DNA of 64,000 bases from the NCBI GenBank assembly GCA_027346125.1, contig DAIEST010000174.1:1167-65166 (forward strand). Reading direction: 5' to 3'. This document shows, in pieces, positions 1 to 64,000 of the stretch. The notes under the pieces are model-generated. The model searched no databases. It was given only the letters and a program-made list of their open reading frames with translations, and was not told where the DNA came from. The first letter of the stretch is position 1. The number at the start of each line of letters is the position of its first letter. Origin of the DNA: Leptospirillum sp. (GTDB lineage: Bacteria > Nitrospirota > Leptospirillia > Leptospirillales > Leptospirillaceae). The position numbers and the translations under genes are program-made.

Positions 1-76
1 TTCTGGCAGGCGCCTATCAACCACGTTCCCGCCCGGACGACAACCCCAGACCCGGATTCCGGATCAAGGAGGCTCG

Positions 77-517
77 CTAGGATTCCTCTCCCGTCACCCG
101 TGTTTCCGGTTCACCCGCTTTTCTTCCGGCGGGAAGATCGAACGTCGTGATTTCGATCCAGTGGTTGTCGGGATCGAAGAAATAGATCGAAAGGCTGATT
201 CCATGGTCGTCATATGTAAAAGGAATGCCTTTCATCCGAATCTCCCGTACTGCTTCGTGAAATCCCTCCAGATCGGTATTGAACGCAACGTGACGGTCGG
301 GAACCCGGTCGATTTCCGGTCCCTCTCCGGGATTTGGGGAATCGTTCGGAGGGTAAATGAGCGCCACACAGGTTTCACCCGCGCAAAGCATGGCGGGATA
401 GTCTCCCCATTCGCGCTCGTATCGTCTTTCGAGTCCCAGGATTTCCTCGTACCACCGAATTGACCGTTTCAGGTCCGAAACGGGGATCGCGACATGATCC
501 AGAAACCGGATCTTCAT
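77..517 (-). CDS. VOC/glyoxalase-family protein (146 aa)
   Basis: ORF 77..637 trimmed to the internal ATG at 517, which follows a GGAGGTG Shine-Dalgarno. MKIRFLDHVAIPVSDL... and ...FFDPDNHWIEI resemble glyoxalase/bleomycin-resistance/dioxygenase (VOC) repeats. Confidence 0.7.
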   Translation of the reverse strand: MKIRFLDHVAIPVSDLKRSIRWYEEILGLERRYEREWGDYPAMLCAGETCVALIYPPNDSPNPGEGPEIDRVPDRHVAFNTDLEGFHEAVREIRMKGIPFTYDDHGISLSIYFFDPDNHWIEITTFDLPAGRKAGEPETRVTGEES

Positions 518-769
518 AACTGTCACCTCCTTCCGGAAAAAACACGATGCCAAAAAGATTCTCCACGAATGCGGATTGTGCTTCGGGGTCCCGGTTTGAC
601 AATCAGGGAATAGGCCCATTAAAATGAGAATTCCCACGGAATTGATTCGATCAGATATTCTTGGCCGTCCCGTTCCGGAAATTTTCCGTTGATCGGCATC
701 TCAAGAGAAAACATCTGGAATATGCCGGCGGAAAGCCGGATTTCTCATTATAACGAACAAGGAGTGACT

Positions 770-1351
770 GTGTCCCAGTATCGTGTTCTTGCCGGTCCCG
801 AAGCCTTCCTCCCGCCAGCCGCTGCCCTGATGGGTATCACCCTGCCGGATCCGGGCCAGGGTCACATCGAAGGCCGTATCGTCTCCGAAGACGAAGCGAT
901 CGAAGCCGCCGCCCTGAAGCTTTCTTCGGCCAAGGTTCCCACATTCTTCCCCGGTCCCCAGGTCCTTTGGAAGTGGAATGAAAAATCGGCCAAGATGGCC
1001 AAGGCCATCAAGAAAGCCTCCGTCGAAGGCGGGATCAAGATCATCCCGATGTCCGACTATCGTCCAAAATACCCCAAGATCGACCCGGAAACCGAAATCA
1101 ATCCCAACCATCCGAATCTCACCATCTGGCACAACAGGATTGATGTCTGTCTGTTCGTAGGAGTTCATTGTCATCAGGCCAACCTGGCTCTCAAGATCAT
1201 TCGGGGCGGTACCTCCTGCTATACCTTGGCGTTCTGCTCCTTTGCCGGTCATGAAGACGCCAACTTGTCCATCCGGGATACCGGTCCGGAAAAGTTCGAG
1301 AAACTGACCGAGTTTCTGATCAAGATGCGGAAAAACTCCAAGGGCTTTTGA
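770..1351 (+). CDS. Conserved hypothetical protein; tentatively CO-dehydrogenase-beta/ACS-epsilon-like family
   Basis: ORF 689..1351 trimmed to GTG 770, 5 nt after AAGGAG. The family suggestion comes from memory of similarly sized proteins in Nitrospirae-type genomes and was not verified. Confidence 0.45.
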   Translation: MSQYRVLAGPEAFLPPAAALMGITLPDPGQGHIEGRIVSEDEAIEAAALKLSSAKVPTFFPGPQVLWKWNEKSAKMAKAIKKASVEGGIKIIPMSDYRPKYPKIDPETEINPNHPNLTIWHNRIDVCLFVGVHCHQANLALKIIRGGTSCYTLAFCSFAGHEDANLSIRDTGPEKFEKLTEFLIKMRKNSKGF

Positions 1352-1381
1352 TTGTTTAAAGTTTGGAGAGGTGGTTGCATG

Positions 1382-1409
1382 AAAAAACCCGCTATGTGGC
1401 GGGTTTTTT
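1382..1409. terminator. Rho-independent terminator, possibly bidirectional
   Basis: AAAAAACCCGC-tatgtg-GCGGGTTTTTT: a 6-bp GC stem flanked by an A-run and a T-run, directly after the stop at 1351. Confidence 0.55.
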
Positions 1410-1423
1410 CATGATCAAAGGCG

Positions 1424-1918
1424 GTGGTTCCTGTGTACGTCGAACAAAAATGGAAAATCAACCGGGAAAAAAACGAACACGCCAGGACATGTCCAGGTCT
1501 TGTATCCCCTGATCAGGCAAAGGGAAAAATCCTGCAGGAAACACTTTCTCTTACGCTGCCCGATCAATCCCGCCTGACAATCCTCCTGTTCGAACACGGA
1601 CTGTTTTCCGTCGTCGGAGATATGTCTTTGCAACCCGCGCAACTTCTCCCGGTTCTGGAGAGCGTCCGCCAAAAGATCGAACCCCTGTTTCCGGACTTCT
1701 ACCGAAGACTGGACCAGCTGGCCGAAGACGACCGGAGAATACAGGTGCTGGCACGGATGGAGAACATCCTCGGGGCGATCCGGAACAACGCTTCATCACA
1801 TCCGGAACTGCTGGCATCAGTCAAGGCTCTGGTCGAAGAACTGGAATCCGGCGAAATTTCGCCGGGTTGCGGTGTCCCGGAAGATCAGGGCTTCCCGAAA
1901 AATCGGGAGACGAGGTAG
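1424..1918 (+). CDS. Hypothetical protein
   Basis: Open frame only, with no recognisable motif and an uncertain start. Confidence 0.3.
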   Translation: MVPVYVEQKWKINREKNEHARTCPGLVSPDQAKGKILQETLSLTLPDQSRLTILLFEHGLFSVVGDMSLQPAQLLPVLESVRQKIEPLFPDFYRRLDQLAEDDRRIQVLARMENILGAIRNNASSHPELLASVKALVEELESGEISPGCGVPEDQGFPKNRETR

Positions 1919-2121
1919 AACAAAAGCGACAGAAGAACGCTCAGGAGGAGACCTGTCATAAGAGGGAAATAGAATCTGAACCCCGGACGCTCCACGACGA
2001 TATCCCCGGGAAGATGCCCCAGAACAGAAAAAATCCCCCGCCCCGCTCCCTTCTCCACGAAAAAGAATATCCCTGCCAACAGAAAACAGACGATCCCCAG
2101 AACGAAAAACAGGCGCGACAT
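1885..2121 (-). CDS. Small membrane protein, DUF2905-like (78 aa)
   Basis: Internal ATG overlaps the nadA stop (TGATG). MSRLFFVLGIV...LPGDIVVERPGFRFYFPLMTGLLLSVLLSL matches the remembered DUF2905 pattern. Confidence 0.55.
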   Translation of the reverse strand: MSRLFFVLGIVCFLLAGIFFFVEKGAGRGIFSVLGHLPGDIVVERPGFRFYFPLMTGLLLSVLLSLLFYLVSRFFGKP

Positions 2122-3092
2122 CAAGACATCTCGATCATCCGGTCCAAGGCTTTCCTGGCGTTGTGAAGGATCGTTTCCGGCAATTCGATTTCCGGTGCCA
2201 TATCTTCGAGAGCCCACAGGATTTTTTCAAGCGAATTGACTTTCATGTTGGCACAGTCGCAGGACGTGCAGGCCGGAATGAACTCCTTGTCAGGATTTTC
2301 CTTCTGAAGACGGTAAATCATACCAAGCTCTGTTCCCACAACAACCTTCCGGGCAGGGTTCTCCCGAACAGCGGTCGCCATGCGGCTGGTGCTCGACACG
2401 ACATCGGCTTTTCTTGCAACCTCCGGCTGACATTCCGGATGAGCGATGACAAAAGCTTCCGGATGCTCTTCCCGGGCCCGATCGATATCTGTGGCCATGA
2501 TCCGCATGTGCGTCGGACAAAACCCTTCAAAGAGCACGAGCTTTCGGCCGGTTGCGCGCTGGACAAAATCTCCGAGAAACTGATCCGGGATAAAAATGAC
2601 CGGTTTATCCTCCGGGATCGAGGAAACAATCCGGACAGCGTTTGCCGACGTGCAGCATATGTCGCTTTTCGCCTTGACCGAAGCCGGAGAGTTGACATAA
2701 GTCACGACGACCGCACCGGGGTTTTCCCGACGGAGTCGGTCGACCTCTTCCGGCGTGATCATGTCGGACATTGGACAACCGGCTTTCAGGTCCGGAACGA
2801 GCACTTTTCGGGAAGGGTTCAGGATCTTGGCCGTTTCCGCCATGAAATGAACGCCGCAGAAAACAATGACGTCGGCCTCCGTGGAAGCGGCGTAACGGGC
2901 CAGCTCCAGGGAGTCTCCAATCAGATCCGCCACATCCTGAACTTCTCCGATCTGATAGTTATGCGCCAGAATAATCGCGTGATGTCTTTCCTTCAAAAGC
3001 CGGATTCGTTCGACAAGCCCCGAGAGTTCAGGGTCGGTATCCGTCCGGACCAAAGCTTCGTAAGTCTTCATGGTTGAAGCCTCCATGGTCAA
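2121..3092 (-). CDS. nadA: Quinolinate synthase
   Basis: 323 aa. AHNYQ..EVQD.AD..GDSL.LA and VFCGVHFMAET, with the Cys-containing C-terminal half typical of NadA. Confidence 0.9.
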   Translation of the reverse strand: MTMEASTMKTYEALVRTDTDPELSGLVERIRLLKERHHAIILAHNYQIGEVQDVADLIGDSLELARYAASTEADVIVFCGVHFMAETAKILNPSRKVLVPDLKAGCPMSDMITPEEVDRLRRENPGAVVVTYVNSPASVKAKSDICCTSANAVRIVSSIPEDKPVIFIPDQFLGDFVQRATGRKLVLFEGFCPTHMRIMATDIDRAREEHPEAFVIAHPECQPEVARKADVVSSTSRMATAVRENPARKVVVGTELGMIYRLQKENPDKEFIPACTSCDCANMKVNSLEKILWALEDMAPEIELPETILHNARKALDRMIEMS

Positions 3093-4138
3093 GCTTCCCC
3101 GGAAACGACCCGCTCGGCGATTTGCACGGCGTTGAGAGCCGCTCCCTTTCGCAGGTTGTCTCCCACGATCCAGAGGTTCAGACCATGTTCGACAGAATCG
3201 TCCTGGCGGATCCGCCCGACAAAAACGTCGTCCTGGCCAGCCACTTCCCGTGGAACGGGATACAGTTTTCGGGAGGGATCATCAAAGACCCGGACGCCTG
3301 GCGCCTTGGCCAGGATCGCACGTGCCTCGTCAGGAGAAAGAGGCCGCTCGAATTCGATGGATACGGCTTCCGAGTGCCCGATGAGAACAGGGACCCTTAC
3401 GGTGGTCGCACTAACCCGCAGGTCACTGATTCCCAAAATCTTCCGGCTCTCCATCTTCATCTTTTCCTCTTCCTTGGTTGAACCGTCCGGAAGAAACCTG
3501 TCGATCTGGGGAAGAACGTTAAAAGCAATCTGATAAGGAGCGTACACCTCCGGCTGAATGTCATCGACTCGTCCGTTCAGGAGGAGAGCGATCTGACCGG
3601 ACAGTTCGTCCATGGCTTTTTTCCCGGTCCCCGAAACCGACTGATAGGTCGATACAACGATCCGTCGAACACCCGCACGGTCGATCAGCGGCTTCAAGGC
3701 GACGACCATCTGAATGGTGGCGCAGTTGGGATTTGCTACCAGGGCCGGTCCCAATGTTTTCGGCAGGGCCTCGGGATTGACCTCGGGAACGACAAGAGGA
3801 ACCTGAGGGACCATCCGGAACGCCGAACTGTTGTCGATGACCAGGGTACCCTGCCGGACAAACTCGGGGGAGAGAGCCTCGCTGACGTCGCTTCCTGCGG
3901 AAAAAAGGGCGATATCGATATCTTTCGCATCGCGGGGATTCTTCATCGAACGGACGACAACGGATTCTCCCTTGAACGAGACTCTTTCACCGGCCGATCG
4001 TTCCGATGAGAAGAGATGGAGAGAAGACACGGGAAAATTCCGCTCTTCCAAGATGGATACCATTTCCCGACCGACCGCTCCGGTAGCACCGACGACGGCT
4101 ACCCTGTATCCGATTTCCTGATTCGACATTTCATACAT
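3089..4138 (-). CDS. asd: Aspartate-semialdehyde dehydrogenase
   Basis: 349 aa. VAVVGATGAVG Rossmann motif, NPNCATI active-site Cys, and QSVSGTG. Confidence 0.92.
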   Translation of the reverse strand: MYEMSNQEIGYRVAVVGATGAVGREMVSILEERNFPVSSLHLFSSERSAGERVSFKGESVVVRSMKNPRDAKDIDIALFSAGSDVSEALSPEFVRQGTLVIDNSSAFRMVPQVPLVVPEVNPEALPKTLGPALVANPNCATIQMVVALKPLIDRAGVRRIVVSTYQSVSGTGKKAMDELSGQIALLLNGRVDDIQPEVYAPYQIAFNVLPQIDRFLPDGSTKEEEKMKMESRKILGISDLRVSATTVRVPVLIGHSEAVSIEFERPLSPDEARAILAKAPGVRVFDDPSRKLYPVPREVAGQDDVFVGRIRQDDSVEHGLNLWIVGDNLRKGAALNAVQIAERVVSGEA

Positions 4139-4148
4139 CCTTTACTCT

Positions 4149-5255
4149 TTACTTTTTCTCCAGCACTTTTTTGAACTCCGCGAACACGTGATCTCCCATT
4201 TCCCGGGTTCCCACGATCTTTTTCGTCCCGTCTCCCTGGATGTCCGTTGTCCGAAGTCCCTCTTTCAGGACGTTTCGGACAGCCGTCTCGAGAAGACCGG
4301 CCAGATCATCCCGATCCAGCGAGTAGCGGAGAAGAAGAGCCAGCGAAAGAATCATGGCAAGAGGATTGGCGATGTCCTTGCCGGCGATATCCGGAGCGCT
4401 GCCGTGAATGGGTTCGTACAGGCCCGTCTTCCCCCCGATGGAAGCGGAGGCAAGCATGCCGATCGACCCGGTCAGCTGGGCTGCCTCGTCGGAAAGGATG
4501 TCGCCGAAAAGATTGCCGGTGACAAGAACGTCAAACTGCCGGGGATTCCGGACCAGCTGCATCGCGGCGTTATCCACATACATATGCGATAGTTCGACAT
4601 CCGGATATTCCTTGTGAATCGCATTGGCAACCTCTCTCCAGAGGACGGAAGACTCGAGAACGTTGGCCTTGTCCACCGATGTGACCTTTTTCCGTCGTTT
4701 TCGCGCAAGGTCAAAAGCCACTCTCATGATCCGTGCAATCTCCGGTTCGGAATAGGATTCCGTGTTGAACCCCCGGCGAACCCCGTCTTCCGTGACGATA
4801 CCGCGGGGTTTTCCAAAATAGATCCCTCCGGTCAGTTCGCGTACCACCATAAGATCGAGATCGGAAATGACTTCCGGCTTGAGGGTCGACGCTCCGGCGA
4901 GCTCCGGAAACAGACGGGCCGGGCGGAGATTCGCAAACGCCCCAAGATGTTCCCGTATTCCGAGCAACGCACGCTCCGGCCTTTTTTCATAGGGAAGGGT
5001 ATCGTATTTCGGCCCTCCCACCGCTCCGAGAAGGACGGCATCAGATCGATCCGCTTTTTCGACCGTGTCGGCGGGCAAAGGGAGGCCGGTGCGGTCAGTG
5101 GCGATTCCGCCGATCAGACCTTCTTCCCACTCCAGAGACACCACCCCCCATCCGACGAGATGCTCCAGAATTCTCATGACGGGACCGAAGACTTCCGGAC
5201 CGATTCCATCCCCGGGAAGGAGAAGGATTTTTCTCTTTCGTTCTGCGTTTTTCAT
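4149..5255 (-). CDS. leuB: 3-isopropylmalate dehydrogenase
   Basis: ORF 4149..5318 trimmed to the ATG at 5255 ([22 protein letters not shown]). [25 protein letters not shown] is the isocitrate/isopropylmalate dehydrogenase signature. Confidence 0.9.
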
Positions 5256-5280
5256 CCGTGCCCTTTCAAGTCGGAGTCCC

Positions 5281-6879
5281 TCAGGATGTTTCCTGGATTT
5301 CCGTTTTTTCACTGTCAAAAGAGGAGATGGAAGACAATCGTCCCGCTTTCGTCTTCTTCCGTTCGAGCCGGTTCAACGCCGCCAGATAGGCTTTGGCCGA
5401 AGCCACCAAAATATCGGTATCCGCTCCCTGACCGATCGACAAAAGCCCGTTGCCGTCGATCCGGACCGTCACCTCACCCAAAGCGTCTGTGCCGCCGGTG
5501 ATCGCCTTGACCGAATAAGAAACCAGTCGCGCATCCGTTCCCGTCATTTTGGAAACGGTCCGATATATGGCGTCGACCGGACCGTCACCCAATCCTGCCA
5601 TCCGGTGTTCGACTCCGTCCCGCTCGAGAACAACCGTTGCCGTCGGAGGGATCTCCGTTCCCCCGCTCACATGGAGCCGCTTCAGAACGAACCGATCCTG
5701 ACTCTGGGATCCTTCCTCCGTCAGCAACACCTCCAGATCCTCTTCGTACAATTCCTTTTTCTGGTCTGCGAGTTTTTTGAAACGGGAAAAAACCCTCTCG
5801 AGTTCTTCGGGGCTGAGGGAATACCCCATCGCTTTCAGACGATCGTTCAACGCGTGTCTTCCGGAATGTTTTCCGAGAACAAGACGTCCTCCCAAGACCC
5901 CCACCTGTTCGGGGACCAGAATTTCGTAGGTATCCTTGGCTTTCAAAAGACCGTCCTGATGAATGCCCGATTCGTGTGCGAAAGCGTTCTCTCCGACAAT
6001 CGCCTTATTGGGCTGGACAATCATGCCGGTTACCGATGAAATCAGCCGACTGGTCCGGAAAATCTCTTCGGACCGTATCCGTGTCTCCAGATTGAACCAC
6101 GGCTTCCGGACCCGAAGTGCCATCACGATTTCTTCCAGCGCGGCATTGCCGGCACGTTCTCCGATTCCGTTCACCGTACACTCCACCTGACGGGCACCAG
6201 CCTCCAGGGCGGCAAGCGAGTTGGCGACGGAAAGTCCAAGATCGTCGTGGCAATGACACGAGAAAACAATGTTCTTCGCTCCAGGAATCGTGTCGATCAA
6301 AAAGCGGAAAAGATCTTTGACAGCATCCGGAACGGCGTATCCAACCGTATCCGGAATATTGATTGTTGTGGCACCGGCTTCGATCGCCGTCCGGACAGCC
6401 CGGGCAAGAAAAGTCCGGTCGCTCCGGAACGCGTCTTCCGCGGAAAACTCGACATCTCTTACATTCTTTCTGGCGAGGGTTACAGCGCGATCAATGGTCA
6501 GAAGAACTTCTTCCGGTCCCATTCGAAGCTTCTTGTCCATGTGGACGGGACTGGTCGCAATGAAGGTATGAATTCGGGGAAGACAGGCGTTTTTTACCGA
6601 ACGCGCCGCTTCCAGAATGTCTTTGTCTGTCGCTCGGGCAAGGGCACAAATAACCGGAGGATCTGACAAGTTTCCGACCTCTGCAGCAATCTGTGACACA
6701 GCTTCGAAGTCGTCCGGAGAAGCGACCGGAAACCCAGCCTCTATCACATCAACGTTCAAGCGAGCCAGTTGTCGGGCAACCTGCAGTTTTTCTTCTCTCT
6801 GCATGGATGCTCCGGGACTTTGCTCTCCGTCTCTGAGCGTTGTATCGAAAATTTTCACCATGCTGTTCTCTCCAGCCAT
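5281..6879 (-). CDS. leuA: 2-isopropylmalate synthase
   Basis: 532 aa. [14 protein letters not shown] and [16 protein letters not shown] motifs plus a C-terminal LeuA dimerisation/regulatory region. Confidence 0.92.
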
Positions 6880-6927
6880 TTTGATCTCCTATGCAATCCG
6901 GATTGAATTCCCTCAGGAAAATCCGGA

Positions 6928-7764
6928 TCAGGGCTTACGTCTGTTCAACCCTTTCAGATGCGAAAGACGAGAAGAAGAAAAATCTCTCGTCGACGGTTCC
7001 GGATCCAGCGTCTGGGGTTTTTTGACAATAAACCGGAAAAGAAGAAACTCGGCAGGACCGGACAGGGTATAGAGAAAAATACCGACGAAGAGGGCCTGGC
7101 GGGGGTAGAGGACAAAAAGCAGCGCAACCAAAAGAACGGAAACGAACGTGTGGAGAGGCCTTTTCAAAAAACGAATTTCCTTGAAACTCTTGTAGAGGAC
7201 TGGACTCACCATCAGAATCGCAACAAAATAGGTCGATGCTAGGAAAAAACCGCTCGAAAGTGGAAAAATAATTGAAATCGGGCTGTTTTTGGCCAACTCC
7301 GATGAAACGAGAAATAAGGCACCGGCCGGAATCGGAAGACCCACAAAATAACGGCTTGAAACCTTGGTTGTGATGACATTGAAACGTGCGAGGCGCAGTG
7401 CGCCGCAAACCGCGAACAGAAAAGCCGCCAGAAGGCCAAGCCTATGGTACGAAGAAAGATCGGAGTTGAAAACCAGAAATGCGGGTGCAACACCGAAGGA
7501 AATCAGGTCGGCAAGACTGTCATATTCGACCCCGAACTGGCTTGTTGCGCGGGCCAGACGTGCGACCTTTCCGTCGAGATTGTCGAAGATCGAAGCGATC
7601 AGAATCGAATAGGCGGCTTTCAGAAAATCATGATGAAAGCTCTGTACGATCGCAAGAAAACCGAAAAAGAGGTTTCCCGTCGTAAACAGATTGGGGAGAA
7701 TATAAATTCCGCGTGATCGGGGGATCGTCCCGTCAGACGGACTGTTCTGATGGTAGTGTTCCAA
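6928..7764 (-). CDS. pssA: CDP-diacylglycerol--serine O-phosphatidyltransferase
   Basis: 278 aa, multi-pass membrane protein. DNLDGKVARL....FGVEYDSLADL is the CDP-alcohol phosphatidyltransferase motif. Confidence 0.85.
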   Translation of the reverse strand: MEHYHQNSPSDGTIPRSRGIYILPNLFTTGNLFFGFLAIVQSFHHDFLKAAYSILIASIFDNLDGKVARLARATSQFGVEYDSLADLISFGVAPAFLVFNSDLSSYHRLGLLAAFLFAVCGALRLARFNVITTKVSSRYFVGLPIPAGALFLVSSELAKNSPISIIFPLSSGFFLASTYFVAILMVSPVLYKSFKEIRFLKRPLHTFVSVLLVALLFVLYPRQALFVGIFLYTLSGPAEFLLFRFIVKKPQTLDPEPSTRDFSSSRLSHLKGLNRRKP

Positions 7765-8386
7765 GGATCGACTCTCCTCCCTTTACCCGCTGTCCCATTC
7801 CGACCGACAGAATTGTCTTTTCCGGAAGGTCCAGATCCACTCGGGATCCGAACCGGATCAGGCCAAAAGTGGTTCCCGCGGGTAACCGGTCGGAGATTTC
7901 CGCGTAACAGACAATACGACGGGCGATCAGGCCCGCGACCTGGGTCATTGAGATTTCCTGACCATCTTCCGTTTGAAGAAGAAGGGTGTTTCTCTCGTTA
8001 TATTCGGACGCCTTGTCCAAGTCCGCATTCAAAAATTTCCCGGGAACATACGTGATGTTCCGGACGACAGAAGTCACCGGAATCCGGTTTACGTGAACAT
8101 CGAATACATTCATGAAGATCGCGACCTTCCATCGTCCCGTTTGGGGATCCTTCTGCATTTTGACAATTTTTCCGTCGGCAGGAGAGACGATGTTTCCTTT
8201 GCCGTCCGGAACCTTTCTGTCCGGATTTCGGAAAAAATTGAGCACAAACAGGGGGATCAAGCCAGCGATCAAACCCGCCGTCCCCAAAAAATACAGGCAA
8301 ACGAGAAAGATTCCCAACGCCAGTCCGACGAACGGAATTCCTTCCCGAACGACAGGAGTCTTGAAATGATTTTCAGAAATCCGCAT
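7733..8386 (-). CDS. psd: Phosphatidylserine decarboxylase proenzyme (short form)
   Basis: 217 aa. The FGSRVD (G-S cleavage site) region and an N-terminal membrane anchor are present, and the gene is adjacent to pssA. Confidence 0.82.
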   Translation of the reverse strand: MRISENHFKTPVVREGIPFVGLALGIFLVCLYFLGTAGLIAGLIPLFVLNFFRNPDRKVPDGKGNIVSPADGKIVKMQKDPQTGRWKVAIFMNVFDVHVNRIPVTSVVRNITYVPGKFLNADLDKASEYNERNTLLLQTEDGQEISMTQVAGLIARRIVCYAEISDRLPAGTTFGLIRFGSRVDLDLPEKTILSVGMGQRVKGGESILGTLPSEQSV

Positions 8387-8398
8387 TGTCGGCAGAAA

Positions 8399-10042
<1,644 letters not shown>

Positions 10043-10046
<4 letters not shown>

Positions 10047-11788
10047 GCGGTCAGTATGGAATCTCTTTTTTTAGGATCGTCCTTTTCACCCGGTGATTCA
10101 AAAATCATCTCGATGTTGGATCCTCCCGCCGGTACCATGGGAAAGACGTTTTCTTCCGGATCGACCTGAAACTCCATCAGGACCGGTCCACGCCGGGAAA
10201 ACCCGTCGAGAATAACATCTTCGACCTGCTCGGGGCGGGTGGCCCGCATCCCGATCATTCCAAACGCCTCGGCCAGTTTGACAAAATCCGGAGATTGTCC
10301 GATGAAGGAAGAAGAATAGCGGCTCCCGTAGAAAAACTCCTGCCACTGTCGAACCATTCCCAGATATTGATTGTTGAGGATCACGATTTTTACCGGAAGG
10401 TCCAGAGAAACGACCGTGGCCATTTCCTGGATATTCATCAGAAAGCTGCCTTCTCCAGTAATTGCGATCACACGTTTTCCCGGATGGGCCTTTTGGGCAC
10501 CGATCGCTGCCGGAAAGCCATATCCCATCGTCCCGAGGCCACCCGAGGTCAACCAGGTGTTGGGTTTGATAAATTTAAAGAATTGTGCGGTCCACATCTG
10601 ATGTTGTCCGACGTCCGTTGAAACGATGCAGTCGCCCTGGGTGAACTGGTAGATCTTTTCGATAACATGTTGCGGTTTGATGACTTCCTTGTCGAGTGTG
10701 TAACAGAGAGGGTGTTCCTTTTCCCATTCCGAGATCTGTTCGATCCATGGCTGGTAATGGCGAAAAGCGTCCTCTCCTCCGGAGATTTCCCGAAGTTCTT
10801 CGATCAGATCTTTCAGGATGACGCGGGCATCTCCCACAATCGGAACATCCACGTGGAAATTTTTGCGGATGGAAGTCGGATCGATGTCGATATGGATGAC
10901 TTTGGAATGTGGAGAGAATTCCGCGATCTTGCCGGTAACCCTATCATCGAAACGGACTCCGACGGCGATCAGGACATCCGCGTCATGAATTGCCATGTTC
11001 GCGGCATATGTCCCGTGCATTCCGAGCATTCCCAGAAACCGCGGATGATTTCCCGGAAGAGCGCCGAGACCCATGAGAGTGAGCGTTGTCGGAATGTTCG
11101 TCAGGGTAACCAGATCAAGAAGTTCCTTGTGGGCATCGGAAGAAATAATTCCCCCGCCAGCGTAAAGAACCGGTTTCCGGGATTTCAGAATCGTCTGGGC
11201 CGCTTTTCGAATTTGCCAGCGATTTCCCTGTATCGTTGGATTGTAGCTTCGAATAGACACGGTTTCCGGGTAAACGAAATCTCCTTTTTCGAGGATGATA
11301 TCTTTTGGAAAATCGATCAGAACGGGACCGGGTCTTCCGGTTCTGGCAATGTAAAAAGCTTCCTTGATAATTCTCGGCAGGTCCGAGATCTTCCGGACCA
11401 GGAAATTGTGTTTTGTGCAGGAACGGCTCATACCGATAATGTCGGCTTCCTGGAAAGCATCGTTTCCGATCATCTTCGTGGGAACCTGGCCTGTAATGAT
11501 CACCAGAGGGATGGAATCCATGTTGGCATCTGCGATTCCGGTCAGTGTGTTTGTCGCCCCGGGTCCGGAGGTAACGAGAACAACTCCGACCGTATTACTT
11601 GAACGGGCATACCCTTCTGCTGCGTGAACCGCACCCTGTTCGTGCCGTGTCAGGACAACCTGGAGGGAAGGATCCTTGTACAGGGCGTCGAAAACAGGAA
11701 GGACAACTCCCCCGGGATATCCGAAAATATGGGTTACTTTTTCCCTTTTCAGGGACTCAAGGAGCATTTCCGCTCCGCTCATTTTCAT
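10043..11788 (-). CDS. ilvB: Acetolactate synthase large subunit
   Basis: 581 aa. ThDP enzyme motifs (GYPGG, GPGATN, GLGTMGYGFPAAIGA..., ILNNQ.LGMV.QWQ). Confidence 0.93.
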
Positions 11789-12322
11789 GGAACTCTCCTT
11801 CAGCGGATGAATATCCCGGGGCGGGGAGTGGATATATCCGGACTTCTCATGTTCTTTTTATCAGTCATCTTGTTATATGTCATAAAGATTCATTCTAGGA
11901 CAGCCTTCGGGAGGGGTCAAGTCGACAACAACCTGTGCTCCGGGTCACTTGGTAAATGGAATCGCGCTGTTATTGTGTATTTTGTTTTTATTCTTTCTTT
12001 AAGGAATGAAGTAACAGTAAGAGACAGGCCGGTCTGTGGAAAAAAAATTGTTTATAATGATGGCAGAAGGATTTGTCAGGTTCGTCGGACAGTGAAAAAC
12101 CCGGGATATTCCCGTTGGTTGAATTGTCTATTAACCTTCTGATACGATCGCCACCATCGAATTCGAGCGGTATTCACATTCCGTTCACTCCGCTTCCACA
12201 GGGCTTGTGGTCCTGTTCCCGAGTGTATCCAGATGATTCCCCATATCCTTAAGGAAAAACAGGATTTCCACAGGTGTTGAAAAAGTGTTGGGCCAAGATC
12301 GGGTGGAGGTACGGGCGCAAAT
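11789..12322. other. Putative chromosomal replication origin (oriC) and dnaA promoter region
   Basis: A 534-bp non-coding gap upstream of dnaA-dnaN-gyrB-gyrA. AT-rich tracts lie at about 11,850-11,900 and 11,957-12,065. One DnaA-box 9-mer is consensus-fitting: TTTTCCACA (12035-12043, minus strand). Two have one mismatch: GTATTCACA (12170-12178) and ATTTCCACA (12264-12272). Confidence 0.5.
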
Positions 12323-13720
12323 ATGAATCAGTCTCTTTGGAATCAGGTTCTGGAGAGATTCTGCGAGTTCGGTTCCGAACCGGGGGTACTTGAGCGGGAC
12401 GGTATTCTGGACCTGCTCAAGGGGGCCGTCCTCGATGGAAGAAAGGACGGATATTCCTTGCTGGTGGGGAGCACTTTTATCCAGCGCCTCGTACAGAGCC
12501 GGTATTACAATGATCTGCTGACAGCCTTCCGGGAAGTAACACACGATCCGGAACTTTCCTTTGATGTTCTCGTACAGCCGGAAAATCTACCCCGCAAAAG
12601 AAGGAAAACCCGCCAGAATTCCGCACCGGAAGTGACGACCGGGTCCGGAAAATCGGTTCCTATTCCTTTGGGGGACGACCATGCCGTTTCCTGGAACCAC
12701 AATCTGAACCTCCGCTACTGTTTCGACAATTATGTGGTCGGGGTGTGCAACCAGTTTGCACACGCGGCCGCTTTTGCGATCGCAAACAATCCTTCGAAAG
12801 CTTATAATCCCTTTTATGTCTTTGGTTCTGTTGGGTTGGGCAAGACCCACCTGGTGTCGGCCATCGGGAATTGCATGATCCATCTCTATCCTTCCCTCAA
12901 GGTGCTTTACATCACAACAGAATCCTTCCTGAACGAAATGGTCAGCGCCATCAAGTTCAACAAGATGAATGAATTTAGGGAAAGGTACCGGAAAATAGAT
13001 GTCCTGATCATGGATGACGTACAGTTTTTGTCCGGAAAGGAACGGACGCAGGAGGAACTCTTCTATACGTTCAATGCCCTGTATGAGAACGGAAAGCAGA
13101 TCATCCTCTCGAGCGACTGCATGCCGAACGACATCCCGACCCTGGAAGGCAGGCTCAAATCCCGTTTCGGGTGGGGATTGATCGCCGACATCCAGATTCC
13201 GGACTTCGAGACGAAGGTGGAAATTCTGAAAGGAAAGATGGCACAGGAAAAAGTGGATTTGCCGATGGATGTGGTTTATTTTCTGGCAAATTCCATCAAG
13301 TCCAACATCCGGGAACTTGAAGGGGCCATGATCCGTTTGGGAGCGTATGGAAACCTCATGGGAAAACCCATTACGATCGAGGTTGCCAGAAACCTGTTGT
13401 CGGACTTGATGCCTCTGTCGAGAGAGTCGATTTCGGTTGACCGCATTCTCCAGGAAGTCGCGGAATACTTTAAGGTTCTTCCGAAGGAAATCCGGTCGAA
13501 AAAACGGCATAAAACACTTGTGACAGCGAGACATGTGGCTGTTTATCTCATTCGCGAGCTGACGCAGAAGTCCTATCCGGAAATCGGTCGTGAGCTCGGG
13601 GGACGGGACCACTCGACAGCCATTTATTCTTTCAAGATGGTGGAGGAAAAACTGGAATCGGATCCGGCACTTTCCTCCGACCTTGTCTATCTCAAAAAAA
13701 AGCTCGAGCAGCAGGGCTAG
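12323..13720 (+). CDS. dnaA: Chromosomal replication initiator protein DnaA
   Basis: 465 aa. Walker A GSVGLGKTHL, LIMDDVQFL, sensor/IRELEGA, and the C-terminal DNA-binding domain (GGRDHSTA). Confidence 0.97.
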   Translation: MNQSLWNQVLERFCEFGSEPGVLERDGILDLLKGAVLDGRKDGYSLLVGSTFIQRLVQSRYYNDLLTAFREVTHDPELSFDVLVQPENLPRKRRKTRQNSAPEVTTGSGKSVPIPLGDDHAVSWNHNLNLRYCFDNYVVGVCNQFAHAAAFAIANNPSKAYNPFYVFGSVGLGKTHLVSAIGNCMIHLYPSLKVLYITTESFLNEMVSAIKFNKMNEFRERYRKIDVLIMDDVQFLSGKERTQEELFYTFNALYENGKQIILSSDCMPNDIPTLEGRLKSRFGWGLIADIQIPDFETKVEILKGKMAQEKVDLPMDVVYFLANSIKSNIRELEGAMIRLGAYGNLMGKPITIEVARNLLSDLMPLSRESISVDRILQEVAEYFKVLPKEIRSKKRHKTLVTARHVAVYLIRELTQKSYPEIGRELGGRDHSTAIYSFKMVEEKLESDPALSSDLVYLKKKLEQQG

Positions 13721-13738
13721 GAAGGTAAGGAGGATATC

Positions 13739-14902
13739 ATGGAGATCACTGTCGACCAGGAAGCTTTTCTGGACGGCCTGCAACGGGTTGCTCTGCTGGC
13801 CGAACGGAAAAATCTGGTTCAGATCGGTTCTTTTATTCTGATAGAGGCGTTCGATCAGAAAGCTGTCCTTTTTGCTACGGATAATCATACGGGAGGACGA
13901 TTCGAAGTCCCGTGCGAAGTCCGGACGCCGGGAAAGACGACTGTTGCAGGAAAAAAGCTTCATCAGCTGTTTCGGGAACTTCCATCCGGAAAAGTGTCCC
14001 TTACCCGTCTTGAAAACGGCTCGACCAGAATCGAAAGAGAACGGCTTCTCTACGACCTGAAAGGAATCGATCCGGAAGAATATGTCGGTTTTCCCGAGAT
14101 CAAGGCCGATTATTCCTTTCTGGTTTCCCTTGAGCAAATCGCAGGTCTTATTCGAAAAACGTTGCCGTTTGTTCTCGAAGACGATTCAAAACCCATGAAC
14201 GGAGTTCTTTTTCACCGGGTCCGGGAGGGGTCCACGGTCCGACTGAATATTGTCGGGACGGACGGGCATCGTCTTCACCACGGAACGGTTCTTCTCGGAG
14301 AAGACGCCGGTTTCGATCTGGCCGGACAGACTGAAAGCCGCTTTATTCTTCGGAAAAGGACACTTCAGGATTTGTTGCACGTTCTCGACCTCGATCTCAA
14401 GAACGGCTCCATTTCGGTAGAGGTCGTGGTCAACCCCAAATACGCAACTTTCCGGTGGGGCGGCTTTTACTACTATACACGTCTTTTGGGAACGCCCTTC
14501 CCGAACTATCGGGATGCCTTTCCCTCCGAGTTCAATCTGGGCCTCGAATGTTCCCGTTCATTGCTCGAATCGTCCATCCGCCGCATGTCGCTTGTATCGG
14601 ACAAAAAAGCGGAAATCATCTTTTCCTGGGACGCCCGTTCCCTGACCCTGTCGACCCGGAATGAAGAAATCGGGGAATCGACAGAAACCCTGCCGGTGTT
14701 TTTAAAAGGATCTCCGGGAAGCCTCGTATTCAACACGGACCAAATCCGGACTCTTTTGCAGGTTTGTCAGGGGGAAACGATGCGCATGGAAGCCGTGATG
14801 GATCCCGACCCGGCGAAGAGCTCCAGTATGCCTTCCATCTGGTCATGTGCCGAAGAGCCGGATTCACGATATGTTATTATGCCTCTCGAAGCGGTGGATT
14901 AG
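13739..14902 (+). CDS. dnaN: DNA polymerase III beta sliding clamp
   Basis: 387 aa, three-domain clamp pattern, immediately after dnaA. Confidence 0.92.
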   Translation: MEITVDQEAFLDGLQRVALLAERKNLVQIGSFILIEAFDQKAVLFATDNHTGGRFEVPCEVRTPGKTTVAGKKLHQLFRELPSGKVSLTRLENGSTRIERERLLYDLKGIDPEEYVGFPEIKADYSFLVSLEQIAGLIRKTLPFVLEDDSKPMNGVLFHRVREGSTVRLNIVGTDGHRLHHGTVLLGEDAGFDLAGQTESRFILRKRTLQDLLHVLDLDLKNGSISVEVVVNPKYATFRWGGFYYYTRLLGTPFPNYRDAFPSEFNLGLECSRSLLESSIRRMSLVSDKKAEIIFSWDARSLTLSTRNEEIGESTETLPVFLKGSPGSLVFNTDQIRTLLQVCQGETMRMEAVMDPDPAKSSSMPSIWSCAEEPDSRYVIMPLEAVD

Positions 14903-17419
<2,517 letters not shown>

Positions 17420-17475
17420 GCCCGACGAACGATACGCCGGTCCTAATGTGAGGTCTCTGTAAAAGGGAGGATGTT

Positions 17476-19926
17476 TTGCCGCTGATACCGTTCGAGACTG
17501 TGGTTTCCATCGATGACGAGATGAAGACCGCCTATCTCAATTACTCGATGAGCGTAATCGTCGGTCGCGCGCTTCCGGACGTCCGTGACGGACTGAAACC
17601 CGTCCAGAGACGCGTTCTTTTCGCGATGCAGGAAATGGGTGTTCGCTCGGGAGGTCCCTACCGCAAGTCCGCCCGTATTGTGGGAGACGTGATCGGTAAA
17701 TATCATCCGCACGGTGATGTGGCGGTGTACGATACCGCCGTGCGTCTGGTGCAGCCTTTCACGCTCCGATACCCTCTGATTGACGGCCAGGGCAATTTCG
17801 GGTCGGTTGACGGGGACGCCCCCGCGGCCATGCGGTATACCGAAATACGCCTGGAATCGCTCTCGGAAGAAATGATGGCGGAGCTTGAAGAGGAAACCGT
17901 CGAGTTCGCCCCGAACTATGACGAATCTCTCCAGGAGCCCCGGGTTCTTCCGGCGCGCCTCCCGCTTCTTCTCCTGAACGGTTCGGCCGGTATCGCCGTC
18001 GGAATGGCGACGAACATCCCTCCCCACAATATCACCGAAATTATCGACGGACTCCTGGCGCTGATCGACAACCCCGATCTTTCCGTGGACGATCTTCTTT
18101 CCATCGTGCATGGTCCGGATTTTCCGACGGGCGGTCTCATCATGGGACGATCAGGGATCGAATCGGCTCTCCGGACCGGGAGAGGGTCGATCGTCATGCG
18201 CGGTGTCGCCGACATCGAAGAGAGCACGAGAGCGGACCGGATGGCGATCATCATCCGTGAAATTCCCTATCAGGTGAACAAGGCGAGACTGATCGAGCGC
18301 ATTGCGGAACTCGTCCGGGAAGGAGCGTTGGACGGCATTGCCGACATCCGGGACGAATCCGACCGGGACGGGATGCGGGTCGTCATCGACCTGAAGCGGG
18401 ATGCGAATCCCCCGGTCGTACTGAACAGGTTGTACGCCCAGACACCGCTCCAGACGTCTTTCGGTTACAACTTTGTCGCTCTGGTGAACCAGCGGCCGAT
18501 GATTCTTTCTCTACGGGAAGCCCTGGTCCATTTTCTGTCGTTCCGTCAGGATGTCGTTACCCGGCGAACCCTTTTCCGGCTCCGCAAGGCCCGTGAACGA
18601 TTCCATATTCTCGAAGGTCTCAAAAGGGCCATCGATCTGATGGATCAGATCATCGCGCTGATCCGTTCTTCCGCTTCTCCGGATGAAGCGCGTTCCGGGC
18701 TTATCGACCAGTTTGCCTTTTCGGAGATCCAGGCCCGGGCAATCCTGGAAATGCGTTTGCAACGTCTCACGGCTCTCGAACGGGACAAGATCGAAGCGGA
18801 ACACGAAGTCGTCCGCGTACTGATTCAGGGGCTCGAGGAAATTCTGGGATCCCGGTCCCGGCTCATGGCCGTCATTCGCGAAGAGTTCACGACCCTCCGC
18901 GAAAATTATGGCGACGGGAGACGGACCCGGATCGTTCCGGAGGACGGAGAGATTTCGATCGAATCGATGATCCCCAACGATCCCTGTTACGTCACACTGA
19001 CGTATCAGGGCTACATCAAGAGAGTGTCCCACGACGCTTATCCCACGCAGCGAAGAGGGGGCAAGGGCCGTAGCGGTGTGTCGCTCAAAGAGGACGACGC
19101 CGTGACCATCACCCTGACGCCGACGGCGCATGAAACGATCCTGTTCTTTACCGATATCGGAAAGGTCTATCGGGTCAAGGCTCATGAGATCCCCGAAGTC
19201 CAGCGGATCGCCCGAGGTAAGCCCATTCGTGGATTTCTTCCCCTGGCTCCGGAAGAAAAGGTGACGCGCATGCTGAACGTGTCTTCTTTCGAGGGAGAGA
19301 GGAGCCTCGTCTTCGTGACCGTCAACGGGGTCATCAAGCGGACCGCCCTCGATGCCTACTCGTCCATTCGCCAGTCGGGCATCATCGCCCTGACATTGCG
19401 TGAAGGAGACCGTCTCGCCCAGGTTCTCGTCGCCGATCCGGACAGCCATGTCCTGGTGGCGACCCGCCGGGGAATGGCCATATTGTTTCCCATCAACGAA
19501 GTGACCGAACAGGGCCGCACCGCCACCGGGGTTCGGGCGATTCGTCTCCGGGAAGATGACCGCGTAGCCGACGCGGAAATCGTGACGGAAACCGATCCTG
19601 TGGCCGTCGTCACGGAAAAGGGGTACGGAAAACGTCTGGATGTGGCGAAATTCCGCCATCAGCATCGGGGCGGAATGGGCCTCAAGATCTCCAGGGGTGC
19701 CGAAAAAATCGGGTCCGTCGTGTCCCTTGTCAAGGCCGGTGATGCGGAAGACCTCACGATCATTACCTCGAAAGGGGTGACGAACCGGGTTCCGGCCAAC
19801 GAACTCCGAAAAATGGGGCGGGGAGCCCAGGGGGTGATCGTCATGCGGCTGGGAGACGAAGACACGATCGTTTCCGCCGTTGTCAGTCCTCCCAGGGAGG
19901 TCGAAGGTGAATCGGAGGGGACGTAG
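17476..19926 (+). CDS. gyrA: DNA gyrase subunit A
   Basis: 816 aa, TTG start. DGLKPVQRR, the quinolone-region HPHGD.AVYD, AAMRYTE (catalytic Tyr), and C-terminal beta-pinwheel repeats. Confidence 0.97.
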   Translation: MPLIPFETVVSIDDEMKTAYLNYSMSVIVGRALPDVRDGLKPVQRRVLFAMQEMGVRSGGPYRKSARIVGDVIGKYHPHGDVAVYDTAVRLVQPFTLRYPLIDGQGNFGSVDGDAPAAMRYTEIRLESLSEEMMAELEEETVEFAPNYDESLQEPRVLPARLPLLLLNGSAGIAVGMATNIPPHNITEIIDGLLALIDNPDLSVDDLLSIVHGPDFPTGGLIMGRSGIESALRTGRGSIVMRGVADIEESTRADRMAIIIREIPYQVNKARLIERIAELVREGALDGIADIRDESDRDGMRVVIDLKRDANPPVVLNRLYAQTPLQTSFGYNFVALVNQRPMILSLREALVHFLSFRQDVVTRRTLFRLRKARERFHILEGLKRAIDLMDQIIALIRSSASPDEARSGLIDQFAFSEIQARAILEMRLQRLTALERDKIEAEHEVVRVLIQGLEEILGSRSRLMAVIREEFTTLRENYGDGRRTRIVPEDGEISIESMIPNDPCYVTLTYQGYIKRVSHDAYPTQRRGGKGRSGVSLKEDDAVTITLTPTAHETILFFTDIGKVYRVKAHEIPEVQRIARGKPIRGFLPLAPEEKVTRMLNVSSFEGERSLVFVTVNGVIKRTALDAYSSIRQSGIIALTLREGDRLAQVLVADPDSHVLVATRRGMAILFPINEVTEQGRTATGVRAIRLREDDRVADAEIVTETDPVAVVTEKGYGKRLDVAKFRHQHRGGMGLKISRGAEKIGSVVSLVKAGDAEDLTIITSKGVTNRVPANELRKMGRGAQGVIVMRLGDEDTIVSAVVSPPREVEGESEGT

Positions 19927-20725
19927 GGCCCTGACGGGAACCGTTCTGGTGCTAGCCCTCATCTCCGGTTGTCAGAAAAATCAGGCTCAGGAGCACTACA
20001 ACCGGGCCGAGGAAGCGTTGATCCATATGGATCTTGCCGGGGCCCGGAAAGAGTTTCACGCGGCGATCGACGGTTCACCGAGCTCTCCGTTGGCAGGTCA
20101 GGCCTTTTACGAGTTGGGACGCATGGACGACCTCTACGGAAACGATCCCCAAAGAGCGTCCGGTCATTACATGAAATCCCTGGAGAACCTCAAGGACGGT
20201 TCTTTTCGACAGAGGGTGTCGATCGATCTCGCCTCCGATCTGGAACATTTGGGAAAACCCGACGAGGCTCTGGCCATTCTCCGGGGTCTGGACAGCTCCA
20301 ATTTGATGTCCTCGTTCAAACCCCGGGTCTGGGACCTTTCCGCCCGTATCCTCGAACATGAGGGGCATTACAGCGAAGCACTGGGATATTATAAAAAGGT
20401 ATCGGATCTGGACGGAGACAGCTTTCAGGGACAGAAAGCCCAGTTCAAGATCGGCCTTCTCGAAAACCTGGCGTCGGACCCCCATTCTGCCCAGCGGGAT
20501 CTCGAACGTTTTGTCGACCGCTATCCGAACAGTCCCTTCGCACCGGTCGCGCGATTCAACCTGGCGCTGACATGGAACCGTCTGGGAGACCATCAGAAGG
20601 CCTTGTCGATTCTGGAGTCGATCAAGGGAAGCTATCCCAACCAGGGGGTCGTCCTGGAGCGCATATCGGAAATCCGGAAAGAAATTCGCTCCGCCGCGAA
20701 ATCGGCGACTGGCAAAGGACCGTAG
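19907..20725 (+). CDS. TPR-repeat lipoprotein
   Basis: ORF 19880..20725 trimmed to GTG 19907, 6 nt after AGGGAGG. Signal peptide with lipobox LISGC, followed by TPR-like helical repeats. Confidence 0.65.
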   Translation: MNRRGRRALTGTVLVLALISGCQKNQAQEHYNRAEEALIHMDLAGARKEFHAAIDGSPSSPLAGQAFYELGRMDDLYGNDPQRASGHYMKSLENLKDGSFRQRVSIDLASDLEHLGKPDEALAILRGLDSSNLMSSFKPRVWDLSARILEHEGHYSEALGYYKKVSDLDGDSFQGQKAQFKIGLLENLASDPHSAQRDLERFVDRYPNSPFAPVARFNLALTWNRLGDHQKALSILESIKGSYPNQGVVLERISEIRKEIRSAAKSATGKGP

Positions 20726-20781
20726 GACATGGTCGATCGGACATTTGTTGATCAATTGTTGACGAATCAGGGGCCGTTGCC

Positions 20782-21420
20782 GTGAAAATCACCGAAACGT
20801 TCCGGTCCATCCAGGGGGAATCCCTTTATTCGGGATGGCCCTGTTTTTTTATCCGGACGACCGGATGCCCCTTGCGTTGCCGATGGTGCGATACAGCCTA
20901 CTCATTTTACGGGGGAGAAGACCGGGCGGTCGACGCTCTGGTCGAAGAAGCGGTTTCGTCCGGAACATTCCTTGTCGAGATCACCGGGGGAGAACCTTTT
21001 GTCCAGCCGGAGCTTCCGGAACTGGTCCAGAAACTACTTGATCGGGGAAAGACTGTTCTGATCGAAACATCCGGAGGATTCCCGGTTCCTGACGGACTGA
21101 ACCGGGACTGCCGCCTGATCGTCGACCTGAAGCCTCCCGGATCAGGAATGGATGCGTGGATGAAGCCCGAACACTTCTCGGATCTCGGACAAAGAGACGA
21201 AATCAAGGCCGTTGTGGCCGACCGAGGGGATTTTGACTGGTCGGTCCAAAAACTGGAAGAGTGGGGGGTGTGGGGTCGAGTGCCGGTAACCTTCTCTCCG
21301 GTATACGGAGAATGCGATCCTCGCGATCTGGCGAGGTGGGTTCTGGATTCCGGTTTCCCGATCCGGGTTCAGGTCCAGCTGCACAAGATTCTTTTCGATC
21401 CCTTGTTGAAGGGGGTCTGA
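20782..21420 (+). CDS. queE: 7-carboxy-7-deazaguanine synthase (radical SAM)
   Basis: 212 aa. FRSIQGES...G.PCFFIRTTGCPLRCRWCDT, next to queC. Confidence 0.88.
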   Translation: MKITETFRSIQGESLYSGWPCFFIRTTGCPLRCRWCDTAYSFYGGEDRAVDALVEEAVSSGTFLVEITGGEPFVQPELPELVQKLLDRGKTVLIETSGGFPVPDGLNRDCRLIVDLKPPGSGMDAWMKPEHFSDLGQRDEIKAVVADRGDFDWSVQKLEEWGVWGRVPVTFSPVYGECDPRDLARWVLDSGFPIRVQVQLHKILFDPLLKGV

Positions 21421-21422
21421 TC

Positions 21423-22145
21423 ATGCTTGTCAGGGATCCGGACAACATCGAGAAAAAGATCGGTGGAAAAGGTTCCGTCGTGCTGGTCAGCGGGGGGATG
21501 GACAGCGCCGTGACAGGGGCCATGGCCGTTCGGGAAAGCCCGAGGGTAGCCTTTCTCCATGTTCGTTACGGAGCGCGGGCGCAGGAAAGTGAAGAAAGGG
21601 CGTTTCGAAACCTCTCCCTCCATTGGGGCGTGGATCGGAAGCGGGTCGTCGACCTCACTTCTTTAGGCTCTCTGGGAGGGTCCGCCCTGACCGACCGGTC
21701 CATCGACGTTCCTCCGGCCAACCTGGATGCCGAAGGAATTCCCTCCACTTACGTTCCGTTCCGAAATGCCCATTTTCTGTCCATCGCGACCAGCTGGTGT
21801 GAAATTCTCAGGTTCGACCGGATCTGGATCGGGGCGGTGGAAGAAGACAGTTCGGGATATCCGGATTGCCGTCGCATATTTTACGACGCTTTCGAAGAAG
21901 CCATCCGTTTGGGAACACGTCCAGGAGCGAACATCCGGATCGTGACTCCTGTCATCCATCTGAACAAGGGGGAAATCGTCGCGGAAGGGATACGCCTCGG
22001 GGTTCCATTTGAGCACACCTGGTCCTGTTACAGGGAAGGAAACAGAGCGTGCGGGCGGTGTGACAGTTGCGCTCTTCGCCTGAGAGGCTTCTCTTTGGCT
22101 GGTGTTCGGGATCCCCTGGAATACGACCCATCCGGCAATCCCTAG
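21423..22145 (+). CDS. queC: 7-cyano-7-deazaguanine synthase
   Basis: ORF 21261..22145 trimmed to ATG 21423. SGGMDS PP-loop and the C-terminal Zn cluster C..C..C..C (WSCY...CGRCDSCALR). Confidence 0.9.
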   Translation: MLVRDPDNIEKKIGGKGSVVLVSGGMDSAVTGAMAVRESPRVAFLHVRYGARAQESEERAFRNLSLHWGVDRKRVVDLTSLGSLGGSALTDRSIDVPPANLDAEGIPSTYVPFRNAHFLSIATSWCEILRFDRIWIGAVEEDSSGYPDCRRIFYDAFEEAIRLGTRPGANIRIVTPVIHLNKGEIVAEGIRLGVPFEHTWSCYREGNRACGRCDSCALRLRGFSLAGVRDPLEYDPSGNP

Positions 22146-22253
22146 GATCCACTTGCCGAACGGACCGTATCGGGAGGATACTGAAAAGTCGGGAATATTT
22201 TGTCCTTATAATCATTTGAACCGCCTGACGACCGTATTTGGGCGAGAAATGGA

Positions 22254-23864
22254 GTGTGGGTCAGAATGGATCGTGAAAAAATGGACAAGATCGAGATCGC
22301 GTCAAAAACCGGGGATCCGCTGACCTCCGTGGCGGATGGTCTGGTCGTGGGAGTCTGGGAGGACGGACGTATGGCCCAGGACTTCCGGAAACGTCTGGAC
22401 GGAGCACTCGGGGGAGAGGTTTCCCGGATTCTGGAAAACGGGGAATTCAAAGGGACATCCAACGATGTTTTCTTCCTGCCGACCATGGGAAAGCTGCCGG
22501 TTCGGTACGTGATTCTGGCGGGTCTGGGTTCCCGGGAAAAAACCACTCCGGAACTGATCCGCAGAATTTCCGGGACCGTCGCCCGGGCCGCCCGTTCCCG
22601 GAATCTCGCGTCCCTGGCGTCGACTCTGGTTTCGAACCAGGACGGCGACGCGGAGAATCTGTCGGAAGCGATCGTCGAAGGAACCCTTCTCTCCCTGTAC
22701 CGGTTCGACCAGTATAAAAGCACCGACAAGGACAAGAAGGAAAAAGGAAAAAAATCAGGCCCATCATCCAGGGATTTAGCAAGCCTTCAAATTTTTTCTT
22801 CCCGTGAGGCCGAAAAGAAGGTCCGGAAAGGGATCGAATGGGCGCATGCCATCGTGCGCGGCACTTATCTTGCCCGCGATCTCGGCAACCATCCCGCCAA
22901 CGTCGCCACGCCGTCCATGATTGCCCGGACGGCTTCTGTCGAATGTGAAAAACGCGGGATCCGTTTCGTCAGCTACGACCGGGAGAAGCTGGAAGAAATG
23001 GGACTCGGGGCTCTGGTCGGGGTTGCGAAGGGTTCCATGGAACCGGCGAGACTGATCCAGCTGGAATATCGCCCTTCGAAAGCGGCGAACGTCCGGCCCG
23101 TCCTACTTGTCGGGAAAACCCTGACGTTCGACAGCGGAGGGATTTCTCTCAAGCCCGCCGAAAAGATGGAGACCATGAAAGGGGATATGTCCGGAGGGGC
23201 GGCCGTTCTGGGAACCATGACGGCCATCGCGGATCTTGGTATCCCGCTGTGGGTGGTCGGGCTGATGCCGGCTACCGAAAACATGCCGTCCGGAACGGCG
23301 AACAAGCCGGGTGACGTTTTGCGTGCGTTCAATGGAAAAACGATCGAGGTGATCAACACCGATGCCGAAGGTCGCCTGATTCTGGCGGACGCCTTGTCCT
23401 GGGGGGTCAAAAAGTTCGATCCGGCTCTCGTCATTGATCTTGCGACATTAACCGGTGCGGTGACAGTGGCTCTTGGAGCCCATGCCATCGGTGTCCTGGG
23501 AAATGATCAGAAACGCATGACGGAAGTTCTGGAGACCGGGGAAAAAGTCGGAGAACGAGGCTGGCAGCTCCCCTTATTTGAGGAATACTTCGAACAGATC
23601 AAGAGTCCGATTGCCGACGTCCAGAATGTGGGCGGCCGCGGTGCCGGCACGATTACGGCCGCAGCGTTTCTCTCCCACTTCGTCGAGGGAAAACCCTGGG
23701 TGCATCTGGATATCGCGGGAACCGCCTGGGTCGAATCGGACGAGCCTTACAAGCCAAAAGGAAACGTGGGCATCGGTATTCGCCTGCTGACGCATTATCT
23801 CGGGACGCTGGCCGAAGACAAGGATCTCAGGAAACCCGAAAAGAGGGATTCCCGAAAAAAGTAG
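22254..23864 (+). CDS. pepA: Leucyl aminopeptidase (M17)
   Basis: 536 aa. NTDAEGRLILAD signature and the VGKT.TFDSGG metal-binding region. The exact start is uncertain. Confidence 0.9.
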   Translation: MWVRMDREKMDKIEIASKTGDPLTSVADGLVVGVWEDGRMAQDFRKRLDGALGGEVSRILENGEFKGTSNDVFFLPTMGKLPVRYVILAGLGSREKTTPELIRRISGTVARAARSRNLASLASTLVSNQDGDAENLSEAIVEGTLLSLYRFDQYKSTDKDKKEKGKKSGPSSRDLASLQIFSSREAEKKVRKGIEWAHAIVRGTYLARDLGNHPANVATPSMIARTASVECEKRGIRFVSYDREKLEEMGLGALVGVAKGSMEPARLIQLEYRPSKAANVRPVLLVGKTLTFDSGGISLKPAEKMETMKGDMSGGAAVLGTMTAIADLGIPLWVVGLMPATENMPSGTANKPGDVLRAFNGKTIEVINTDAEGRLILADALSWGVKKFDPALVIDLATLTGAVTVALGAHAIGVLGNDQKRMTEVLETGEKVGERGWQLPLFEEYFEQIKSPIADVQNVGGRGAGTITAAAFLSHFVEGKPWVHLDIAGTAWVESDEPYKPKGNVGIGIRLLTHYLGTLAEDKDLRKPEKRDSRKK

Positions 23865-23924
23865 ACGATCCCGAAGAGGCTTGCACCCCGGGCATGGATG
23901 TCTGGTATAATGAAAGGGTCCGGG

Positions 23925-24416
23925 ATGGCCGGCAAGGATCAGTCTGAGCCCCGTGAAAGGGCGACTGCGACAAATCGGAAGGCTTTTCACCAGTATGAAG
24001 TGCTGGAACGATTTGAGGCGGGAATCGCTCTTTTCGGGACGGAAGTCAAGGCTTTGAGGGACGGACGGGTGAATCTCGGGGATGCCTTCGTCCGGATCGA
24101 AAACGAAGAGGCTTGGCTTTGGCAGCTTCACATCGGTCCTTACCGCGCGGCGTTCCGGGACAACCACGAGCCCATGAGGAAAAGGAGACTCCTCTTGCAC
24201 AAGAAGGAGATTCTCCGGATCATGGGTCTCGTCCGTCAGAAAGGGTTGACGGTCGTTCCCCTGAGGATTTATTCCGGACATCGGGGCATGTACAAAGTCG
24301 AAATCGCCCTGGTTCGCGGAAAGACACAGGGAGACAAGAGGGAAGCCATTCGGGAACGGGAGGCTAACCGCGAAATCCAGCGGGTCTTTCGTTCCCGGCA
24401 GAAAGTTGGCCGTTAA
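23925..24416 (+). CDS. smpB: SsrA-binding protein SmpB
   Basis: ORF 23898..24416 trimmed to ATG 23925. NRKA.H.YEVLE.FEAGI.L.GTEVK, and the gene lies immediately upstream of tmRNA. Confidence 0.9.
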   Translation: MAGKDQSEPRERATATNRKAFHQYEVLERFEAGIALFGTEVKALRDGRVNLGDAFVRIENEEAWLWQLHIGPYRAAFRDNHEPMRKRRLLLHKKEILRIMGLVRQKGLTVVPLRIYSGHRGMYKVEIALVRGKTQGDKREAIREREANREIQRVFRSRQKVGR

Positions 24417-24463
24417 GGGCGGCCAGCCGAGATCTCCATATCACCGAAACGTTCGATTTTCAT

Positions 24464-24822
24464 GGGGGCGATCGGGTTCGACGGGGATGAGAAAGCAAGG
24501 ACAGCATGCCGAGGTCCCAGGTCCTCGTAAAACCTTTGGGAAAAAGACAACTGCCAACGAAGAGCTGGCTCTCGCTGCTTAATCTAAACAATTAAGTGAG
24601 CGCGCCTGTCGGATTTTGCGCCTGCCCGGATCCGAAGGCGTGGAGAAGGCAGGATCGCCGAAGGAACATGTCTGGGTTCCTGAAGCTAAACCCTTACAGA
24701 CTCGCTGGTGACAGGTATGCCTCTCTTTCCTGTCATTGGTCAGACTTAAACAGAGGCTAAGCATGTAGCGGTTCTTGGCGGACTGTTTCCGGACGCGGGT
24801 TCAATTCCCGCCGCCTCCACCA
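24464..24822 (+). ncRNA. ssrA: tmRNA (transfer-messenger RNA)
   Basis: 5' GGGGGCG pairs with 3' CGCCTCC-ACCA, including the G3:U alanine identity pair. T-arm GCGGGTTCAATTCCCGC. Internal tag ORF GCC AAC GAA GAG CTG GCT CTC GCT GCT TAA (24553-24582) encodes ANEELALAA. Confidence 0.93.
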
Positions 24823-24825
24823 TTT
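24795..24825 (+). repeat. attL core (31 bp, GCGGGTTCAATTCCCGCCGCCTCCACCATTT)
   Basis: Identical to 63528-63558. It covers the tmRNA T-arm, acceptor 3' strand and CCA. Confidence 0.88.
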
Positions 24826-24855
24826 TTTATGATTATTTTTTAATGACTTACGTTA

Positions 24856-26004
24856 TTACCCATTTTCTTCTGTCACCGTTTTGTCACCAAATGAAGCGTT
24901 TTTGCTCCCGAACTGTGATCCGATTTCATTGGCCCGGTTTCCGACAGCCGGGTCAATGGAAGGGATCCATCTTCCGTATCTTTTCCGAATCATTCCCCAA
25001 TCGGCATGCCCCATTTGTTGCGCCACCCACATCGGGTTCTCTCCTGCGGAAAGCAGAAGGCTCGCATAGGTGTGTCGCGTCTGGTAGGGGTTTCGATAGG
25101 CCACGCCAGCCTTTCTCAGGACGCTGGCCCAATGGTGATTGATCTTGTTGTCCCCACTCCAGGGCTGTCTGGTAAGAGGATTGGTGAAGATGCGTCCTCC
25201 TGAAAGAAGACTGTGTTCTTTCTGGGCCTCCAGGGCCTTGCGGGCCTGATCGAGAATCTTCACCTCCCGCTTGCCTGCCTTTGTTTTTGTTTCCTTCACA
25301 TGGCCCCGGATGAAGGCTCTCCGGACGCAGATCACATTGCGGCCCCAATCGATATCCCCCCACTCCAGTCCGATCAGTTCAGACGTTCTCAGTCCGCTCC
25401 AAAAAGAAAACTGGATGAGGTTTTGCAGGGGTCCTTCGCAAGCATCCAGAATTTTCCGGATTTCCTCCAGAGAAAAAGGCTCCGGCTCGCTGGTGTCGAT
25501 CGAGAGACTCCGGATCCTGTCCATCGGATTTTTCTCGATAACTCCATCCTGGAAGGCGTCTCCGAGAACTCCCCGAAGGGGGGTCAGAATGTTGTTGATC
25601 CGTTTGTTCGAACATTGAAGGGTGGAGATGAAGCGCCGGATTTCCGTGGTGGTGACTTTATCCAGCGGCAATTCTCCGAAAAAGGGGATTAGGTGGTATT
25701 TCGAACAGGACCGGTAGTCCCGGAGGGTGGAAGTAGCCGTACTCTTTTCCATGTGGCCCAGCCAAGTTTCCATCGCTTCCCGGAAAGTCGGGATCCTGTT
25801 TTCCGGAATCGACTTGAAGTATTTGGACGGGTCAAAGGTCTGCTGGGCGATTTCAAGGAGGATGGTCCCCCGGAGCCGTTCGGCATATTTGAGGTTGGCC
25901 TTGGTGGGTTCAAGTTTCAGTGTTTTCTGGAAGCGTTGGCCATGCCAGTAGAAGCTGATCTGGATCCCGTTGCCGCGAACTCGAATTCCGCTCCCTCGAC
26001 CCAT
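24856..26004 (-). CDS. int: Tyrosine recombinase / phage integrase
   Basis: 382 aa. N-terminal arm-binding-type start (IRVRGNGIQISFYWHGQRF). Catalytic R (GLRTSELIGL), H..R (QTRHTYAS) and ...RYGRWI Tyr region. Confidence 0.93.
   Translation of the reverse strand: MGRGSGIRVRGNGIQISFYWHGQRFQKTLKLEPTKANLKYAERLRGTILLEIAQQTFDPSKYFKSIPENRIPTFREAMETWLGHMEKSTATSTLRDYRSCSKYHLIPFFGELPLDKVTTTEIRRFISTLQCSNKRINNILTPLRGVLGDAFQDGVIEKNPMDRIRSLSIDTSEPEPFSLEEIRKILDACEGPLQNLIQFSFWSGLRTSELIGLEWGDIDWGRNVICVRRAFIRGHVKETKTKAGKREVKILDQARKALEAQKEHSLLSGGRIFTNPLTRQPWSGDNKINHHWASVLRKAGVAYRNPYQTRHTYASLLLSAGENPMWVAQQMGHADWGMIRKRYGRWIPSIDPAVGNRANEIGSQFGSKNASFGDKTVTEENG
24871..24889 (+). promoter_or_regulatory. Candidate integrase arm-type binding sites (tandem TGTCACC-N5-TGTCACC), P' arm
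   Basis: TGTCACCGTTTTGTCACCA lies 46 bp inside attL. A near-identical 19-mer (1 mismatch) lies 82 bp inside attR at 63428-63446 in the same orientation. Confidence 0.4.
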
Positions 26005-26177
26005 CGTTCGTATGCCTCCAGGTTGATCAGGATATGATTGTCCGGGGCCTTCTCAAAATGGACGCCCTTGAGCCAAACTCCGGTCTGGATCTTACCACGG
26101 ACCCCGGCCGGAGTGTACCCGGTCAATGCGCAGAATTTCTCGATGAGGACCCATCGGGTCGAGACAAGGGCAATCAT
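25917..26177 (-). CDS. xis: Excisionase-like small DNA-binding protein
   Basis: 86 aa, immediately upstream of int and overlapping it. W.L.EKF...TGYT...VRGKI..G.W winged-helix-like pattern. Confidence 0.55.
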   Translation of the reverse strand: MIALVSTRWVLIEKFCALTGYTPAGVRGKIQTGVWLKGVHFEKAPDNHILINLEAYERWVEGAEFEFAATGSRSASTGMANASRKH

Positions 26178-26181
26178 CCTT

Positions 26182-26883
26182 TTAAACCTTTCCCCTCACC
26201 GAAGACTCGACGACCACCCGGCAACCGGGAACGGAGAATGCTTCCTTGAGCGCCCTGGCCATTCCGTTCAGCGCCGTCTGGTTGACTTCCAGAAGCCCGA
26301 TCGGGGCCCGTCCCTGCGCGACAGCCTGGACGAGCTGGGGCAAGCTCACCACCTCGGCTTTATAGATTTTTGTGACGGAGAGCCCTTCCACTTTCGGGGC
26401 CTGCGTTTCGATCTTTGGAATCACCACCACGGGGGGAGCAATGGGAGCTTCCAGGATCGCGGCCGCCATCTCGGAATTTCCTTCCTGAGAAAGGCGCTCA
26501 GCTTCTTCGAGACGCCGGTCTTCCTCTTCCTTCCGGGCCTGCTCTTCGGCCGCTTTCCGGAGCCGGTCTTCTTCCGCCTTGCGTTTCCTCTCCTCTTCGG
26601 CGTGAAAATCCCCGATCTTCCGGTCGATGATCTTCTGGGCCTGCTCAACCGGTTCCATGACTTTCTTTTTCTGGGCCACGGCTTCCTTGTGAGCATCAAA
26701 CGCTTTCCGGCAGATCGGATCGAAGGTGTTGTCAATCTCCTTCTTGATGGTTCGAAGGGTGAGTGTGAATTCAGCCGCTTCTTTGAAGGTATCCGTATCC
26801 GTGATCTGGATCCGGTCTGCCTTTGCGGGCAGAGAAAGGGCCTTTTCTTCGACTTCCACGATTTCCGCCGTTGGTGTTGTCAT
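26182..26883 (-). CDS. Phage hypothetical protein with a charged coiled-coil centre
   Basis: ORF 26182..26928 trimmed to the ATG at 26883, which overlaps the upstream stop (ATGA). The central region is E/K/R-rich. Confidence 0.55.
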   Translation of the reverse strand: MTTPTAEIVEVEEKALSLPAKADRIQITDTDTFKEAAEFTLTLRTIKKEIDNTFDPICRKAFDAHKEAVAQKKKVMEPVEQAQKIIDRKIGDFHAEEERKRKAEEDRLRKAAEEQARKEEEDRRLEEAERLSQEGNSEMAAAILEAPIAPPVVVIPKIETQAPKVEGLSVTKIYKAEVVSLPQLVQAVAQGRAPIGLLEVNQTALNGMARALKEAFSVPGCRVVVESSVRGKV

Positions 26884-27455
26884 TTCATCTCCTTTTTGAG
26901 TTGATAGACCTTTAGGACTGAGAGCCACGTCGCCGAATCATCGATGCTCCGGTAGACTTCCACGGAATATTTCCCGTCCTTCTTAAGATGCACTCCCCAG
27001 CACTCCCAGGCCGGGATGTTGAGTTCGTACTTGACCATGAGCGCATAGGCCGCCAACTGGAGCCTATGCCAAGGCTGCGGGGGGCCGCTCTTGATGTCCA
27101 GGAGCAATGCATTGATCTTGTGGGTCTTCCCGATCCGGTCGACCGTTCCCGCGTACCCCTGCCTCGAATACAAGGACTGCTCGATATGGGAGGGGATGAA
27201 CCCCGTTTCCTCCCGGAATTTTTTCCAGGCCTCCAGATACCCAAGAAGCTCTCCCGGGATGGTATCGTCCTCCATCCCGGTTTCGTCCCAGAACTGTGTC
27301 GCTCCATGAACGAGGGTCCCCCGCTCCGCATGTTCCGGCGTGAAGAAGGACGTATCGATCAGCCCGACTTCTTTCAGGATCTGGGTCACGCTCGGGATGA
27401 TTTCTTCTCCCACCTGGTAGGTATGGGTTTCTGGCTCGAAGGTGAGGTCCTTCAT
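26880..27455 (-). CDS. PD-(D/E)XK-family nuclease (recombination exonuclease candidate)
   Basis: 191 aa. THTY..., GT.VH, and GTVDRIG...LLLDIKSG (D-x-K core). Translationally coupled to the upstream annealing-protein gene. Confidence 0.65.
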   Translation of the reverse strand: MKDLTFEPETHTYQVGEEIIPSVTQILKEVGLIDTSFFTPEHAERGTLVHGATQFWDETGMEDDTIPGELLGYLEAWKKFREETGFIPSHIEQSLYSRQGYAGTVDRIGKTHKINALLLDIKSGPPQPWHRLQLAAYALMVKYELNIPAWECWGVHLKKDGKYSVEVYRSIDDSATWLSVLKVYQLKKEMK

Positions 27456-28315
27456 ACCTCACCGTTCTCCTGAGCATCCCCGCGCCCTTCGATCCAGGCG
27501 ATGAATTCCTCGTACTGATCCTTGCGGAGCTTGTTCGAGGATTCGATGCCGAGTTCCGAAAGATGAGCCTTGATTTCGTCATTGGAGACGCCGTTTTCCC
27601 GTGCGATGGCAAAGAGCCTCTTGCGCTGCGGGTCCGAGATGTACTGATCATCGGGGGTGTGAAACGCGCCCTGATCTGGCTTTGCCCCGCTATCCTTCGC
27701 AGGACTGGCCGATCCATTGGTCTTTCCGTGGTTTCCAAGCGTCTCCGGGTCCATGTCCTCGATGTCCTGGGTGAAGATATCGCTGGCCGCCAGACACGTC
27801 AGTGTGGCATCGACCAGGGCTCTCTTCTTCGCCATCTTGAGGATGGTGTTGGCCTGGTCAGCCGGGTTCGTCCGGACCTGCTTGATCTTGTCCACCTTCC
27901 CGTATTTCTTCGAAAACTTTGTGCGTCGCTGGTCGACGGGAGTTGCCTCAAATTCCTCATCGCAGACCGCCGCTCTCCATTTGTATTTCTCCTCAAGGGA
28001 AGAACACTCCCCCACGCCGGATCCGACAAACCGTCCGTCGAAGGTATTGAGCTTGACCTTGACCCGGTATCCGATCGCGTCCTGCAGGAAGAGGGGTTCA
28101 ACCTCGACCTCCGGGGCCAGACGGAAGGTCATCATCAGCTTTTCCGCGCCGGCCTTGAGCAGGGTCGGCTTGTCACCGGCTCCCGGGATCTTCCCGAAAT
28201 GCTGTCCTTCCTGCATGACGGTCTTCATTACTTCCTGGATCCGGTTGACCTGGGCCCGGATATCGACCGCTGTCATCGGTGGTGCTGATCCTTGGACTTC
28301 GATTTCGGTACTCAT
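27452..28315 (-). CDS. Single-strand annealing protein (ERF/RecT/Rad52 superfamily; family unresolved)
   Basis: ORF 27452..28528 trimmed to ATG 28315, 6 nt after AAGGAG. ...GDKPTLLKAGAEKL... and ILKMAKKRALVDATLTCLAASDIFTQD resemble conserved SSAP blocks, and the gene is paired with a nuclease. Confidence 0.55.
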   Translation of the reverse strand: MSTEIEVQGSAPPMTAVDIRAQVNRIQEVMKTVMQEGQHFGKIPGAGDKPTLLKAGAEKLMMTFRLAPEVEVEPLFLQDAIGYRVKVKLNTFDGRFVGSGVGECSSLEEKYKWRAAVCDEEFEATPVDQRRTKFSKKYGKVDKIKQVRTNPADQANTILKMAKKRALVDATLTCLAASDIFTQDIEDMDPETLGNHGKTNGSASPAKDSGAKPDQGAFHTPDDQYISDPQRKRLFAIARENGVSNDEIKAHLSELGIESSNKLRKDQYEEFIAWIEGRGDAQENGEV

Positions 28316-28512
28316 GCGGATTCTCCTTTTCGGTAAATGGCTGGCCTCGTTTCGATGTCGCACGGACGGCAACACCCCATTTTCTGGATGAAGCTCCTTT
28401 CGTCGAAAGGACGCTGTTCGTTGCAGCCGGGACAGCGGGGTTGCCGGTATTTCATCGTGATAATTCCTTCCTTTCGAAAAGCGTCCACGTCCACATATTC
28501 TGCAAGACTCAT
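28312..28512 (-). CDS. Small zinc-ribbon protein
   Basis: 66 aa. CPGC...CCRPC cysteine pairs, with a 4-nt overlap onto the downstream gene. Confidence 0.45.
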   Translation of the reverse strand: MSLAEYVDVDAFRKEGIITMKYRQPRCPGCNEQRPFDERSFIQKMGCCRPCDIETRPAIYRKGESA

Positions 28513-28748
28513 TGTTTGACTCCTTCAAAAGTCAGGTGGGCAAGCCAAGCGGCGTCCAGCATCAGAAGGACAGCCGCGAGCAGGATGACGAACACTGCGA
28601 GCGCGAGAAAGGCAATCATCGGGACGGGAAATTCCACCGGACGCACTCTCTCCATTTCACACGTGAGACAAAGGCCAGATTCGGAGCGCGGTGCGCAGCA
28701 AGAGGGGCACACCCACACTTCGGTCCCGGGATCTTCAAATTTCTCCAT
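28509..28748 (-). CDS. Small zinc-ribbon plus transmembrane protein
   Basis: ORF trimmed to the ATG at 28748. CPSCC...CLTC followed by a hydrophobic helix MIAFLALAVFVILLAAVLLML. Confidence 0.45.
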   Translation of the reverse strand: MEKFEDPGTEVWVCPSCCAPRSESGLCLTCEMERVRPVEFPVPMIAFLALAVFVILLAAVLLMLDAAWLAHLTFEGVKQ

Positions 28749-28756
28749 CGTCAACA

Positions 28757-28870
28757 CCTGTCCCACTTCGCCAGGAGCGCGATGAACAGCAGAATCAAAA
28801 GGCCCCTCAGAATCCGATTGGCAATCCGTTCGCTGTATAACCAGTTCAGGAAACGATGAATGCGATTCAT
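28757..28870 (-). CDS. 37-aa single-pass membrane micro-protein (below the ORF-track cutoff)
   Basis: ATG at 28870 overlaps the upstream stop (ATGA). My translation is MNRIHRFLNWLYSERIANRILRGLLILLFIALLAKWDRC. Confidence 0.3.
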
Positions 28871-29088
28871 GGAAGCCTCCGGCTCACGAGTGTCAGAAGT
28901 CCATGAGCCGCAAGAACGTGCTCCCGGATCTGCGGATCGTCGGAAGCGATGAATTGCACTTTCGCCGCTCCCAAGTGGGCGAGAGCCTCTTTGATAAGGT
29001 CTTCCGAAGGTACAGACGGCAGTTCGTTTGCCGGTTCCAAAACCAGAAAAGGGTGAGGGCTCATTGTTTCCCTCCCTCCTGGGCGCAC
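28867..29088 (-). CDS. Hypothetical protein
   Basis: 73-aa ORF in the leftward early operon. Confidence 0.4.
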   Translation of the reverse strand: MRPGGRETMSPHPFLVLEPANELPSVPSEDLIKEALAHLGAAKVQFIASDDPQIREHVLAAHGLLTLVSRRLP

Positions 29089-29285
29089 AAACGGGTCAGA
29101 AGGGAGGCTTCAAGCGTCACCTTGTCCAGTTCTCCCTTCAGTTTTGCCGAGATGTATTTCCGGATGGCGGATGCGGGCATTCCGGTGTGTTCGGACACTT
29201 CCTCCAGGGTCTCCTTGAATTGCTTCTTCAGCTCGTTGAGTTCCGAGAGTTCTGTCATGAGCTGGTGTTCGTGCTCGGGTTTCAT
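29061..29285 (-). CDS. Hypothetical protein (first gene of the leftward early operon)
   Basis: 74-aa acidic helical ORF, with a GGAGAAAAAA-type SD upstream. Confidence 0.45.
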   Translation of the reverse strand: MKPEHEHQLMTELSELNELKKQFKETLEEVSEHTGMPASAIRKYISAKLKGELDKVTLEASLLTRLCAQEGGKQ

Positions 29286-29528
29286 TTTTTCTCCTTGAGT
29301 GGATTCCCCTCCCGTCTGGGCCTCCCAGATGCCAATTGGAGTAGAGAGTTCTCCGCATGGCCATGAGGAGCGAGAGGTCTCCCCACGGGAGACCCGGAGA
29401 GGAGGGGAAACATAATTGCCGGATAAAATCCGCTAGAAATAAGTGACCGGGTTATTCCTCACCGCCCGCGGACCCTGTACCATTCCGCGATTCAAGGGCT
29501 CCTCGAGGGAGCGGTTGGAACTGGGAGA

Positions 29529-29571
29529 AATATAGCAAATTGCTATTAACAAATCAATAGCAAATTAATAT
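29529..29571 (-). promoter_or_regulatory. PL-like promoter with OL-like operators
   Basis: The minus strand reads TTGATT (29557-29552), 17 nt, TATATT (29534-29529). A perfect 15-bp palindrome ATAGCAAATTGCTAT (29532-29546) overlaps the -10 and spacer. A half-conserved copy ATAGCAAATTAATAT (29557-29571) abuts the -35. Confidence 0.55.
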
Positions 29572-29672
29572 ATTGGGACAAGAGGTGGAGTGGGTAGCGG
29601 GAAGTTCCGAAAGGGAAGGTATAATCTCCGGCAAAGAATCAGTGCGGATAAAAAGCCAAAGAGGAGGAAAAC

Positions 29673-30068
29673 GTGTCTGGAATGAGACTCTTACTTGTTC
29701 CTATTTTTCTCGTACTTTTTTCAGGATGTGCCACAACGGCCAATTACAACAAATCGGTGACCGACTGGCTGGGAAAACCGGAGAAGGATCTCTTGGCAGC
29801 ATGGGGAGTGCCGACAGGAACCTTTTCGGGGAAAAAATTTCATGTGGACGAATATCTCCGGGAAGGTACCCCTACCTTTGGAGAAGCTTTTTTGGCAGGA
29901 ATGGCTTCACAAAGTCATACGACTGGCTCTTTTGATGCTCAGGGAAATTTTCAATCGACGACCCAACCGGGAGTGATTTTACACTTCTCGTGTAGAACGG
30001 ACTTCTTTGTTGATGATCAAGACGTTATCCAACGGGTCACTTTCCATGGAGAAGGATGCCATCGGTAA
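29673..30068 (+). CDS. Lipoprotein (moron-type)
   Basis: 131 aa, GTG start after GGAGGA. Signal peptide MRLLLVPIFLVLFSGC with a lipobox-like FSGC. Confidence 0.6.
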   Translation: MSGMRLLLVPIFLVLFSGCATTANYNKSVTDWLGKPEKDLLAAWGVPTGTFSGKKFHVDEYLREGTPTFGEAFLAGMASQSHTTGSFDAQGNFQSTTQPGVILHFSCRTDFFVDDQDVIQRVTFHGEGCHR

Positions 30069-30161
30069 TTGGCACCAGAATTTGTGCATAGACGAAAGTT
30101 TAAAGGGAAATGAGGACAAGGGGGAGGGGAAAATGATTCAAAATGATTTGTAAAATTATAA

Positions 30162-30234
30162 TCCAGGATAGTTGACAAAAATATCCTGGGTATTTATTAT
30201 TTGAATTATTATCGACAAATAAATATTCCAGGAT
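30162..30234 (+). promoter_or_regulatory. Strong sigma70-type promoter with flanking inverted repeat (operator) for the DGQHR gene
   Basis: TTGACA (30172-30177), 17 nt, TATTAT (30195-30200). CCAGGATA (30163-30170) and TATCCTGG (30182-30189) form a perfect 8-bp inverted repeat bracketing the -35. A third TCCAGGAT copy lies at 30227-30234. Confidence 0.55.
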
Positions 30235-30258
30235 TAAAAATTAAATGGAGGATGTAAA

Positions 30259-31722
30259 ATGGACGACTTTGAAGAAAGACTACCAAGACCTTTGACGGGG
30301 CTCAGCAACCTGGATGATTTGATGGGAGATGGAGACACTTCAGGGAAGCCTTTTAAAGTATTTATTGGTCATAACTTAGGAAATAGAATTTTTGTTTTTA
30401 CCATTCCAATGTATGAGTTTTTTAGCCTGTCTGAGGTTGCAAATGAAAGGGGGGATGATGATGACGATAGCCTGGTTGCCCAGAGACCGTTGGATGAAAA
30501 TCATGCTCATAGTTTAGCTGTTTATATATTGAAAGGTTTAGTTTCTTCTGCCATTCAATGGAAGGAAAGAGGAAAAAAGCCAAAACTTTCTATCTTAGAA
30601 ACCTTCAGAGACCGCCTAGGGAAACAATCTTACCTTTCCCTTCAACCGATTGTAGTCAACATCCGAGATTGTGGACCCGAAGGAAGAAGCATTGTAGGTG
30701 AAAGAATGGTTGTTAATGGGGTTGAAACGGCTGCGTATAAGATCATTCTTCAGCAGAAAGATATTCTCTGGGTAGTTGATGGACAGCACCGAAGGTATGG
30801 GATGCAAAAAGTGTTTGAGTTTTTGGACGAAGTTACGCGTAGTAGAAAATATCCCAAAAAAAAGAGCCTTTATCCACATCTTGGAGAAATTGAACTGACC
30901 TCGGAGGAAATTCAAGGATGGCAGGTGTGCATGGAAGTGGCGCGGTCGTTTTGTACTGTAACTATTGAGGGCCACCTTGGTCTTGGGATCGAGGAAGAAA
31001 GACAGTTATTCTATGATCTCAATAGTCTGGGCAAAAAGGTTCAAGCAGCTTTAGCGCTTCAATTTGATAGTTCCAATCCGGTTAATCAATACATTAAAGA
31101 AGTATTGATTGATGATGGCGACATAGGTTTAGAAATAATCGACAAAGACAAGATCGACTGGGATGATGATAAGGGAGAGATGACGAGGAAGGATCTTGTC
31201 GCAATTAATGCCATTCTTTTTTTAAACAAAACCAATATTCGACAGGCAAAACCCCTAGAAGTTGAGGAAAAAGAAGAGATAGCAACAAGGTTTTGGAAGA
31301 CCATCATCCAGATTCCAGGATTTGGGAAGTCAGGGGCTAAAGCTACTACTGTCGCTGGTCAACCTGTGGTTCTCAAAGCTTTGGCCAAGTTGACATATCA
31401 GTTTGGCTTTTCTCGATCCGCTGATCCAGAAATACTTGAGAAATTCCTGAATGAAATTCTCACGATTGATTTCTCTCACTCCAACCCCATGTGGAGATAC
31501 TACGATCTGACTGAATCTGAGCGACAGCAGTTTAACCTTTCAAACCTGAGCAGCTATCTGCCTTCTGAGACGGAAGGAGCCAACAGGGATCTTGGAAAGT
31601 ATGATAAAAATGCAGGTGTGATGAGATTTGGAGCGAAACACAATGATATCTCTCCAATTATTGGAGACATGATCCGCTGGAAGCTTGGGTTACCGAACAG
31701 AAACGAAGAAAAAGAATCTTAA
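30259..31722 (+). CDS. DGQHR-domain protein (DndB/DpdB-like, ParB/Srx fold)
   Basis: 487 aa. QRPLDENHAHSLAVYI followed by ILWVVDGQHRRYGMQ (the DGQHR motif). GGAGG SD 8 nt upstream. Confidence 0.82.
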   Translation: MDDFEERLPRPLTGLSNLDDLMGDGDTSGKPFKVFIGHNLGNRIFVFTIPMYEFFSLSEVANERGDDDDDSLVAQRPLDENHAHSLAVYILKGLVSSAIQWKERGKKPKLSILETFRDRLGKQSYLSLQPIVVNIRDCGPEGRSIVGERMVVNGVETAAYKIILQQKDILWVVDGQHRRYGMQKVFEFLDEVTRSRKYPKKKSLYPHLGEIELTSEEIQGWQVCMEVARSFCTVTIEGHLGLGIEEERQLFYDLNSLGKKVQAALALQFDSSNPVNQYIKEVLIDDGDIGLEIIDKDKIDWDDDKGEMTRKDLVAINAILFLNKTNIRQAKPLEVEEKEEIATRFWKTIIQIPGFGKSGAKATTVAGQPVVLKALAKLTYQFGFSRSADPEILEKFLNEILTIDFSHSNPMWRYYDLTESERQQFNLSNLSSYLPSETEGANRDLGKYDKNAGVMRFGAKHNDISPIIGDMIRWKLGLPNRNEEKES

Positions 31723-31753
31723 AACTTTCCTTAAAAACGTTAGAAAAATGTGG

Positions 31754-31789
31754 CACGCATCGGGTTTTAAATCCCGGTGCGTGTTTTTT
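31754..31789. terminator. Shared hairpin terminator between convergent genes
   Basis: CACGCATCGGG-ttttaaat-CCCGGTGCGTG (11-bp stem with one G:U), then TTTTTT on the plus strand. There is a weaker T-run on the minus strand. Confidence 0.65.
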
Positions 31790-31798
31790 AGTGATACT

Positions 31799-32512
31799 TT
31801 AAACATTAACAGGCATCTCATCCCATGTTCGGCCGAGAAGTAATCTCCCCGTCTTCTTCTTTTGAACTCCTCCCCATTGCTTGAAGAAAAATGGAACTCT
31901 GGATTCCTGGCATTGCTCTAAGATTTCGAGAACCCACTCTTCTTTCATGGGTCTCGAGCCAGGCCCGGATTCTCCTCCAACAATCACCCAATCAATATCG
32001 CTGAGGTCAAGGTTTGGAATCGGCCCCAAAAGGGGTTCAATCGACAGGAACTTGATCTTAGCCCTCGTTTTGCGAAGGTCATTCACCCTGGAAAGATAAT
32101 CCCTATTTTCGATACTTACACCCATCCAAATGTTTTCGGTCCAGTTGAGTTCTGAGCTTATTGTGGCAAGCCTATCGGCCCTCTTTGTCAGAATCTGGAA
32201 GGTGTGCCAGTGGGCCTGATTCATTATTTGAAAAGTGTTCTTTATGAATTCGTCAGGGATTTCTTGAAGAAAGAGATCGCTCATAGAATTCACGAAAACG
32301 ACTTGAGGTTTTTTCCAAGAAAGGGGAAGGGTAAGGGAATCAGGGTGAAGGGTCGGAGCGAAACCATTACGATATTTGGCAACACCCATTTCCTTAAGAC
32401 GTGCGGCCATTCTTTCAGCATAGCAGTTTTTGCATCCTGGACTGATCTTGGTGCATCCAGTAACGGGGTTCCAGGTAGAGTTTGTCCATTCGATAGCAGA
32501 ATCAGTAGACAT
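31799..32512 (-). CDS. DUF5131 / phage Gp37-Gp68 family three-Cys-motif protein
   Basis: 237 aa. [27 protein letters not shown] (C-x6-C-x2-C), ...FVNSMSDLF..., ...IVGGESG...[15 protein letters not shown] upstream. Confidence 0.85.
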
Positions 32513-32530
32513 GACATCTCCTCCTAGAAG

Positions 32531-33622
32531 TCAACAGAAATCGACCAAAGTATTTTCCGAAAACGAATTTTTTCTTCGCGTTTTTCCGTCCGATGTGGTC
32601 GGTCTCACAAAAATTTTATTCTCCTCTTCGGCTATCTTCAAGGCTTTGATCATATGCTTTCGAAGAAAAATTGTCTCATCTTCCACATATTGTTGAATGG
32701 TTCTAGAAGGGACACAAGTACATCCACCAAATTTTTGTAAGATATCGGATTGCAGACTTCTGATCTTTTGTTCAAGGTCGAAATCTCGAAAGATCGACTG
32801 TTTTCTATGGGAAGCATCGGAAAAAGAAAAGTCTCCATTTTCGTCGATTCTCCACATGGCCTCTTTCATCTTTATGTGACCTAATCTGTGGTTGCTGGCA
32901 AAAAAAAGAAAAAATTGTGTACGATCTTGTTTGTTTTTCATCTCAAAAGGAAGAACAAATTTGGCTACACCTCTTAAACGGTCTTCATACATATTTCTCA
33001 AAGAAATTACTCGATTTTCAGAATGAATGATCGAATGAGTATCGTCAGATCCCAATAATGCATAAATATGAGAACGAATTCCATCTTCGGGATGTTCAAG
33101 CCATCGATTGATGGAGTCAACCATGAAGTTAATGAAAACTTCACATCTTTCAAAAGAAAGGAGTCTTTGAATGAGGCTGAAAGGAACATCCTTGAATCCG
33201 AAAGGGTCTATAAAGGCAAATATAGGGGACGGTGTGAAACTATTTCTTTCGAGATAATCCAAAATTGAAGATAGAATATTGGCAAAGCTTTCATTTTTGA
33301 TCGATATTTCAAAGGAGGGCGGAAATTTTAATTCAGCGATCTCATTCTTGAGATATTGGAATCTTTCTTTATTTTCTTCGACGAATTGGAATAAAATTTT
33401 CGACGAGATACCGGATTTAATTGCGATATCCAGTGCAATCAAGGGAGAGCCGGGTTCGCCATGGAGATATCTTCCAGGCCCCCCAAATCCATCAATAAAC
33501 CCAACCTTCAGGTTGTTCCTTCCTAAGATCTGAAACCAGGCCTTCAGGTATTCAGAGAGAATGGCATGTTTTGCTTTGGTGTGAGGCTCTATCTCCCATA
33601 AAGGAGGGGAAGGAGTGGGCAT
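32531..33622 (-). CDS. tcmP: Three-Cys-motif partner protein TcmP-like
   Basis: ORF 32531..33667 trimmed to ATG 33622, 6 nt after AAGGAG. LWEIEPHTKAKHAILSEYLKAW and FIDGFGGPGRY. The stop is 18 nt before the DUF5131 start. Confidence 0.78.
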   Translation of the reverse strand: MPTPSPPLWEIEPHTKAKHAILSEYLKAWFQILGRNNLKVGFIDGFGGPGRYLHGEPGSPLIALDIAIKSGISSKILFQFVEENKERFQYLKNEIAELKFPPSFEISIKNESFANILSSILDYLERNSFTPSPIFAFIDPFGFKDVPFSLIQRLLSFERCEVFINFMVDSINRWLEHPEDGIRSHIYALLGSDDTHSIIHSENRVISLRNMYEDRLRGVAKFVLPFEMKNKQDRTQFFLFFASNHRLGHIKMKEAMWRIDENGDFSFSDASHRKQSIFRDFDLEQKIRSLQSDILQKFGGCTCVPSRTIQQYVEDETIFLRKHMIKALKIAEEENKIFVRPTTSDGKTRRKNSFSENTLVDFC

Positions 33623-33673
33623 AGAGAACTCCTTTCGATGGATTGATTCCATACCAAAATCGATCATGGATTT

Positions 33674-33772
33674 TCATGCGATCCAAACCAGTGCTGCATG
33701 TTCGAAGCCCGCTTGTTCAAGTCCCAAAGGCTGCCCACCGGCTCCCGTACAGATTTCAAGTGAAGAGAACAT
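33674..33772 (-). pseudogene. 5' remnant of a DNA (cytosine-5) methyltransferase gene
   Basis: MFSSLEICTGAGGQPLGLEQAGFEHAALV matches C5-MTase motif I (F-x-G-x-G-G ... GLEQAGF). The frame stops after 32 codons with no continuation in other frames. Confidence 0.5.
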
Positions 33773-33818
33773 TGTTTCTTCAGTATTAAAAATATAATAA
33801 ATATTATTAATTAAGACA

Positions 33819-34475
33819 TTAAAATCCGTAAGGGGCAGCGTATATCCGAATACCAATTGCAGATTGATATTCGTTCCGTATATTTATAAATGGAATCTTT
33901 TGAAGACTTTGATTGTAAGGCCATGGGTCTCTAATGAAAAGGTACTCAATATAAGGTATCCCCCCCTTCATCTTATAAACGGCGTTATAAACGGCGCCAG
34001 TAATCACTACTGCATGTCCTATCGTTGAGTTTGCCGGTTTCAATCCCAAGATAACAGGAACATTATTTTGTAAATCAATAAGAACTTGGCGCCAGGATGG
34101 CTCTTGATATGAATGGATTAAGATCGGTTTTCTATCATTGTTCCACCGCCATTTATTTAGAACAAATGCTATTTGGTTTGGAAAGCCAGGCAAATTTGCT
34201 AGGGTTCCAAATGTTTCGTAGACAATCTGAGATTGTTTAATAGGGATATGTAAAAGATTTAAGGAAACTTGAATAGAAGCTGCCCAACACCAATTCGATT
34301 CGAGTTGGCGTCCAAGATCAGATGGATGAGCCCAATAATTTACATAATCAGAAGTGAAACCAACAAAATATTCATTGTAGCTTACAGGCTTAATGATTGC
34401 CCAAGCATTCTTTGGGAAAAAGGAAAGAGTGGAGAAAAGGAGAATTATAAGAAGGGTCCGAATAACTTGTTGCAT
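33819..34475 (-). CDS. Secreted papain-like cysteine peptidase
   Basis: 218 aa. Signal peptide ending AWA. Catalytic-type Cys in SNWCWAASIQ and His in IGHAVVITG, followed by IRDPWP. Confidence 0.65.
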   Translation of the reverse strand: MQQVIRTLLIILLFSTLSFFPKNAWAIIKPVSYNEYFVGFTSDYVNYWAHPSDLGRQLESNWCWAASIQVSLNLLHIPIKQSQIVYETFGTLANLPGFPNQIAFVLNKWRWNNDRKPILIHSYQEPSWRQVLIDLQNNVPVILGLKPANSTIGHAVVITGAVYNAVYKMKGGIPYIEYLFIRDPWPYNQSLQKIPFINIRNEYQSAIGIRIYAAPYGF

Positions 34476-34725
34476 TAAAGCCTCCTTTTTGATGGGAACT
34501 TAACTTCAATTCCTCCCGGGTCTCAGCATCGGCTGCATCGATCCATCTGTCGCTCCGGTAGCATACCCCAGGATCCTCGCGATCCAGTATTTCCTTTAGA
34601 GGGATGGAAGCGGGTGGACCATCTCGGTGAGCTTCTCCGCAAGATCCTCCCTGGAGAACCGGTTTTGGGGCGAACGGGATCCGTCATTAGGTCGACCAAT
34701 TTCCGAAAGGAAAATTCGCTTGGGG

Positions 34726-35406
34726 TCACTTTTTCTGTTTTGGAAGAAGTGTTATGTCCCAAATATTTCTAAAAAGTCCATCAATATGTTCAAAAAGATC
34801 TGGTTTGATAGGGGCGCCCATCGGATCAAGAATGAAATGGATTCCTTCTCTACGAGCAAGCTTAGCCGCCGGAACAAAATCGCTATCCCCAGAGATCAGA
34901 ATAATCTGGTCGACAAGTTTTTTGAGAGTTAGAGAAGCAATATCCAGGCCGATCTTCATATCGACCCCTTTTTGGCGAAAATCCAAAACCACATCGTCTT
35001 CTGTTAGTTGATCGAATGTAATTTTATGACTGAAAAGTTCTTTCAGCTTTTGGGATTTAATAGTCCATTGAGGGTTTTCTCCATCAAGCGATCCTCGTCT
35101 GATGGCAAGATTAACGCTATTCAAGAGATGTTGGTGAAATTGGGTGCGAAAAATGTAAAGTTCACTTTTTGAAAGATCTATGGATTGCTTGTTAATGGGG
35201 TTATGAAATTTTTTATTGAGGGGAGGGCAATCGTAATAAAGAATTCGATAGATATCTTTAGGATTTTCGTGATTGACATATTTGGTAAGCAGAGAGTCGC
35301 ATCCTCGGACTAAAATAGAGGCTGTCTGCTCGGGGGTAAGAGGACCACAGATTTTCCGGATTCTTTTAAGGAAGAATGCCCCATCCACAAGAATTGCGGC
35401 GCGCAT
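34726..35406 (-). CDS. NYN-domain (LabA-like PIN-fold) nuclease
   Basis: 226 aa from the ATG at 35406 (GGAG 7 nt upstream). AAILVDGAFF, QKGVDMKIGLDI and ILISGDSDFVPAAKLAR are NYN hallmarks. Confidence 0.78.
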   Translation of the reverse strand: MRAAILVDGAFFLKRIRKICGPLTPEQTASILVRGCDSLLTKYVNHENPKDIYRILYYDCPPLNKKFHNPINKQSIDLSKSELYIFRTQFHQHLLNSVNLAIRRGSLDGENPQWTIKSQKLKELFSHKITFDQLTEDDVVLDFRQKGVDMKIGLDIASLTLKKLVDQIILISGDSDFVPAAKLARREGIHFILDPMGAPIKPDLFEHIDGLFRNIWDITLLPKQKK

Positions 35407-35426
35407 CACAAATCTCCGGACATAAT

Positions 35427-35483
35427 AAAAAAACCTCCGGTTTCGGCCTCTCCCGGATGTTGGGAGAACTTACTAACGGAGGT
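35427..35483 (-). terminator. Possible terminator/attenuator in the NYN leader
   Basis: The minus strand reads ACCTCCG...(inner CTCCC-aacatcc-GGGAG hairpin)...CGGAGGT followed by TTTTTTT, ending about 20 nt before the NYN start. Confidence 0.3.
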
Positions 35484-35647
35484 GAATGGAATTAGGGTAT
35501 CTCGATTGATGGAAGTTGTCAAGGTTCCTCCTCCTCATGGTTCCAGTCTTTCGTTCTACCAGTTTGGCGGCTTAGAATTCTCCGTTATGGTGGGGTGCGT
35601 CTTCTAGTTTAGTCACTAAGAAAAACGTGCTCCGCTTTTACCCTTTT

Positions 35648-35887
35648 TTACTTTCCTACTTTTTCTTGATCCACCCAATGATCAATCTCTTTTTTGATCT
35701 CGTCATCATAAAAGCCGTTCTCAATATTTGATTTCACAGCAATGCCGGCAGAAAGACGGTCATTGACCAGGAGCAGACAGGATTCGAAAATACGACAAAA
35801 CGTGTAGCTATTCATGGTCATCGGTTTGATGCCGGACAATTCAAGAACAGAATTGAGACGATTTAACAAAGTAACAATGATTTCCAA
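35648..35887 (-). CDS. Hypothetical protein
   Basis: 79-aa ORF in AT-rich DNA, on the same strand as cI. Confidence 0.4.
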   Translation of the reverse strand: MEIIVTLLNRLNSVLELSGIKPMTMNSYTFCRIFESCLLLVNDRLSAGIAVKSNIENGFYDDEIKKEIDHWVDQEKVGK

Positions 35888-35943
35888 TGGCCCCCCTTAT
35901 TTCGCGCTTTGGTGAGGAGGAATTTCGATTTTCCCCCACGCTG

Positions 35944-36249
35944 CTATTGCTTCAGCCTCGGGTCGTCCGATGCGATGCAAAGGGCATCCATACTTCGGAC
36001 CGTCTCAGTGGTAGCCAATTTTTTTGCACCCGGAGACAATCTTGGTGAGTGTTCCTCTCTTTGGTTAAATTCGACGTTTTTTTCTCCTTGATTCTCACAC
36101 TCTTTGGCAGTATCGCCGCTCCCTACCTGGCTCCATTGGGCTATTGGGGTCTTAGTGAAAGTGAGAATATCGCTTGCAGGGGGCTCCATCAAATACCATC
36201 CGCATAAAAGTATTCCCGAGAAAATTTCAAGAAATCTTCTTTTCGACAT
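35944..36249 (-). CDS. Small exported or membrane-anchored protein
   Basis: 101 aa. N-terminal hydrophobic segment FLEIFSGILLCGWYLM, immediately downstream of cI. Confidence 0.45.
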   Translation of the reverse strand: MSKRRFLEIFSGILLCGWYLMEPPASDILTFTKTPIAQWSQVGSGDTAKECENQGEKNVEFNQREEHSPRLSPGAKKLATTETVRSMDALCIASDDPRLKQ

Positions 36250-36308
36250 TCATTTCACCTCCCTCCCCACCCAACGCACTGTTCCACAGATAGTGAAATT
36301 TTTAGTCA

Positions 36309-37034
36309 CTAAACCTCCCCTTCTCTCTGAACAACTTTCCCCACGATATTCAGATGTGCTGCTTCCTCCGGTGAATAGTATTCGTCCGGGTAACTAGCCT
36401 TATCGGGGTTGTCGGAAGAAATCTTTATTCTTCCGTCTGCCGTCCGGTGGACCCTCTTGGCCCGGAGGCCTTCGCCCGGGAAAAGTAGCACATACACTTT
36501 CCCGGACTGGAATTCCTTGTCGGCCATATTCACCAGAAGCACATCTCCGTCGCCGATCTTGGGTTCCATGGAATGCCCCGAGGCCTCGACGACGCAGAGA
36601 TCTTCCTCGCGCCAGCCGTTCTTTTTGATCCAGTCTTTCCGGAATGCATGGGTCTTGGAGATCTCGACGTGATCTCCGTTGTGATATCCACCTCCGGCCG
36701 AGATCTTGGCCTCGTACCGGGGGATGAAGGCGTATTTTTCGGTGGGGAAGGGGTTCTCTCCATGGATTTCCAAGGTGGGAGTCTTTGAATCACTCTTCGA
36801 AGCATCGGCTGGGTTGAATTGGATTTGAGGAAAATCCATCCATCCATTTTCTAGAGAAAAAGCCTCTTCAATTTTCCTTGCTGTTTTGTATCCCATCGGC
36901 CTTCTTCGCGAGACCAACTGATACATATATGCAGGGGAAACACCTACTCTTCTCCCCATTTCGGCTTGGCTATTACCACACCGTGTTTCAAGTAATTGCA
37001 TTAAGTTAGAATATCTTGTCTCCTTGATGTCCAT
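36309..37034 (-). CDS. cI: CI-like repressor (XRE HTH plus S24 LexA-like autopeptidase)
   Basis: ORF 36309..37169 trimmed to the ATG at 37034, because the longer form would overlap cro and the promoters. HTH NSQAEMGRRVGVSPAYMYQLVS. C-terminal SGHSMEP (Ser) and ...LRAKRV (Lys) of the S24 peptidase fold. Confidence 0.85.
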   Translation of the reverse strand: MDIKETRYSNLMQLLETRCGNSQAEMGRRVGVSPAYMYQLVSRRRPMGYKTARKIEEAFSLENGWMDFPQIQFNPADASKSDSKTPTLEIHGENPFPTEKYAFIPRYEAKISAGGGYHNGDHVEISKTHAFRKDWIKKNGWREEDLCVVEASGHSMEPKIGDGDVLLVNMADKEFQSGKVYVLLFPGEGLRAKRVHRTADGRIKISSDNPDKASYPDEYYSPEEAAHLNIVGKVVQREGEV

Positions 37035-37044
37035 CGGGGAATCG

Positions 37045-37112
37045 TAGCATCTTGCTAAATTTCTTGCATCTTCCTTTTTGCTATTGAAAACATAATAGCG
37101 TTTTGCTATATT
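37045..37112 (+). promoter_or_regulatory. OR-like operators and PR-like promoter
   Basis: TAGCAtctTGCTA (37045-37057) and TAGCGtttTGCTA (37096-37108). PR is TTGAAA (37084-37089), 17 nt, TATATT (37107-37112). 22 of 29 positions match the PL module by hand alignment. Confidence 0.55.
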
Positions 37113-37119
37113 CCCCTCC

Positions 37120-37338
37120 ATGAAACTCATAGAATACCTCCGAAAATTTGGGTCAAAAGAACTCGCCATAAAAGTAGGGACTTCTCGTGCCTACCTTTCT
37201 CAAATTGCCCATGCGCACCGTCAGGCTGGTCCTCAAATGGCACTCCGAATAGAAGAAGCCTCAGATGGATTGGTAACCGTATCCGAATTGCGACCAGATC
37301 TCTCTGCTCTTTTTGAGTCCGAGAAATCCGCCTCATGA
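37120..37338 (+). CDS. cro: Cro/YdaS-like HTH regulator
   Basis: 72 aa, divergent from cI. LAIKVGTSRAYLSQIAH......ALRIEEASDGLVTVSELRPDL matches the Cro/YdaS pattern. Confidence 0.75.
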   Translation: MKLIEYLRKFGSKELAIKVGTSRAYLSQIAHAHRQAGPQMALRIEEASDGLVTVSELRPDLSALFESEKSAS

Positions 37339-37407
37339 CCACGCTAAAGGGGTGTAGCAGGGAAGAAAAGGAAAAAGAGTTCGGGGGAATTTCAGGAGGA
37401 GGGAAAA

Positions 37408-37596
37408 ATGCTTGATTTTCAGAGCCATCAACAATCGTTCGAGGATTATGTGCTTTCCGTGGTGGGGAATTGCTTAGTCGAGGGAGTGAGAGGGGACATA
37501 GACGATCTGAAGGGCCTCGCGTCAGAAGTGACGGAAGCCCTTCTGGAGAGCCGGAAGATCCTTAATGCTTCGAGGGATTCTGATACATCTCGATGA
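37408..37596 (+). CDS. Hypothetical protein
   Basis: 62-aa ORF with a GGAGGAGGG SD. Confidence 0.4.
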   Translation: MLDFQSHQQSFEDYVLSVVGNCLVEGVRGDIDDLKGLASEVTEALLESRKILNASRDSDTSR

Positions 37597-37747
37597 GGCC
37601 CGAATAAAGACCGGCCACAAATTGTGATACGGCCTCTCCATCCTGCCTTCCCCCGATTGGTGAAATCTGGGAGAAGAGACCGGCGCGGATGATTTCGTGA
37701 AGAGTGTCGTGAGCAAGTTTTTGGATTGTTCCAGTGGTTTCATTCAC
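37562..37747 (-). CDS. Hypothetical small protein on the opposite strand of the early-right operon
   Basis: GTG 37747 lies 6 nt after a perfect AAGGAGG. The 61 aa (VNETTGTIQKLAHDTLHEIIRAGLF...) look protein-like. The 3' end overlaps ORF 37408..37596 by 35 nt. Confidence 0.35.
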   Translation of the reverse strand: MNETTGTIQKLAHDTLHEIIRAGLFSQISPIGGRQDGEAVSQFVAGLYSGLIEMYQNPSKH

Positions 37748-37772
37748 GAAGGACCTCCTTGATAAGGGGTAA

Positions 37773-38000
37773 GTGTTGGAAAACAGCCAAAACCAATCTA
37801 CCACAACCATGGAAGGTCCTTCGCCAATGAAAAACCCGGAGCCGATCGAAAACAGGGTGGGAGGGTGGCAGAAACCAACTCTCTCCATGAGAGACCTCCT
37901 GCAAGAATTCCGAGCCAAGGAAGGGGAAAGAGAAAGAGAAGATTTTGTGATCGAACTCATTACGGCCCTTATCGTAGCGAACTATCGGAAAACTTCATGA
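37773..38000 (+). CDS. Hypothetical protein
   Basis: 75-aa ORF with an ATGA overlap onto the next gene. Confidence 0.4.
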   Translation: MLENSQNQSTTTMEGPSPMKNPEPIENRVGGWQKPTLSMRDLLQEFRAKEGEREREDFVIELITALIVANYRKTS

Positions 38001-38236
38001 CCTCCGACCCGCTCTACCAAAAGAACCTGGAGCTGATCGAGGACCGCCTGGTCCAGTACGGCCCAAGGAAGAACCTTGCCCGCGAAGTCGGTGTCTCGGA
38101 CAGCCAATTGTCGAAGCTCCTGAACGGGGATCTCCGGCAATACGCCCGGATTCTCGCTGCGCTCAAACTCGAAATCGCCCCCCAGGAATATCTCAAGGCC
38201 CTCAAAACCATCGTGCAGAAGGAGATCCGGCCATGA
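37997..38236 (+). CDS. Small HTH protein (CII-like position)
   Basis: ORF 37865..38236 trimmed to ATG 37997. LAREVGVSDSQLSKLLNG is an HTH-like segment. Confidence 0.45.
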   Translation: MTSDPLYQKNLELIEDRLVQYGPRKNLAREVGVSDSQLSKLLNGDLRQYARILAALKLEIAPQEYLKALKTIVQKEIRP

Positions 38237-38655
38237 TCCGTATTTTCGTCCCTGGACAGCCGGTCGCAAAAGGTCGACCCCGCTTCACCAAAGCAGGTCA
38301 TTGTTTTACGCCAAAGAAAACTTCCGATTACGAAGGCAAGATGGCTCTTTTCGGGAGTCAGGCCATGACCGGAAAGCCTCCCCTCGAATCCCCCCTCCAC
38401 GTCGACCTGCTGATTATCCTTCCGATTCCTTCTTCCTGGTCCCGACGCAAGAAATCCGAGGCTTTGGGCTGCAGGCTTCTGCCGGCAGGCAGAAAGGACC
38501 TCGACAACTTCGTGAAGACGCTCGACGGGCTGAACGGAATCGTCTGGAAGGATGACGGCCAGATCTGCTCGCTCAACGCCCGGAAGGTCTACGGGGAGAT
38601 CCCGGGGCTTCATATCGTCATTCAGGAAATGGATTCATGCCAGGCAGCCGGGTGA
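38233..38655 (+). CDS. rusA: RusA-family Holliday junction resolvase
   Basis: 140 aa. VPGQPVAKGRPRF and RKDLDNFVKTLDGLNGIVWKDDGQI match the RusA catalytic Asp blocks. Confidence 0.85.
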   Translation: MIRIFVPGQPVAKGRPRFTKAGHCFTPKKTSDYEGKMALFGSQAMTGKPPLESPLHVDLLIILPIPSSWSRRKKSEALGCRLLPAGRKDLDNFVKTLDGLNGIVWKDDGQICSLNARKVYGEIPGLHIVIQEMDSCQAAG

Positions 38656-38743
38656 TGCCCGTACAGCGTCCGATGCAAAAGCCTTTCCGTGACTCTCGCA
38701 CGGAAGGGGCCCGGCTTCTTTTCTCACGAGAGGAGATTCAGAA

Positions 38744-39553
38744 ATGAGAGCACGGAACCTTAAGCCCGGATTTTTCAAGAACGAGGATCTTGCGGAATTG
38801 CCCTTTGAAGGTCGACTCCTTTTTGCCGGATTATGGTGTCTTGCAGACAGGGAAGGACGCCTCGAGGACCGTCCCAAGCGGATCAAGGCTGAGATTTTCG
38901 CATTTGACTCGGTGGACGTGGATAAACTCTTGTCCCAGCTTGCGTCTTTCGGATTCATCCTCAGGTATGAAGTCCAGGGTTCAAGGTTCATCGAAATACC
39001 TTCCTTCCTCCTCCATCAGAATCCTCATTGGAAGGAAAACCCCAGTATCATCCCCCCTTCATTGACCCAAAAACCCAAGGCTTCGCATTCATTCATAGAT
39101 GATGAAACCCAGGGTTTTAGGTCCGATGATAGACCAAAAAACCCTGGACAAGCCCAAGGCAAGTCTAGGGTTTCACCTTCTATGAATGAGGGTAAAACCG
39201 GGCTGAATCCCCATTCTCTGAATCCTGAATCCAGTAATACCCCCCCTACCCCCCTACCCCAATCCGTCGATCAACCGGGGAAGAATCCGGCGCAACAGTA
39301 CGCGCCTGAGTTCGAGGCCTTTTGGAGGGAATATCCGCGAAAGATCGGGAAAGGGGCAGCCTACAAATCGTGGGGAAAGCTCAAGCCTCCGCTCAGGGAC
39401 TGTCTCTTGGCGCTCAAATGGCAGAAGAAATCGGACCAGTGGACGAAAGATCAAGGCCGGTTCATCCCTCATCCGGCCACTTGGCTCAATCAGCGCCGGT
39501 GGGAAGATGAAAAACCCATAGACCCGCTCGATGCCTGGGCGATGGAGGGGTAA
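38744..39553 (+). CDS. Putative phage replication initiation/organiser protein
   Basis: 269 aa. LKPGFFKNEDLAEL...RLLFAGLWCLADREGRLEDRP and C-terminal FEAFWREYPRKIGKGAAYKSW...HPATWLNQRRWEDE, as remembered from phage replication-module proteins. Confidence 0.5.
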   Translation: MRARNLKPGFFKNEDLAELPFEGRLLFAGLWCLADREGRLEDRPKRIKAEIFAFDSVDVDKLLSQLASFGFILRYEVQGSRFIEIPSFLLHQNPHWKENPSIIPPSLTQKPKASHSFIDDETQGFRSDDRPKNPGQAQGKSRVSPSMNEGKTGLNPHSLNPESSNTPPTPLPQSVDQPGKNPAQQYAPEFEAFWREYPRKIGKGAAYKSWGKLKPPLRDCLLALKWQKKSDQWTKDQGRFIPHPATWLNQRRWEDEKPIDPLDAWAMEG

Positions 39554-40048
39554 ATGACAAAGCTGGAATTCAAACAACAACTCGACCGGCTCTCGCTCGC
39601 CTTCGAAAAGAAAATGTCCACAGACTTGATGGACCTCTGGTGGGAAGAATGCCGAACTTTTCCGCTCGAATCTGTCCGTAAGGCAGCCCAGCACTTTCTA
39701 GAATCGGACCAGAAGACTTTCCCTCGCATCGGCGAGTTCAAGACGGCTCTTCGCGGGGCCAGCGAACGCCGGACACCGGAAGGAACGCAAACCCTCCCCT
39801 TCTCGTGTCCCCGTTGCTCCCACGGCTTCTGCTCCGTCAAACGGTTTTCAGGGGATCGCAAGCATTCCTTCGCCTTCCGTTGCTCATGTCCGGCAGGTGA
39901 TGGCTATCCCGGCTTGCCTCTCGTTCCCTCCGACGAACGAACCCTCAAAGAATCCCAGGAGCGGCCCAATTACCCGGTTCCCTCTCCTCCAGAGCAACGG
40001 AGGATCACGCAGGAATTCTTCGACACCCTCGAGGAAATCCCTTTCTAA
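39554..40048 (+). CDS. Hypothetical protein with a Cys-rich centre
   Basis: 164 aa. CPRCSHGFC...CSCPAG. It abuts the upstream gene. Confidence 0.45.
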   Translation: MTKLEFKQQLDRLSLAFEKKMSTDLMDLWWEECRTFPLESVRKAAQHFLESDQKTFPRIGEFKTALRGASERRTPEGTQTLPFSCPRCSHGFCSVKRFSGDRKHSFAFRCSCPAGDGYPGLPLVPSDERTLKESQERPNYPVPSPPEQRRITQEFFDTLEEIPF

Positions 40049-40062
40049 CCCAGGAGAATCCC

Positions 40063-40251
40063 ATGACTCTGAAACTTCACCAGGAAATTCCAATCGTCGG
40101 CAACTCCACCCCCAAATGCGTGTTCCAGGCCAAAACCCCAAAGGGCTTTGTTTGCGTCATCGCCGATCACATTGCCGAAGCTGCCGCCGTCCTGCACGCG
40201 AAAGGCTTTGAGGTGGGCCTTATCCAGAGCGTGGGAGAGCTGGTTGAGTAA
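40063..40251 (+). CDS. Hypothetical protein
   Basis: 62-aa ORF. Confidence 0.35.
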   Translation: MTLKLHQEIPIVGNSTPKCVFQAKTPKGFVCVIADHIAEAAAVLHAKGFEVGLIQSVGELVE

Positions 40252-40747
40252 AAAAACGCCTTCCAAGCGAAAACGGCTGAATCCCATGCAGGAGCGCTTT
40301 GCCGTGCTCTACGCGCTTACGGGGAATGTGACCCAGGCCGCAAAAGAAGCCGGTTATTCCCCCAAAACGGCGTATCGTCAAGGGCATGATCTCCTCAAAA
40401 GACCTCATGTGCTTGCGCGCGCGAATCTGGAAGCCGAGCGGTTGGTCGCACAGGTACGCCTCGAATTCGCTCCTCTCGCGCTCAAAGCCCGGCTCAAACT
40501 GGAAGCCATCATCGACAATGGCGCGATCAAGAATATGGCGACACTGCAGGCAATCAACACGGCCCTCGAGTACGCTGGTCTCAAACCGGCTCAGAAATCC
40601 GAAGTGTCAGGACCAGACGGTCAACCCCTCACTCTCGGGGTCGTGGCCATTCCAGCGAAAGCCAAGTCTATCGAGGAGTGGGTCAAGAACCGGGAGGAAC
40701 GGAGGGCTCTGGCCGAGAGAACCGTCATCGATGCAGACGGCAAGTGA
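40244..40747 (+). CDS. terS: Terminase small subunit
   Basis: LNPMQERFAVLYALTGNVTQAAKEAGYSPKTAYRQGHDLLKRP is the Terminase_2-type HTH. A TTG start at 40244 is proposed; the alternative is the ATG at 40286. Confidence 0.72.
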   Translation: MSKKTPSKRKRLNPMQERFAVLYALTGNVTQAAKEAGYSPKTAYRQGHDLLKRPHVLARANLEAERLVAQVRLEFAPLALKARLKLEAIIDNGAIKNMATLQAINTALEYAGLKPAQKSEVSGPDGQPLTLGVVAIPAKAKSIEEWVKNREERRALAERTVIDADGK

Positions 40748-42077
40748 ACCGCTCGTCTGGGTTCCCCAGGACGGTCCTCAGCGGGATCTCCTCGAATGTC
40801 CGATCCCGGACGTGTTTTTCGGAGGAGCCCGGGGAGGTGGAAAATCCGATGCTCTCCTCGGAGACTGGCTGGCGCATGCCGATGCTTACGGGAAGCACGC
40901 GAAGGGAATTCTGTTCCGCCAGAGCATGCCGGAACTCGAGGAGTTGCAGGGAAGGGCTTTGCAGATCTTTCCGGCGATCGGCGGCGAATGGAGAGCGGGT
41001 CCGCGCACGTGGTTTTTCCGGAACAAGGCCAGCCTCAAGATGCGCTGGCTCGAACGGGTCGAGGACGCCAACAAGTATCAGGGCCATGCGTACACCTGGA
41101 TCGGGATCGATGAATGCGGGAATTATCCCACCCCCGAAGCGATCGACCGGCTCCGGGCGACCATGCGGTCGGCTCATGGTGTTCCCTGCTTCCTGCGGCT
41201 CACCGGCAACCCAGGTGGCGTGGGTCACGAATGGCTCAAGGAACGCTATATCAAGCCGGCCGTGCCCGGTCAGCCTTTCTGGTCGGAAGCCCAGAAGACC
41301 TGGCGCGTGTATATTCCCTCGCGCCTCCAGGACAACCGGATCCTCATGGAGGCCGATCCCGGCTATGTGGATCGGCTCTATGCCTCCGGTCCTTCCTGGC
41401 TGGTCAAGGCGTGGCTCGAGGGGGATTGGGACGTGTCTGTTTCGGGCAAGCTCTTCCTGAGGTCCTGGTGGCAGTTCTACTCGGTCGTCCCGGATCTTCT
41501 GGCGATCTTCCAGGTGTGGGACACCGGGGTCAAGGACCGGGAGGACAACGACCCTTCCGCCTGTCTCACGATCGGCCTCCACCGCGTGGGATGGTATCTC
41601 CTGGATGCTTGGAAAGAACGGGTGGAATATCCCGAGCTCGAACATCAGGTGCCGATTCAGTTCGCCAAGTGGCGTGCGGCTGGGTGTTCCCAGATTCTGA
41701 TCGAGGATGCCTCTTCCGGTGCATCGCTCATCCAGAGCCTTCGGAAATCAGGACGGCTCCCCATCAAGCCGGTGCGCCACAAGAACAAGATCCAGCCTGC
41801 GTATGCCATCAGTCCGCTGGTGGAATCGGGACGCGTCTTTCTCCCGCAGGACGGCCGATGGACCAGCGCCTTCATCGAGGAGTTCGCCCTGTTCCCCAAC
41901 GGTCCGCATGACGAGTGGGTGGACTGCCTGACCTTCGGGATTCTGGACGGGCCCAAGGTTGAGTCGGCGATTCCTCCAAAACCGCAAGAGCCGGTGAGCT
42001 ATCTTCCGCCAAACAAGAGGCGCGGAAGGGCTCTCCCGGATGATGACGATATTCGATGGGGAGGGGGAAGAAAGTGA
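40731..42077 (+). CDS. terL: Terminase large subunit
   Basis: ORF 40386..42077 trimmed to ATG 40731, which overlaps the terS end. Walker A-like FGGARGGGKS, WIGIDE (Walker B), and a C-terminal nuclease region with ILIEDASSG. Confidence 0.87.
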   Translation: MQTASEPLVWVPQDGPQRDLLECPIPDVFFGGARGGGKSDALLGDWLAHADAYGKHAKGILFRQSMPELEELQGRALQIFPAIGGEWRAGPRTWFFRNKASLKMRWLERVEDANKYQGHAYTWIGIDECGNYPTPEAIDRLRATMRSAHGVPCFLRLTGNPGGVGHEWLKERYIKPAVPGQPFWSEAQKTWRVYIPSRLQDNRILMEADPGYVDRLYASGPSWLVKAWLEGDWDVSVSGKLFLRSWWQFYSVVPDLLAIFQVWDTGVKDREDNDPSACLTIGLHRVGWYLLDAWKERVEYPELEHQVPIQFAKWRAAGCSQILIEDASSGASLIQSLRKSGRLPIKPVRHKNKIQPAYAISPLVESGRVFLPQDGRWTSAFIEEFALFPNGPHDEWVDCLTFGILDGPKVESAIPPKPQEPVSYLPPNKRRGRALPDDDDIRWGGGRK

Positions 42078-42289
42078 AAAAAAGTGTGACAATCGGGGAC
42101 AGTTTGTTCCTCTCGGTCGTGATCGCCAATTATCTAAGAGCGTCAAGAGGTAAGACGGATTTGAAAGAAGTCTACAAGGTGTGCGCCTACCTCGACGAGA
42201 GGGTGCAGGAAAAGTCCTTTCAGGCGTTCAGAAAGGCGTATTACCGGGCCAAGAAAGAATTCCACGGAGTGTCCCTCTCTGTCACATAA
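42074..42289 (+). CDS. Hypothetical protein
   Basis: GTGA overlap with the terL stop. 71 aa. Confidence 0.35.
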   Translation: MKKSVTIGDSLFLSVVIANYLRASRGKTDLKEVYKVCAYLDERVQEKSFQAFRKAYYRAKKEFHGVSLSVT

Positions 42290-42340
42290 TGTCACAAGAT
42301 AATCCTTGTAAGTCCATATCCAGACTGATATTTCTCAGGC

Positions 42341-44581
42341 ATGGACACTCTCACCGAAGACCAGATCGTCCAGCGGGTCAACGACTGGATCTCAGAACAG
42401 GCCTACACGCAGGAGTCTTTTCTCGAGCGTGAAGAGGACGCTCTTGCGCGTTACCTCGGGGGCCGTCCCAAAGCCAATCCCGATTCCCCCTGGGAAGGAT
42501 CCTCCGATCTCGATATCGGGGGGGCTCTGACCCTCTCGCACGTCGAGTCGATCCACTCCCGCACGTTGTATGCCCTTCAGCGCTCCGTTCCCTTCGTCCA
42601 GGTCAAGTCGAAAAATCAGGACCTGGCAGACCAAGCCGAATGCTACCTCCGGCACGTTCTCGATCACGAAACGGGCTTTCTCCGGTTTGCGTCCAGGTGG
42701 ATCCGCCCGGCTCTTGTGGGAGGATGCCGACGCGCCAAGGCCGTCTGGGAAAAGGAAGTTCAACGGGTGGGAGAAACGCACCGCTTCACGCTGCCCCCGG
42801 GAATCCGTGGAACCGACCTTGAAGAACCGGCGATCCGAGCCTTCCTGCTCGAGCGCCTGAAAAACCGCTTCGGGGAATTCACGATCCGGGAGAAATCCGA
42901 TACCCACTGGACAATCCGGTTCGACCGGGACGGCGAAGAGGTCACCGGAGATCTCCGCTACCGGCTGGTGGGAGACCGGATCGATGCGACCGTCGAATGG
43001 CCGGACGTGACCTTCGAAGGCGTCCGGTATAGTGCCGTCAAGCCCGAGGATTTCTGGAAAAGCCCCGGAACCATCCAGGAGTGCCGCTACGTGATCCACC
43101 GGGTGTGGATGACTTGGCCGGAGATCGTGAGCCGCGCCCAGGACGGCATTTACGACCTCGATCTTGAGGCCGACTACTCCGAGTTCAAGCAATACGCCAC
43201 CGACCCGATCGTCCAAACCGAAGGAGGCGTCGATCTGGTCGAGCAGAGACGCCAGGCGGCCGGTGTCTCGACCATGATTCTGGGATGGGAATACTTCGAG
43301 ATCCTGGAATGCTACGTCCTCGATTTCTGGGACGGAAAGGACTATCTCGAGGACCGGCTGATCACGATCTTCCGGGGACCCGGAAAGATTCTGAGAAACG
43401 AGCTCCGGTCTTCGGCCGGATATCCGATGCGGCCCTTCTCGGAAATCATCGTCCAGCCGATTCCCGATATGGACTCCTACGGTCTGGGCATTCCCACGAT
43501 CATCGGTCCGCTCGCCGACGAAGAGACAGCCGTCCACAACCTCATGATGGATTCGGCGACTCTCCAGGCGGTTCCACCCACCTTCTACGATGAAACGGCC
43601 GGCCTCAAGAACGAGAAGATGAAGATCGCTCCCGGCCGGTTAATCCCGCTTTCCTCTCCGAACGGCAATATCGGCAATGCGGTCTACATGCCGAACTATG
43701 CGGCCAATCTGGGGCCGATCGCCGGTCTCCAGAACCGCATCGACACCATCATGCAGTCGGTCGACGGGGTGAGCGACACGCAACTGGCGCAGGCTCCCAA
43801 GAGCAAAACGCTGGGCCAGAGCACTCTTGTCCAGGACGAGATCAATATCCGCTTCCAGGCGATCTGGGACAACATCGTCGGAAACATGGAGGAGATGTCC
43901 GGTCTCGCGGGGCTGATAGCCATTACGGCCGCTCTCTATCAGCGGTTCGGAAAGCCCATGGAGATCGAGGCGGTCACCGGCGAGTATTCGGAGGTCTCCT
44001 TTCCCGATGCTCTGAAATACTCCCTCAAGATCACGGCCAACATCAACAAGATCAACCAGAACGCCCAGGTCGCCAAAGCGCGGGGAGTCGTCCAGACCCT
44101 CATGAACCCCATGCTCATGCAGCTGGGGCTCGTGAACCCACAGACCCTTTACCACGCCCTCAAGAATCTCCTCGAAGCCATGGATGTGGATAACTGGGAG
44201 GACTTCCTGGCCGAGCCTCCGCAGGAAAAAATGGCGTCCGTCAATCCGGACAAGGAAAACCTCGAAATGCTCCCGGGCCATATCGTTCCGGTTCACCCAG
44301 CCGACGACGACCAGGCGCATATCGTGTCGCACGTGAAATTTCTGGAAGAGCTTCGGGCCGAACCGGGACTCTGCCAGAACGCAGCGGTCTACGTGGAGCA
44401 CATCAAGCGCCACCGCAAGCAGGAGCAGATGAAGGCCCAGCAGCAGATGCAACAGGCCGACATGGGCAACGGCGTTCCCGGTGGGCCAGCTGGTTCCCCG
44501 ATCGCCAACACGCCGGTTCCCGGTGGAGCTCCTTCCATGCCGAATGGTGCGGCAGGGGCCGGAGCGGTGCCCAATGCGTAG
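42341..44581 (+). CDS. Putative portal protein
   Basis: 746 aa, in the first large gene position after terL. The N-terminal pattern (...ARYLGGRPKANPDSPWEGSSDL...) resembles podovirus-type portals. Gln-rich C-terminal tail. Confidence 0.62.
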   Translation: MDTLTEDQIVQRVNDWISEQAYTQESFLEREEDALARYLGGRPKANPDSPWEGSSDLDIGGALTLSHVESIHSRTLYALQRSVPFVQVKSKNQDLADQAECYLRHVLDHETGFLRFASRWIRPALVGGCRRAKAVWEKEVQRVGETHRFTLPPGIRGTDLEEPAIRAFLLERLKNRFGEFTIREKSDTHWTIRFDRDGEEVTGDLRYRLVGDRIDATVEWPDVTFEGVRYSAVKPEDFWKSPGTIQECRYVIHRVWMTWPEIVSRAQDGIYDLDLEADYSEFKQYATDPIVQTEGGVDLVEQRRQAAGVSTMILGWEYFEILECYVLDFWDGKDYLEDRLITIFRGPGKILRNELRSSAGYPMRPFSEIIVQPIPDMDSYGLGIPTIIGPLADEETAVHNLMMDSATLQAVPPTFYDETAGLKNEKMKIAPGRLIPLSSPNGNIGNAVYMPNYAANLGPIAGLQNRIDTIMQSVDGVSDTQLAQAPKSKTLGQSTLVQDEINIRFQAIWDNIVGNMEEMSGLAGLIAITAALYQRFGKPMEIEAVTGEYSEVSFPDALKYSLKITANINKINQNAQVAKARGVVQTLMNPMLMQLGLVNPQTLYHALKNLLEAMDVDNWEDFLAEPPQEKMASVNPDKENLEMLPGHIVPVHPADDDQAHIVSHVKFLEELRAEPGLCQNAAVYVEHIKRHRKQEQMKAQQQMQQADMGNGVPGGPAGSPIANTPVPGGAPSMPNGAAGAGAVPNA

Positions 44582-44585
44582 GCCC

Positions 44586-44816
44586 ATGAACCTGGAGGAA
44601 TGCGCGGCTCTCTATTCGCTCTTTCAGCATCCCGGCATGAGGGTCCTGAAGCAGCGGATCTCCGATTCCGTTTCGGACGAGCTGATGCCCGGCCTCCGGA
44701 CAGGAGGAAAAGACGCTTACGACCGGATGGTAGGGCGCATGGAAGGTGCGGAAGGCGTGCTGGCCCTAATGGACCGGCTCAAGGATGAAGCGATAGCCAA
44801 AACGAAGGAGTCATGA
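44586..44816 (+). CDS. Hypothetical protein
   Basis: ORF trimmed to ATG 44586. 76 aa. Confidence 0.4.
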   Translation: MNLEECAALYSLFQHPGMRVLKQRISDSVSDELMPGLRTGGKDAYDRMVGRMEGAEGVLALMDRLKDEAIAKTKES

Positions 44817-45337
44817 TGGGCGCTTTGGACGGAAACCAGACCAACGGCAAAGGAACCAACTTCGATGCGGGAGGTGTATCGACCCTTGGGCCGCTGAGCG
44901 GCTCCACTGTGGAGGGAGGAAACGGTCAGGCCAACCAGGTGGTCCTCGAAGGGGCCTCTGCGGGGAATCCTCCTCAGATCGTCGCCCAGGGATCGGATGC
45001 CCATATCGATCTGCAGTTGCTCGCCAAGGGTGGAGGAGGCATTCGACTCGGGGCTGGTTCCAACTCGATCTATGACACCTACGTCGAATCTTTGAACCTC
45101 ACTCCGGCCTCTGTCCCGGCCAATACCTCGGAGGAGCAGATCTTCCCGGATAACGGGACCGCAAACGTTGGGGATGTCCTGATCGGCAATTGGCAGGAGG
45201 CTCTTCCTGCCGGGATCAGTATCGGGAATATCCGGGTGAGTTCTGCCGGGCATATCGGCGTGACCTTTGTGAACTCGACGGCCGCCGCCATCACACCGGC
45301 CGCCGGGACCCTCAAGATCCTCGGGTTTACGGTCTAA
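44813..45337 (+). CDS. Hypothetical head-module protein
   Basis: 174-aa Gly/Asn/Ala-rich ORF. Confidence 0.45.
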   Translation: MMGALDGNQTNGKGTNFDAGGVSTLGPLSGSTVEGGNGQANQVVLEGASAGNPPQIVAQGSDAHIDLQLLAKGGGGIRLGAGSNSIYDTYVESLNLTPASVPANTSEEQIFPDNGTANVGDVLIGNWQEALPAGISIGNIRVSSAGHIGVTFVNSTAAAITPAAGTLKILGFTV

Positions 45338-45346
45338 GGAGGATGC

Positions 45347-45556
45347 ATGGCCAAGCTTTCGAAGAAGAGACGGAGTTCGTTGCCGAAGAAAGACTTCGCC
45401 GGGCCGGGACGCTCGTATCCGGTGGAGGACAGGGCCCACGCGAGAGCGGCCGAAATGGAGGCCGGGATCGCCTGGAAGAAAGGCCGCATGTCGGGCGGAG
45501 AGAAAAACCGGATCGACCGCAAGGCGCGTCGAGTCCTGAAGGGAGGGAAGCCGTAA
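45347..45556 (+). CDS. Small basic protein
   Basis: 69 aa. FAGPGRSYPVEDRAHARAA segment. Confidence 0.45.
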   Translation: MAKLSKKRRSSLPKKDFAGPGRSYPVEDRAHARAAEMEAGIAWKKGRMSGGEKNRIDRKARRVLKGGKP

Positions 45557-45729
45557 TGGAATCCGCACTCGAAAAGATCAAGAACCTCAAAAAGGGTGGC
45601 AAGAAAGCGAACAAAAAGCTCGTCAAAAAGAAGGATGACCTCAAGGCCGGAGGCAAAAAGGCCAACAAGACACTCGAACGGGAAAAGAAACCGTCCAAGA
45701 AGCTGATGGACGCCATCCGGAAGGGATAA
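45556..45729 (+). CDS. Lys-rich small protein
   Basis: ATG 45556 overlaps the upstream stop (TAATG). 57 aa, with repeated KKGGKKANKKL / KAGGKKANKTL. Confidence 0.4.
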   Translation: MESALEKIKNLKKGGKKANKKLVKKKDDLKAGGKKANKTLEREKKPSKKLMDAIRKG

Positions 45730-45786
45730 CCGGTCCGTTTCACCATTCACCATCGGGAGCCCACCCGTAAAAGGCAAGGAGGACGT

Positions 45787-46653
45787 ATGCGACCCGTCAT
45801 CGCGCAAGAGGAAGAGGAACTGGAATATCTGGAATGGCTCAAGACCGAGTATGTGCCCATCTCGGGGGGCGACGAGTCGGCTGGATCCGATGATTCGGGA
45901 TCCGGAGATGCGGAAGGAAACGCAGACGCAGGCTCCGAAGGAACAGGCGACGGAAGCTCTCAGAACTCCGGCGAAGAAGAACCAAAAGACGACAAGGGCG
46001 TTCCGCTCAAGAATCGTCTGGAAGAAGAGCGACGGAAGCGGGAGAAGGCGGAACGGCAGCTTGCCGAAGAAAAAGCGGCCGCCCGGGCACGCCAGGAAGA
46101 ATGGGAGCGCCAGCAGGCGGCAATACGAAAGCCGGACGGGAACGGGGAGCCGGAAGAGGATCTGGATACCCTGGCGATCACGGATCCGGCGCGCTATCGG
46201 GAACTTGTTGCCCAGGACGCGGCCAAAAGAGCTACGGAATCCGTGCGGAAGGAAATCGCCGAACGGGAACGAGCCAAGGAGGCGCAAGTCACCTTCGAGC
46301 GCCTCAAGGATCAGTTCGACGAGCTGGCGGATTCGGAGTCCGACTTCTACCGGGAAGTGGACAAGGAATATACCGACCGGCTGAAGAGGTATGGCCTGCA
46401 GTTCGATGCCAGGACGCTCGAGGATGTGGTGCAGCTGATCGCTTATCGAAGACAGAAAAAACCGGCACAGAGATCGACCGAACGTCCTCCGGTGGGGGAA
46501 ACGGGACATCCCAGAGAGACGGGCGCCCGGAACACGAAGATCACGGATGGGTCCAAGAAGCTGGCCAAGGCGCTGGGATTCTCGGAAAAGCGTCTGCAGT
46601 CGGCTTTCAGCCGGGATCTGTCCGGCGAGATCGGAACGGGAACCCGAGGATAA
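45787..46653 (+). CDS. Putative scaffolding protein
   Basis: 288 aa. Acidic low-complexity N-terminus then a long charged coiled-coil, positioned between the portal and capsid genes. Confidence 0.5.
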   Translation: MRPVIAQEEEELEYLEWLKTEYVPISGGDESAGSDDSGSGDAEGNADAGSEGTGDGSSQNSGEEEPKDDKGVPLKNRLEEERRKREKAERQLAEEKAAARARQEEWERQQAAIRKPDGNGEPEEDLDTLAITDPARYRELVAQDAAKRATESVRKEIAERERAKEAQVTFERLKDQFDELADSESDFYREVDKEYTDRLKRYGLQFDARTLEDVVQLIAYRRQKKPAQRSTERPPVGETGHPRETGARNTKITDGSKKLAKALGFSEKRLQSAFSRDLSGEIGTGTRG

Positions 46654-46680
46654 CCCCAACCCACGAAGGAGGAAGCGCAA

Positions 46681-47076
46681 ATGAACAAGATCATGGTCAA
46701 TGGATGCAAAAAGAAGGACGGCAACGTCCGGCGCTTTGTCACGGCCAACGAGTTTGAGGACTGGCGGGAAAACGGATGGGAGCGGGATCCGGACGGCAAA
46801 GCCATCCCGGATCAGGTCGTCGACCAGCTGATTCCCGTCCGCATGAGCGAGGAAGCTTATCGCCGGTATCAGCGGGAACACATGGGAGGCCGCCAGACGG
46901 AGCTTCAGGAAAGGAACCTCAATCGCAAACTGAAAGATTCCGATGCTCCGGACGGATACGGCGAGGAAAAGGTGTCTCTCGGAAAAGTGGCATCCCGGGA
47001 GGAAGCCGAAGAAGTGGAACGCAAGGCGGCTGAGAAACGGCAGCGGGGCAAGCCCACTGTCGTGGCGATGTCGTAA
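46681..47076 (+). CDS. Hypothetical protein
   Basis: 131-aa ORF. Confidence 0.45.
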   Translation: MNKIMVNGCKKKDGNVRRFVTANEFEDWRENGWERDPDGKAIPDQVVDQLIPVRMSEEAYRRYQREHMGGRQTELQERNLNRKLKDSDAPDGYGEEKVSLGKVASREEAEEVERKAAEKRQRGKPTVVAMS

Positions 47077-47114
47077 CGCCCTGAAAAGGGACCATTCAAG
47101 GAGGATGAAAGAAA

Positions 47115-47585
47115 ATGAACATTCCGATTCTGCCCCCGCAACCTGAGATCGATGAGGCGTCCCATGTGGTCCAGATCGCTCCGACCAGCGGAGATTCCTT
47201 TTCTCCACACGATTTCGTGAAGCTGGCGGGAGGCGAGCTTGTTCCCTCAGCCAGTGCGGACCCCTCGGTTTTCGGGCTCTCCCTCTCCGAATACCCGGAC
47301 CCCTCGGGAAAGCTCAACCAGTCGGTCATTCCAGTTCTTCGGGCCCGGGCTGGCCAGCGCCTATGGATGAACGTCTCGGGGGCCGTGCTCGCCCAGACTC
47401 ATCTGGGAGCCCAGTTCGGTCTGGTCATCACAAACGGAGTGGCCATGGTGGATCTCACCAACACCACGGAGAAAGTCTTCGAAATCATCGAGATCGGGGT
47501 GCAGGCCGGAGTTCTTCCGAACGGCGGAATCGGGGACGCGAATGCCCGGGTTCTGGTCGAAATTCTTTCATCCGCTGTGGCCTGA
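47115..47585 (+). CDS. Hypothetical head protein (decoration/accessory position)
   Basis: 156 aa, immediately upstream of the major capsid gene. Confidence 0.45.
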   Translation: MNIPILPPQPEIDEASHVVQIAPTSGDSFSPHDFVKLAGGELVPSASADPSVFGLSLSEYPDPSGKLNQSVIPVLRARAGQRLWMNVSGAVLAQTHLGAQFGLVITNGVAMVDLTNTTEKVFEIIEIGVQAGVLPNGGIGDANARVLVEILSSAVA

Positions 47586-47617
47586 GTTGCCATAGCCTTG
47601 CAGGAGGTCCTTGAAGC

Positions 47618-48508
47618 ATGAATATCAATCAATTCCCCTGGGAAGTGTACCCGGCCCTCCGGGACGTGATCTACGAAGAGTACGACGCGAACGCGCTGAT
47701 CTACCCCAAGCTCACCGTTTCGGACGGAACGGACAAGTATTACGAGGAAGAGACCACGGAAGTCGGCATCGGCCTGTTCTCCGAAACCGGCGACGGGGAA
47801 GACTACCACGAGGACACGAACTTCCAGGGATTCTATACGCGGTACAACCTGGCCAAGTTCACCTCCTATTTCCGGGTGTCCGAAGACCTGATGGAGTTCG
47901 AACGCTACAACACCATGGGGCGAAGGTCCCGGGATATGGGAAACAAGGCCAACGTGACCGAGGACACTCTGGTCCATCTGATTTACAACAACGGATTCAC
48001 GACGAACCTTTCCGATGGTCAGCCCCTGTTCTCGGTGAACCATCCGGGCTATCCCGGCTCCGGGAACAAGTTTGCCAACGTTCTGGCCACACAGAGCGCC
48101 CTCTGCTACACCTCCTTCAACTCGGTGCTGACGGCCATCAAGCGGCAGACAGACGAACGGGGAACTCTCATCCGCATGCGGCCGTCCAAGCTGGTGGTTG
48201 CTCCGGAAAACGAACTGACCGCACGCGAAATCCTGAAATCGGCCGGACGACCCGACACGGCAGACCGGGCCGACAACGAACTCAAGAAAATGGCAGGCGG
48301 GATCGAGCTGATCGTGGATCCCTACCTCAACAGCCCGTCCATGTGGTTCATCATCTGCGACCGCTTCTTCGTCAAAGCCTTCACCCACGGCGGTCTTACC
48401 ACCAAGACCAAAGAGGATCCCTTCAATGGGGACTGGATGGTCTTCGGGCGCTTCTACATCGCCTACGGGGCGTCTTCTCCCTGGGGCGTCTTCGCGGGCT
48501 CGGCCTAA
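47618..48508 (+). CDS. Major capsid protein
   Basis: 296 aa. Position and composition are typical of HK97-fold capsid proteins (...VVAPENELTAREILKSAGRPDTADRADNELK..IELIVDPYL...). Confidence 0.72.
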   Translation: MNINQFPWEVYPALRDVIYEEYDANALIYPKLTVSDGTDKYYEEETTEVGIGLFSETGDGEDYHEDTNFQGFYTRYNLAKFTSYFRVSEDLMEFERYNTMGRRSRDMGNKANVTEDTLVHLIYNNGFTTNLSDGQPLFSVNHPGYPGSGNKFANVLATQSALCYTSFNSVLTAIKRQTDERGTLIRMRPSKLVVAPENELTAREILKSAGRPDTADRADNELKKMAGGIELIVDPYLNSPSMWFIICDRFFVKAFTHGGLTTKTKEDPFNGDWMVFGRFYIAYGASSPWGVFAGSA

Positions 48509-48520
48509 AGGAGGTTCCCT

Positions 48521-48919
48521 GTGGGACTTGCCAGCCATTTTGGGCCCGTCAAACTCATTCCCAAGGCCTCGATTTCGGGGTCTGGGGGGCTTTCTGGAGA
48601 TTTTCTGGATGCAGACGGGAAAAGCATTATCGGCGACATCACCGGAGGACTCATCAACGGTGCCGAAAAAATCACTCTCTGGATCGTGGTATCCGCCGTT
48701 AGCGGTACGTTGGGAATTCTGGCGGACAGTTCCCCGGACGGAGCTCATGCCACTTCCAGCGGAGCGGTTGGGTCCAAGACCGGGATAACGGCTCCCGGAA
48801 CGTACCAGATCAATTACAACAACACCCCCATCAGCATGCTCAAGCTCGGCTGGACTTTGGGGAGTGCGACAGACACGGCAACGATCGACGGGATCTGGTT
48901 CGAAGGATCTCTGGCTTAA
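48521..48919 (+). CDS. Hypothetical virion protein
   Basis: 132-aa ORF. Confidence 0.45.
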   Translation: MGLASHFGPVKLIPKASISGSGGLSGDFLDADGKSIIGDITGGLINGAEKITLWIVVSAVSGTLGILADSSPDGAHATSSGAVGSKTGITAPGTYQINYNNTPISMLKLGWTLGSATDTATIDGIWFEGSLA

Positions 48920-48934
48920 CAATGGAGCGCGGGC

Positions 48935-49843
48935 ATGTATTCGACCTTTCAGAGCTGCTATCAGGAAGTTTTGAATCGCACGCGCTCTCTCCCGCAGCAG
49001 AGCTATCTCTCTCCCCTCAAGAATGCCGTCAATGCCGTCTACCAGGAGTTGTGCTCCTGGCGTGAGTGGCCCTTCCTCCAGAAGACGGGACGGCTGACTC
49101 TTGTCGCTCCCGTCAATTCCGGGACGCTTTCCGGAACGGCCGGCGGAAACCAGCTTTCCGGAACCGGAACCGCTTTCACGCTGGACATGGTCGGCTGGTA
49201 TCTCCGGTATGGAGCGGACAACGCCCTTTATGAAATCACGGGCGTCGATCCGGTCGGTCAAGTCCTGACCGTCTCCCCAAGCCTCTCGTTGACCGGCGTC
49301 GCTTTGGACTATTCGGTCTTTCCCTTTTCCTATCAGCTCCCATCGGACTTCCGGATGCCGGAGCCGATCACGGCGTTTCAGCTGTCTCCGAAGATGCGGT
49401 TCGTGGGAACGCGGGAACTGCAATCGGACCTGATCAACACGCGGTTCGGCAACCCGGACAGATGGAGCATCGCGTACCGGAGTTCGGCTCCCCAGACCCC
49501 CCAGATGGTCTTCTTCCCGTTTCCGTCCCAGCCCATCGTGGTGCAGTTTCTCTACCTGCCCCAGCTTCCGGACCTCCAGGGTAATTCGGATCCGATCCTG
49601 ATTCCGTCGAATTACCGGAGGGCCATCATCGAGGGGGCCATGGCGATCTTTTACCGGGACGTGCTCGACGATCCAGCCAGGGCCCAGATCTCCAAAGCCG
49701 AATACATCCAGATCCGGAACCAGATGTGTACCGATTACGGCCTCTGGGATGACCAGCCTCAACTTCGTCCGGCGAGCTTTCGCGGTCTTCAGAGACGCTT
49801 TGGCACGGATGCCGTGATCGAGCGGATGGTCTGGAGGGTCTGA
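48935..49843 (+). CDS. Hypothetical virion protein (head-tail adaptor / tail tubular A position)
   Basis: 302-aa ORF whose stop overlaps the next start. Confidence 0.5.
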   Translation: MYSTFQSCYQEVLNRTRSLPQQSYLSPLKNAVNAVYQELCSWREWPFLQKTGRLTLVAPVNSGTLSGTAGGNQLSGTGTAFTLDMVGWYLRYGADNALYEITGVDPVGQVLTVSPSLSLTGVALDYSVFPFSYQLPSDFRMPEPITAFQLSPKMRFVGTRELQSDLINTRFGNPDRWSIAYRSSAPQTPQMVFFPFPSQPIVVQFLYLPQLPDLQGNSDPILIPSNYRRAIIEGAMAIFYRDVLDDPARAQISKAEYIQIRNQMCTDYGLWDDQPQLRPASFRGLQRRFGTDAVIERMVWRV

Positions 49844-51744
49844 TGCCGACCGCTTCTCTCCGCAAAAACATCACCCTGGACTTTGGCAAGTTTGGTCTCG
49901 ATACCCGGCTTCCGCCGATCGCTCCCCAGGTATTGGGGTTCAACAAGGCCACCAATATCTACTTCACGGTGCGGGCGTCGTTCAAAAGTCGCCCGGGCCA
50001 CCAATGGTTCGGGCCGGATTTCCCTTCCTCCGATCCCATCGATGGCCTTTTCGATTTCTGGGTGGATGGTCAAAGCGAATACGTTCTTGTCGTCCAGGGG
50101 GGCATCGTTTGGGTCTACAACTCCGGCTCGAACACGTGGACGCAGATTTCGGTCTCCAATCCGACCGTGGCGCCCACCCTTTCGTTTTCCTCCAGCGCGG
50201 GAACCCTCGTTGCCGGGACATACACCTATGCGGTGACGGCTCTGAACGGACAGGGGGAAACGCTGGCCTCTCCCGCTGTCTCCATCACCACCACGGCGAC
50301 GGGAGAAGTCGTTCTGAACTGGAAGGCGGTTCCCGGAGCCACCTCTTATAACGTCTATGGCCGGGTGGCCGGAAACCTCGGGCTCCTTGGAAACTCGACC
50401 GGAACTTCTTTCACGGACAGCGGTTCGGCCACGCCCGGAGTGGCTCCTCCTGCGGTCGATACGGCCATGCTCCACACCGGGCTTCCCGTGAACTTTGCCG
50501 TTCTCCAGCGCAAGGTGGTTTTCGGGAACGGGACCGACCACAACTACATCTATGACGGAACCACCCTTTCGGATCTCACGATCACGAACGGGGCCTACAA
50601 TCTGACCCCCTGCTCCTATTTTCTGACCCACAACAACCGGATCTATGCGGCAGGTTCCTCGGTCCATCCATCGACCCTCTACTGGTGCGCCGTGGACAAT
50701 CCGGGAAACTGGACGGCTCCGGACGATGCCGGAAACGTCCAGGTGGAAGGTGGGAGAGATGTCATTACCGGGCTGGGATCCTTCGGTTCGGATGTCTGGA
50801 TCTTCAAGGGTCCGAAATATGGCGCGATCTTCGTTCTTTCCGGGACGAGCTACGACAACTTTGCCCTCCAGCCAGCCTATCGGGGCATGTTCGGTTACCA
50901 CCGGAGCATCGTCAATGTCGGGAACGATCTGCTCTTCCAGGGCCCGGACGGGATCTATTCGCTGGCCCACATGATGCAGACCGGAGGAAACCTCCAGACC
51001 TCCCGAATCTCGGAAAACGTCCAGTCCCTTTTTCAGGCCCTCCCGGCCTCCATGCTCGGGGCCGGATGCGCCGTCTATTACGAGCCGGAAAACATCGTCG
51101 TGTTCTACCTCTCCAAAGGAGGGGTCCATCTCGACTATGCCCTGGTGGTGAGCCCTCCCGATCCTCTCGACATCAACATCTACGGGTTCGGCTCGGAGCA
51201 GTACAAATACCGGTGGGCCTCCTGGAATCTTCCTCCCTCCGATGTGGCCGCGTATCAGATCTCCTCTACCAACGTCAAAGGGGTCCTGACCGGTCAGATC
51301 GACACCAACGGGAACCGGCGTCTCTCCATCTGGAACTGGACCTCGGGGACGGATGCGGACGGCACTCAGGTTACGGGCGTGCTCAGCCTCCCTTTCCTCT
51401 CGCTGGGACACCTGCTCCGGGAAAAACTTTTGCGTCATCTTGCGGTGGCTTATTTTTCCACCGGGGAAATTGCGGCCACGCTGACCATGAAGAACGGGTC
51501 GACCTGGCCGGTCACCTTCCCTCCGGTCTCGCAACAGGACTGGCCGGATGTGCCCACAGCCGACACGTGGCCCGATGTGCCGACTGGAACGATCTGGCCA
51601 GCCGGTGAAACCCCGATCCTGAACAATGTCCCGATCGGCGGGAGTTCCACGGCGTTTTCCCTGTCCCTCTCGAATATGGGGGGAGTCATGGAGGTTTTCG
51701 TGTTCGAACTGTTCTATCTCTTCGGAGGCTGGAATGAGAATTGA
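49843..51744 (+). CDS. Putative tail (nozzle / tubular B-like) protein with an FN3-like insertion
   Basis: 633 aa. LVAGTYTYAVTALNGQGETLASPAVSITT...VLNWKAVPGATSYNVYGR module. Confidence 0.5.
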   Translation: MPTASLRKNITLDFGKFGLDTRLPPIAPQVLGFNKATNIYFTVRASFKSRPGHQWFGPDFPSSDPIDGLFDFWVDGQSEYVLVVQGGIVWVYNSGSNTWTQISVSNPTVAPTLSFSSSAGTLVAGTYTYAVTALNGQGETLASPAVSITTTATGEVVLNWKAVPGATSYNVYGRVAGNLGLLGNSTGTSFTDSGSATPGVAPPAVDTAMLHTGLPVNFAVLQRKVVFGNGTDHNYIYDGTTLSDLTITNGAYNLTPCSYFLTHNNRIYAAGSSVHPSTLYWCAVDNPGNWTAPDDAGNVQVEGGRDVITGLGSFGSDVWIFKGPKYGAIFVLSGTSYDNFALQPAYRGMFGYHRSIVNVGNDLLFQGPDGIYSLAHMMQTGGNLQTSRISENVQSLFQALPASMLGAGCAVYYEPENIVVFYLSKGGVHLDYALVVSPPDPLDINIYGFGSEQYKYRWASWNLPPSDVAAYQISSTNVKGVLTGQIDTNGNRRLSIWNWTSGTDADGTQVTGVLSLPFLSLGHLLREKLLRHLAVAYFSTGEIAATLTMKNGSTWPVTFPPVSQQDWPDVPTADTWPDVPTGTIWPAGETPILNNVPIGGSSTAFSLSLSNMGGVMEVFVFELFYLFGGWNEN

Positions 51745-51753
51745 GGTAACCCG

Positions 51754-52695
51754 ATGATTTCGCCGTCTTCCGCTCTGGCATTGATCGCACCTGGGGACTC
51801 CATGGATATCACGCAGGTCCATGCGGAACTGGCATGGATCGAATCCCGCGCCCTCGATGCCGGGAATTCCCAGGGCGACACCATGGCAGGGCCTTTGACC
51901 GTTCCGGGGCTTGTCCTGGGAGGAGTAAGCGTTTCCACAAACGGGATGTTCTACTTCGGGCCCGATACGGGATCAACGAATTCCCTGACCGTTACGACCT
52001 CTTTCCCGTCCGCTCTCGCCAAAGGGCAGGTGATCGCCGTCAAAGTGGCCAACACCAACACGGGAAGCGCCACCCTCAACATCAACAGTCTGGGGGCCAA
52101 TACCATCCTGCAAGGAGGGGTTCCGCTTTCAGGGGGAGAGCTTCCGGCCAAGGGATGGGTCCTTCTCGAATTTGACGGCACGTACTGGAACGTCATCGGG
52201 ATGGCGCCGGGAGGATCTCCGAATGTGGATGTGAGGATGTACGCCTTTCCGTCCGGGACCCGGCTCCTTTTTCAGCAATCCTCGGTCCCTCCCGGGTGGA
52301 CGCAGGACACGGGGATCCAGAACGATTCCCTTCTCCGGGTGGTGAGCGGGGCCGGAGGGGGAGTCTACGCCGGATCGGGAGTATCGACAATCCTGAGAGG
52401 GGGAGCCTCAACTGACGATCATACTCTTTCCATTACGGAAATGCCGTCCCACAACCATGGCGTCAATGATCCGGGCCATAATCATTATTTCCCAAACACT
52501 TCCATAAGTGGTTCAAACGGCAATAGTGTGAATTGTAACGTCGGTGGGGGCGGCTCTGTTATGGCAAATGTGAATACTACCTTTAATAACACTGGAATCT
52601 CCATTCAAAATACAGGCGGAGGAGCCGGGCATCTTCACTCTCTTTCCGAACTCAATATCAATTCTCTGGACATTATAGTGGGGGTGAAAAACTGA
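51754..52695 (+). CDS. Tail fibre protein with collar-type C-terminal domain
   Basis: 313 aa. LSITEMPSHNHGVNDPGHNHYF is the tail-collar (MdpB-like) motif. Confidence 0.68.
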   Translation: MISPSSALALIAPGDSMDITQVHAELAWIESRALDAGNSQGDTMAGPLTVPGLVLGGVSVSTNGMFYFGPDTGSTNSLTVTTSFPSALAKGQVIAVKVANTNTGSATLNINSLGANTILQGGVPLSGGELPAKGWVLLEFDGTYWNVIGMAPGGSPNVDVRMYAFPSGTRLLFQQSSVPPGWTQDTGIQNDSLLRVVSGAGGGVYAGSGVSTILRGGASTDDHTLSITEMPSHNHGVNDPGHNHYFPNTSISGSNGNSVNCNVGGGGSVMANVNTTFNNTGISIQNTGGGAGHLHSLSELNINSLDIIVGVKN

Positions 52696-53012
52696 TGAAG
52701 AAGCCGGAAAAACAAACCCCGCTGTGCCCTCTGATCCAGTCGGAATGCGTGGAGGAGGGGTGCAAGTTCTTCCTCGAGATGGAGCGCCGGAACATTGCGA
52801 CAGGGTCTGCGGAGAAATACCGGGAGTGCGCGTTCATCGTCCAGATCGGCGTTCTTTCAGAGAATTCTATGGCGATCAACCGGATGGTCGAATCGATGGG
52901 ATCTTTCCGTGACCACACGGTGGACGCCATCCGTAACCATTCCTTGGCCATGGCCATCCACCTGGACAAGGGATTCGGGAACGTCAAAGCGATAGAGGAG
53001 AAGAAAGAATGA
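52695..53012 (+). CDS. Hypothetical protein
   Basis: 105-aa ORF. Confidence 0.45.
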   Translation: MKKPEKQTPLCPLIQSECVEEGCKFFLEMERRNIATGSAEKYRECAFIVQIGVLSENSMAINRMVESMGSFRDHTVDAIRNHSLAMAIHLDKGFGNVKAIEEKKE

Positions 53013-53773
53013 GCGCGGCATTTTTGGGGGGATTGGGAGCGGGGGTCGGATCCGGAGTCAGCTTTGGAGGAAACTTCGGGGGGCAATCCGGAACCCAAAC
53101 ATCATCCGGAACCACCAGCACCAAAGGAACCTCTTCCGGGTCCAAAACATCGTCGCAATCGATTGCCCCGATGTCGGGAACGGAAAAGGGGCTCATGGGG
53201 AATCTGGCCGGATATGGGCCGAACTCTGCCAATCCTTGGACCACCTTTGGAGGATCCGGCCTGGCAAACCTCTATTCGGGCGGCATGCAGCCGACCAAGG
53301 CCCAGAAGAGCGGTCTTGGGGCCATCCGGCAGTCGCAGCTTGCCGCCGACCAACAGGGGCTGAATTTTTCGATGTTCGGCCCAGGGGGCTGGATGAACCA
53401 GATCAACAACCAGATGGCCGACCGGGGGATGACCAACTCGTCCGTGGATACGATGGCTCAGACCGGAGCGGTGGAAAACGCCCAGAACCTGATGAATCAG
53501 GACGTGCAGGCCGCCAACCAGCAATACCAGCAGGGGATGCTCGACCTTCCATTTCAGAACGCCCATGTTTTGTCAGGGCTGGCATCACTCGGCCTCAATG
53601 TCTCCGGGCAAAACGCCGGAGTCATGCAAGGGCTGTTGGGCCTCCTGACTCAGAGGGACATGGCGAACGCGACCCAGACAGGAAACTTCAATACAAACAC
53701 GAACCAGACCCAGAACTACAACAACACGACAAGTTTCAATTCCGGTTCTTCCGGATTCAAGTTCAGTCTGTAG
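53009..53773 (+). CDS. Gly/Ser/Gln/Asn-rich virion protein (internal/ejection protein candidate)
   Basis: 254 aa of low-complexity composition. Confidence 0.45.
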   Translation: MSAAFLGGLGAGVGSGVSFGGNFGGQSGTQTSSGTTSTKGTSSGSKTSSQSIAPMSGTEKGLMGNLAGYGPNSANPWTTFGGSGLANLYSGGMQPTKAQKSGLGAIRQSQLAADQQGLNFSMFGPGGWMNQINNQMADRGMTNSSVDTMAQTGAVENAQNLMNQDVQAANQQYQQGMLDLPFQNAHVLSGLASLGLNVSGQNAGVMQGLLGLLTQRDMANATQTGNFNTNTNQTQNYNNTTSFNSGSSGFKFSL

Positions 53774-53783
53774 GAGAGAAAAA

Positions 53784-55688
53784 GTGGGAATGCTGTCATC
53801 GCTAGAACGAGGAATGGATACGGCTGGAAGGGTTTTGGGACTGCCCGTGGTCTCTCCCCTTCTTGAACTTCCGCAGTATATCCATAACCAGAATCAGAAG
53901 GCCGCGACCGAAGCCGCTCTCCAGACATACGAACGCAACGCCGGAGATCAGGGGGCTCCGGCCCACTCCTCCCCGACCTTGCAACGAAGCCTGGTTTATC
54001 CTCTCGCACAACCGGGCCCCCAAGGAGGGGGGCTCCAGATGGCGGCCAACGGAGCCGATCCCGTCTTCCCGGCCAATTTTCATACTGGCCAGATGCTTCC
54101 CAGACCGACCGGAAATGAGGTTCCACAAGGAGCGCAGATCGCCCAGGGACCTCCCCAGATGGTGGCCAAAGTCGGAGGAAGCGTGACGGTTCCCGCACGT
54201 CCATCGGCCTCGAAGTTGTTTCTGGATAACTTGAACAAGATCCATTCGCCAGAATCGATGGCGCTTCTGCAAAAACAGGATCCGAACCAGTACAGAAAGA
54301 TCAAAGCATGGCGCGGGATCGCCAACTTCGATCAGGGGAATACTGCCGGCGCCATGGCGGATCTCGTAGACGCAGGGCTTCCCGCCACATCCGCGATCGC
54401 CATCCTGCAGGAACAGAAAAACCAGAAGGCCATGGGGCAGTTCGGACAGACCCTCCAGACCCTCATGCAAGGGAGTAGGTCTCGGGGAGGTACGTCGCCC
54501 TCTTCTGCGAGCGTTGCTTCCCCCGGACAAGCATCCTCCCCACCCCAAGCGGGGCCACCACAAGGGGTGCCAACAGGAATGCCTCAAGGGACCCCTCCTC
54601 CTTCGTATCCGATGGCTCAAGATGGAATGCCTCTGACAAAGCAGGAATTTATGCAGAAATCCTTCAAGGCTCTCCAGACTGTGCCCCCTGCGCAGCGCAA
54701 TGCCGCCTTTCAGCAGGTCCAGCAAATGGCGTCCACGCTTCCGGATCGCAAAGAGATTGGTCCATTTCTCGCACAAAAGGCCCTCCCGGCTTTTGAGGAA
54801 GGACTCGGGACCGCAAAAACTCAAGCGGATGTGAACGGATTGATCTCCAGACAGCTTCAGAGTCTCCCTGTCGCGGCTCGAGATCCTTTTCTGAAGTCGA
54901 TCAATCCTCTTCTCCAGAACTGGCAAAAAGGACTCGCTACCCAGCAGAAGGAAAGCACCCTGACAGGTCCGGCCCTCGACCTTGCGGCCAAACAATACCT
55001 GGCGACTGGCACAATGCCTTCCTTCGGAATGCAGGGCCAGAAACAGAAGGAAGCGGTGATGAATCGGGCGGCCCAACTTCAACAAGCAGAAGGTCTGACT
55101 CCGGACGATGTGGTCTTCAACCAGAATGAAATCAAGGCAGGACGTCAGGCCTTGGGGCAGATCGCCAAGTCCCAGGGAATGATCATGCAGTACGAGGATA
55201 CAGCCTACAAGAATGCTGATCTCGCCCTCAAGGCTGCGGACAAGGTAGACCGAACCGGAGCCCCTGTCTTCAACCGATGGCTTATGGCCGGAAGAAGCGC
55301 TGTTGGCGGGAGTCCGGATGTCGCCCGGTTCAATGCGGCCAACCAGACCTTTGTGAACGAGTACGCCAAGGTCATGTCGGGAGGATACGGAGCCTCTGCC
55401 ACTTCCGATTCGGCCCGGCAGGAAGCCCTCTCCATGCTCAATACGGCTCAGACACCCGAGCAGTACAGGGCTGTTGTCGATCAGCTCAAAAAGGAGATGA
55501 ACAACCGGATGGAGGCCATGCGCCACACGCGCACTTTTCTGGAAGATCAGATTCGAAAAGCCATTTCCGGAAAAAAGGGAGGGGCCGCATCGGCTAAAAA
55601 ACTTCCTGCAGGTGCGATTTCCGGAACCTTCCGTGGACAAAAGGGCTATCTCCTGAACGGCCGATTCTACGCACAGGAGGCCCAATGA
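53784..55688 (+). CDS. Large virion protein (internal/ejection protein candidate)
   Basis: 634 aa, Gln/Pro-rich centre. No tape-measure-like repeats were recognised. Confidence 0.45.
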   Translation: MGMLSSLERGMDTAGRVLGLPVVSPLLELPQYIHNQNQKAATEAALQTYERNAGDQGAPAHSSPTLQRSLVYPLAQPGPQGGGLQMAANGADPVFPANFHTGQMLPRPTGNEVPQGAQIAQGPPQMVAKVGGSVTVPARPSASKLFLDNLNKIHSPESMALLQKQDPNQYRKIKAWRGIANFDQGNTAGAMADLVDAGLPATSAIAILQEQKNQKAMGQFGQTLQTLMQGSRSRGGTSPSSASVASPGQASSPPQAGPPQGVPTGMPQGTPPPSYPMAQDGMPLTKQEFMQKSFKALQTVPPAQRNAAFQQVQQMASTLPDRKEIGPFLAQKALPAFEEGLGTAKTQADVNGLISRQLQSLPVAARDPFLKSINPLLQNWQKGLATQQKESTLTGPALDLAAKQYLATGTMPSFGMQGQKQKEAVMNRAAQLQQAEGLTPDDVVFNQNEIKAGRQALGQIAKSQGMIMQYEDTAYKNADLALKAADKVDRTGAPVFNRWLMAGRSAVGGSPDVARFNAANQTFVNEYAKVMSGGYGASATSDSARQEALSMLNTAQTPEQYRAVVDQLKKEMNNRMEAMRHTRTFLEDQIRKAISGKKGGAASAKKLPAGAISGTFRGQKGYLLNGRFYAQEAQ

Positions 55689-57301
55689 GCGGAGTTGTCC
55701 TGACTCCCGATCAGTTGAAGGAGTTCAAGCCGGATTCAGGGGTCAAACTCACTGCGTCCGACATGAAGGATTTTGTTCCGGAAAATGGAAACCGGGCGAC
55801 TTCTTCCCCTCCGTCCCCACCCAAATCCCGCTCCTGGTCCGATGTCCCGAAGGAGGCCCTGAAAAACGCTGTTCCCTCCCTCGGAAAGACGGCCGAAAAC
55901 ATCGGGTCGGCTCTTCTTCATCCTGTGGACTCTATTGAATCAACGGTGCGGGGATTGTCCGGGGGTCTCGATCTCTTCCTGAAAGCCATGGATCTCCATC
56001 CCTCCAAACTCTACCGCGATCCGGGGGAATACCAGAAGGATGTGGCTGTGGCCCGGTCCCTTCTCCATCATCTCTCCGGCCGTTACGGGTCGGAAGAAGC
56101 GATCAAGAACACTCTGGCCACGGATCCGGCCGGTGCCCTTCTGGATGCATCCGCTCTCCTGTCCCCGGCTTCAGGTCTCCTTCGAAAAGCCGGATTGCCA
56201 GGGGCGGCGGAAATCGCCGAGAAAGTCACGCAGGCTCCGGTGGCCTTGGCCGCAAAAGGGGTCAAGGCCGCAGGAAAGGTAGCCGGAAAGGGAATGGCCC
56301 AAACCCTCGGACGCATGACGGGAACCAGTGCGGAATCTGTTGCAGCGTCCCTTAAAGGAATGCCGGGATTTTTGAGGCAGATGAGAGGGACCGGAGCGAC
56401 GGAGGAAGAAATCTCCAATGCGGGGGTCCAGAGGCTTTCCCGGTTGAAAGGGGAAAACAGCGACGCCTATGAAAAGGATCTGGAAGCCATTGGCAATTCT
56501 CCTCTCTCGACGGACCCCTTCGTCAAGAAATATGTGGACAAGATGAAAAAGGAGCGCGTCTCGTCCGTGGCGGGAAAGAACCTGGATTTCTCCAATTCGA
56601 GCCTTGGCCCGAAGGGTCCTTCTCAGCTTCAGGAGGCCCACAAGCTCTTCCGGAAAGCCTGGAATGCCAAAAACATGGGTTTTCAGGACGTGGTTGTCAT
56701 GAAGCATCAATTGCAGAACCTTCTCGACGAGACGCCCTACAAGAGCCGCGCGCGAGCGGTCATGACGCATATTGTCAAAGCTGTGGATGATGTTTTGAAG
56801 CAGCATCCTTCCTACGCAAAGCTGACAGCGGACTATCAGCGGCGCAAGCGTGTGATCGATCAGATGGAAAAGGCGTTTTCGCTGACCACCGACAAGAAGA
56901 GACTCAATACCCGGACCATCCTCACCAAGATGCAGACCATCGGCAGAAGTCACAGCCAATACGGGAGAGATCTTGTGGGGAAATTCGATCCTTCCGGGAA
57001 TCTGCAGGCGCAAATGTATGGCCTCGAAATGAAGCCCTGGTTCCGGAGGGGAATGGAAGCGCCTCTTCTTTGGGGGGAAGGAGGTGCGGCCGCCACTGGT
57101 GCTCTTTCACATTCCGCCGCTTTGCCGGGAACCGGATTGGGTCTCATTGGATTGTCTTCACCGCGCCTGGTGGGGGAAGCAGGAAATCTTCTCGGGAAGA
57201 CGGCGCGGGGGGCATCCGCCCTGGCCGAACGATCCCGTCTCCCGGCATCGGGTCTTTTGGCCCTGCTCGAAGAGCAAGGAGCGGTTGCCAATGGCCAGTA
57301 A
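55685..57301 (+). CDS. Large virion protein
   Basis: 538-aa ORF. Confidence 0.45.
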   Translation: MSGVVLTPDQLKEFKPDSGVKLTASDMKDFVPENGNRATSSPPSPPKSRSWSDVPKEALKNAVPSLGKTAENIGSALLHPVDSIESTVRGLSGGLDLFLKAMDLHPSKLYRDPGEYQKDVAVARSLLHHLSGRYGSEEAIKNTLATDPAGALLDASALLSPASGLLRKAGLPGAAEIAEKVTQAPVALAAKGVKAAGKVAGKGMAQTLGRMTGTSAESVAASLKGMPGFLRQMRGTGATEEEISNAGVQRLSRLKGENSDAYEKDLEAIGNSPLSTDPFVKKYVDKMKKERVSSVAGKNLDFSNSSLGPKGPSQLQEAHKLFRKAWNAKNMGFQDVVVMKHQLQNLLDETPYKSRARAVMTHIVKAVDDVLKQHPSYAKLTADYQRRKRVIDQMEKAFSLTTDKKRLNTRTILTKMQTIGRSHSQYGRDLVGKFDPSGNLQAQMYGLEMKPWFRRGMEAPLLWGEGGAAATGALSHSAALPGTGLGLIGLSSPRLVGEAGNLLGKTARGASALAERSRLPASGLLALLEEQGAVANGQ

Positions 57302-58595
57302 GCCGCTTCGAATCGCGTTCCTGACAAAGGACGGGACCTATCTTCCTTTCGCCATCCGTTGTCTGATCGAGGGCTGCGAAGTGAGGGCGATCTGGACGAA
57401 ACCCCGAAAAAGCCGGATCGGGGTCGGGATGGTGGATGAACTCCCTCTCGGAAAACTTGCTTCCTGGAAGCCGGATGCGGTGGTGGTCGACTGTACGGGC
57501 ATGGGGAAGATCGCCGACCGTCTCCGGAAGATCGGTCTCCCCGTGTACGGGGGGTCTGAAATCGCCGACTTCCTGGAATACGAGCGAGACAAAGTGCTGG
57601 ACCTGCTGAAAAACGCAGGGATCGCGGTTCCGGAGACCTACTCCACCCGGAATGTTTCCCAGGCGATCGCGCACGTCAAAAAGACCGGCGAATCTTTTGT
57701 CATCAAGCTCGATGGGGAGAAAGGAGCGGGATCCTCCCTCACGTATGTGGGAGATGGTCCGGAAGACGTGATCGAAATGCTGGAAACCTATTCCGGCAAG
57801 ATCGGGGGAGCCCTGATCAACCTCCAGACAAAAGTCCGGGGGGTGGAGATCAGTACGGAGGGATTTTTCGACGGCAAGAAGTTTCTCGATGGATTCTGGA
57901 ACCACACCCTCGAGCGCAAGAAATTCATGAACGGCGATATCGGCCCCAACACCGGGTGTGCCGGAGATGTCCTCTGGTGGACCGAATCCAACAAGGTGAT
58001 CGAGCAGGGAATCCGAAAGCTCGAACCGATCCTCGGAAAGCTCGGATTCTATGGCCAGATCGACTTGAACACGATCGTCGAGCGGATCTTGCCCATGAAC
58101 CCGGGCGATAAGGGAGCGACATTCAAGGTCTGGGGCCTCGAACTGACCCCACGTTTTGGCATCAATGCCTCCGTCACTCTCATGCAGTTGACGGATCAGC
58201 CCATGGCCCGGTTCTTTGTCGAGGCTGCACATCACCAAGTCCGGGAGATCAAGAAGGCCAAGGGATATGCCTGTTCCGTGACGCTTTCCATTCCACCTTT
58301 TCCCAACAAGACGGCCGAAATTCCATCAAAGGATATTCCTTGCCTTTTCGATCTTGAGATCCTTTCCCGCGTGAACCCGCTCGATATGTGGTGGAACGGG
58401 GATCATTTCGAGAGCGCGGGAGATGGCGGATGGATCTGCTCTCCGGCCGGAACCGGGGCCACCGTTCGGGAAGCCCGGTATGATGCCTATTCCGTGGTCG
58501 ACCGGATCAACCTTCCCAACAAGCAATACCGGACGGATATCGGGGACAAGGCGGAAGAGGACATCAAGACCCTCGAACGATGGGGGATGCTGTGA
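57291..58595 (+). CDS. ATP-grasp enzyme, PurD (glycinamide ribonucleotide synthetase)-like
   Basis: ORF 57084..58595 trimmed to ATG 57291. LEYERDKVLDLLKNAGIAVPET, FVIKLDGEKGAGSS, VEISTEGFFDG, and ERKKFMNGDIGPNTGCAG, which parallels DHKR..DGD.GPNTGGMG of PurD. Confidence 0.72.
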   Translation: MASKPLRIAFLTKDGTYLPFAIRCLIEGCEVRAIWTKPRKSRIGVGMVDELPLGKLASWKPDAVVVDCTGMGKIADRLRKIGLPVYGGSEIADFLEYERDKVLDLLKNAGIAVPETYSTRNVSQAIAHVKKTGESFVIKLDGEKGAGSSLTYVGDGPEDVIEMLETYSGKIGGALINLQTKVRGVEISTEGFFDGKKFLDGFWNHTLERKKFMNGDIGPNTGCAGDVLWWTESNKVIEQGIRKLEPILGKLGFYGQIDLNTIVERILPMNPGDKGATFKVWGLELTPRFGINASVTLMQLTDQPMARFFVEAAHHQVREIKKAKGYACSVTLSIPPFPNKTAEIPSKDIPCLFDLEILSRVNPLDMWWNGDHFESAGDGGWICSPAGTGATVREARYDAYSVVDRINLPNKQYRTDIGDKAEEDIKTLERWGML

Positions 58596-60904
58596 AGTCG
58601 TCCATGCGCCTGCAGGAAGTGGCCGATGTGGGAGTGCTCTCTCCGCACGTGGGAGACAGCCTCGTTTTCAACGGAAAGGCCTGGCAGAACCGGTCTTCCA
58701 TCAATCCCGGGAACGCAGGGTCTTTCAACACCTTCTTCGCTCCCCAGAAGCTCCTCGTCTATTACGGGTATCCCATCGCCTTCCAGAATCTCTGGGACGT
58801 GCAGGAAATCATCACCCGCATTTCCAAATGGGATATCTGGGTGTGCGGAGCCGGTTACGAGAACCCGAACGATTCCAACTATTCCACCACGACGAAGATC
58901 ATTGCCGGGGTCCGGGCCCTTGGGACCAAGGTCTACGGATATGTGACCATCGGTGGGCCTCCTTTGGCCACGCTTTCCCAGATCCAGCAGAACGTAACGT
59001 GGTGGGCCAATATCGGAGTCGACGGGATCTTTTTCGACAGTGCGGGATTCGATTTCTCCGGGGTGACGCGGGAGCTCCAGATCGGGGCCAAACAGGCCGC
59101 TCAATCCTACAATCTTCCGGTTGCCTGGAACGCCTACTACTTCGAGCATGTGGCGGCCGACAACATCACGCAGGTGACGTGGCCTTCTTCGGCCTCCCGT
59201 TATCAGGAATTTCAGACGGCCAATCCCAACAATCTCGTCCTTCCCCGCGATAGCGGGGACGTGTATGTTTTCGAGGACTTCGGGTGCGACTCCAATGGGG
59301 TCAATGCGTCCAATCCCTCGAACTCGAATATGGATGATCTCCAGTTCCACCAGAAAGCGATGCAGGTGGTGTGGGGTCAGCCACAGGTCATCTTCGGCCA
59401 GTCTTCCATCCCTCCGGATCCTCCTCTGGCAGAATTCGAAGTGTGGGCCATCGTGACATTACCCGTCACCGACAATACGGGACAGTCTCCCAATTTCTCG
59501 ATTCTGGGAAATCTTCAGACCGTCCAGGAGATTGTCGAGTATTTCTGGGCCTGTGCCTACCTCTATGTGAACACCGGAAAGCTCACGGCTCCATACATCA
59601 CGGCTGTCTGCATCTCGGGGTCCAATTACGGCGCGTGGGGATATTCCATCGAAACGCCGAGGATGCTTCTGGCCGATGTTCTCCTGGGGGGATTTGTGCT
59701 CGATTCGATGCCGAGCGCGGATTATGGCCATCATACCTTCACGCGGCAGATCGGCCCCCAGGCGACCCTCGAAGTGGTGACCAATCTGGCGCTTCCTCCC
59801 AACCCCCCGGCCCTCGCGGTGACGTCCGGGAATCTTCCGGCAGGAACCTACTACTACAAGATCACGCGGAGTTCCTCGTACGGGGAGACACTCCCGAGCA
59901 CCGAGGTTTCCATCACCCTGACGGCCCCGGGGGGAGTGCGGATCGATTGGGGGAACACCTCGGCCAGTGGATGGGAAAAGTCTTTCACGGTCTATGGGCG
60001 GTCGAGCGGATCCGAGGGATATCTCCAGAATGTCCAGGTGGTCAATGCCACTCACTGGGTCGATGACGGCTCCGTGACGCCGACCGGAAGCGTCCCCACC
60101 CAGAACACGGCCTATGAGTTTGTGCCCCGGTTCAGCAATCTCTTCTTCACCGGCATCACCCAGGCGACGGAAGCCCAGGGAGGCTACGCCCTTGTGGGAG
60201 GCAATCCCAACCAGGCCTTCCAGGTCGGAACGGCGTCGAGCCAGACGGATGCCGTTCCTTTGGGGCAAGCCCAATCCGATTTTGCCCCCAAAGGCGGCTC
60301 TCCATCGGAAACGTTCGAAGCGGCAAATGCCAGTCCCGGGACGCAGGAGGTCGTTCCGATCGCGCAGGGGGATGCCCGGTACGCGGCCATAGGTGGCAAT
60401 CCCTCCCAGGTCTTCCAGGCAGCGAATTCGGGTTCCGGGACGCAGCAGGTGGTCCCGCGTTCTCAGGCCGATTCCCTCTATGTTCCCTTGAGTGATCTTC
60501 CCCTTTCGATTGCGGATGGAGGGACCGGTGCGACAACGGCGGCCGCCGCGCTCTCGAATCTGGGGGGAATTACCGAAACGCAGGCCAACACACTTTACCC
60601 TTCCCTGACCGGATCCCTTTCCACTTCCTCGCCGGTCAGCGGAACGGTCTACCGGAACACCACTGGGCAGCCCATCACGATCCTGATGTCGGTAACTTAT
60701 AACCCGACTTCGACAGAAGCGGCAACGATGACCCCGGCTCTTGGAAGCACATCCACTCCGGGAAGTCTTCCGGACGAATCGGAACCGGCAGGATCCGTTG
60801 TGGGGAAAGCTCACAGTTATTTCCTTCGGGTTCCGGCCGGTTGGTATTACAGCTTCACGACCGTCAACGCAACTCTGGGCACCGCCCAGATTATTCAGGG
60901 ATAG
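58580..60904 (+). CDS. Tail spike/fibre with an N-terminal TIM-barrel glycosidase-like region
   Basis: 774 aa. The N-terminus YYGYP...KVYGYVTIGG...GVDGIFFDSAGFD is tentatively spherulin-4-like. There is an FN3-like module (LPAGTYYYKITR..GETLPS.EVSITL...), three repeats of about 33 aa, and GGTGATTAAAALSNLGG. Confidence 0.68.
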   Translation: MGDAVKSSMRLQEVADVGVLSPHVGDSLVFNGKAWQNRSSINPGNAGSFNTFFAPQKLLVYYGYPIAFQNLWDVQEIITRISKWDIWVCGAGYENPNDSNYSTTTKIIAGVRALGTKVYGYVTIGGPPLATLSQIQQNVTWWANIGVDGIFFDSAGFDFSGVTRELQIGAKQAAQSYNLPVAWNAYYFEHVAADNITQVTWPSSASRYQEFQTANPNNLVLPRDSGDVYVFEDFGCDSNGVNASNPSNSNMDDLQFHQKAMQVVWGQPQVIFGQSSIPPDPPLAEFEVWAIVTLPVTDNTGQSPNFSILGNLQTVQEIVEYFWACAYLYVNTGKLTAPYITAVCISGSNYGAWGYSIETPRMLLADVLLGGFVLDSMPSADYGHHTFTRQIGPQATLEVVTNLALPPNPPALAVTSGNLPAGTYYYKITRSSSYGETLPSTEVSITLTAPGGVRIDWGNTSASGWEKSFTVYGRSSGSEGYLQNVQVVNATHWVDDGSVTPTGSVPTQNTAYEFVPRFSNLFFTGITQATEAQGGYALVGGNPNQAFQVGTASSQTDAVPLGQAQSDFAPKGGSPSETFEAANASPGTQEVVPIAQGDARYAAIGGNPSQVFQAANSGSGTQQVVPRSQADSLYVPLSDLPLSIADGGTGATTAAAALSNLGGITETQANTLYPSLTGSLSTSSPVSGTVYRNTTGQPITILMSVTYNPTSTEAATMTPALGSTSTPGSLPDESEPAGSVVGKAHSYFLRVPAGWYYSFTTVNATLGTAQIIQG

Positions 60905-60908
60905 GAGG

Positions 60909-61223
60909 ATGGATAAAACGATGGACCAGGGGACATCCACCTATACGCTGTGGGCAAACGTGGGAGGGTGGCTTCTCGCCTTCTTTTTAGGAAAGAAAGC
61001 GCTGGGCGACAGGGACAAAAGACTGGACGACATGGAGGGCTGGCAAAAAGAACATCTTCATGACCATCCGAACATGAAAGAGCTCTTGCGGATGCACCAG
61101 GAGAATCGGGAAGTGAACCAGCAAATCTTGACGGCTTTGCAAAAACATCAGGAAGTGCATCGGGAAGACTTTCTTCTCATTAACCATCGGCTCGACAACC
61201 TGAACTTCAAGGAGAAGAAATGA
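60909..61223 (+). CDS. Single-pass membrane protein (holin candidate)
   Basis: ORF trimmed to ATG 60909 after AGGAGG. TM segment LWANVGGWLLAFFLG, directly upstream of the lysozyme gene. Confidence 0.45.
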   Translation: MDKTMDQGTSTYTLWANVGGWLLAFFLGKKALGDRDKRLDDMEGWQKEHLHDHPNMKELLRMHQENREVNQQILTALQKHQEVHREDFLLINHRLDNLNFKEKK

Positions 61224-61672
61224 AGCTGTCTGTGCAAGGGCTCAAGTTCATTCAGAACCAGGAAGGTCTTCGGCTATCTCCCTATCAGGATGTGGCCGGG
61301 AACTGGACGATCGGATACGGACACCTCATGACGGATGAAGAGATTTCCAAATGGCCTCCCGGGTCTTCCATCACCGAAGGGACAGCCCTCCTTCTCCTCG
61401 AGGCCGATGTGGAAGAGGCCGAGAACGAGGTCAATCAATTAGTCCATGTCCCCCTTTCTCAGAGCCAGTTCGACGCCCTGGTGGATTTCGTGTTCAACCT
61501 GGGGGGAGGAGCCCTTGAGCGTTCGACTCTTCTCGAGGACCTGAACGATGGACGCTACAACGCGGCGGCCGCCCAGATTCCCCTTTGGGACCATGCGGGG
61601 GGTCGGGTGGTGAAAGACCTCGAGCTCCGGCGCTTTGCCGAACAGCGGATGTTTTTGCAGGAGAGCGCATGA
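61220..61672 (+). CDS. Phage lysozyme (GH24, T4/lambda-R type fold)
   Basis: 150 aa. GLKFIQNQEGLRLSPYQDVAGNWTIGYGH, with the catalytic Glu in QEG. Confidence 0.9.
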   Translation: MKLSVQGLKFIQNQEGLRLSPYQDVAGNWTIGYGHLMTDEEISKWPPGSSITEGTALLLLEADVEEAENEVNQLVHVPLSQSQFDALVDFVFNLGGGALERSTLLEDLNDGRYNAAAAQIPLWDHAGGRVVKDLELRRFAEQRMFLQESA

Positions 61673-61750
61673 ATGGGATTCTGGCGCTCATGGTGGGCCT
61701 GGCTCTGCTCTTTTGCATCCGGGCCAACAATATCAACAAGGAGAGATGAG

Positions 61751-61984
61751 ATGAGTGGAATCGTAACCGAAACGGAAACCCTCGCGGACAAGGCCGAGGA
61801 TTGGGTGGAAAAGGAAGCCGGACTGATCGAGCACCGGATTATGACGACAAAGGTGTATCACAGCGCGGAGCATATTGCTGCCACGATTGACAAGTGGTTT
61901 GAGAGCGCCACAGCTTCGCTCGATACCGAGACGGCCAAGTACTACGGCGAAGCGACCACCCTGATCAAGGGGCTCTTCAAATGA
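61751..61984 (+). CDS. Hypothetical protein
   Basis: ORF 61673..61984 trimmed to ATG 61751 after AAGGAGAG. 77 aa. Confidence 0.4.
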   Translation: MSGIVTETETLADKAEDWVEKEAGLIEHRIMTTKVYHSAEHIAATIDKWFESATASLDTETAKYYGEATTLIKGLFK

Positions 61985-62256
61985 AATGGCTCAAGGACAT
62001 TCTGACCGAACGTGACGGAGAGACCTTTGAACTCTCGGCCGTTTTAGCGGCGTTCACGGTCGTGGGTTTTGTGGCCATGTCCGTCTGGAAAATGTGGGAG
62101 ACGCGCCAGTTCGATCCGGTGAGCTATGGAACAGGAGCCTCGGCCATCATCGGTGGCGGAGGCCTCTCCCGGCTTTTCAAGGGGAAGGTGGGAGATTACA
62201 CGACGACATTTCCCCGGCGTCCGGGCTTCGGTCCTGAAGGAGGGAACCCGTCATGA
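61981..62256 (+). CDS. Two-TM membrane protein (holin/antiholin candidate)
   Basis: 91 aa. LSAVLAAFTVVGFVAMSVW and GASAIIGGGGLSRLF hydrophobic segments. Confidence 0.45.
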   Translation: MKWLKDILTERDGETFELSAVLAAFTVVGFVAMSVWKMWETRQFDPVSYGTGASAIIGGGGLSRLFKGKVGDYTTTFPRRPGFGPEGGNPS

Positions 62257-62609
62257 TGTTCTTTCTGGCGAACTGGCAACGGATCCTGGTAGCAGTCGGG
62301 ATCCTGGCTGCCCTGGGATGGATCGGTTGGGACCGTTGGAGGCTCGACTACTACGAGGCGTGGACCCACCATTATGAAGCCGTCCAGAAGCGGAATGGTG
62401 AGGCGATCACCGCTCAGAACCGGGCGATCCGGCTGATGTGGCTCCGGGAAAAGACCTCAGAGGTGAAGGCGAAGAAAGCAGAGGTTACTGCGGAGAAGAT
62501 CCTGCAAACGGCAATTAGGATCAGTCAAGTACCCATCAAGTTCCCAAGTCATTCGGATTGCGATAAAGATGTCACGGAAACCTTTCAAAAAGTCCGGAGG
62601 ATCAAGTGA
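62253..62609 (+). CDS. i-spanin-like protein
   Basis: 118 aa. N-terminal TM (ILVAVGILAALGWIGW) followed by a charged helical periplasmic part. Confidence 0.5.
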   Translation: MMFFLANWQRILVAVGILAALGWIGWDRWRLDYYEAWTHHYEAVQKRNGEAITAQNRAIRLMWLREKTSEVKAKKAEVTAEKILQTAIRISQVPIKFPSHSDCDKDVTETFQKVRRIK

Positions 62610-62848
62610 CTAACATTCTTCCTTTCTCTCAGTTTGAAAGGGACCTCCCGCAACTCGTGGAACGATGTGATAAGGAAAAGGGAACTATCAAGGGAGTGCT
62701 CGTTCTCTTTGAGTATGAAAACGGGGACACCGATGCCCATTCTTATGGAAACCCGGACATTCGAATGATGATCGGAGAAATGTCGGGTGTGGAGCATCGG
62801 TTCTGGGAAGCGGTCCAGCAAATCCAGAAAGAGGAAGGAAGGTCATGA
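62606..62848 (+). CDS. Hypothetical protein
   Basis: 80-aa ORF between the two spanin candidates. Confidence 0.4.
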   Translation: MTNILPFSQFERDLPQLVERCDKEKGTIKGVLVLFEYENGDTDAHSYGNPDIRMMIGEMSGVEHRFWEAVQQIQKEEGRS

Positions 62849-63132
62849 AGGCAACGTGGTTGATCCTCCTCTTTATCTCCCTTCTGATGGTCGGTCTGAT
62901 TCTCACCGGCTGCACTCCTGTTTATGTCGATCGAAAGGTCGAGGTTCCGATCACGATTCCCTGCAAGATTCTTCTCCCCAAACTGGCAACGTTGCCATCG
63001 GATGAGCCGATGCCAGCAGGCCTCTCGGTCAAACAGAAGCGGGACTGGATGCTGTCGGCATTGTATCGGGATATTGTTTTGCAGAAGGGAGAGATCGACT
63101 CTTTAGAAAAAATTGTGACGAGTTGCCAGTGA
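62845..63132 (+). CDS. Lipoprotein (o-spanin candidate)
   Basis: 95 aa. Signal peptide with lipobox LILTGC. Confidence 0.5.
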   Translation: MKATWLILLFISLLMVGLILTGCTPVYVDRKVEVPITIPCKILLPKLATLPSDEPMPAGLSVKQKRDWMLSALYRDIVLQKGEIDSLEKIVTSCQ

Positions 63133-63209
63133 GTGGAATAAGGGAGAAAAACAGTGAAATAGGGTCTTCGGCATTTTTCCTCCTGGCATAATTGTGAAGG
63201 GATAAAACA

Positions 63210-63422
63210 ATGGAAAAATGCATCTTGCGGTTAAAGGAAGTAATCCAAATAACTGGCTTGTCCCGTTCAACCATTTATAAACTGATTAGCTCCGGAAAAT
63301 TTCCCAAGCCTTTGAAACTATCCCTCCGATCATCCGGATGGCTTATGTCGGATATCGATGATTGGATTCAGTCTCGAGTGGAGGCCCGAGAGCAAAGCAC
63401 TCATAACCCAGGAAGGTCATAA
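63210..63422 (+). CDS. alpA: AlpA-family HTH regulator / excisionase
   Basis: 70 aa. ILRLKEVIQITGLSRSTIYKLISSGKFPKPLKLSLRSSGWLMSDIDDWI is the classic AlpA/MerR-like pattern. Confidence 0.8.
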   Translation: MEKCILRLKEVIQITGLSRSTIYKLISSGKFPKPLKLSLRSSGWLMSDIDDWIQSRVEAREQSTHNPGRS

Positions 63423-63427
63423 AATCC

Positions 63428-63446
63428 TGTCACCATTTTGTCACCA
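63428..63446 (+). promoter_or_regulatory. Candidate integrase arm-type binding sites, P arm
   Basis: TGTCACCATTTTGTCACCA matches 24871-24889 at 18 of 19 positions, in the same orientation. Confidence 0.4.
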
Positions 63447-63527
63447 TTCCATGAATCATTTACGTTGATATGGGGTCATATGATCAGGCTGGAAGCCTTG
63501 AAAACAGGGACAGTCGGGAACATGGTT

Positions 63528-63558
63528 GCGGGTTCAATTCCCGCCGCCTCCACCATTT
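63528..63558 (+). repeat. attR core (31 bp; displaced original 3' end of ssrA)
   Basis: Identical to 24795-24825. Confidence 0.88.
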
Positions 63559-63598
63559 GATGATTCTGTACCATCCGAGAAAGTCCAGTAAGTGAATC

Positions 63599-63624
63599 AA
63601 GCCCGCGTAAAACCGGGCTTTTTT
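63599..63624 (+). terminator. Rho-independent terminator (original ssrA terminator)
   Basis: AAGCCCG-cgtaaaac-CGGGCTT followed by TTTT, 41 nt after attR. Confidence 0.6.
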
Positions 63625-64000
63625 CATGTCTTCTTGTCCCAAATGCCACTTACGAACACGGTGATACAAAATGCGAATGCCAAGAACAAACTGTTCAAGC
63701 CGAGAGAATCCAGTAAGTGAATCAAGCCCTTTCTTGAGGCCCGTTCGACCCCCAGATCTTCTGGAGAGAAGGACGAGACGAAATTTTCCTGGATGTCCTT
63801 TATCCAGATCTCCGCGGCAGCGTTTTTCCTCGCTGTTCGGGGAGAAGTCCCTTCCTGGGGAGGGCCAGGAGAGGCATAGACCCGTTCTTTCGTGATTTCT
63901 TCTTCGGAGAACGCGATGATAACGGACTCCGGCTCGCAGACTGTCCCACCCCTTTTTTGGCGGGAAAACCGGAGACGGGTGATCTCTTTCAGGGCTTTCT
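63624..64000 (-). CDS. Partial CDS (C-terminal about 125 codons; gene continues beyond the window)
   Basis: My hand translation of the minus strand is open from 64000 to the stop at 63626-63624 (...EPESVIIAFSEEEITKERVY...LNSLFLAFAFCITVFVSGIWDKKT). It is not in the ORF track because no start lies inside the window. Confidence 0.3.
   Translation of the reverse strand, partial: KALKEITRLRFSRQKRGGTVCEPESVIIAFSEEEITKERVYASPGPPQEGTSPRTARKNAAAEIWIKDIQENFVSSFSPEDLGVERASRKGLIHLLDSLGLNSLFLAFAFCITVFVSGIWDKKT

Follow-up and report, generated by a model that had tools for sequence, protein, structure and literature searches.

Accessory genes between a phage repressor gene and its leftward operator are known from lambda, where rexA and rexB follow cI on its own strand in a slot bounded by OL/PL, with OL mirroring OR, and where such cargo varies between related phages. 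Stx2a-converting lambdoid prophages of E. coli, with the order cI, DUF3024, NYN, N, carry an NYN gene on the cI strand of the cI-to-N slot; this gene has a two-piece annotation in RefSeq. In Gordonia phage ThankyouJordi (genes 43-41), the immunity repressor gene is followed after 4 nt by a TcmP-like gene annotated as 'methyltransferase', with DUF5131 beside it and integrase and lipoprotein genes nearby. The central region of actinobacteriophages holds prophage-mediated defence genes.

The locus described here lies in a window of 64 kb of Leptospirillum DNA, within a lambda-like prophage of 38.7 kb that is integrated in the tmRNA gene (24464-24822). The integrase adjoins the tmRNA gene, and copies of a 31-bp att repeat are found at 24795 and 63528. 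The SmpB protein of the host belongs to a Leptospirillum cluster at 90% identity. Four copies of the octamer ATAGCAAA are present in the 64 kb against 0.64 expected, a count reached in 0 of 100 shuffles. The four copies form two mirror-orientation pairs (29532/29557 and 37077/37102) with a spacing of 25 bp within each, both inside a 36-nt inverted repeat (29529-29564 and 37077-37112), and the pairs flank an S24 repressor gene and a cro-like gene. We read the two arrays as OL and OR, which would place the island at 29673-36249 between OL/PL and cI and give the module order OL/PL, cargo, cI, OR/PR, cro. The rexAB-equivalent position that the sequence-only reading had assigned to the island is borne out by the mirrored operator arrays and by promoter-like sites that point outwards at both of them; in the region as a whole, promoter-like sites were not enriched over shuffles (16 against 12.5 expected). 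The features are as follows.

29529..29574, no strand: OL-like operator array, two ATAGCAAA sites (29532 and 29557), perfect palindrome at 29532-29546
29557 to 29529, minus strand: PL-like promoter overlapping the OL-like array
29546-29574, plus strand: promoter-like site overlapping the OL sites and pointing at the lipoprotein gene
29673..30068, plus strand: putative lipoprotein, 131 aa, signal peptide ending LFSG-C, GGAGG ribosome-binding site
30172..30200, plus strand: sigma-70-like promoter match (TTGACA-17-TATTAT, 11/12), the region's best, upstream of the DndB-like gene
30259..31722, plus strand: solitary DndB-like/DGQHR protein, 487 aa (Pfam DndB 6.9e-31; phrog_36010 9e-160)
31752..31785, no strand: hairpin with 13-bp stem and T-runs on both strands, inside the 76-nt convergent gap
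31799..32512, minus strand: DUF5131 (phage Gp37/Gp68 family), 237 aa (5.8e-101; PADLOC PDC-M30B/M41B)
32531..33622, minus strand: TcmP, 363 aa from M16 of the ORF (TIGR04474 1.3e-59; PADLOC PDC-M30A)
33674..33772, minus strand: dead C5-cytosine methylase gene, 32 codons left (MFSSLEICTGAGGQPLGLEQAGFEHAALVWIA, then stop), motif I included
33819..34475, minus strand: secreted papain-like (C39-like) cysteine peptidase, 218 aa, Sec signal peptide
34726..35409, minus strand: NYN (LabA-like, PIN-related) putative ribonuclease, 226-227 aa (phrog_5783, 5e-79)
35427..35482, minus strand: compound hairpin then T7, terminator-like, between the small ORFs and NYN
35648..35887, minus strand: small ORF, 79 aa, TTG start
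35944..36249, minus strand: small ORF, 101 aa, 59 nt downstream of cI, GGAGG ribosome-binding site, hydrophobic N-terminus
36309..37034, minus strand: CI-type repressor, HTH and peptidase S24; the full ORF reaches 37169
37077..37112, no strand: OR-like operator array, two minus-strand ATAGCAAA sites 25 bp apart
37084-37112: PR-like promoter overlapping the OR-like array
37120..37338, plus strand: Cro-like repressor, 72 aa (phrog_35, 4.6e-13)

The repressor likely starts at M46 of its ORF, because the PHROG matches start at residues 45-46. The slot holds eight intact genes and one gene stub in 6.6 kb, and every gene named beforehand was found at its place and on its strand. None of the larger genes is truncated, and their catalytic or binding motifs are intact. 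In position and strand logic, in its boundary operator and in the variability of its cargo the slot resembles that of rexA-rexB, but it is larger, includes a plus-strand unit that converges on the cI-strand genes, has terminator-like sites within it, and its co-transcription with cI is putative. With the Stx2a prophages only the NYN gene is shared (39% identity), the slot there being short and devoid of TcmP, DUF5131, the DndB-like gene and the peptidase. The TcmP-like protein of ThankyouJordi is 31% identical to that of the island; its gene is convergent with DUF5131, whereas the two are co-directional in the island, and the host phylum and phage architecture are different. No island ORF gave a Pfam, NCBIfam or PADLOC match beyond those reported here, and none was named RexA or RexB.

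The composition of the island is foreign. Its GC content is 0.418 (41.8%), as compared with 0.557 in the left prophage arm, 0.573 in the right arm and 0.542 in host DNA, and among 886 other stretches of island length (6.6 kb) in the window the lowest value was 0.501. Codon usage gave the same picture, with GC3 of 0.32-0.48 in the island genes versus 0.57-0.76 in phage core and host genes. An AT-rich island between GC-richer flanks, previously noted by eye, is thus confirmed. Its proposed limits were right only in part: 29673-36249 is AT-rich, but the maximum-likelihood breakpoints fell at 29530 and 37450, so that the low-GC block passes the right boundary and takes in cI, OR and cro (GC of cI and cro 0.47-0.50) besides the cargo.

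On the plus strand, the lipoprotein ORF matches phrog_3716 (2e-10), a PHROG of function unknown. The 487-aa protein next to it shares with DndB of Dnd and DGQHR of Dpd systems the Pfam DndB domain, the DGQHR motif and a TIGR03187 match above cutoff, but differs in being solitary and in scoring 19.9 bits against the DndB equivalog, far under the cutoff of 328. No other dnd or dpd domains were found among the ten scanned island and repressor ORFs, and DndACDE/Dpd partners were absent from the precomputed Pfam annotations beside two homologues. It belongs to a conserved 487-aa family of its own, solitary in chromosomes and also present in lytic phages. DndB/DGQHR proteins have a ParB-type NTP-binding fold (bioRxiv 10.1101/2025.10.10.680097).

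On the cI strand, the TcmP-DUF5131 pair corresponds to the PADLOC system PDC-M30, a guilt-by-embedding candidate without experimental validation (PMC10855318). Both components match strongly (PDC-M30A 1.4e-55 for TcmP, PDC-M30B 3.3e-116 for DUF5131) and are adjacent in canonical order with an 18-nt gap, but the island copy is preceded by a dead methylase gene and is part of a prophage immunity module. This match supports the suggestion of defence-type cargo; no island gene belongs to an experimentally validated defence system. TcmP is predicted to combine a class I SAM-methyltransferase fold with a C-terminal winged helix (wHTH), its model (pLDDT 85) finding class I SAM methyltransferases as best PDB matches (E ~1e-6, probability 1.0). 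DUF5131 has an invariant C20-x6-C27-x2-C30 and a predicted partial TIM-barrel with a weak structure match that includes radical-SAM enzymes; its match to rSAM_mob_pairA (2.8e-25) is under the family cutoff. The pair is predicted to use SAM. Both genes are under purifying selection, with dN/dS of 0.16 for TcmP and 0.04-0.07 for DUF5131 (0.04-0.18 overall), as low as in phage core genes.

Of the remaining minus-strand cargo, the methylase stub matches PADLOC MTase models at ~1e-8 over only the N-terminal 28-34 profile positions, where motif I lies. The C39-like peptidase has invariant Q57, C63, H154 and D183. The NYN protein retains its NYN motif, and a homologue is located between repressor and integrase in a Streptococcus phage. 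For the two small ORFs neither family matches nor homologues were found, and in the 240-250-nt spacers of the island neither structure nor a family match was detected.

Comparison with related prophages established the slot as a variable hotspot, as had been proposed. Only two close relatives were found, L091 and L009, both heteroimmune, and both keep the OR-cI-cargo-OL plan with an AT-rich slot. L091 (recT 77% and RusA 81% identical in amino acids; its own 36-nt OR/OL repeat) carries a C5 MTase and a type II REase (PADLOC 3e-114) after cI. The slot of L009 (recT 81% identical in nucleotides) holds a lipoprotein, a 129-aa ORF, a NotI REase, a D12 MTase, TcmP and DUF5131, with a further lipoprotein on the opposite strand; neither lipoprotein is related to that of the island. 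The 3.66-kb block of NotI R-M genes and TcmP-DUF5131 is 97.7% identical between L009 and an L. ferriphilum contig carrying T4SS genes. Island genes other than TcmP-DUF5131 were absent from L009, L091 and all fetched loci outside L001-L007. Horizontal swapping, the earlier explanation of the island, agrees with its foreign composition and with the other cargo of the two relatives, but the presence of TcmP-DUF5131 in L009 indicates that the cargo is only partly swapped.

The same comparison bears on the idea that the phage family conserves the block as core or regulatory sequence, its low GC being functional and owing nothing to horizontal transfer. The lowered GC of cI and cro and a dS for TcmP-DUF5131 between prophage and L009 resembling that of backbone genes would agree with such an origin, yet instead of conservation in all relatives we found R-M genes and unrelated lipoproteins in their slots, and the idea is largely refuted, its remaining probability being close to nil. 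It is improbable, too, that most of the island is hitch-hiker DNA left by past insertions, decaying and without function, with AT-richness as the mark of silenced foreign DNA. A methylase reduced to 32 codons, featureless spacers and small ORFs without homologues are what decay would leave, but the full-length larger genes and the selection on TcmP and DUF5131 speak against it, as does the persistence of the locus: the same prophage occurs in L001 at 99.99% identity, the gene order is kept in six further contigs, and an identical TcmP protein is encoded on 24 of the contigs read.

A rather unlikely reading, though one with more in its favour, is that the cargo benefits the phage itself. As counter-defence or replication accessories, TcmP-DUF5131 and the DndB-like protein would then modify or handle the DNA or RNA of the phage when it infects or is induced, and lipoprotein-DndB would form an early operator-controlled transcript. 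Such a role is made possible by DUF5131 in 181 phage records (only seven, six of them Gordonia phages, also with a TcmP-like gene) and by DndB-like homologues of ~50% identity encoded in the early region of lytic Pseudomonas phages. Several recT-related phage loci have DUF5131, without TcmP, downstream of recT and on its strand, and the plus-strand site at 29546-29574 overlaps the OL sites. Against this, TcmP-DUF5131 is overwhelmingly cellular (>1500 homologues versus only 7 IMG/VR loci) and in cellular genomes sits in defence islands beside BREX-like genes, PglZ/SNF2, AbiJ/AbiE, ResIII/PDDEXK and R-M types I-III. The Gordonia TcmP-like gene lies directly 3' of the repressor gene, the DndB-like gene is also found by itself in chromosomes, inserted between housekeeping or toxin-antitoxin genes, and the minus-strand cargo is oriented as cI, unlike early operons.

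We consider that the region is probably an accessory-gene slot in the immunity module of a lambda-like prophage, holding cargo for the lysogen. Judging from the operator layout, the repressor would bind the two mirror-image arrays and turn both early operons off. The cargo would be horizontally acquired AT-rich DNA exchanged among related phages and other mobile elements, and in this prophage it would be a mosaic in which at least four modules were acquired independently of one another. One transcription unit would run from cI through the two small ORFs to the hairpin at 35482-35427, where it would end. NYN would come next, followed by the C39 peptidase, the methylase stub, TcmP and DUF5131, ending at 31752-31785, on which the lipoprotein and DndB-like genes would converge from the opposite strand; this hairpin is probably a bidirectional terminator that ends both units. 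Since a terminator-like hairpin separates the cI unit from NYN, read-through from the repressor promoter is doubtful. The cI-strand genes appear placed for lysogen expression through either the repressor maintenance promoter or promoters of their own. The plus-strand pair may be silent in the lysogen, since repression there could extend to its first promoter-like site, which overlaps OL.

We infer that the products most likely serve to protect the lysogen or to change its properties. Action at the envelope would fall to the lipoprotein and the secreted cysteine peptidase. Nucleic acids would be the target, possibly in defence, of the NYN RNase, of the NTP-binding DndB-like protein and of TcmP-DUF5131, in which a predicted methyltransferase fold bearing a DNA-binding winged helix is paired with a three-Cys radical-SAM-like barrel. 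The foreign AT-rich genes, together with the different restriction- and defence-type genes of the relatives, mark the slot as a real but familiar prophage cargo hotspot.

The last 31 nt of the tmRNA gene (GCGGGTTCAATTCCCGCCGCCTCCACCATTT), the sole Rfam match, recurred as a direct repeat at 63528-63558. These two copies are attL and attR, the prophage having integrated into the 3' terminus of that gene. The att repeat delimits a prophage of 38.7 kb, and the whole element therefore lies within the window. The host SmpB protein belongs to a 90%-identity cluster of Leptospirillum proteins, and the nearest named homologues of the TcmP and DUF5131 proteins encoded in the island were likewise from Leptospirillum. 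The prophage end and the control region were described from the following features.

24464-24822: tmRNA gene, with a tyrosine integrase gene directly after it
36309-37034, minus strand: repressor gene (S24/HTH)
59 nt past cI, on the cI strand: small ORF of 101 aa with a hydrophobic N-terminus, preceded by a good ribosome-binding site

The sequence-only reading had described a lambda-type OL/PL-OR/PR layout with an island of accessory genes between OL/PL and cI, and the operators bore this out. The octamer ATAGCAAA occurred exactly four times in the 64-kb window: a plus-strand pair at 29532 and 29557 and a minus-strand pair at 37077 and 37102, each with a spacing of 25 bp. Only 0.64 copies were expected, and four were reached in none of 100 shuffles. 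These sites are contained in the best inverted repeat of the region, which is 36 nt long (29529-29564 and 37077-37112). The left array is overlapped by an outward PL-like promoter (29557 to 29529) aimed at the leftward early genes, which comprise small ORFs, a recT-like gene, an exonuclease gene and the integrase gene. The right array lies between the repressor gene and a cro-like gene and is overlapped by a PR-like promoter; the rightward genes continue with RusA, a replication initiator, terminase and portal. The repressor probably starts at M46 (37034), because the PHROG matches begin there; longer starts would cross OR. In the late region, an ORF at 57084-58595 on the plus strand showed weak matches to phosphoribosylglycinamide synthetase (ATP-grasp domain 1.4e-7, C-terminal domain 3e-6), which is unusual for this stretch of a phage genome. 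Large minus-strand ORFs that a crude gene caller placed in the late region had no Pfam match, and we set them aside as probable antisense artefacts.

The drop in base composition that had been noticed by eye was real and sharp. GC content was 0.418 in 29673-36249, against 0.557 in the prophage DNA to the left, 0.573 in that to the right and 0.542 in host DNA, and none of the 886 other windows of that length in the 64 kb fell below 0.501, the lowest value. GC at third codon positions ranged from 0.32 to 0.48 in the island genes, compared with 0.57 to 0.76 in phage core and host genes. A two-breakpoint likelihood fit placed the edges of the low-GC block at 29530 and 37450. The block therefore begins at the left operator and covers cI and cro as well, running slightly past the right boundary given in the sequence-only reading. 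Every gene named in the sequence-only reading was found on its stated strand, seven of the nine island features lying on the cI strand. The 250-nt spacer between the NYN and peptidase genes (34476-34725) was GC-richer than its surroundings, and an overlapping 79-aa ORF (34523-34762) had a GC content of 0.525. Neither a family match nor a significant RNA fold was obtained for this spacer; it and a 238-nt spacer folded no better than shuffles (z = +1.28 and -0.35, respectively). The 250-nt spacer may be the remnant of an older junction.

If the slot is a variable hotspot, a point that the sequence-only reading had named for checking, then diverged relatives should carry other genes there. The exact TcmP protein was present on at least 24 metagenome contigs, with one and the same gene order at all seven places listed. 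The prophage copy L001 was 99.99% identical to the window, and contigs of this type, being the same prophage, are uninformative on variability. A megablast search of window positions 26000-40000 against 50,697 phage records gave zero matches. A recT scan of the metagenome collection gave a best identity of 61%, and because nothing nearer was found, only two close prophage relatives, L009 and L091, could be compared. Their slots were as follows.

L009, from the repressor gene to the left sites: genes for a 360-aa lipoprotein, a 129-aa ORF, a NotI-family endonuclease, a D12-class adenine methylase, TcmP and DUF5131, with a 176-aa lipoprotein gene on the opposite strand
L091, after the S24 repressor gene: an intact pair of genes, one for a C5 methylase and one for a type II endonuclease (PADLOC REase_II, 3e-114)

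In nucleotides, L009 was 81% identical to the window in recT and 73% in the RusA region. It carries a different repressor (219 aa) and operator-like sites of another type (TGTAAGC / GCTTACA). L091 was 77% identical in recT and 81% in RusA at the amino acid level and has its own 36-nt OR/OL inverted repeat. Both slots were AT-rich between GC-richer flanks. The plan OR-cI-cargo-OL is thus common to three heteroimmune relatives, with the cargo differing among them, and the slot is a variable one. The sole shared cargo was the TcmP-DUF5131 pair, present in the window and in L009 at 74.7% nucleotide identity; the small ORFs and the NYN, peptidase and lipoprotein genes were not found in any other fetched locus. 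Besides the restriction-modification (R-M) pair of its slot, L091 has another C5-methylase-like ORF, a partial one, in the rightward early region (985-2211, minus strand). A 3.66-kb cassette of NotI-family endonuclease, D12 methylase, TcmP and DUF5131 genes was 97.7% identical between L009 (4953-8613) and L008 (8144-11804), an L. ferriphilum contig in which the T4SS genes TrbI and DotH/IcmK are present. Such identity between a prophage and a T4SS-bearing contig means that the cargo crosses between types of mobile element, and has done so recently.

Among the genes on the cI strand, the small ORFs of 101 aa and 79 aa had no family match. No terminator-like site separates cI from the two small ORFs; one such site, a compound hairpin with T7 after it, occupies 35482-35427, ahead of the NYN gene. 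The NYN protein matched PF01936 at 37.4 bits (cutoff 24.2) and phrog_5783 at 5e-79, and its translation carries the acidic motifs ILVDG and SGDSDF. On these domain matches its product is a putative NYN/LabA-like, PIN-related nuclease. Temperate phages of several phyla carry homologues at 39-54% identity. The gene order in E. coli Stx2a lambdoid prophages is cI-DUF3024-NYN-N, which is the rexAB position, and in Streptococcus phage Javan85 the homologue lies between repressor and integrase. On the E. coli 2014C-3599 chromosome (locus L197, 3745-6649), the slot between a LexA-family repressor gene and N holds DUF3024 and a NYN homologue that is split into two pieces in the RefSeq annotation and forms one alignment by tblastn. 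Just past N in the same locus lies a gene for Nmad5, annotated as 'nucleotide modification', which is broken by an IS3 element.

The peptidase matched PF13529 (C39_2) just over the cutoff (26.1 bits, cutoff 24). Residues Q57, C63, H154 and D183 were invariant in 25 homologues, and the N-terminal signal peptide ends in AWA. The protein is accordingly predicted, from its catalytic set and family match, to be a secreted papain-like cysteine peptidase of the C39 type. Its family is small, with 529 representatives among 1.84 billion proteins, and no phage homologues of it were found. Of the C5-methylase gene 32 codons are left, ending just past motif I. Kinship of this stub to the L091 methylase was considered and rejected, the likeness not going beyond motif I. 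PADLOC matched no restriction endonuclease model to any island ORF. Judged by its predicted genes, the window island lacks a type II R-M system comprising an intact C5 methyltransferase and an endonuclease.

PADLOC, which the sequence-only reading had named as a check, found adjacent TcmP and DUF5131 genes with the gene content of the candidate system PDC-M30. The scores were 1.4e-55 for PDC-M30A (TcmP), 3.3e-116 for PDC-M30B (DUF5131) and 6.3e-121 for PDC-M41B, with the genes on the same strand and 18 nt apart. The PDC systems, PDC-M30 included, are unvalidated candidates (PMC10855318). We found no functional literature on DUF5131 or TcmP, and PDB sequence and profile searches returned no relatives of TcmP, DUF5131, the DndB-like protein or NYN.

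TcmP starts at M16 of a 378-aa ORF, and its structure was modelled with a pLDDT of 85 and a pTM of 0.82. For the N-terminal 270 residues, the top 50 PDB fold matches were almost all class I SAM methyltransferases (E 9e-7 to 3e-4), and the invariant D44-G-F-x-G-P-G50 and D139-P-F-G-F143 occupy the expected positions of motifs I and IV. A winged helix forms the C-terminus. The modelled fold thus predicts a class I SAM-dependent methyltransferase with a glycine-rich SAM loop. DUF5131 was 67-84% identical over the 119 hits ranking next after the query's own sequence. It has a C-x6-C-x2-C motif, invariant in 32 homologues, whereas the radical SAM motif is CX3CX2C. Its fold gave a weak TIM-barrel match (E ~6e-3), the hits including NifB and spore photoproduct lyase, and it matched NCBIfam TIGR04471, 'radical SAM mobile pair A', at 2.8e-25, under the family cutoff.

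TcmP and DUF5131 were always adjacent across the independent contexts examined. Often the pair closes a restriction or defence operon at its 3' end, the examples being NotI R-M, a type I S subunit with Mrr, a methylase-Mrr fusion, type III Mod and Res, PglZ/SNF2, ResIII/PDDEXK, and AbiJ/AbiE neighbours. A methylase as obligatory upstream partner of TcmP was rejected, being frequent across contexts yet not universal. In Gordonia phages a TcmP-like gene begins 4 nt past the immunity repressor gene, with DUF5131 alongside. TcmP is rare in viral contigs (7 loci in 2.9 million, IMG/VR). In three of four such loci (L279, L281, L282 and L283), TcmP-DUF5131 comes immediately after R-M genes of type I, type III or the Mrr-fused kind, in the same orientation; in the fourth, the pair comes after an HTH_3 gene and a gene for a T5orf172 nuclease. 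Relative to the L009 and L008 copies, dN/dS was 0.16-0.18 for TcmP and 0.04-0.07 for DUF5131, and between L008 and L009 it was 0.12 and 0.18, with 0.16-0.22 for the backbone genes recT and RusA, all values being approximate because dS is saturated. The low ratios indicate that the pair is maintained, although the methylase in front of it is dead.

Of the two plus-strand genes, the putative lipoprotein gene has a strong ribosome-binding site and weak phage homologues (23-24% identity). Upstream of the gene for the 487-aa DndB/DGQHR protein stands the region's best promoter-like match (11/12), and a hairpin with a 13-bp stem in the convergent gap probably marks the end of both opposing units. 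Members of the DndB-like family at 53-61% identity were found in many metagenomes, and homologues stand alone between housekeeping or toxin-antitoxin genes. At ~50% identity, full-length homologues occur in the early-gene region of lytic Pseudomonas phages. One of these lies in Pseudomonas phage vB_PpuM-KoPa-4 (61574-63037), and 20 further records likewise place the gene in ~98-kb phages amid unannotated small genes, an unexpected link between a Leptospirillum prophage and Pseudomonas phages. A single-protein IMG/VR scan for the gene gave no matches. The protein has the DndB/DGQHR domain, but its DndB equivalog score was 19.9 bits against a cutoff of 328, and dnd/dpd partner domains were absent from the island genes and from precomputed Pfam annotations beside two homologues. 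Equivalog score and neighbours place the protein outside the Dnd/Dpd systems; it belongs to a conserved family of its own.

We directly established the position of the island between the operators, its foreign composition, the variability of the slot, the intact motifs, and purifying selection on TcmP and DUF5131. An accessory slot that is exchanged horizontally and carries defence or conversion-type cargo is the probable interpretation. In the lysogen, the repressor would bind both operator arrays and silence PL and PR, with cI and the two small ORFs forming one transcript. NYN and the unit from peptidase to DUF5131 would be transcribed in the same direction, by read-through or from promoters of their own. 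The cargo products would then act in the lysogen, the lipoprotein and peptidase at the envelope, and NYN, TcmP-DUF5131 and the DndB-like protein on nucleic acid. Whether any one gene has an actual anti-phage effect we would put at about an even chance. The main rival explanation is that some of the cargo genes serve the phage in lytic growth. DUF5131 and the DndB-like protein are each found in lytic phages, and the first plus-strand promoter-like site overlaps OL; even so, we consider this explanation unlikely.

More tentatively, in a reading that we hold less likely than not, the exchangeable lysogen cargo can be taken further. TcmP-DUF5131 might be a self-sufficient immune or epigenetic module acting on nucleic acid through SAM and radical-SAM-type chemistry, pairing a methyltransferase-fold protein that carries a winged helix with a three-Cys barrel enzyme. 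It would habitually ride at the 3' ends of operons of the R-M or BREX-like type and be controlled by prophage repressors, and purifying selection would have kept it once its methylase partner had decayed. A second system, of a single gene and common to chromosomes, prophages and lytic phages, might be the solitary DndB-like protein of 487 aa.

Lying between a cI-type repressor gene and OL/PL, the island is the positional counterpart of lambda rexAB, but among its ORFs no match named RexA or RexB was returned by Pfam, NCBIfam and PADLOC scans (matches judged by name). Accessory-gene hotspots beside the repressor genes of prophages are familiar from enterobacterial and actinobacterial phages, and the island parallels the repressor-adjacent accessory regions of both Stx phages and actinobacteriophages. 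The sequence-only interpretation was largely right, with expression in the lysogen and a defence function as its predictions, and this case extends the pattern to a prophage of Leptospirillum (Nitrospirota), where the operators are cleanly defined, three heteroimmune variants can be compared, and recent movement of an R-M and TcmP-DUF5131 cassette between a prophage and a T4SS-bearing contig is documented. The island also points to three uncharacterised, widespread gene sets in a setting that makes a role in the lysogen testable: TcmP-DUF5131 (PDC-M30, an unvalidated PADLOC candidate), the solitary DndB-like family and the temperate-phage NYN family. What is worth pursuing is less the existence of the island than the TcmP-DUF5131 pair, so far uncharacterised, and the solitary family of DndB-like proteins.

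What the first reader, a model, noticed from the sequence alone, without database searches (positions are those of the whole stretch)
30259..33622. DGQHR protein convergent with a TcmP-DUF5131 pair: candidate undescribed DNA-modification or anti-phage module
**Seen in sequence.**
- 30259-31722 (+) carries VVDGQHRRYG, the DGQHR ParB/Srx-fold domain.
- 32531-33622 (-) has the TcmP pattern (EIEPHTKAKHAILSEYL). Its IDGFGGPG loop resembles SAM-methyltransferase motif I.
- 31799-32512 (-) is a DUF5131/Gp37-Gp68 protein with [12 protein letters not shown]-x6-C-x2-CYA.
- The last two genes are 18 nt apart, and one hairpin terminator (31754-31789) separates the convergent units.

**Established.** TcmP and the three-Cys DUF5131 family are a recurrent gene pair. 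As far as I know their function has not been determined. The characterised DGQHR proteins (DndB in phosphorothioation, DpdB in 7-deazaguanine insertion) are partners or regulators of DNA-modification machineries.

**Inference.** The triad could write or control a DNA modification, or act as a modification-linked exclusion system carried by the prophage. I am not aware of a named defence system with this gene content.
Basis: partly seen in the sequence, partly recalled or inferred. Interest (0 to 1): 0.85.

Follow-up and report, generated by a model that had tools for sequence, protein, structure and literature searches.

The report
Two unrelated accessory cassettes, not a triad
The three genes are real, but they are two independent gene cassettes sitting side by side in a variable spot of a prophage: a stand-alone DndB-like gene with its own control region, and a TcmP/DUF5131 pair already listed as an untested phage-defence candidate.

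Summary
All three genes, their motifs, the 18-nt gap and the hairpin are present as described. In 250 independent loci (about 3 Mb), no DndB-family gene lies near a TcmP or DUF5131 gene: 0/80 DGQHR loci, 0/80 DUF5131 viral loci, 0/90 TcmP loci. TcmP and DUF5131 form a tight pair (64/67). PADLOC lists them as PDC-M30/M41, which are untested defence candidates. The closest relatives share only the two-gene block (window 31812-33606, about 75% nt identity), once at the same prophage hotspot, next to a NotI-like/D12 restriction-modification pair and without DGQHR. The DGQHR gene is monocistronic, with its own promoter and a bidirectional terminator. Its family carries a conserved upstream array of TCCWGGA boxes about 22 nt apart (258 CCWGG observed against 22 in shuffles), which I found in no paper. 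Recurrent neighbours of this family are Dcm/Vsr cassettes (15/80). The window holds a 32-codon dcm remnant just upstream of TcmP, which suggests a cassette swap. The TcmP model has a SAM-methyltransferase fold. DUF5131 looks radical-SAM-like. All of this lies in a low-GC island of an ssrA-integrated Leptospirillum prophage. Functions remain untested.

The parts
30000..36000 (.). Low-GC accessory island (40-42% GC against 55-60% around it) in the prophage immunity/early region, between the early-left recombination genes and the CI-like repressor
   Evidence: Composition profile. The same arrangement is seen on more than 24 contigs of the same prophage. A related prophage (L170) has different cargo at the same place.
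30163..30232 (.). Three (A/T)TCCWGGAT boxes, with CCWGG starting at 30163, 30185 and 30228 (spacings 22 and 43 nt). They bracket and overlap the promoter-like site of the DGQHR gene. Probably an operator array.
   Evidence: Sequence. The same array is found family-wide: 258 CCWGG in the 200 nt upstream of 78 homologues, against 22 +/- 4.6 in shuffles and 0.51 per 200 nt elsewhere in the loci. The modal spacing is 22 nt. There are 141 phased pairs upstream of the gene and 50 in the remaining 1.2 Mb.
30172..30200 (+). Sigma-70-like promoter, TTGACA-17-TATTAT (11 of 12 matches), 59 nt before the DGQHR ATG
   Evidence: This is a consensus match only; transcription was not shown.
30259..31722 (+). 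Stand-alone DndB-family (DGQHR, ParB/Srx-fold) protein, 487 aa. The gene appears to be monocistronic.
   Evidence: Pfam DndB 6.9e-31. TIGR03187 63 bits. phrog_36010 9e-160. More than 1375 homologues. DGQHRR, ERQxFxDLN and the C-terminal RFGxxHND motif are invariant.
31752..31785 (.). Bidirectional intrinsic-terminator-like hairpin between the two convergent units
   Evidence: 13-bp stem, 8 G-C pairs, T run after it on the + strand and an A run before it.
31799..32512 (-). DUF5131 (Gp37/Gp68) three-Cys protein, radical-SAM-like; second gene of the pair
   Evidence: Pfam 5.8e-101. PADLOC PDC-M41B 6e-121 and PDC-M30B 3e-116. TIGR04471 'radical SAM mobile pair protein A' 2.8e-25, below its cutoff. 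C20, C27, C30 and GGESG are invariant. The model is barrel-like, and the best TM scores go to lipoyl synthase, spore photoproduct lyase and viperin.
32531..33622 (-). TcmP: N-terminal class I SAM-methyltransferase fold plus a C-terminal winged helix; first gene of the pair
   Evidence: TIGR04474 1.3e-59. PADLOC PDC-M30A 1.4e-55. Pfam GMT-wHTH 7.9e-5 on residues 288-358, below the gathering score. AlphaFold2 pLDDT 85 and Foldseek matches. DGFxGPG and DPFGF are invariant.
33674..33769 (-). Remnant of a C5 cytosine methyltransferase gene (MFSSLEICTGAGGQPLGLEQAGFEHAALVWIA*). Only motif I is left. It lies directly upstream of TcmP on the same strand.
   Evidence: PADLOC DruM/MTase_II N-termini at 8e-9 to 5e-8. 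Sequence. Similarity of the pair to its relatives stops at 33606.
33819..34475 (-). Island neighbour: secreted C39-like/papain-like peptidase (signal-peptide-like N-terminus)
   Evidence: Pfam Peptidase_C39_2 1.5e-5 and Peptidase_C70 2.7e-4.
34726..35409 (-). Island neighbour: NYN-domain (LabA-like) protein
   Evidence: Pfam NYN 4.4e-9. phrog_5783 5e-79. PADLOC NYN 1.3e-5.
29673..30068 (+). Island-edge neighbour: small lipoprotein (lipobox LFSGC)
   Evidence: Translation. phrog_3716 2e-10.
36309..37169 (-). CI-like repressor (HTH plus S24 peptidase) bounding the island. It is on the same strand as NYN, C39, the dcm remnant, TcmP and DUF5131.
   Evidence: Pfam Peptidase_S24 2e-17 and HTH_3.

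Best explanation
The window holds a variable cargo island in the immunity/early region of a Leptospirillum prophage integrated at ssrA. The three genes of the finding are two separate cassettes that abut there.

Cassette 1 is a self-contained, monocistronic DndB-family gene. It consists of an array of TCCWGGA boxes overlapping a promoter, the gene, and a bidirectional terminator. The protein is a ParB/Srx-fold DNA- and NTP-binding protein. It most likely represses its own promoter through the boxes, as DndB does at the dnd promoter. It acts alone as a conflict protein (nuclease, NTPase or DNA-state sensor). This step is inferred.

Cassette 2 is the two-gene TcmP-DUF5131 operon, PADLOC candidate PDC-M30. 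TcmP has a SAM-methyltransferase fold and a winged helix. I infer that it binds nucleic acid and SAM and presents a target to DUF5131, a radical-SAM-like three-Cys enzyme that modifies or damages it. The pair moves as a unit among restriction-modification and defence loci. Here it appears to have replaced the body of a dcm-led cassette and is probably expressed in the lysogen.

Shown: gene identities, pairing, modular boundaries, absence of co-occurrence, the box array, and the predicted folds. Inferred: every biochemical activity and any anti-phage role.
For: Absence of co-occurrence:
- 0/80 DGQHR genome loci (one genome per species, +/-10 kb, 1.24 Mb) hold TcmP or DUF5131, by tblastn and by HMM with filters off.
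- 0/80 DUF5131 viral loci and 0/90 TcmP loci hold a DndB-family gene.

The pair is tight and mobile:
- DUF5131 is adjacent in 64/67 TcmP loci.
- Nucleotide similarity to L169, L170 and L171 covers only window 31808/31812/31865-33606, which is exactly the two genes.
- In those relatives the pair follows a NotI-like endonuclease and a D12 methyltransferase, and no DGQHR gene is present. L170 is a related prophage with the pair at the same hotspot.
- Upstream neighbours elsewhere are varied restriction-modification and defence genes.
- PADLOC PDC-M30A/B and PDC-M41B hits.

DGQHR autonomy:
- Own promoter-like site and terminator.
- The gene is solitary in 21 lytic Pseudomonas phages and in chromosomal contexts.
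- A family-specific CCWGG box array lies upstream of the gene: 258 observed against 22 expected, about 22-nt phasing, 141 phased pairs upstream against 50 in 1.2 Mb.
- In the island, the only phased pair is at the DGQHR promoter. None lies upstream of TcmP.

Folds:
- TcmP.
- DUF5131, and its placement in the radical SAM superfamily by RadicalSAM.org (PMC9477430).
- DndB as an autoregulator: PMC4507180, cited from its abstract listing.
Against: - The genes are physically adjacent, share one terminator and have similar low GC. Co-acquisition or cooperation in trans in this one phage cannot be excluded.
- The surveys cover 250 loci biased to relatives of the window proteins, not all genomes.
- Two of 90 TcmP loci have another ParB/Srx-fold neighbour (GmrSD), so some loose affinity between such proteins and the pair in defence islands exists.
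- The DUF5131 model is only moderately confident. The Cys-loop region has pLDDT below 50, and no PDB match reaches E<=1e-3.
- The Cys spacing is C-x6-C-x2-C, not the canonical C-x3-C-x2-C.
- No transcript, binding or phenotype data exist for any part.
Confidence: 0.8

Rival explanations
1. DGQHR, TcmP and DUF5131 work together as one DNA-modification or exclusion module, with the DGQHR protein as partner or regulator of the pair, as DndB and DpdB are in their systems.
For: - Adjacency, convergent layout with one shared terminator, and similar low GC.
- Characterised DGQHR proteins do act with modification machineries (PMC10164549 for DpdB, from its abstract listing, and the description of DpdB; PMC4507180 for DndB, abstract listing).
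- The same arrangement is seen on more than 24 contigs, but these are one and the same prophage.
Against: - 0/250 independent loci show the combination.
- The nearest relatives of the pair lack DGQHR, even at the same prophage hotspot.
- DGQHR homologues are solitary in lytic phages.
- The DGQHR family's boxes do not occur upstream of TcmP.
- The score against the DndB equivalog is 19.9 bits against a cutoff of 328.
- I found no dnd or dpd partner among the window's ORFs.
Confidence: 0.05
2. The DGQHR protein's real functional partner is cytosine-5 methylation. It reads CCWGG sites, possibly according to their methylation state, and belongs with Dcm/Vsr-type cassettes. In this window it is the surviving flank of such a cassette, whose body was replaced by TcmP-DUF5131.
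For: - Dcm lies within 10 kb in 15/80 loci, and Vsr in 10/80. Vsr is directly adjacent in several loci. The cassettes also carry McrB-like/DUF2357-PDDEXK_7 genes or HATPase_c_3/Z1/DUF4420 genes.
- The window has a dcm remnant 2 kb downstream in the same convergent orientation as in L013, L069 and L081.
- The family's operator-like boxes are centred on CCWGG, the Dcm/Vsr/EcoRII site (my knowledge), with z of about 50.
Against: - 60 of 80 loci have no m5C-linked gene nearby.
- The lytic-phage copies have neither boxes nor a Dcm neighbour.
- The specificity of the neighbouring Dcm enzymes is unknown.
- CCWGG may simply be the core of a protein operator with no link to methylation.
Confidence: 0.25
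3. TcmP-DUF5131 is not a defence system. It is a function that benefits the mobile element itself: a SAM-dependent modification of the element's own DNA or RNA (anti-restriction), or a DNA repair activity of the spore-photoproduct-lyase type.
For: - It lacks a detectable TcmP in 59/80 of the loci examined.
- It is about 70% identical across lineages, which is enzyme-like conservation.
- RadicalSAM.org places DUF5131 in megacluster 5 beside spore photoproduct lyase (PMC9477430).
- Spore photoproduct lyase is among the best structural matches.
Against: - With TcmP, the pair sits among restriction-modification, DarT/NADAR, Mrr and GmrSD genes in cellular genomes.
- The PDC candidates were derived from genes embedded in BREX, DISARM or type I R-M loci.
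- Here the pair lies in the lysogen-expressed part of the prophage.
Confidence: 0.3

Closest known systems
PADLOC phage-defence candidates PDC-M30 and PDC-M41 (TcmP-like A subunit plus DUF5131 B subunit)
   Same: Both window proteins hit the models over their full length: M30A 1.4e-55, M30B 3.3e-116, M41B 6.3e-121. They are adjacent and co-oriented.
   Different: The candidates are untested. No DGQHR gene is part of them. Here the pair is prophage-borne and follows a truncated dcm gene.
DndB, regulator of the dnd phosphorothioation operon
   Same: Same Pfam family (PF14072) and same DGQHR domain. A promoter-overlapping array of repeated sites suggests autoregulation, as described for DndB (PMC4507180, abstract listing).
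   Different: The score against the DndB equivalog is 19.9 bits against a cutoff of 328. I found no dndCDE in the window. The protein is 487 aa with a conserved C-terminal extension. The operator core is CCWGG. The gene is solitary.
DpdB, ParB-like ATPase of the 7-deazaguanine Dpd system
   Same: A DGQHR/ParB-fold protein of a DNA-modification system (PMC10164549, abstract listing; described).
   Different: I found no DpdA/TGT gene among the window's ORFs. The only queuosine-pathway gene, QueC at 21261-22142, lies in host DNA outside the prophage and is followed by a leucyl aminopeptidase.
GmrSD/DUF262 type IV restriction enzymes
   Same: ParB/Srx fold with a DGQQR/DGQHR-type motif. They live in defence islands, and some act as single proteins (PMC4619093).
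   Different: No HNH/DUF1524 nuclease domain was detected. The family is a different one.
Radical SAM enzymes that act on nucleic acids or nucleotides (spore photoproduct lyase, viperin)
   Same: DUF5131 has three invariant Cys, a GGE-type motif and a barrel-like model. Its best TM scores (0.42-0.49) are to lipoyl synthase, spore photoproduct lyase and viperin. RadicalSAM.org lists it in the superfamily.
   Different: The Cys spacing is C-x6-C-x2-C. The protein is only 237 aa. No PDB match reaches E<=1e-3. Its activity is unknown.
Lysogen-expressed cargo next to the repressor gene (lambda rexAB type)
   Same: NYN, C39, the dcm remnant, TcmP and DUF5131 follow the CI-like gene on the same strand. 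No strong terminator precedes 31752-31785. This position is that of rexAB in lambda (my knowledge).
   Different: The gene content is unrelated to rexAB. Co-transcription was not shown.

Membership tests
PADLOC PDC-M30 (candidate two-gene system) | A-subunit model hit | tested here: met
   PDLC04567 1.4e-55, residues 21-356 of 378 against model positions 6-365 of 381.
PADLOC PDC-M30 (candidate two-gene system) | B-subunit model hit, adjacent and co-oriented | tested here: met
   PDC-M30B 3.3e-116 and PDC-M41B 6.3e-121. The genes are 18 nt apart on the same strand.
PADLOC PDC-M30 (candidate two-gene system) | Protects against phage | not testable with these tools
   The candidates are described as untested. 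I found no paper reporting a test.
TcmP (TIGR04474) | Score above the curated cutoff | tested here: met
   202.3 bits against a cutoff of 53.
TcmP (TIGR04474) | Encoded next to a three-Cys DUF5131 partner | tested here: met
   True in the window and in 64/67 related loci.
Class I SAM-dependent methyltransferase (TcmP N-terminal domain) | Rossmann-type methyltransferase fold | tested here: met
   Model pLDDT 85, pTM 0.83. 204 PDB matches at E<=1e-3, essentially all methyltransferases (HNMT, COMT-like, RlmJ, M.BseCI). Viral methyltransferases in BFVD also match.
Class I SAM-dependent methyltransferase (TcmP N-terminal domain) | Glycine-rich SAM-binding motif I | tested here: met
   D44 G45 F46 G48 P49 G50 are invariant in 40 sequences.
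Class I SAM-dependent methyltransferase (TcmP N-terminal domain) | Methyl transfer or SAM binding | not testable with these tools
   Needs biochemistry. D139-P-F-G-F143 is invariant and resembles the (D/N/S)PP(Y/F) motif of amino-methyltransferases only loosely.
DUF5131 (PF07505) | Score above the gathering threshold, with the three-Cys motif | tested here: met
   337.5 bits against 28.9. C20, C27 and C30 are invariant.
Radical SAM superfamily | Canonical C-x3-C-x2-C cluster motif | tested here: not met
   The spacing is C-x6-C-x2-C. Variant spacings do exist in the superfamily (my knowledge).
Radical SAM superfamily | Partial TIM-barrel fold and GGE-type SAM motif | tested here: inconclusive
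   GGESG is invariant. The model is barrel-like, with TM 0.42-0.49 to lipoyl synthase, spore photoproduct lyase and viperin, but E>1e-3 and a low-confidence Cys loop. TIGR04471 gives 2.8e-25 but is below its cutoff. RadicalSAM.org lists DUF5131 in the superfamily.
Radical SAM superfamily | [4Fe-4S] cluster and reductive SAM cleavage | not testable with these tools
   Needs reconstitution, EPR and a 5'-deoxyadenosine assay.
DGQHR domain / Pfam DndB family | Model score above cutoff and the DGQHR pentapeptide | tested here: met
   TIGR03187 63 bits against 58.85. PF14072 108 bits against 29.1. D174-R178 invariant.
DndB proper (TIGR03233 equivalog, Dnd system) | Equivalog score | tested here: not met
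   19.9 bits against a cutoff of 328.
DndB proper (TIGR03233 equivalog, Dnd system) | Linked dndCDE genes | tested here: not met
   None among the window ORFs (which lists only the top 25 of 48 families) and none recurrent in the 80 loci.
DpdB (Dpd system) | Linked dpdA (TGT-family) gene | tested here: not met
   I found no TGT-family gene. QueC at 21261-22142 lies in host DNA beyond the attachment site, next to a leucyl aminopeptidase.
Type II m5C restriction-modification system (dcm remnant) | Full-length C5 methyltransferase | tested here: not met
   Only 32 codons with motif I remain, then a stop.

The most novel reading that the evidence does not exclude
The stand-alone 487-aa DGQHR family has more than 1375 members, from Nitrospirota prophages to Bacillota chromosomes and lytic Pseudomonas phages. 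On this reading it is an undescribed, autoregulated single-gene conflict module. Its protein recognises phased TCCWGGA boxes and may read the C5-methylation state of CCWGG, which would explain its recurrent position beside Dcm/Vsr cassettes. Separately, TcmP-DUF5131 would be a true radical-SAM-based nucleic-acid-targeting defence pair that can take the place of the restriction half of a methyltransferase-led cassette.
Probability: 0.25. Interest if true: 0.7.

Novelty: new member of a known kind. Interest (0 to 1): 0.4.

Why it matters
As posed, the finding would have added a new three-gene DNA-modification or defence system. The evidence says there is no such system, which saves cloning the wrong construct.

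Three things remain useful.
- It gives clean natural boundaries for the TcmP-DUF5131 cassette (about 31790-33690). This is a widespread pair of a methyltransferase-fold protein and a radical-SAM-like protein, and I found no published function for it.
- It documents cassette exchange at one prophage hotspot: NotI/D12/TcmP/DUF5131 in a relative, against dcm remnant/TcmP/DUF5131 plus DGQHR here.
- It yields a testable lead: a conserved about-22-nt-phased CCWGG box array upstream of a large solitary DndB-like family. This gives a probable DNA ligand for a protein class whose ligands are mostly unknown.

Tried and rejected
- **PDB sequence search.** Sequence searches of all three proteins against the PDB gave nothing usable.
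- **Literature.** Searches for DUF5131, TcmP, PDC-M30/M41, PF07505/Gp37Gp68, DGQHR, DndB-like and CCWGG+DndB found no functional study of the pair or of the solitary DGQHR family.
- **GMT-wHTH name.** I could not establish what 'GMT' stands for in Pfam GMT-wHTH. The Gamma-Mobile-Trio lead gave nothing I could connect.
- **Phage DNA search.** A megablast of the island against phage records found nothing.
- **DUF5131 and methyltransferases in phages.** I considered that DUF5131 generally pairs with DNA methyltransferases in phages. Clustering placed an N6_N4 methyltransferase in 15 and a Dcm in 6 of 80 viral loci. However, the gene immediately upstream is a methyltransferase in only about 2 of 78 loci, so I dropped this as a rule.
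- **Flanking repeats.** A search for repeats flanking the TcmP-DUF5131 block, as a sign of site-specific insertion, found nothing convincing.
- **Dpd-like link through QueC.** QueC is a host gene outside the prophage, and I found no DpdA.
- **HEPN domain.** I considered a C-terminal HEPN domain in the DGQHR protein, because R456-x4-H461 is invariant and Makarova et al. 2013 describe a HEPN domain in DndB. It stays a lead only.
- **DGQ[HQ]R-motif ORFs near the pair.** These turned out to be GmrSD or DUF6551 proteins, not DndB.

Full report
**Observation.**

They match their families far beyond chance.
- 30259-31722 (+): Pfam DndB 6.9e-31 and TIGR03187 DGQHR 63 bits, above the cutoff.
- 31799-32512 (-): DUF5131, 5.8e-101.
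- 32531-33622 (-): TcmP, TIGR04474 1.3e-59.

The quoted motifs are all present. The two minus-strand genes are 18 nt apart. A 13-bp hairpin at 31752-31785, with a T run after it on the + strand and an A run before it, separates the convergent units. The TcmP start at 33622 is supported by an AAGGAG box and by the identical 363-aa product called on more than 24 contigs.

**Context.**

The window is host DNA up to a tmRNA gene (24464-24822). An integrase and a prophage follow: RecT-like and PD-(D/E)XK genes, a CI-like S24 repressor, RusA, terminase, a portal protein and a lysozyme. The closest named relatives of TcmP and DUF5131 are from Leptospirillum.

The three genes lie in a 40-42% GC island (30000-36000) within 55-60% GC DNA. 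The island sits between the early-left genes and the repressor. It also holds a small lipoprotein, a secreted C39-like peptidase, an NYN protein and a 32-codon remnant of a C5 cytosine methyltransferase.

**Is it a triad?**

1. A profile of the 487-aa DGQHR subfamily retrieved 80 loci from a collection with one genome per species, each with up to 10 kb on either side (1.24 Mb in total). None encodes DUF5131 or TcmP. This holds by tblastn at 1e-5 and by HMM search with filters off at E<=1e-3; the best spurious E-values were 0.64 and 0.96.
2. Of 80 viral contigs with DUF5131 (1.07 Mb), none has a DndB-family gene.
3. Of 90 TcmP loci from metagenomes, viral contigs and near relatives (0.69 Mb), none has a DndB-family gene.

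ORFs in these sets that carry a DGQ[HQ]R motif are GmrSD or DUF6551 proteins.

By contrast, TcmP and DUF5131 are adjacent in 64 of the 67 loci with room downstream.

**Direct evidence of modularity.**

The closest relatives of the pair (69% and 80-83% protein identity) follow a NotI-like endonuclease and a D12 methyltransferase, and have no DGQHR gene.
- One is in an L. ferriphilum element that also carries TrbI and an rve integrase.
- One is in a related prophage, at the same hotspot between the S24 repressor and the RecT-like gene.

Nucleotide similarity between the window and these loci covers 31808/31812-33606 at about 74-75%. This is the two genes and nothing else. In the related prophage, the RecT-like gene and the region right of the repressor are also shared.

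The DGQHR protein has 48-50% identical, full-length homologues in 21 lytic Pseudomonas phage records (M5.1 is classified as Otagovirus). In the two records I examined, the gene stands alone among small genes. It is also solitary in chromosomal contexts.

**The DGQHR cassette.**

The gene has a strong sigma-70-like site upstream, TTGACA-17-TATTAT at 30172-30200. It ends at the bidirectional hairpin.

Three (A/T)TCCWGGAT boxes bracket the promoter, with CCWGG starting at 30163, 30185 and 30228. This is a property of the whole family.
- In 78 genome loci, the 200 nt upstream of the homologue hold 258 CCWGG. The rest of the same loci hold 0.51 per 200 nt. One thousand shuffles gave 22 +/- 4.6, with a maximum of 38.
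- Other G+C-containing NNWNN palindromes are depleted there.
- Successive boxes are 22 nt apart (93 cases), 21 nt (38) or 23 nt (17).
- Phased pairs number 141 in the 290 nt around the gene start and 50 in the other 1.2 Mb. Many of those 50 lie just upstream of the counted zone.
- The two lytic-phage loci I examined have no boxes.

Within the island, the only phased pair is at the DGQHR promoter. None lies upstream of TcmP. This argues against the DGQHR protein regulating the pair.

By analogy with DndB, which regulates its own operon (PMC4507180, cited from its abstract listing), I infer autorepression through these boxes. Binding was not shown. I found no paper describing this array.

**Neighbours of the DGQHR family.**

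The only recurrent neighbours are the following:
- C5 methyltransferases, 15/80 loci.
- Vsr, 10/80, all within the Dcm-positive loci.
- Restriction genes that travel with them: McrB-like AAA plus DUF2357/PDDEXK_7, or HATPase_c_3/Z1/DUF4420.
- Resolvases, 11/80.

In several loci the layout is DGQHR(+) followed by a convergent Vsr ... Dcm(-) cassette. The window shows DGQHR(+) followed by DUF5131-TcmP-dcm remnant(-). Similarity of the pair to its relatives stops just inside the TcmP start.

The simplest history is that the pair replaced the body of a dcm-led cassette and kept its 5' end and perhaps its promoter. This is inference.

CCWGG is the Dcm/Vsr/EcoRII site (my knowledge). A link between the boxes and cytosine methylation is possible but untested. 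Sixty of the 80 loci have no m5C-linked gene nearby.

**What the pair may do.**

TcmP:
- The model is confident (pLDDT 85, pTM 0.83).
- Residues up to about 270 form a class I SAM-methyltransferase fold. There are 204 PDB matches at E<=1e-3; the longest alignment is to the rRNA adenine-N6 methyltransferase RlmJ. Viral methyltransferases in BFVD also match.
- DGFxGPG and DPFGF are invariant.
- The C-terminus gives a weak match to a winged-helix family, below the gathering score.

DUF5131:
- It is about 70% identical across lineages. Three Cys residues, a fourth Cys and GGESG are invariant.
- It hits 'radical SAM mobile pair protein A' at 2.8e-25, below that model's cutoff.
- RadicalSAM.org places it in the radical SAM superfamily, in the megacluster that also holds spore photoproduct lyase (PMC9477430).
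- Its model is barrel-like. The best TM scores go to lipoyl synthase, spore photoproduct lyase and viperin, but no match reaches E<=1e-3 and the Cys loop is poorly modelled.

PADLOC holds the pair as PDC-M30/M41. The paper that introduced these candidates describes 145 untested systems found embedded in BREX, DISARM or type I R-M loci. The upstream neighbours I collected are indeed restriction-modification and defence genes: ResIII, N6_N4 and D12 methyltransferases, NotI, Mrr, DarT/NADAR and AbiEii-like genes.

My working model is that TcmP binds nucleic acid and SAM and presents a target to the radical-SAM-like partner. Whether the outcome is protective modification, damage to invaders or repair is open. 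I give defence about even odds.

**Comparison and verdict.**

The DGQHR protein is a member of the Pfam DndB/DGQHR family. It is not DndB (19.9 bits against a cutoff of 328; I found no dndCDE). It is not DpdB (I found no DpdA; QueC at 21261-22142 is a host gene outside the prophage). The pair is a member of a known but uncharacterised candidate system.

The finding is therefore two ordinary members of known kinds placed side by side, and the proposed triad is not supported.

Value remains in three things: the natural cassette boundaries, the documented cargo exchange at one prophage hotspot, and the conserved CCWGG box array of the solitary DGQHR family. The array appears to be undescribed and is directly testable.

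Noticed in passing
window 30163-30232; L003-L082, about 200 nt upstream of each DGQHR homologue: A conserved array of TCCWGGA boxes at about 22-nt phasing lies upstream of the solitary DGQHR family. There are 258 CCWGG against 22 expected, and 141 phased pairs upstream against 50 in 1.2 Mb. The two lytic-phage loci examined have none. I found it in no paper.
   Followed up: yes
window 33674-33769 (-): A 32-codon remnant of a C5 cytosine methyltransferase gene (motif I only, then a stop) lies directly upstream of TcmP. It is in the same reading frame as the extended TcmP ORF.
   Followed up: partly
L003, L005, L012, L013, L015, L026, L069, L075, L081 and others: The DGQHR subfamily sits next to Dcm-Vsr cassettes in 15/80 loci. 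These carry McrB-like/DUF2357-PDDEXK_7 or HATPase_c_3/Z1/DUF4420 genes. Resolvases are nearby in 11/80 loci.
   Followed up: partly
L001 (NC_073680 91741-93204), L002 and 19 other phage records: Lytic Pseudomonas phages of about 98 kb (M5.1 is classified as Otagovirus) encode a full-length homologue of the DGQHR protein at 48-50% identity. In the two records examined it lies among small genes, with no partner genes.
   Followed up: partly
window 31624-31641 (residues 456-461 of the DGQHR protein): An invariant RFGxxH(ND) motif near the C-terminus fits the R-x4-H pattern of HEPN RNases.
   Followed up: partly
window 24464-24822 and 24856-26004: A tmRNA gene (tag ANEELALAA) is immediately followed by a tyrosine integrase. 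The prophage is integrated at ssrA. SmpB lies just upstream (23898-24413).
   Followed up: no
window 29532-29571: Two copies of the palindrome ATAGCAAATTGCTAT lie 25 nt apart. They overlap divergent promoter-like hexamers upstream of the lipoprotein gene, so they may be an operator.
   Followed up: no
window 33819-34475 (-) and 34726-35409 (-): A secreted C39/papain-like peptidase and an NYN-domain protein (phrog_5783) share the island and the strand with the repressor. They may also be lysogen-expressed cargo.
   Followed up: no
L170 4977-8637 and 12496-12783: A related prophage carries NotI-like, D12 methyltransferase, TcmP and DUF5131 genes at the same hotspot. Elsewhere it has a Tad2-like gene (a family of anti-Thoeris proteins; my knowledge).
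   Followed up: partly
literature: PMC12445080: In Sinorhizobium meliloti, a TcmP gene (SMa2243) is listed directly after the Hna defence gene (SMa2245). Both are upregulated about two-fold in the nolR+ strain.
   Followed up: no
window 21261-22142 (+): A QueC (preQ0 pathway) gene lies 8 kb from the DGQHR gene, but in host DNA outside the prophage, next to a leucyl aminopeptidase. I found no DpdA.
   Followed up: yes
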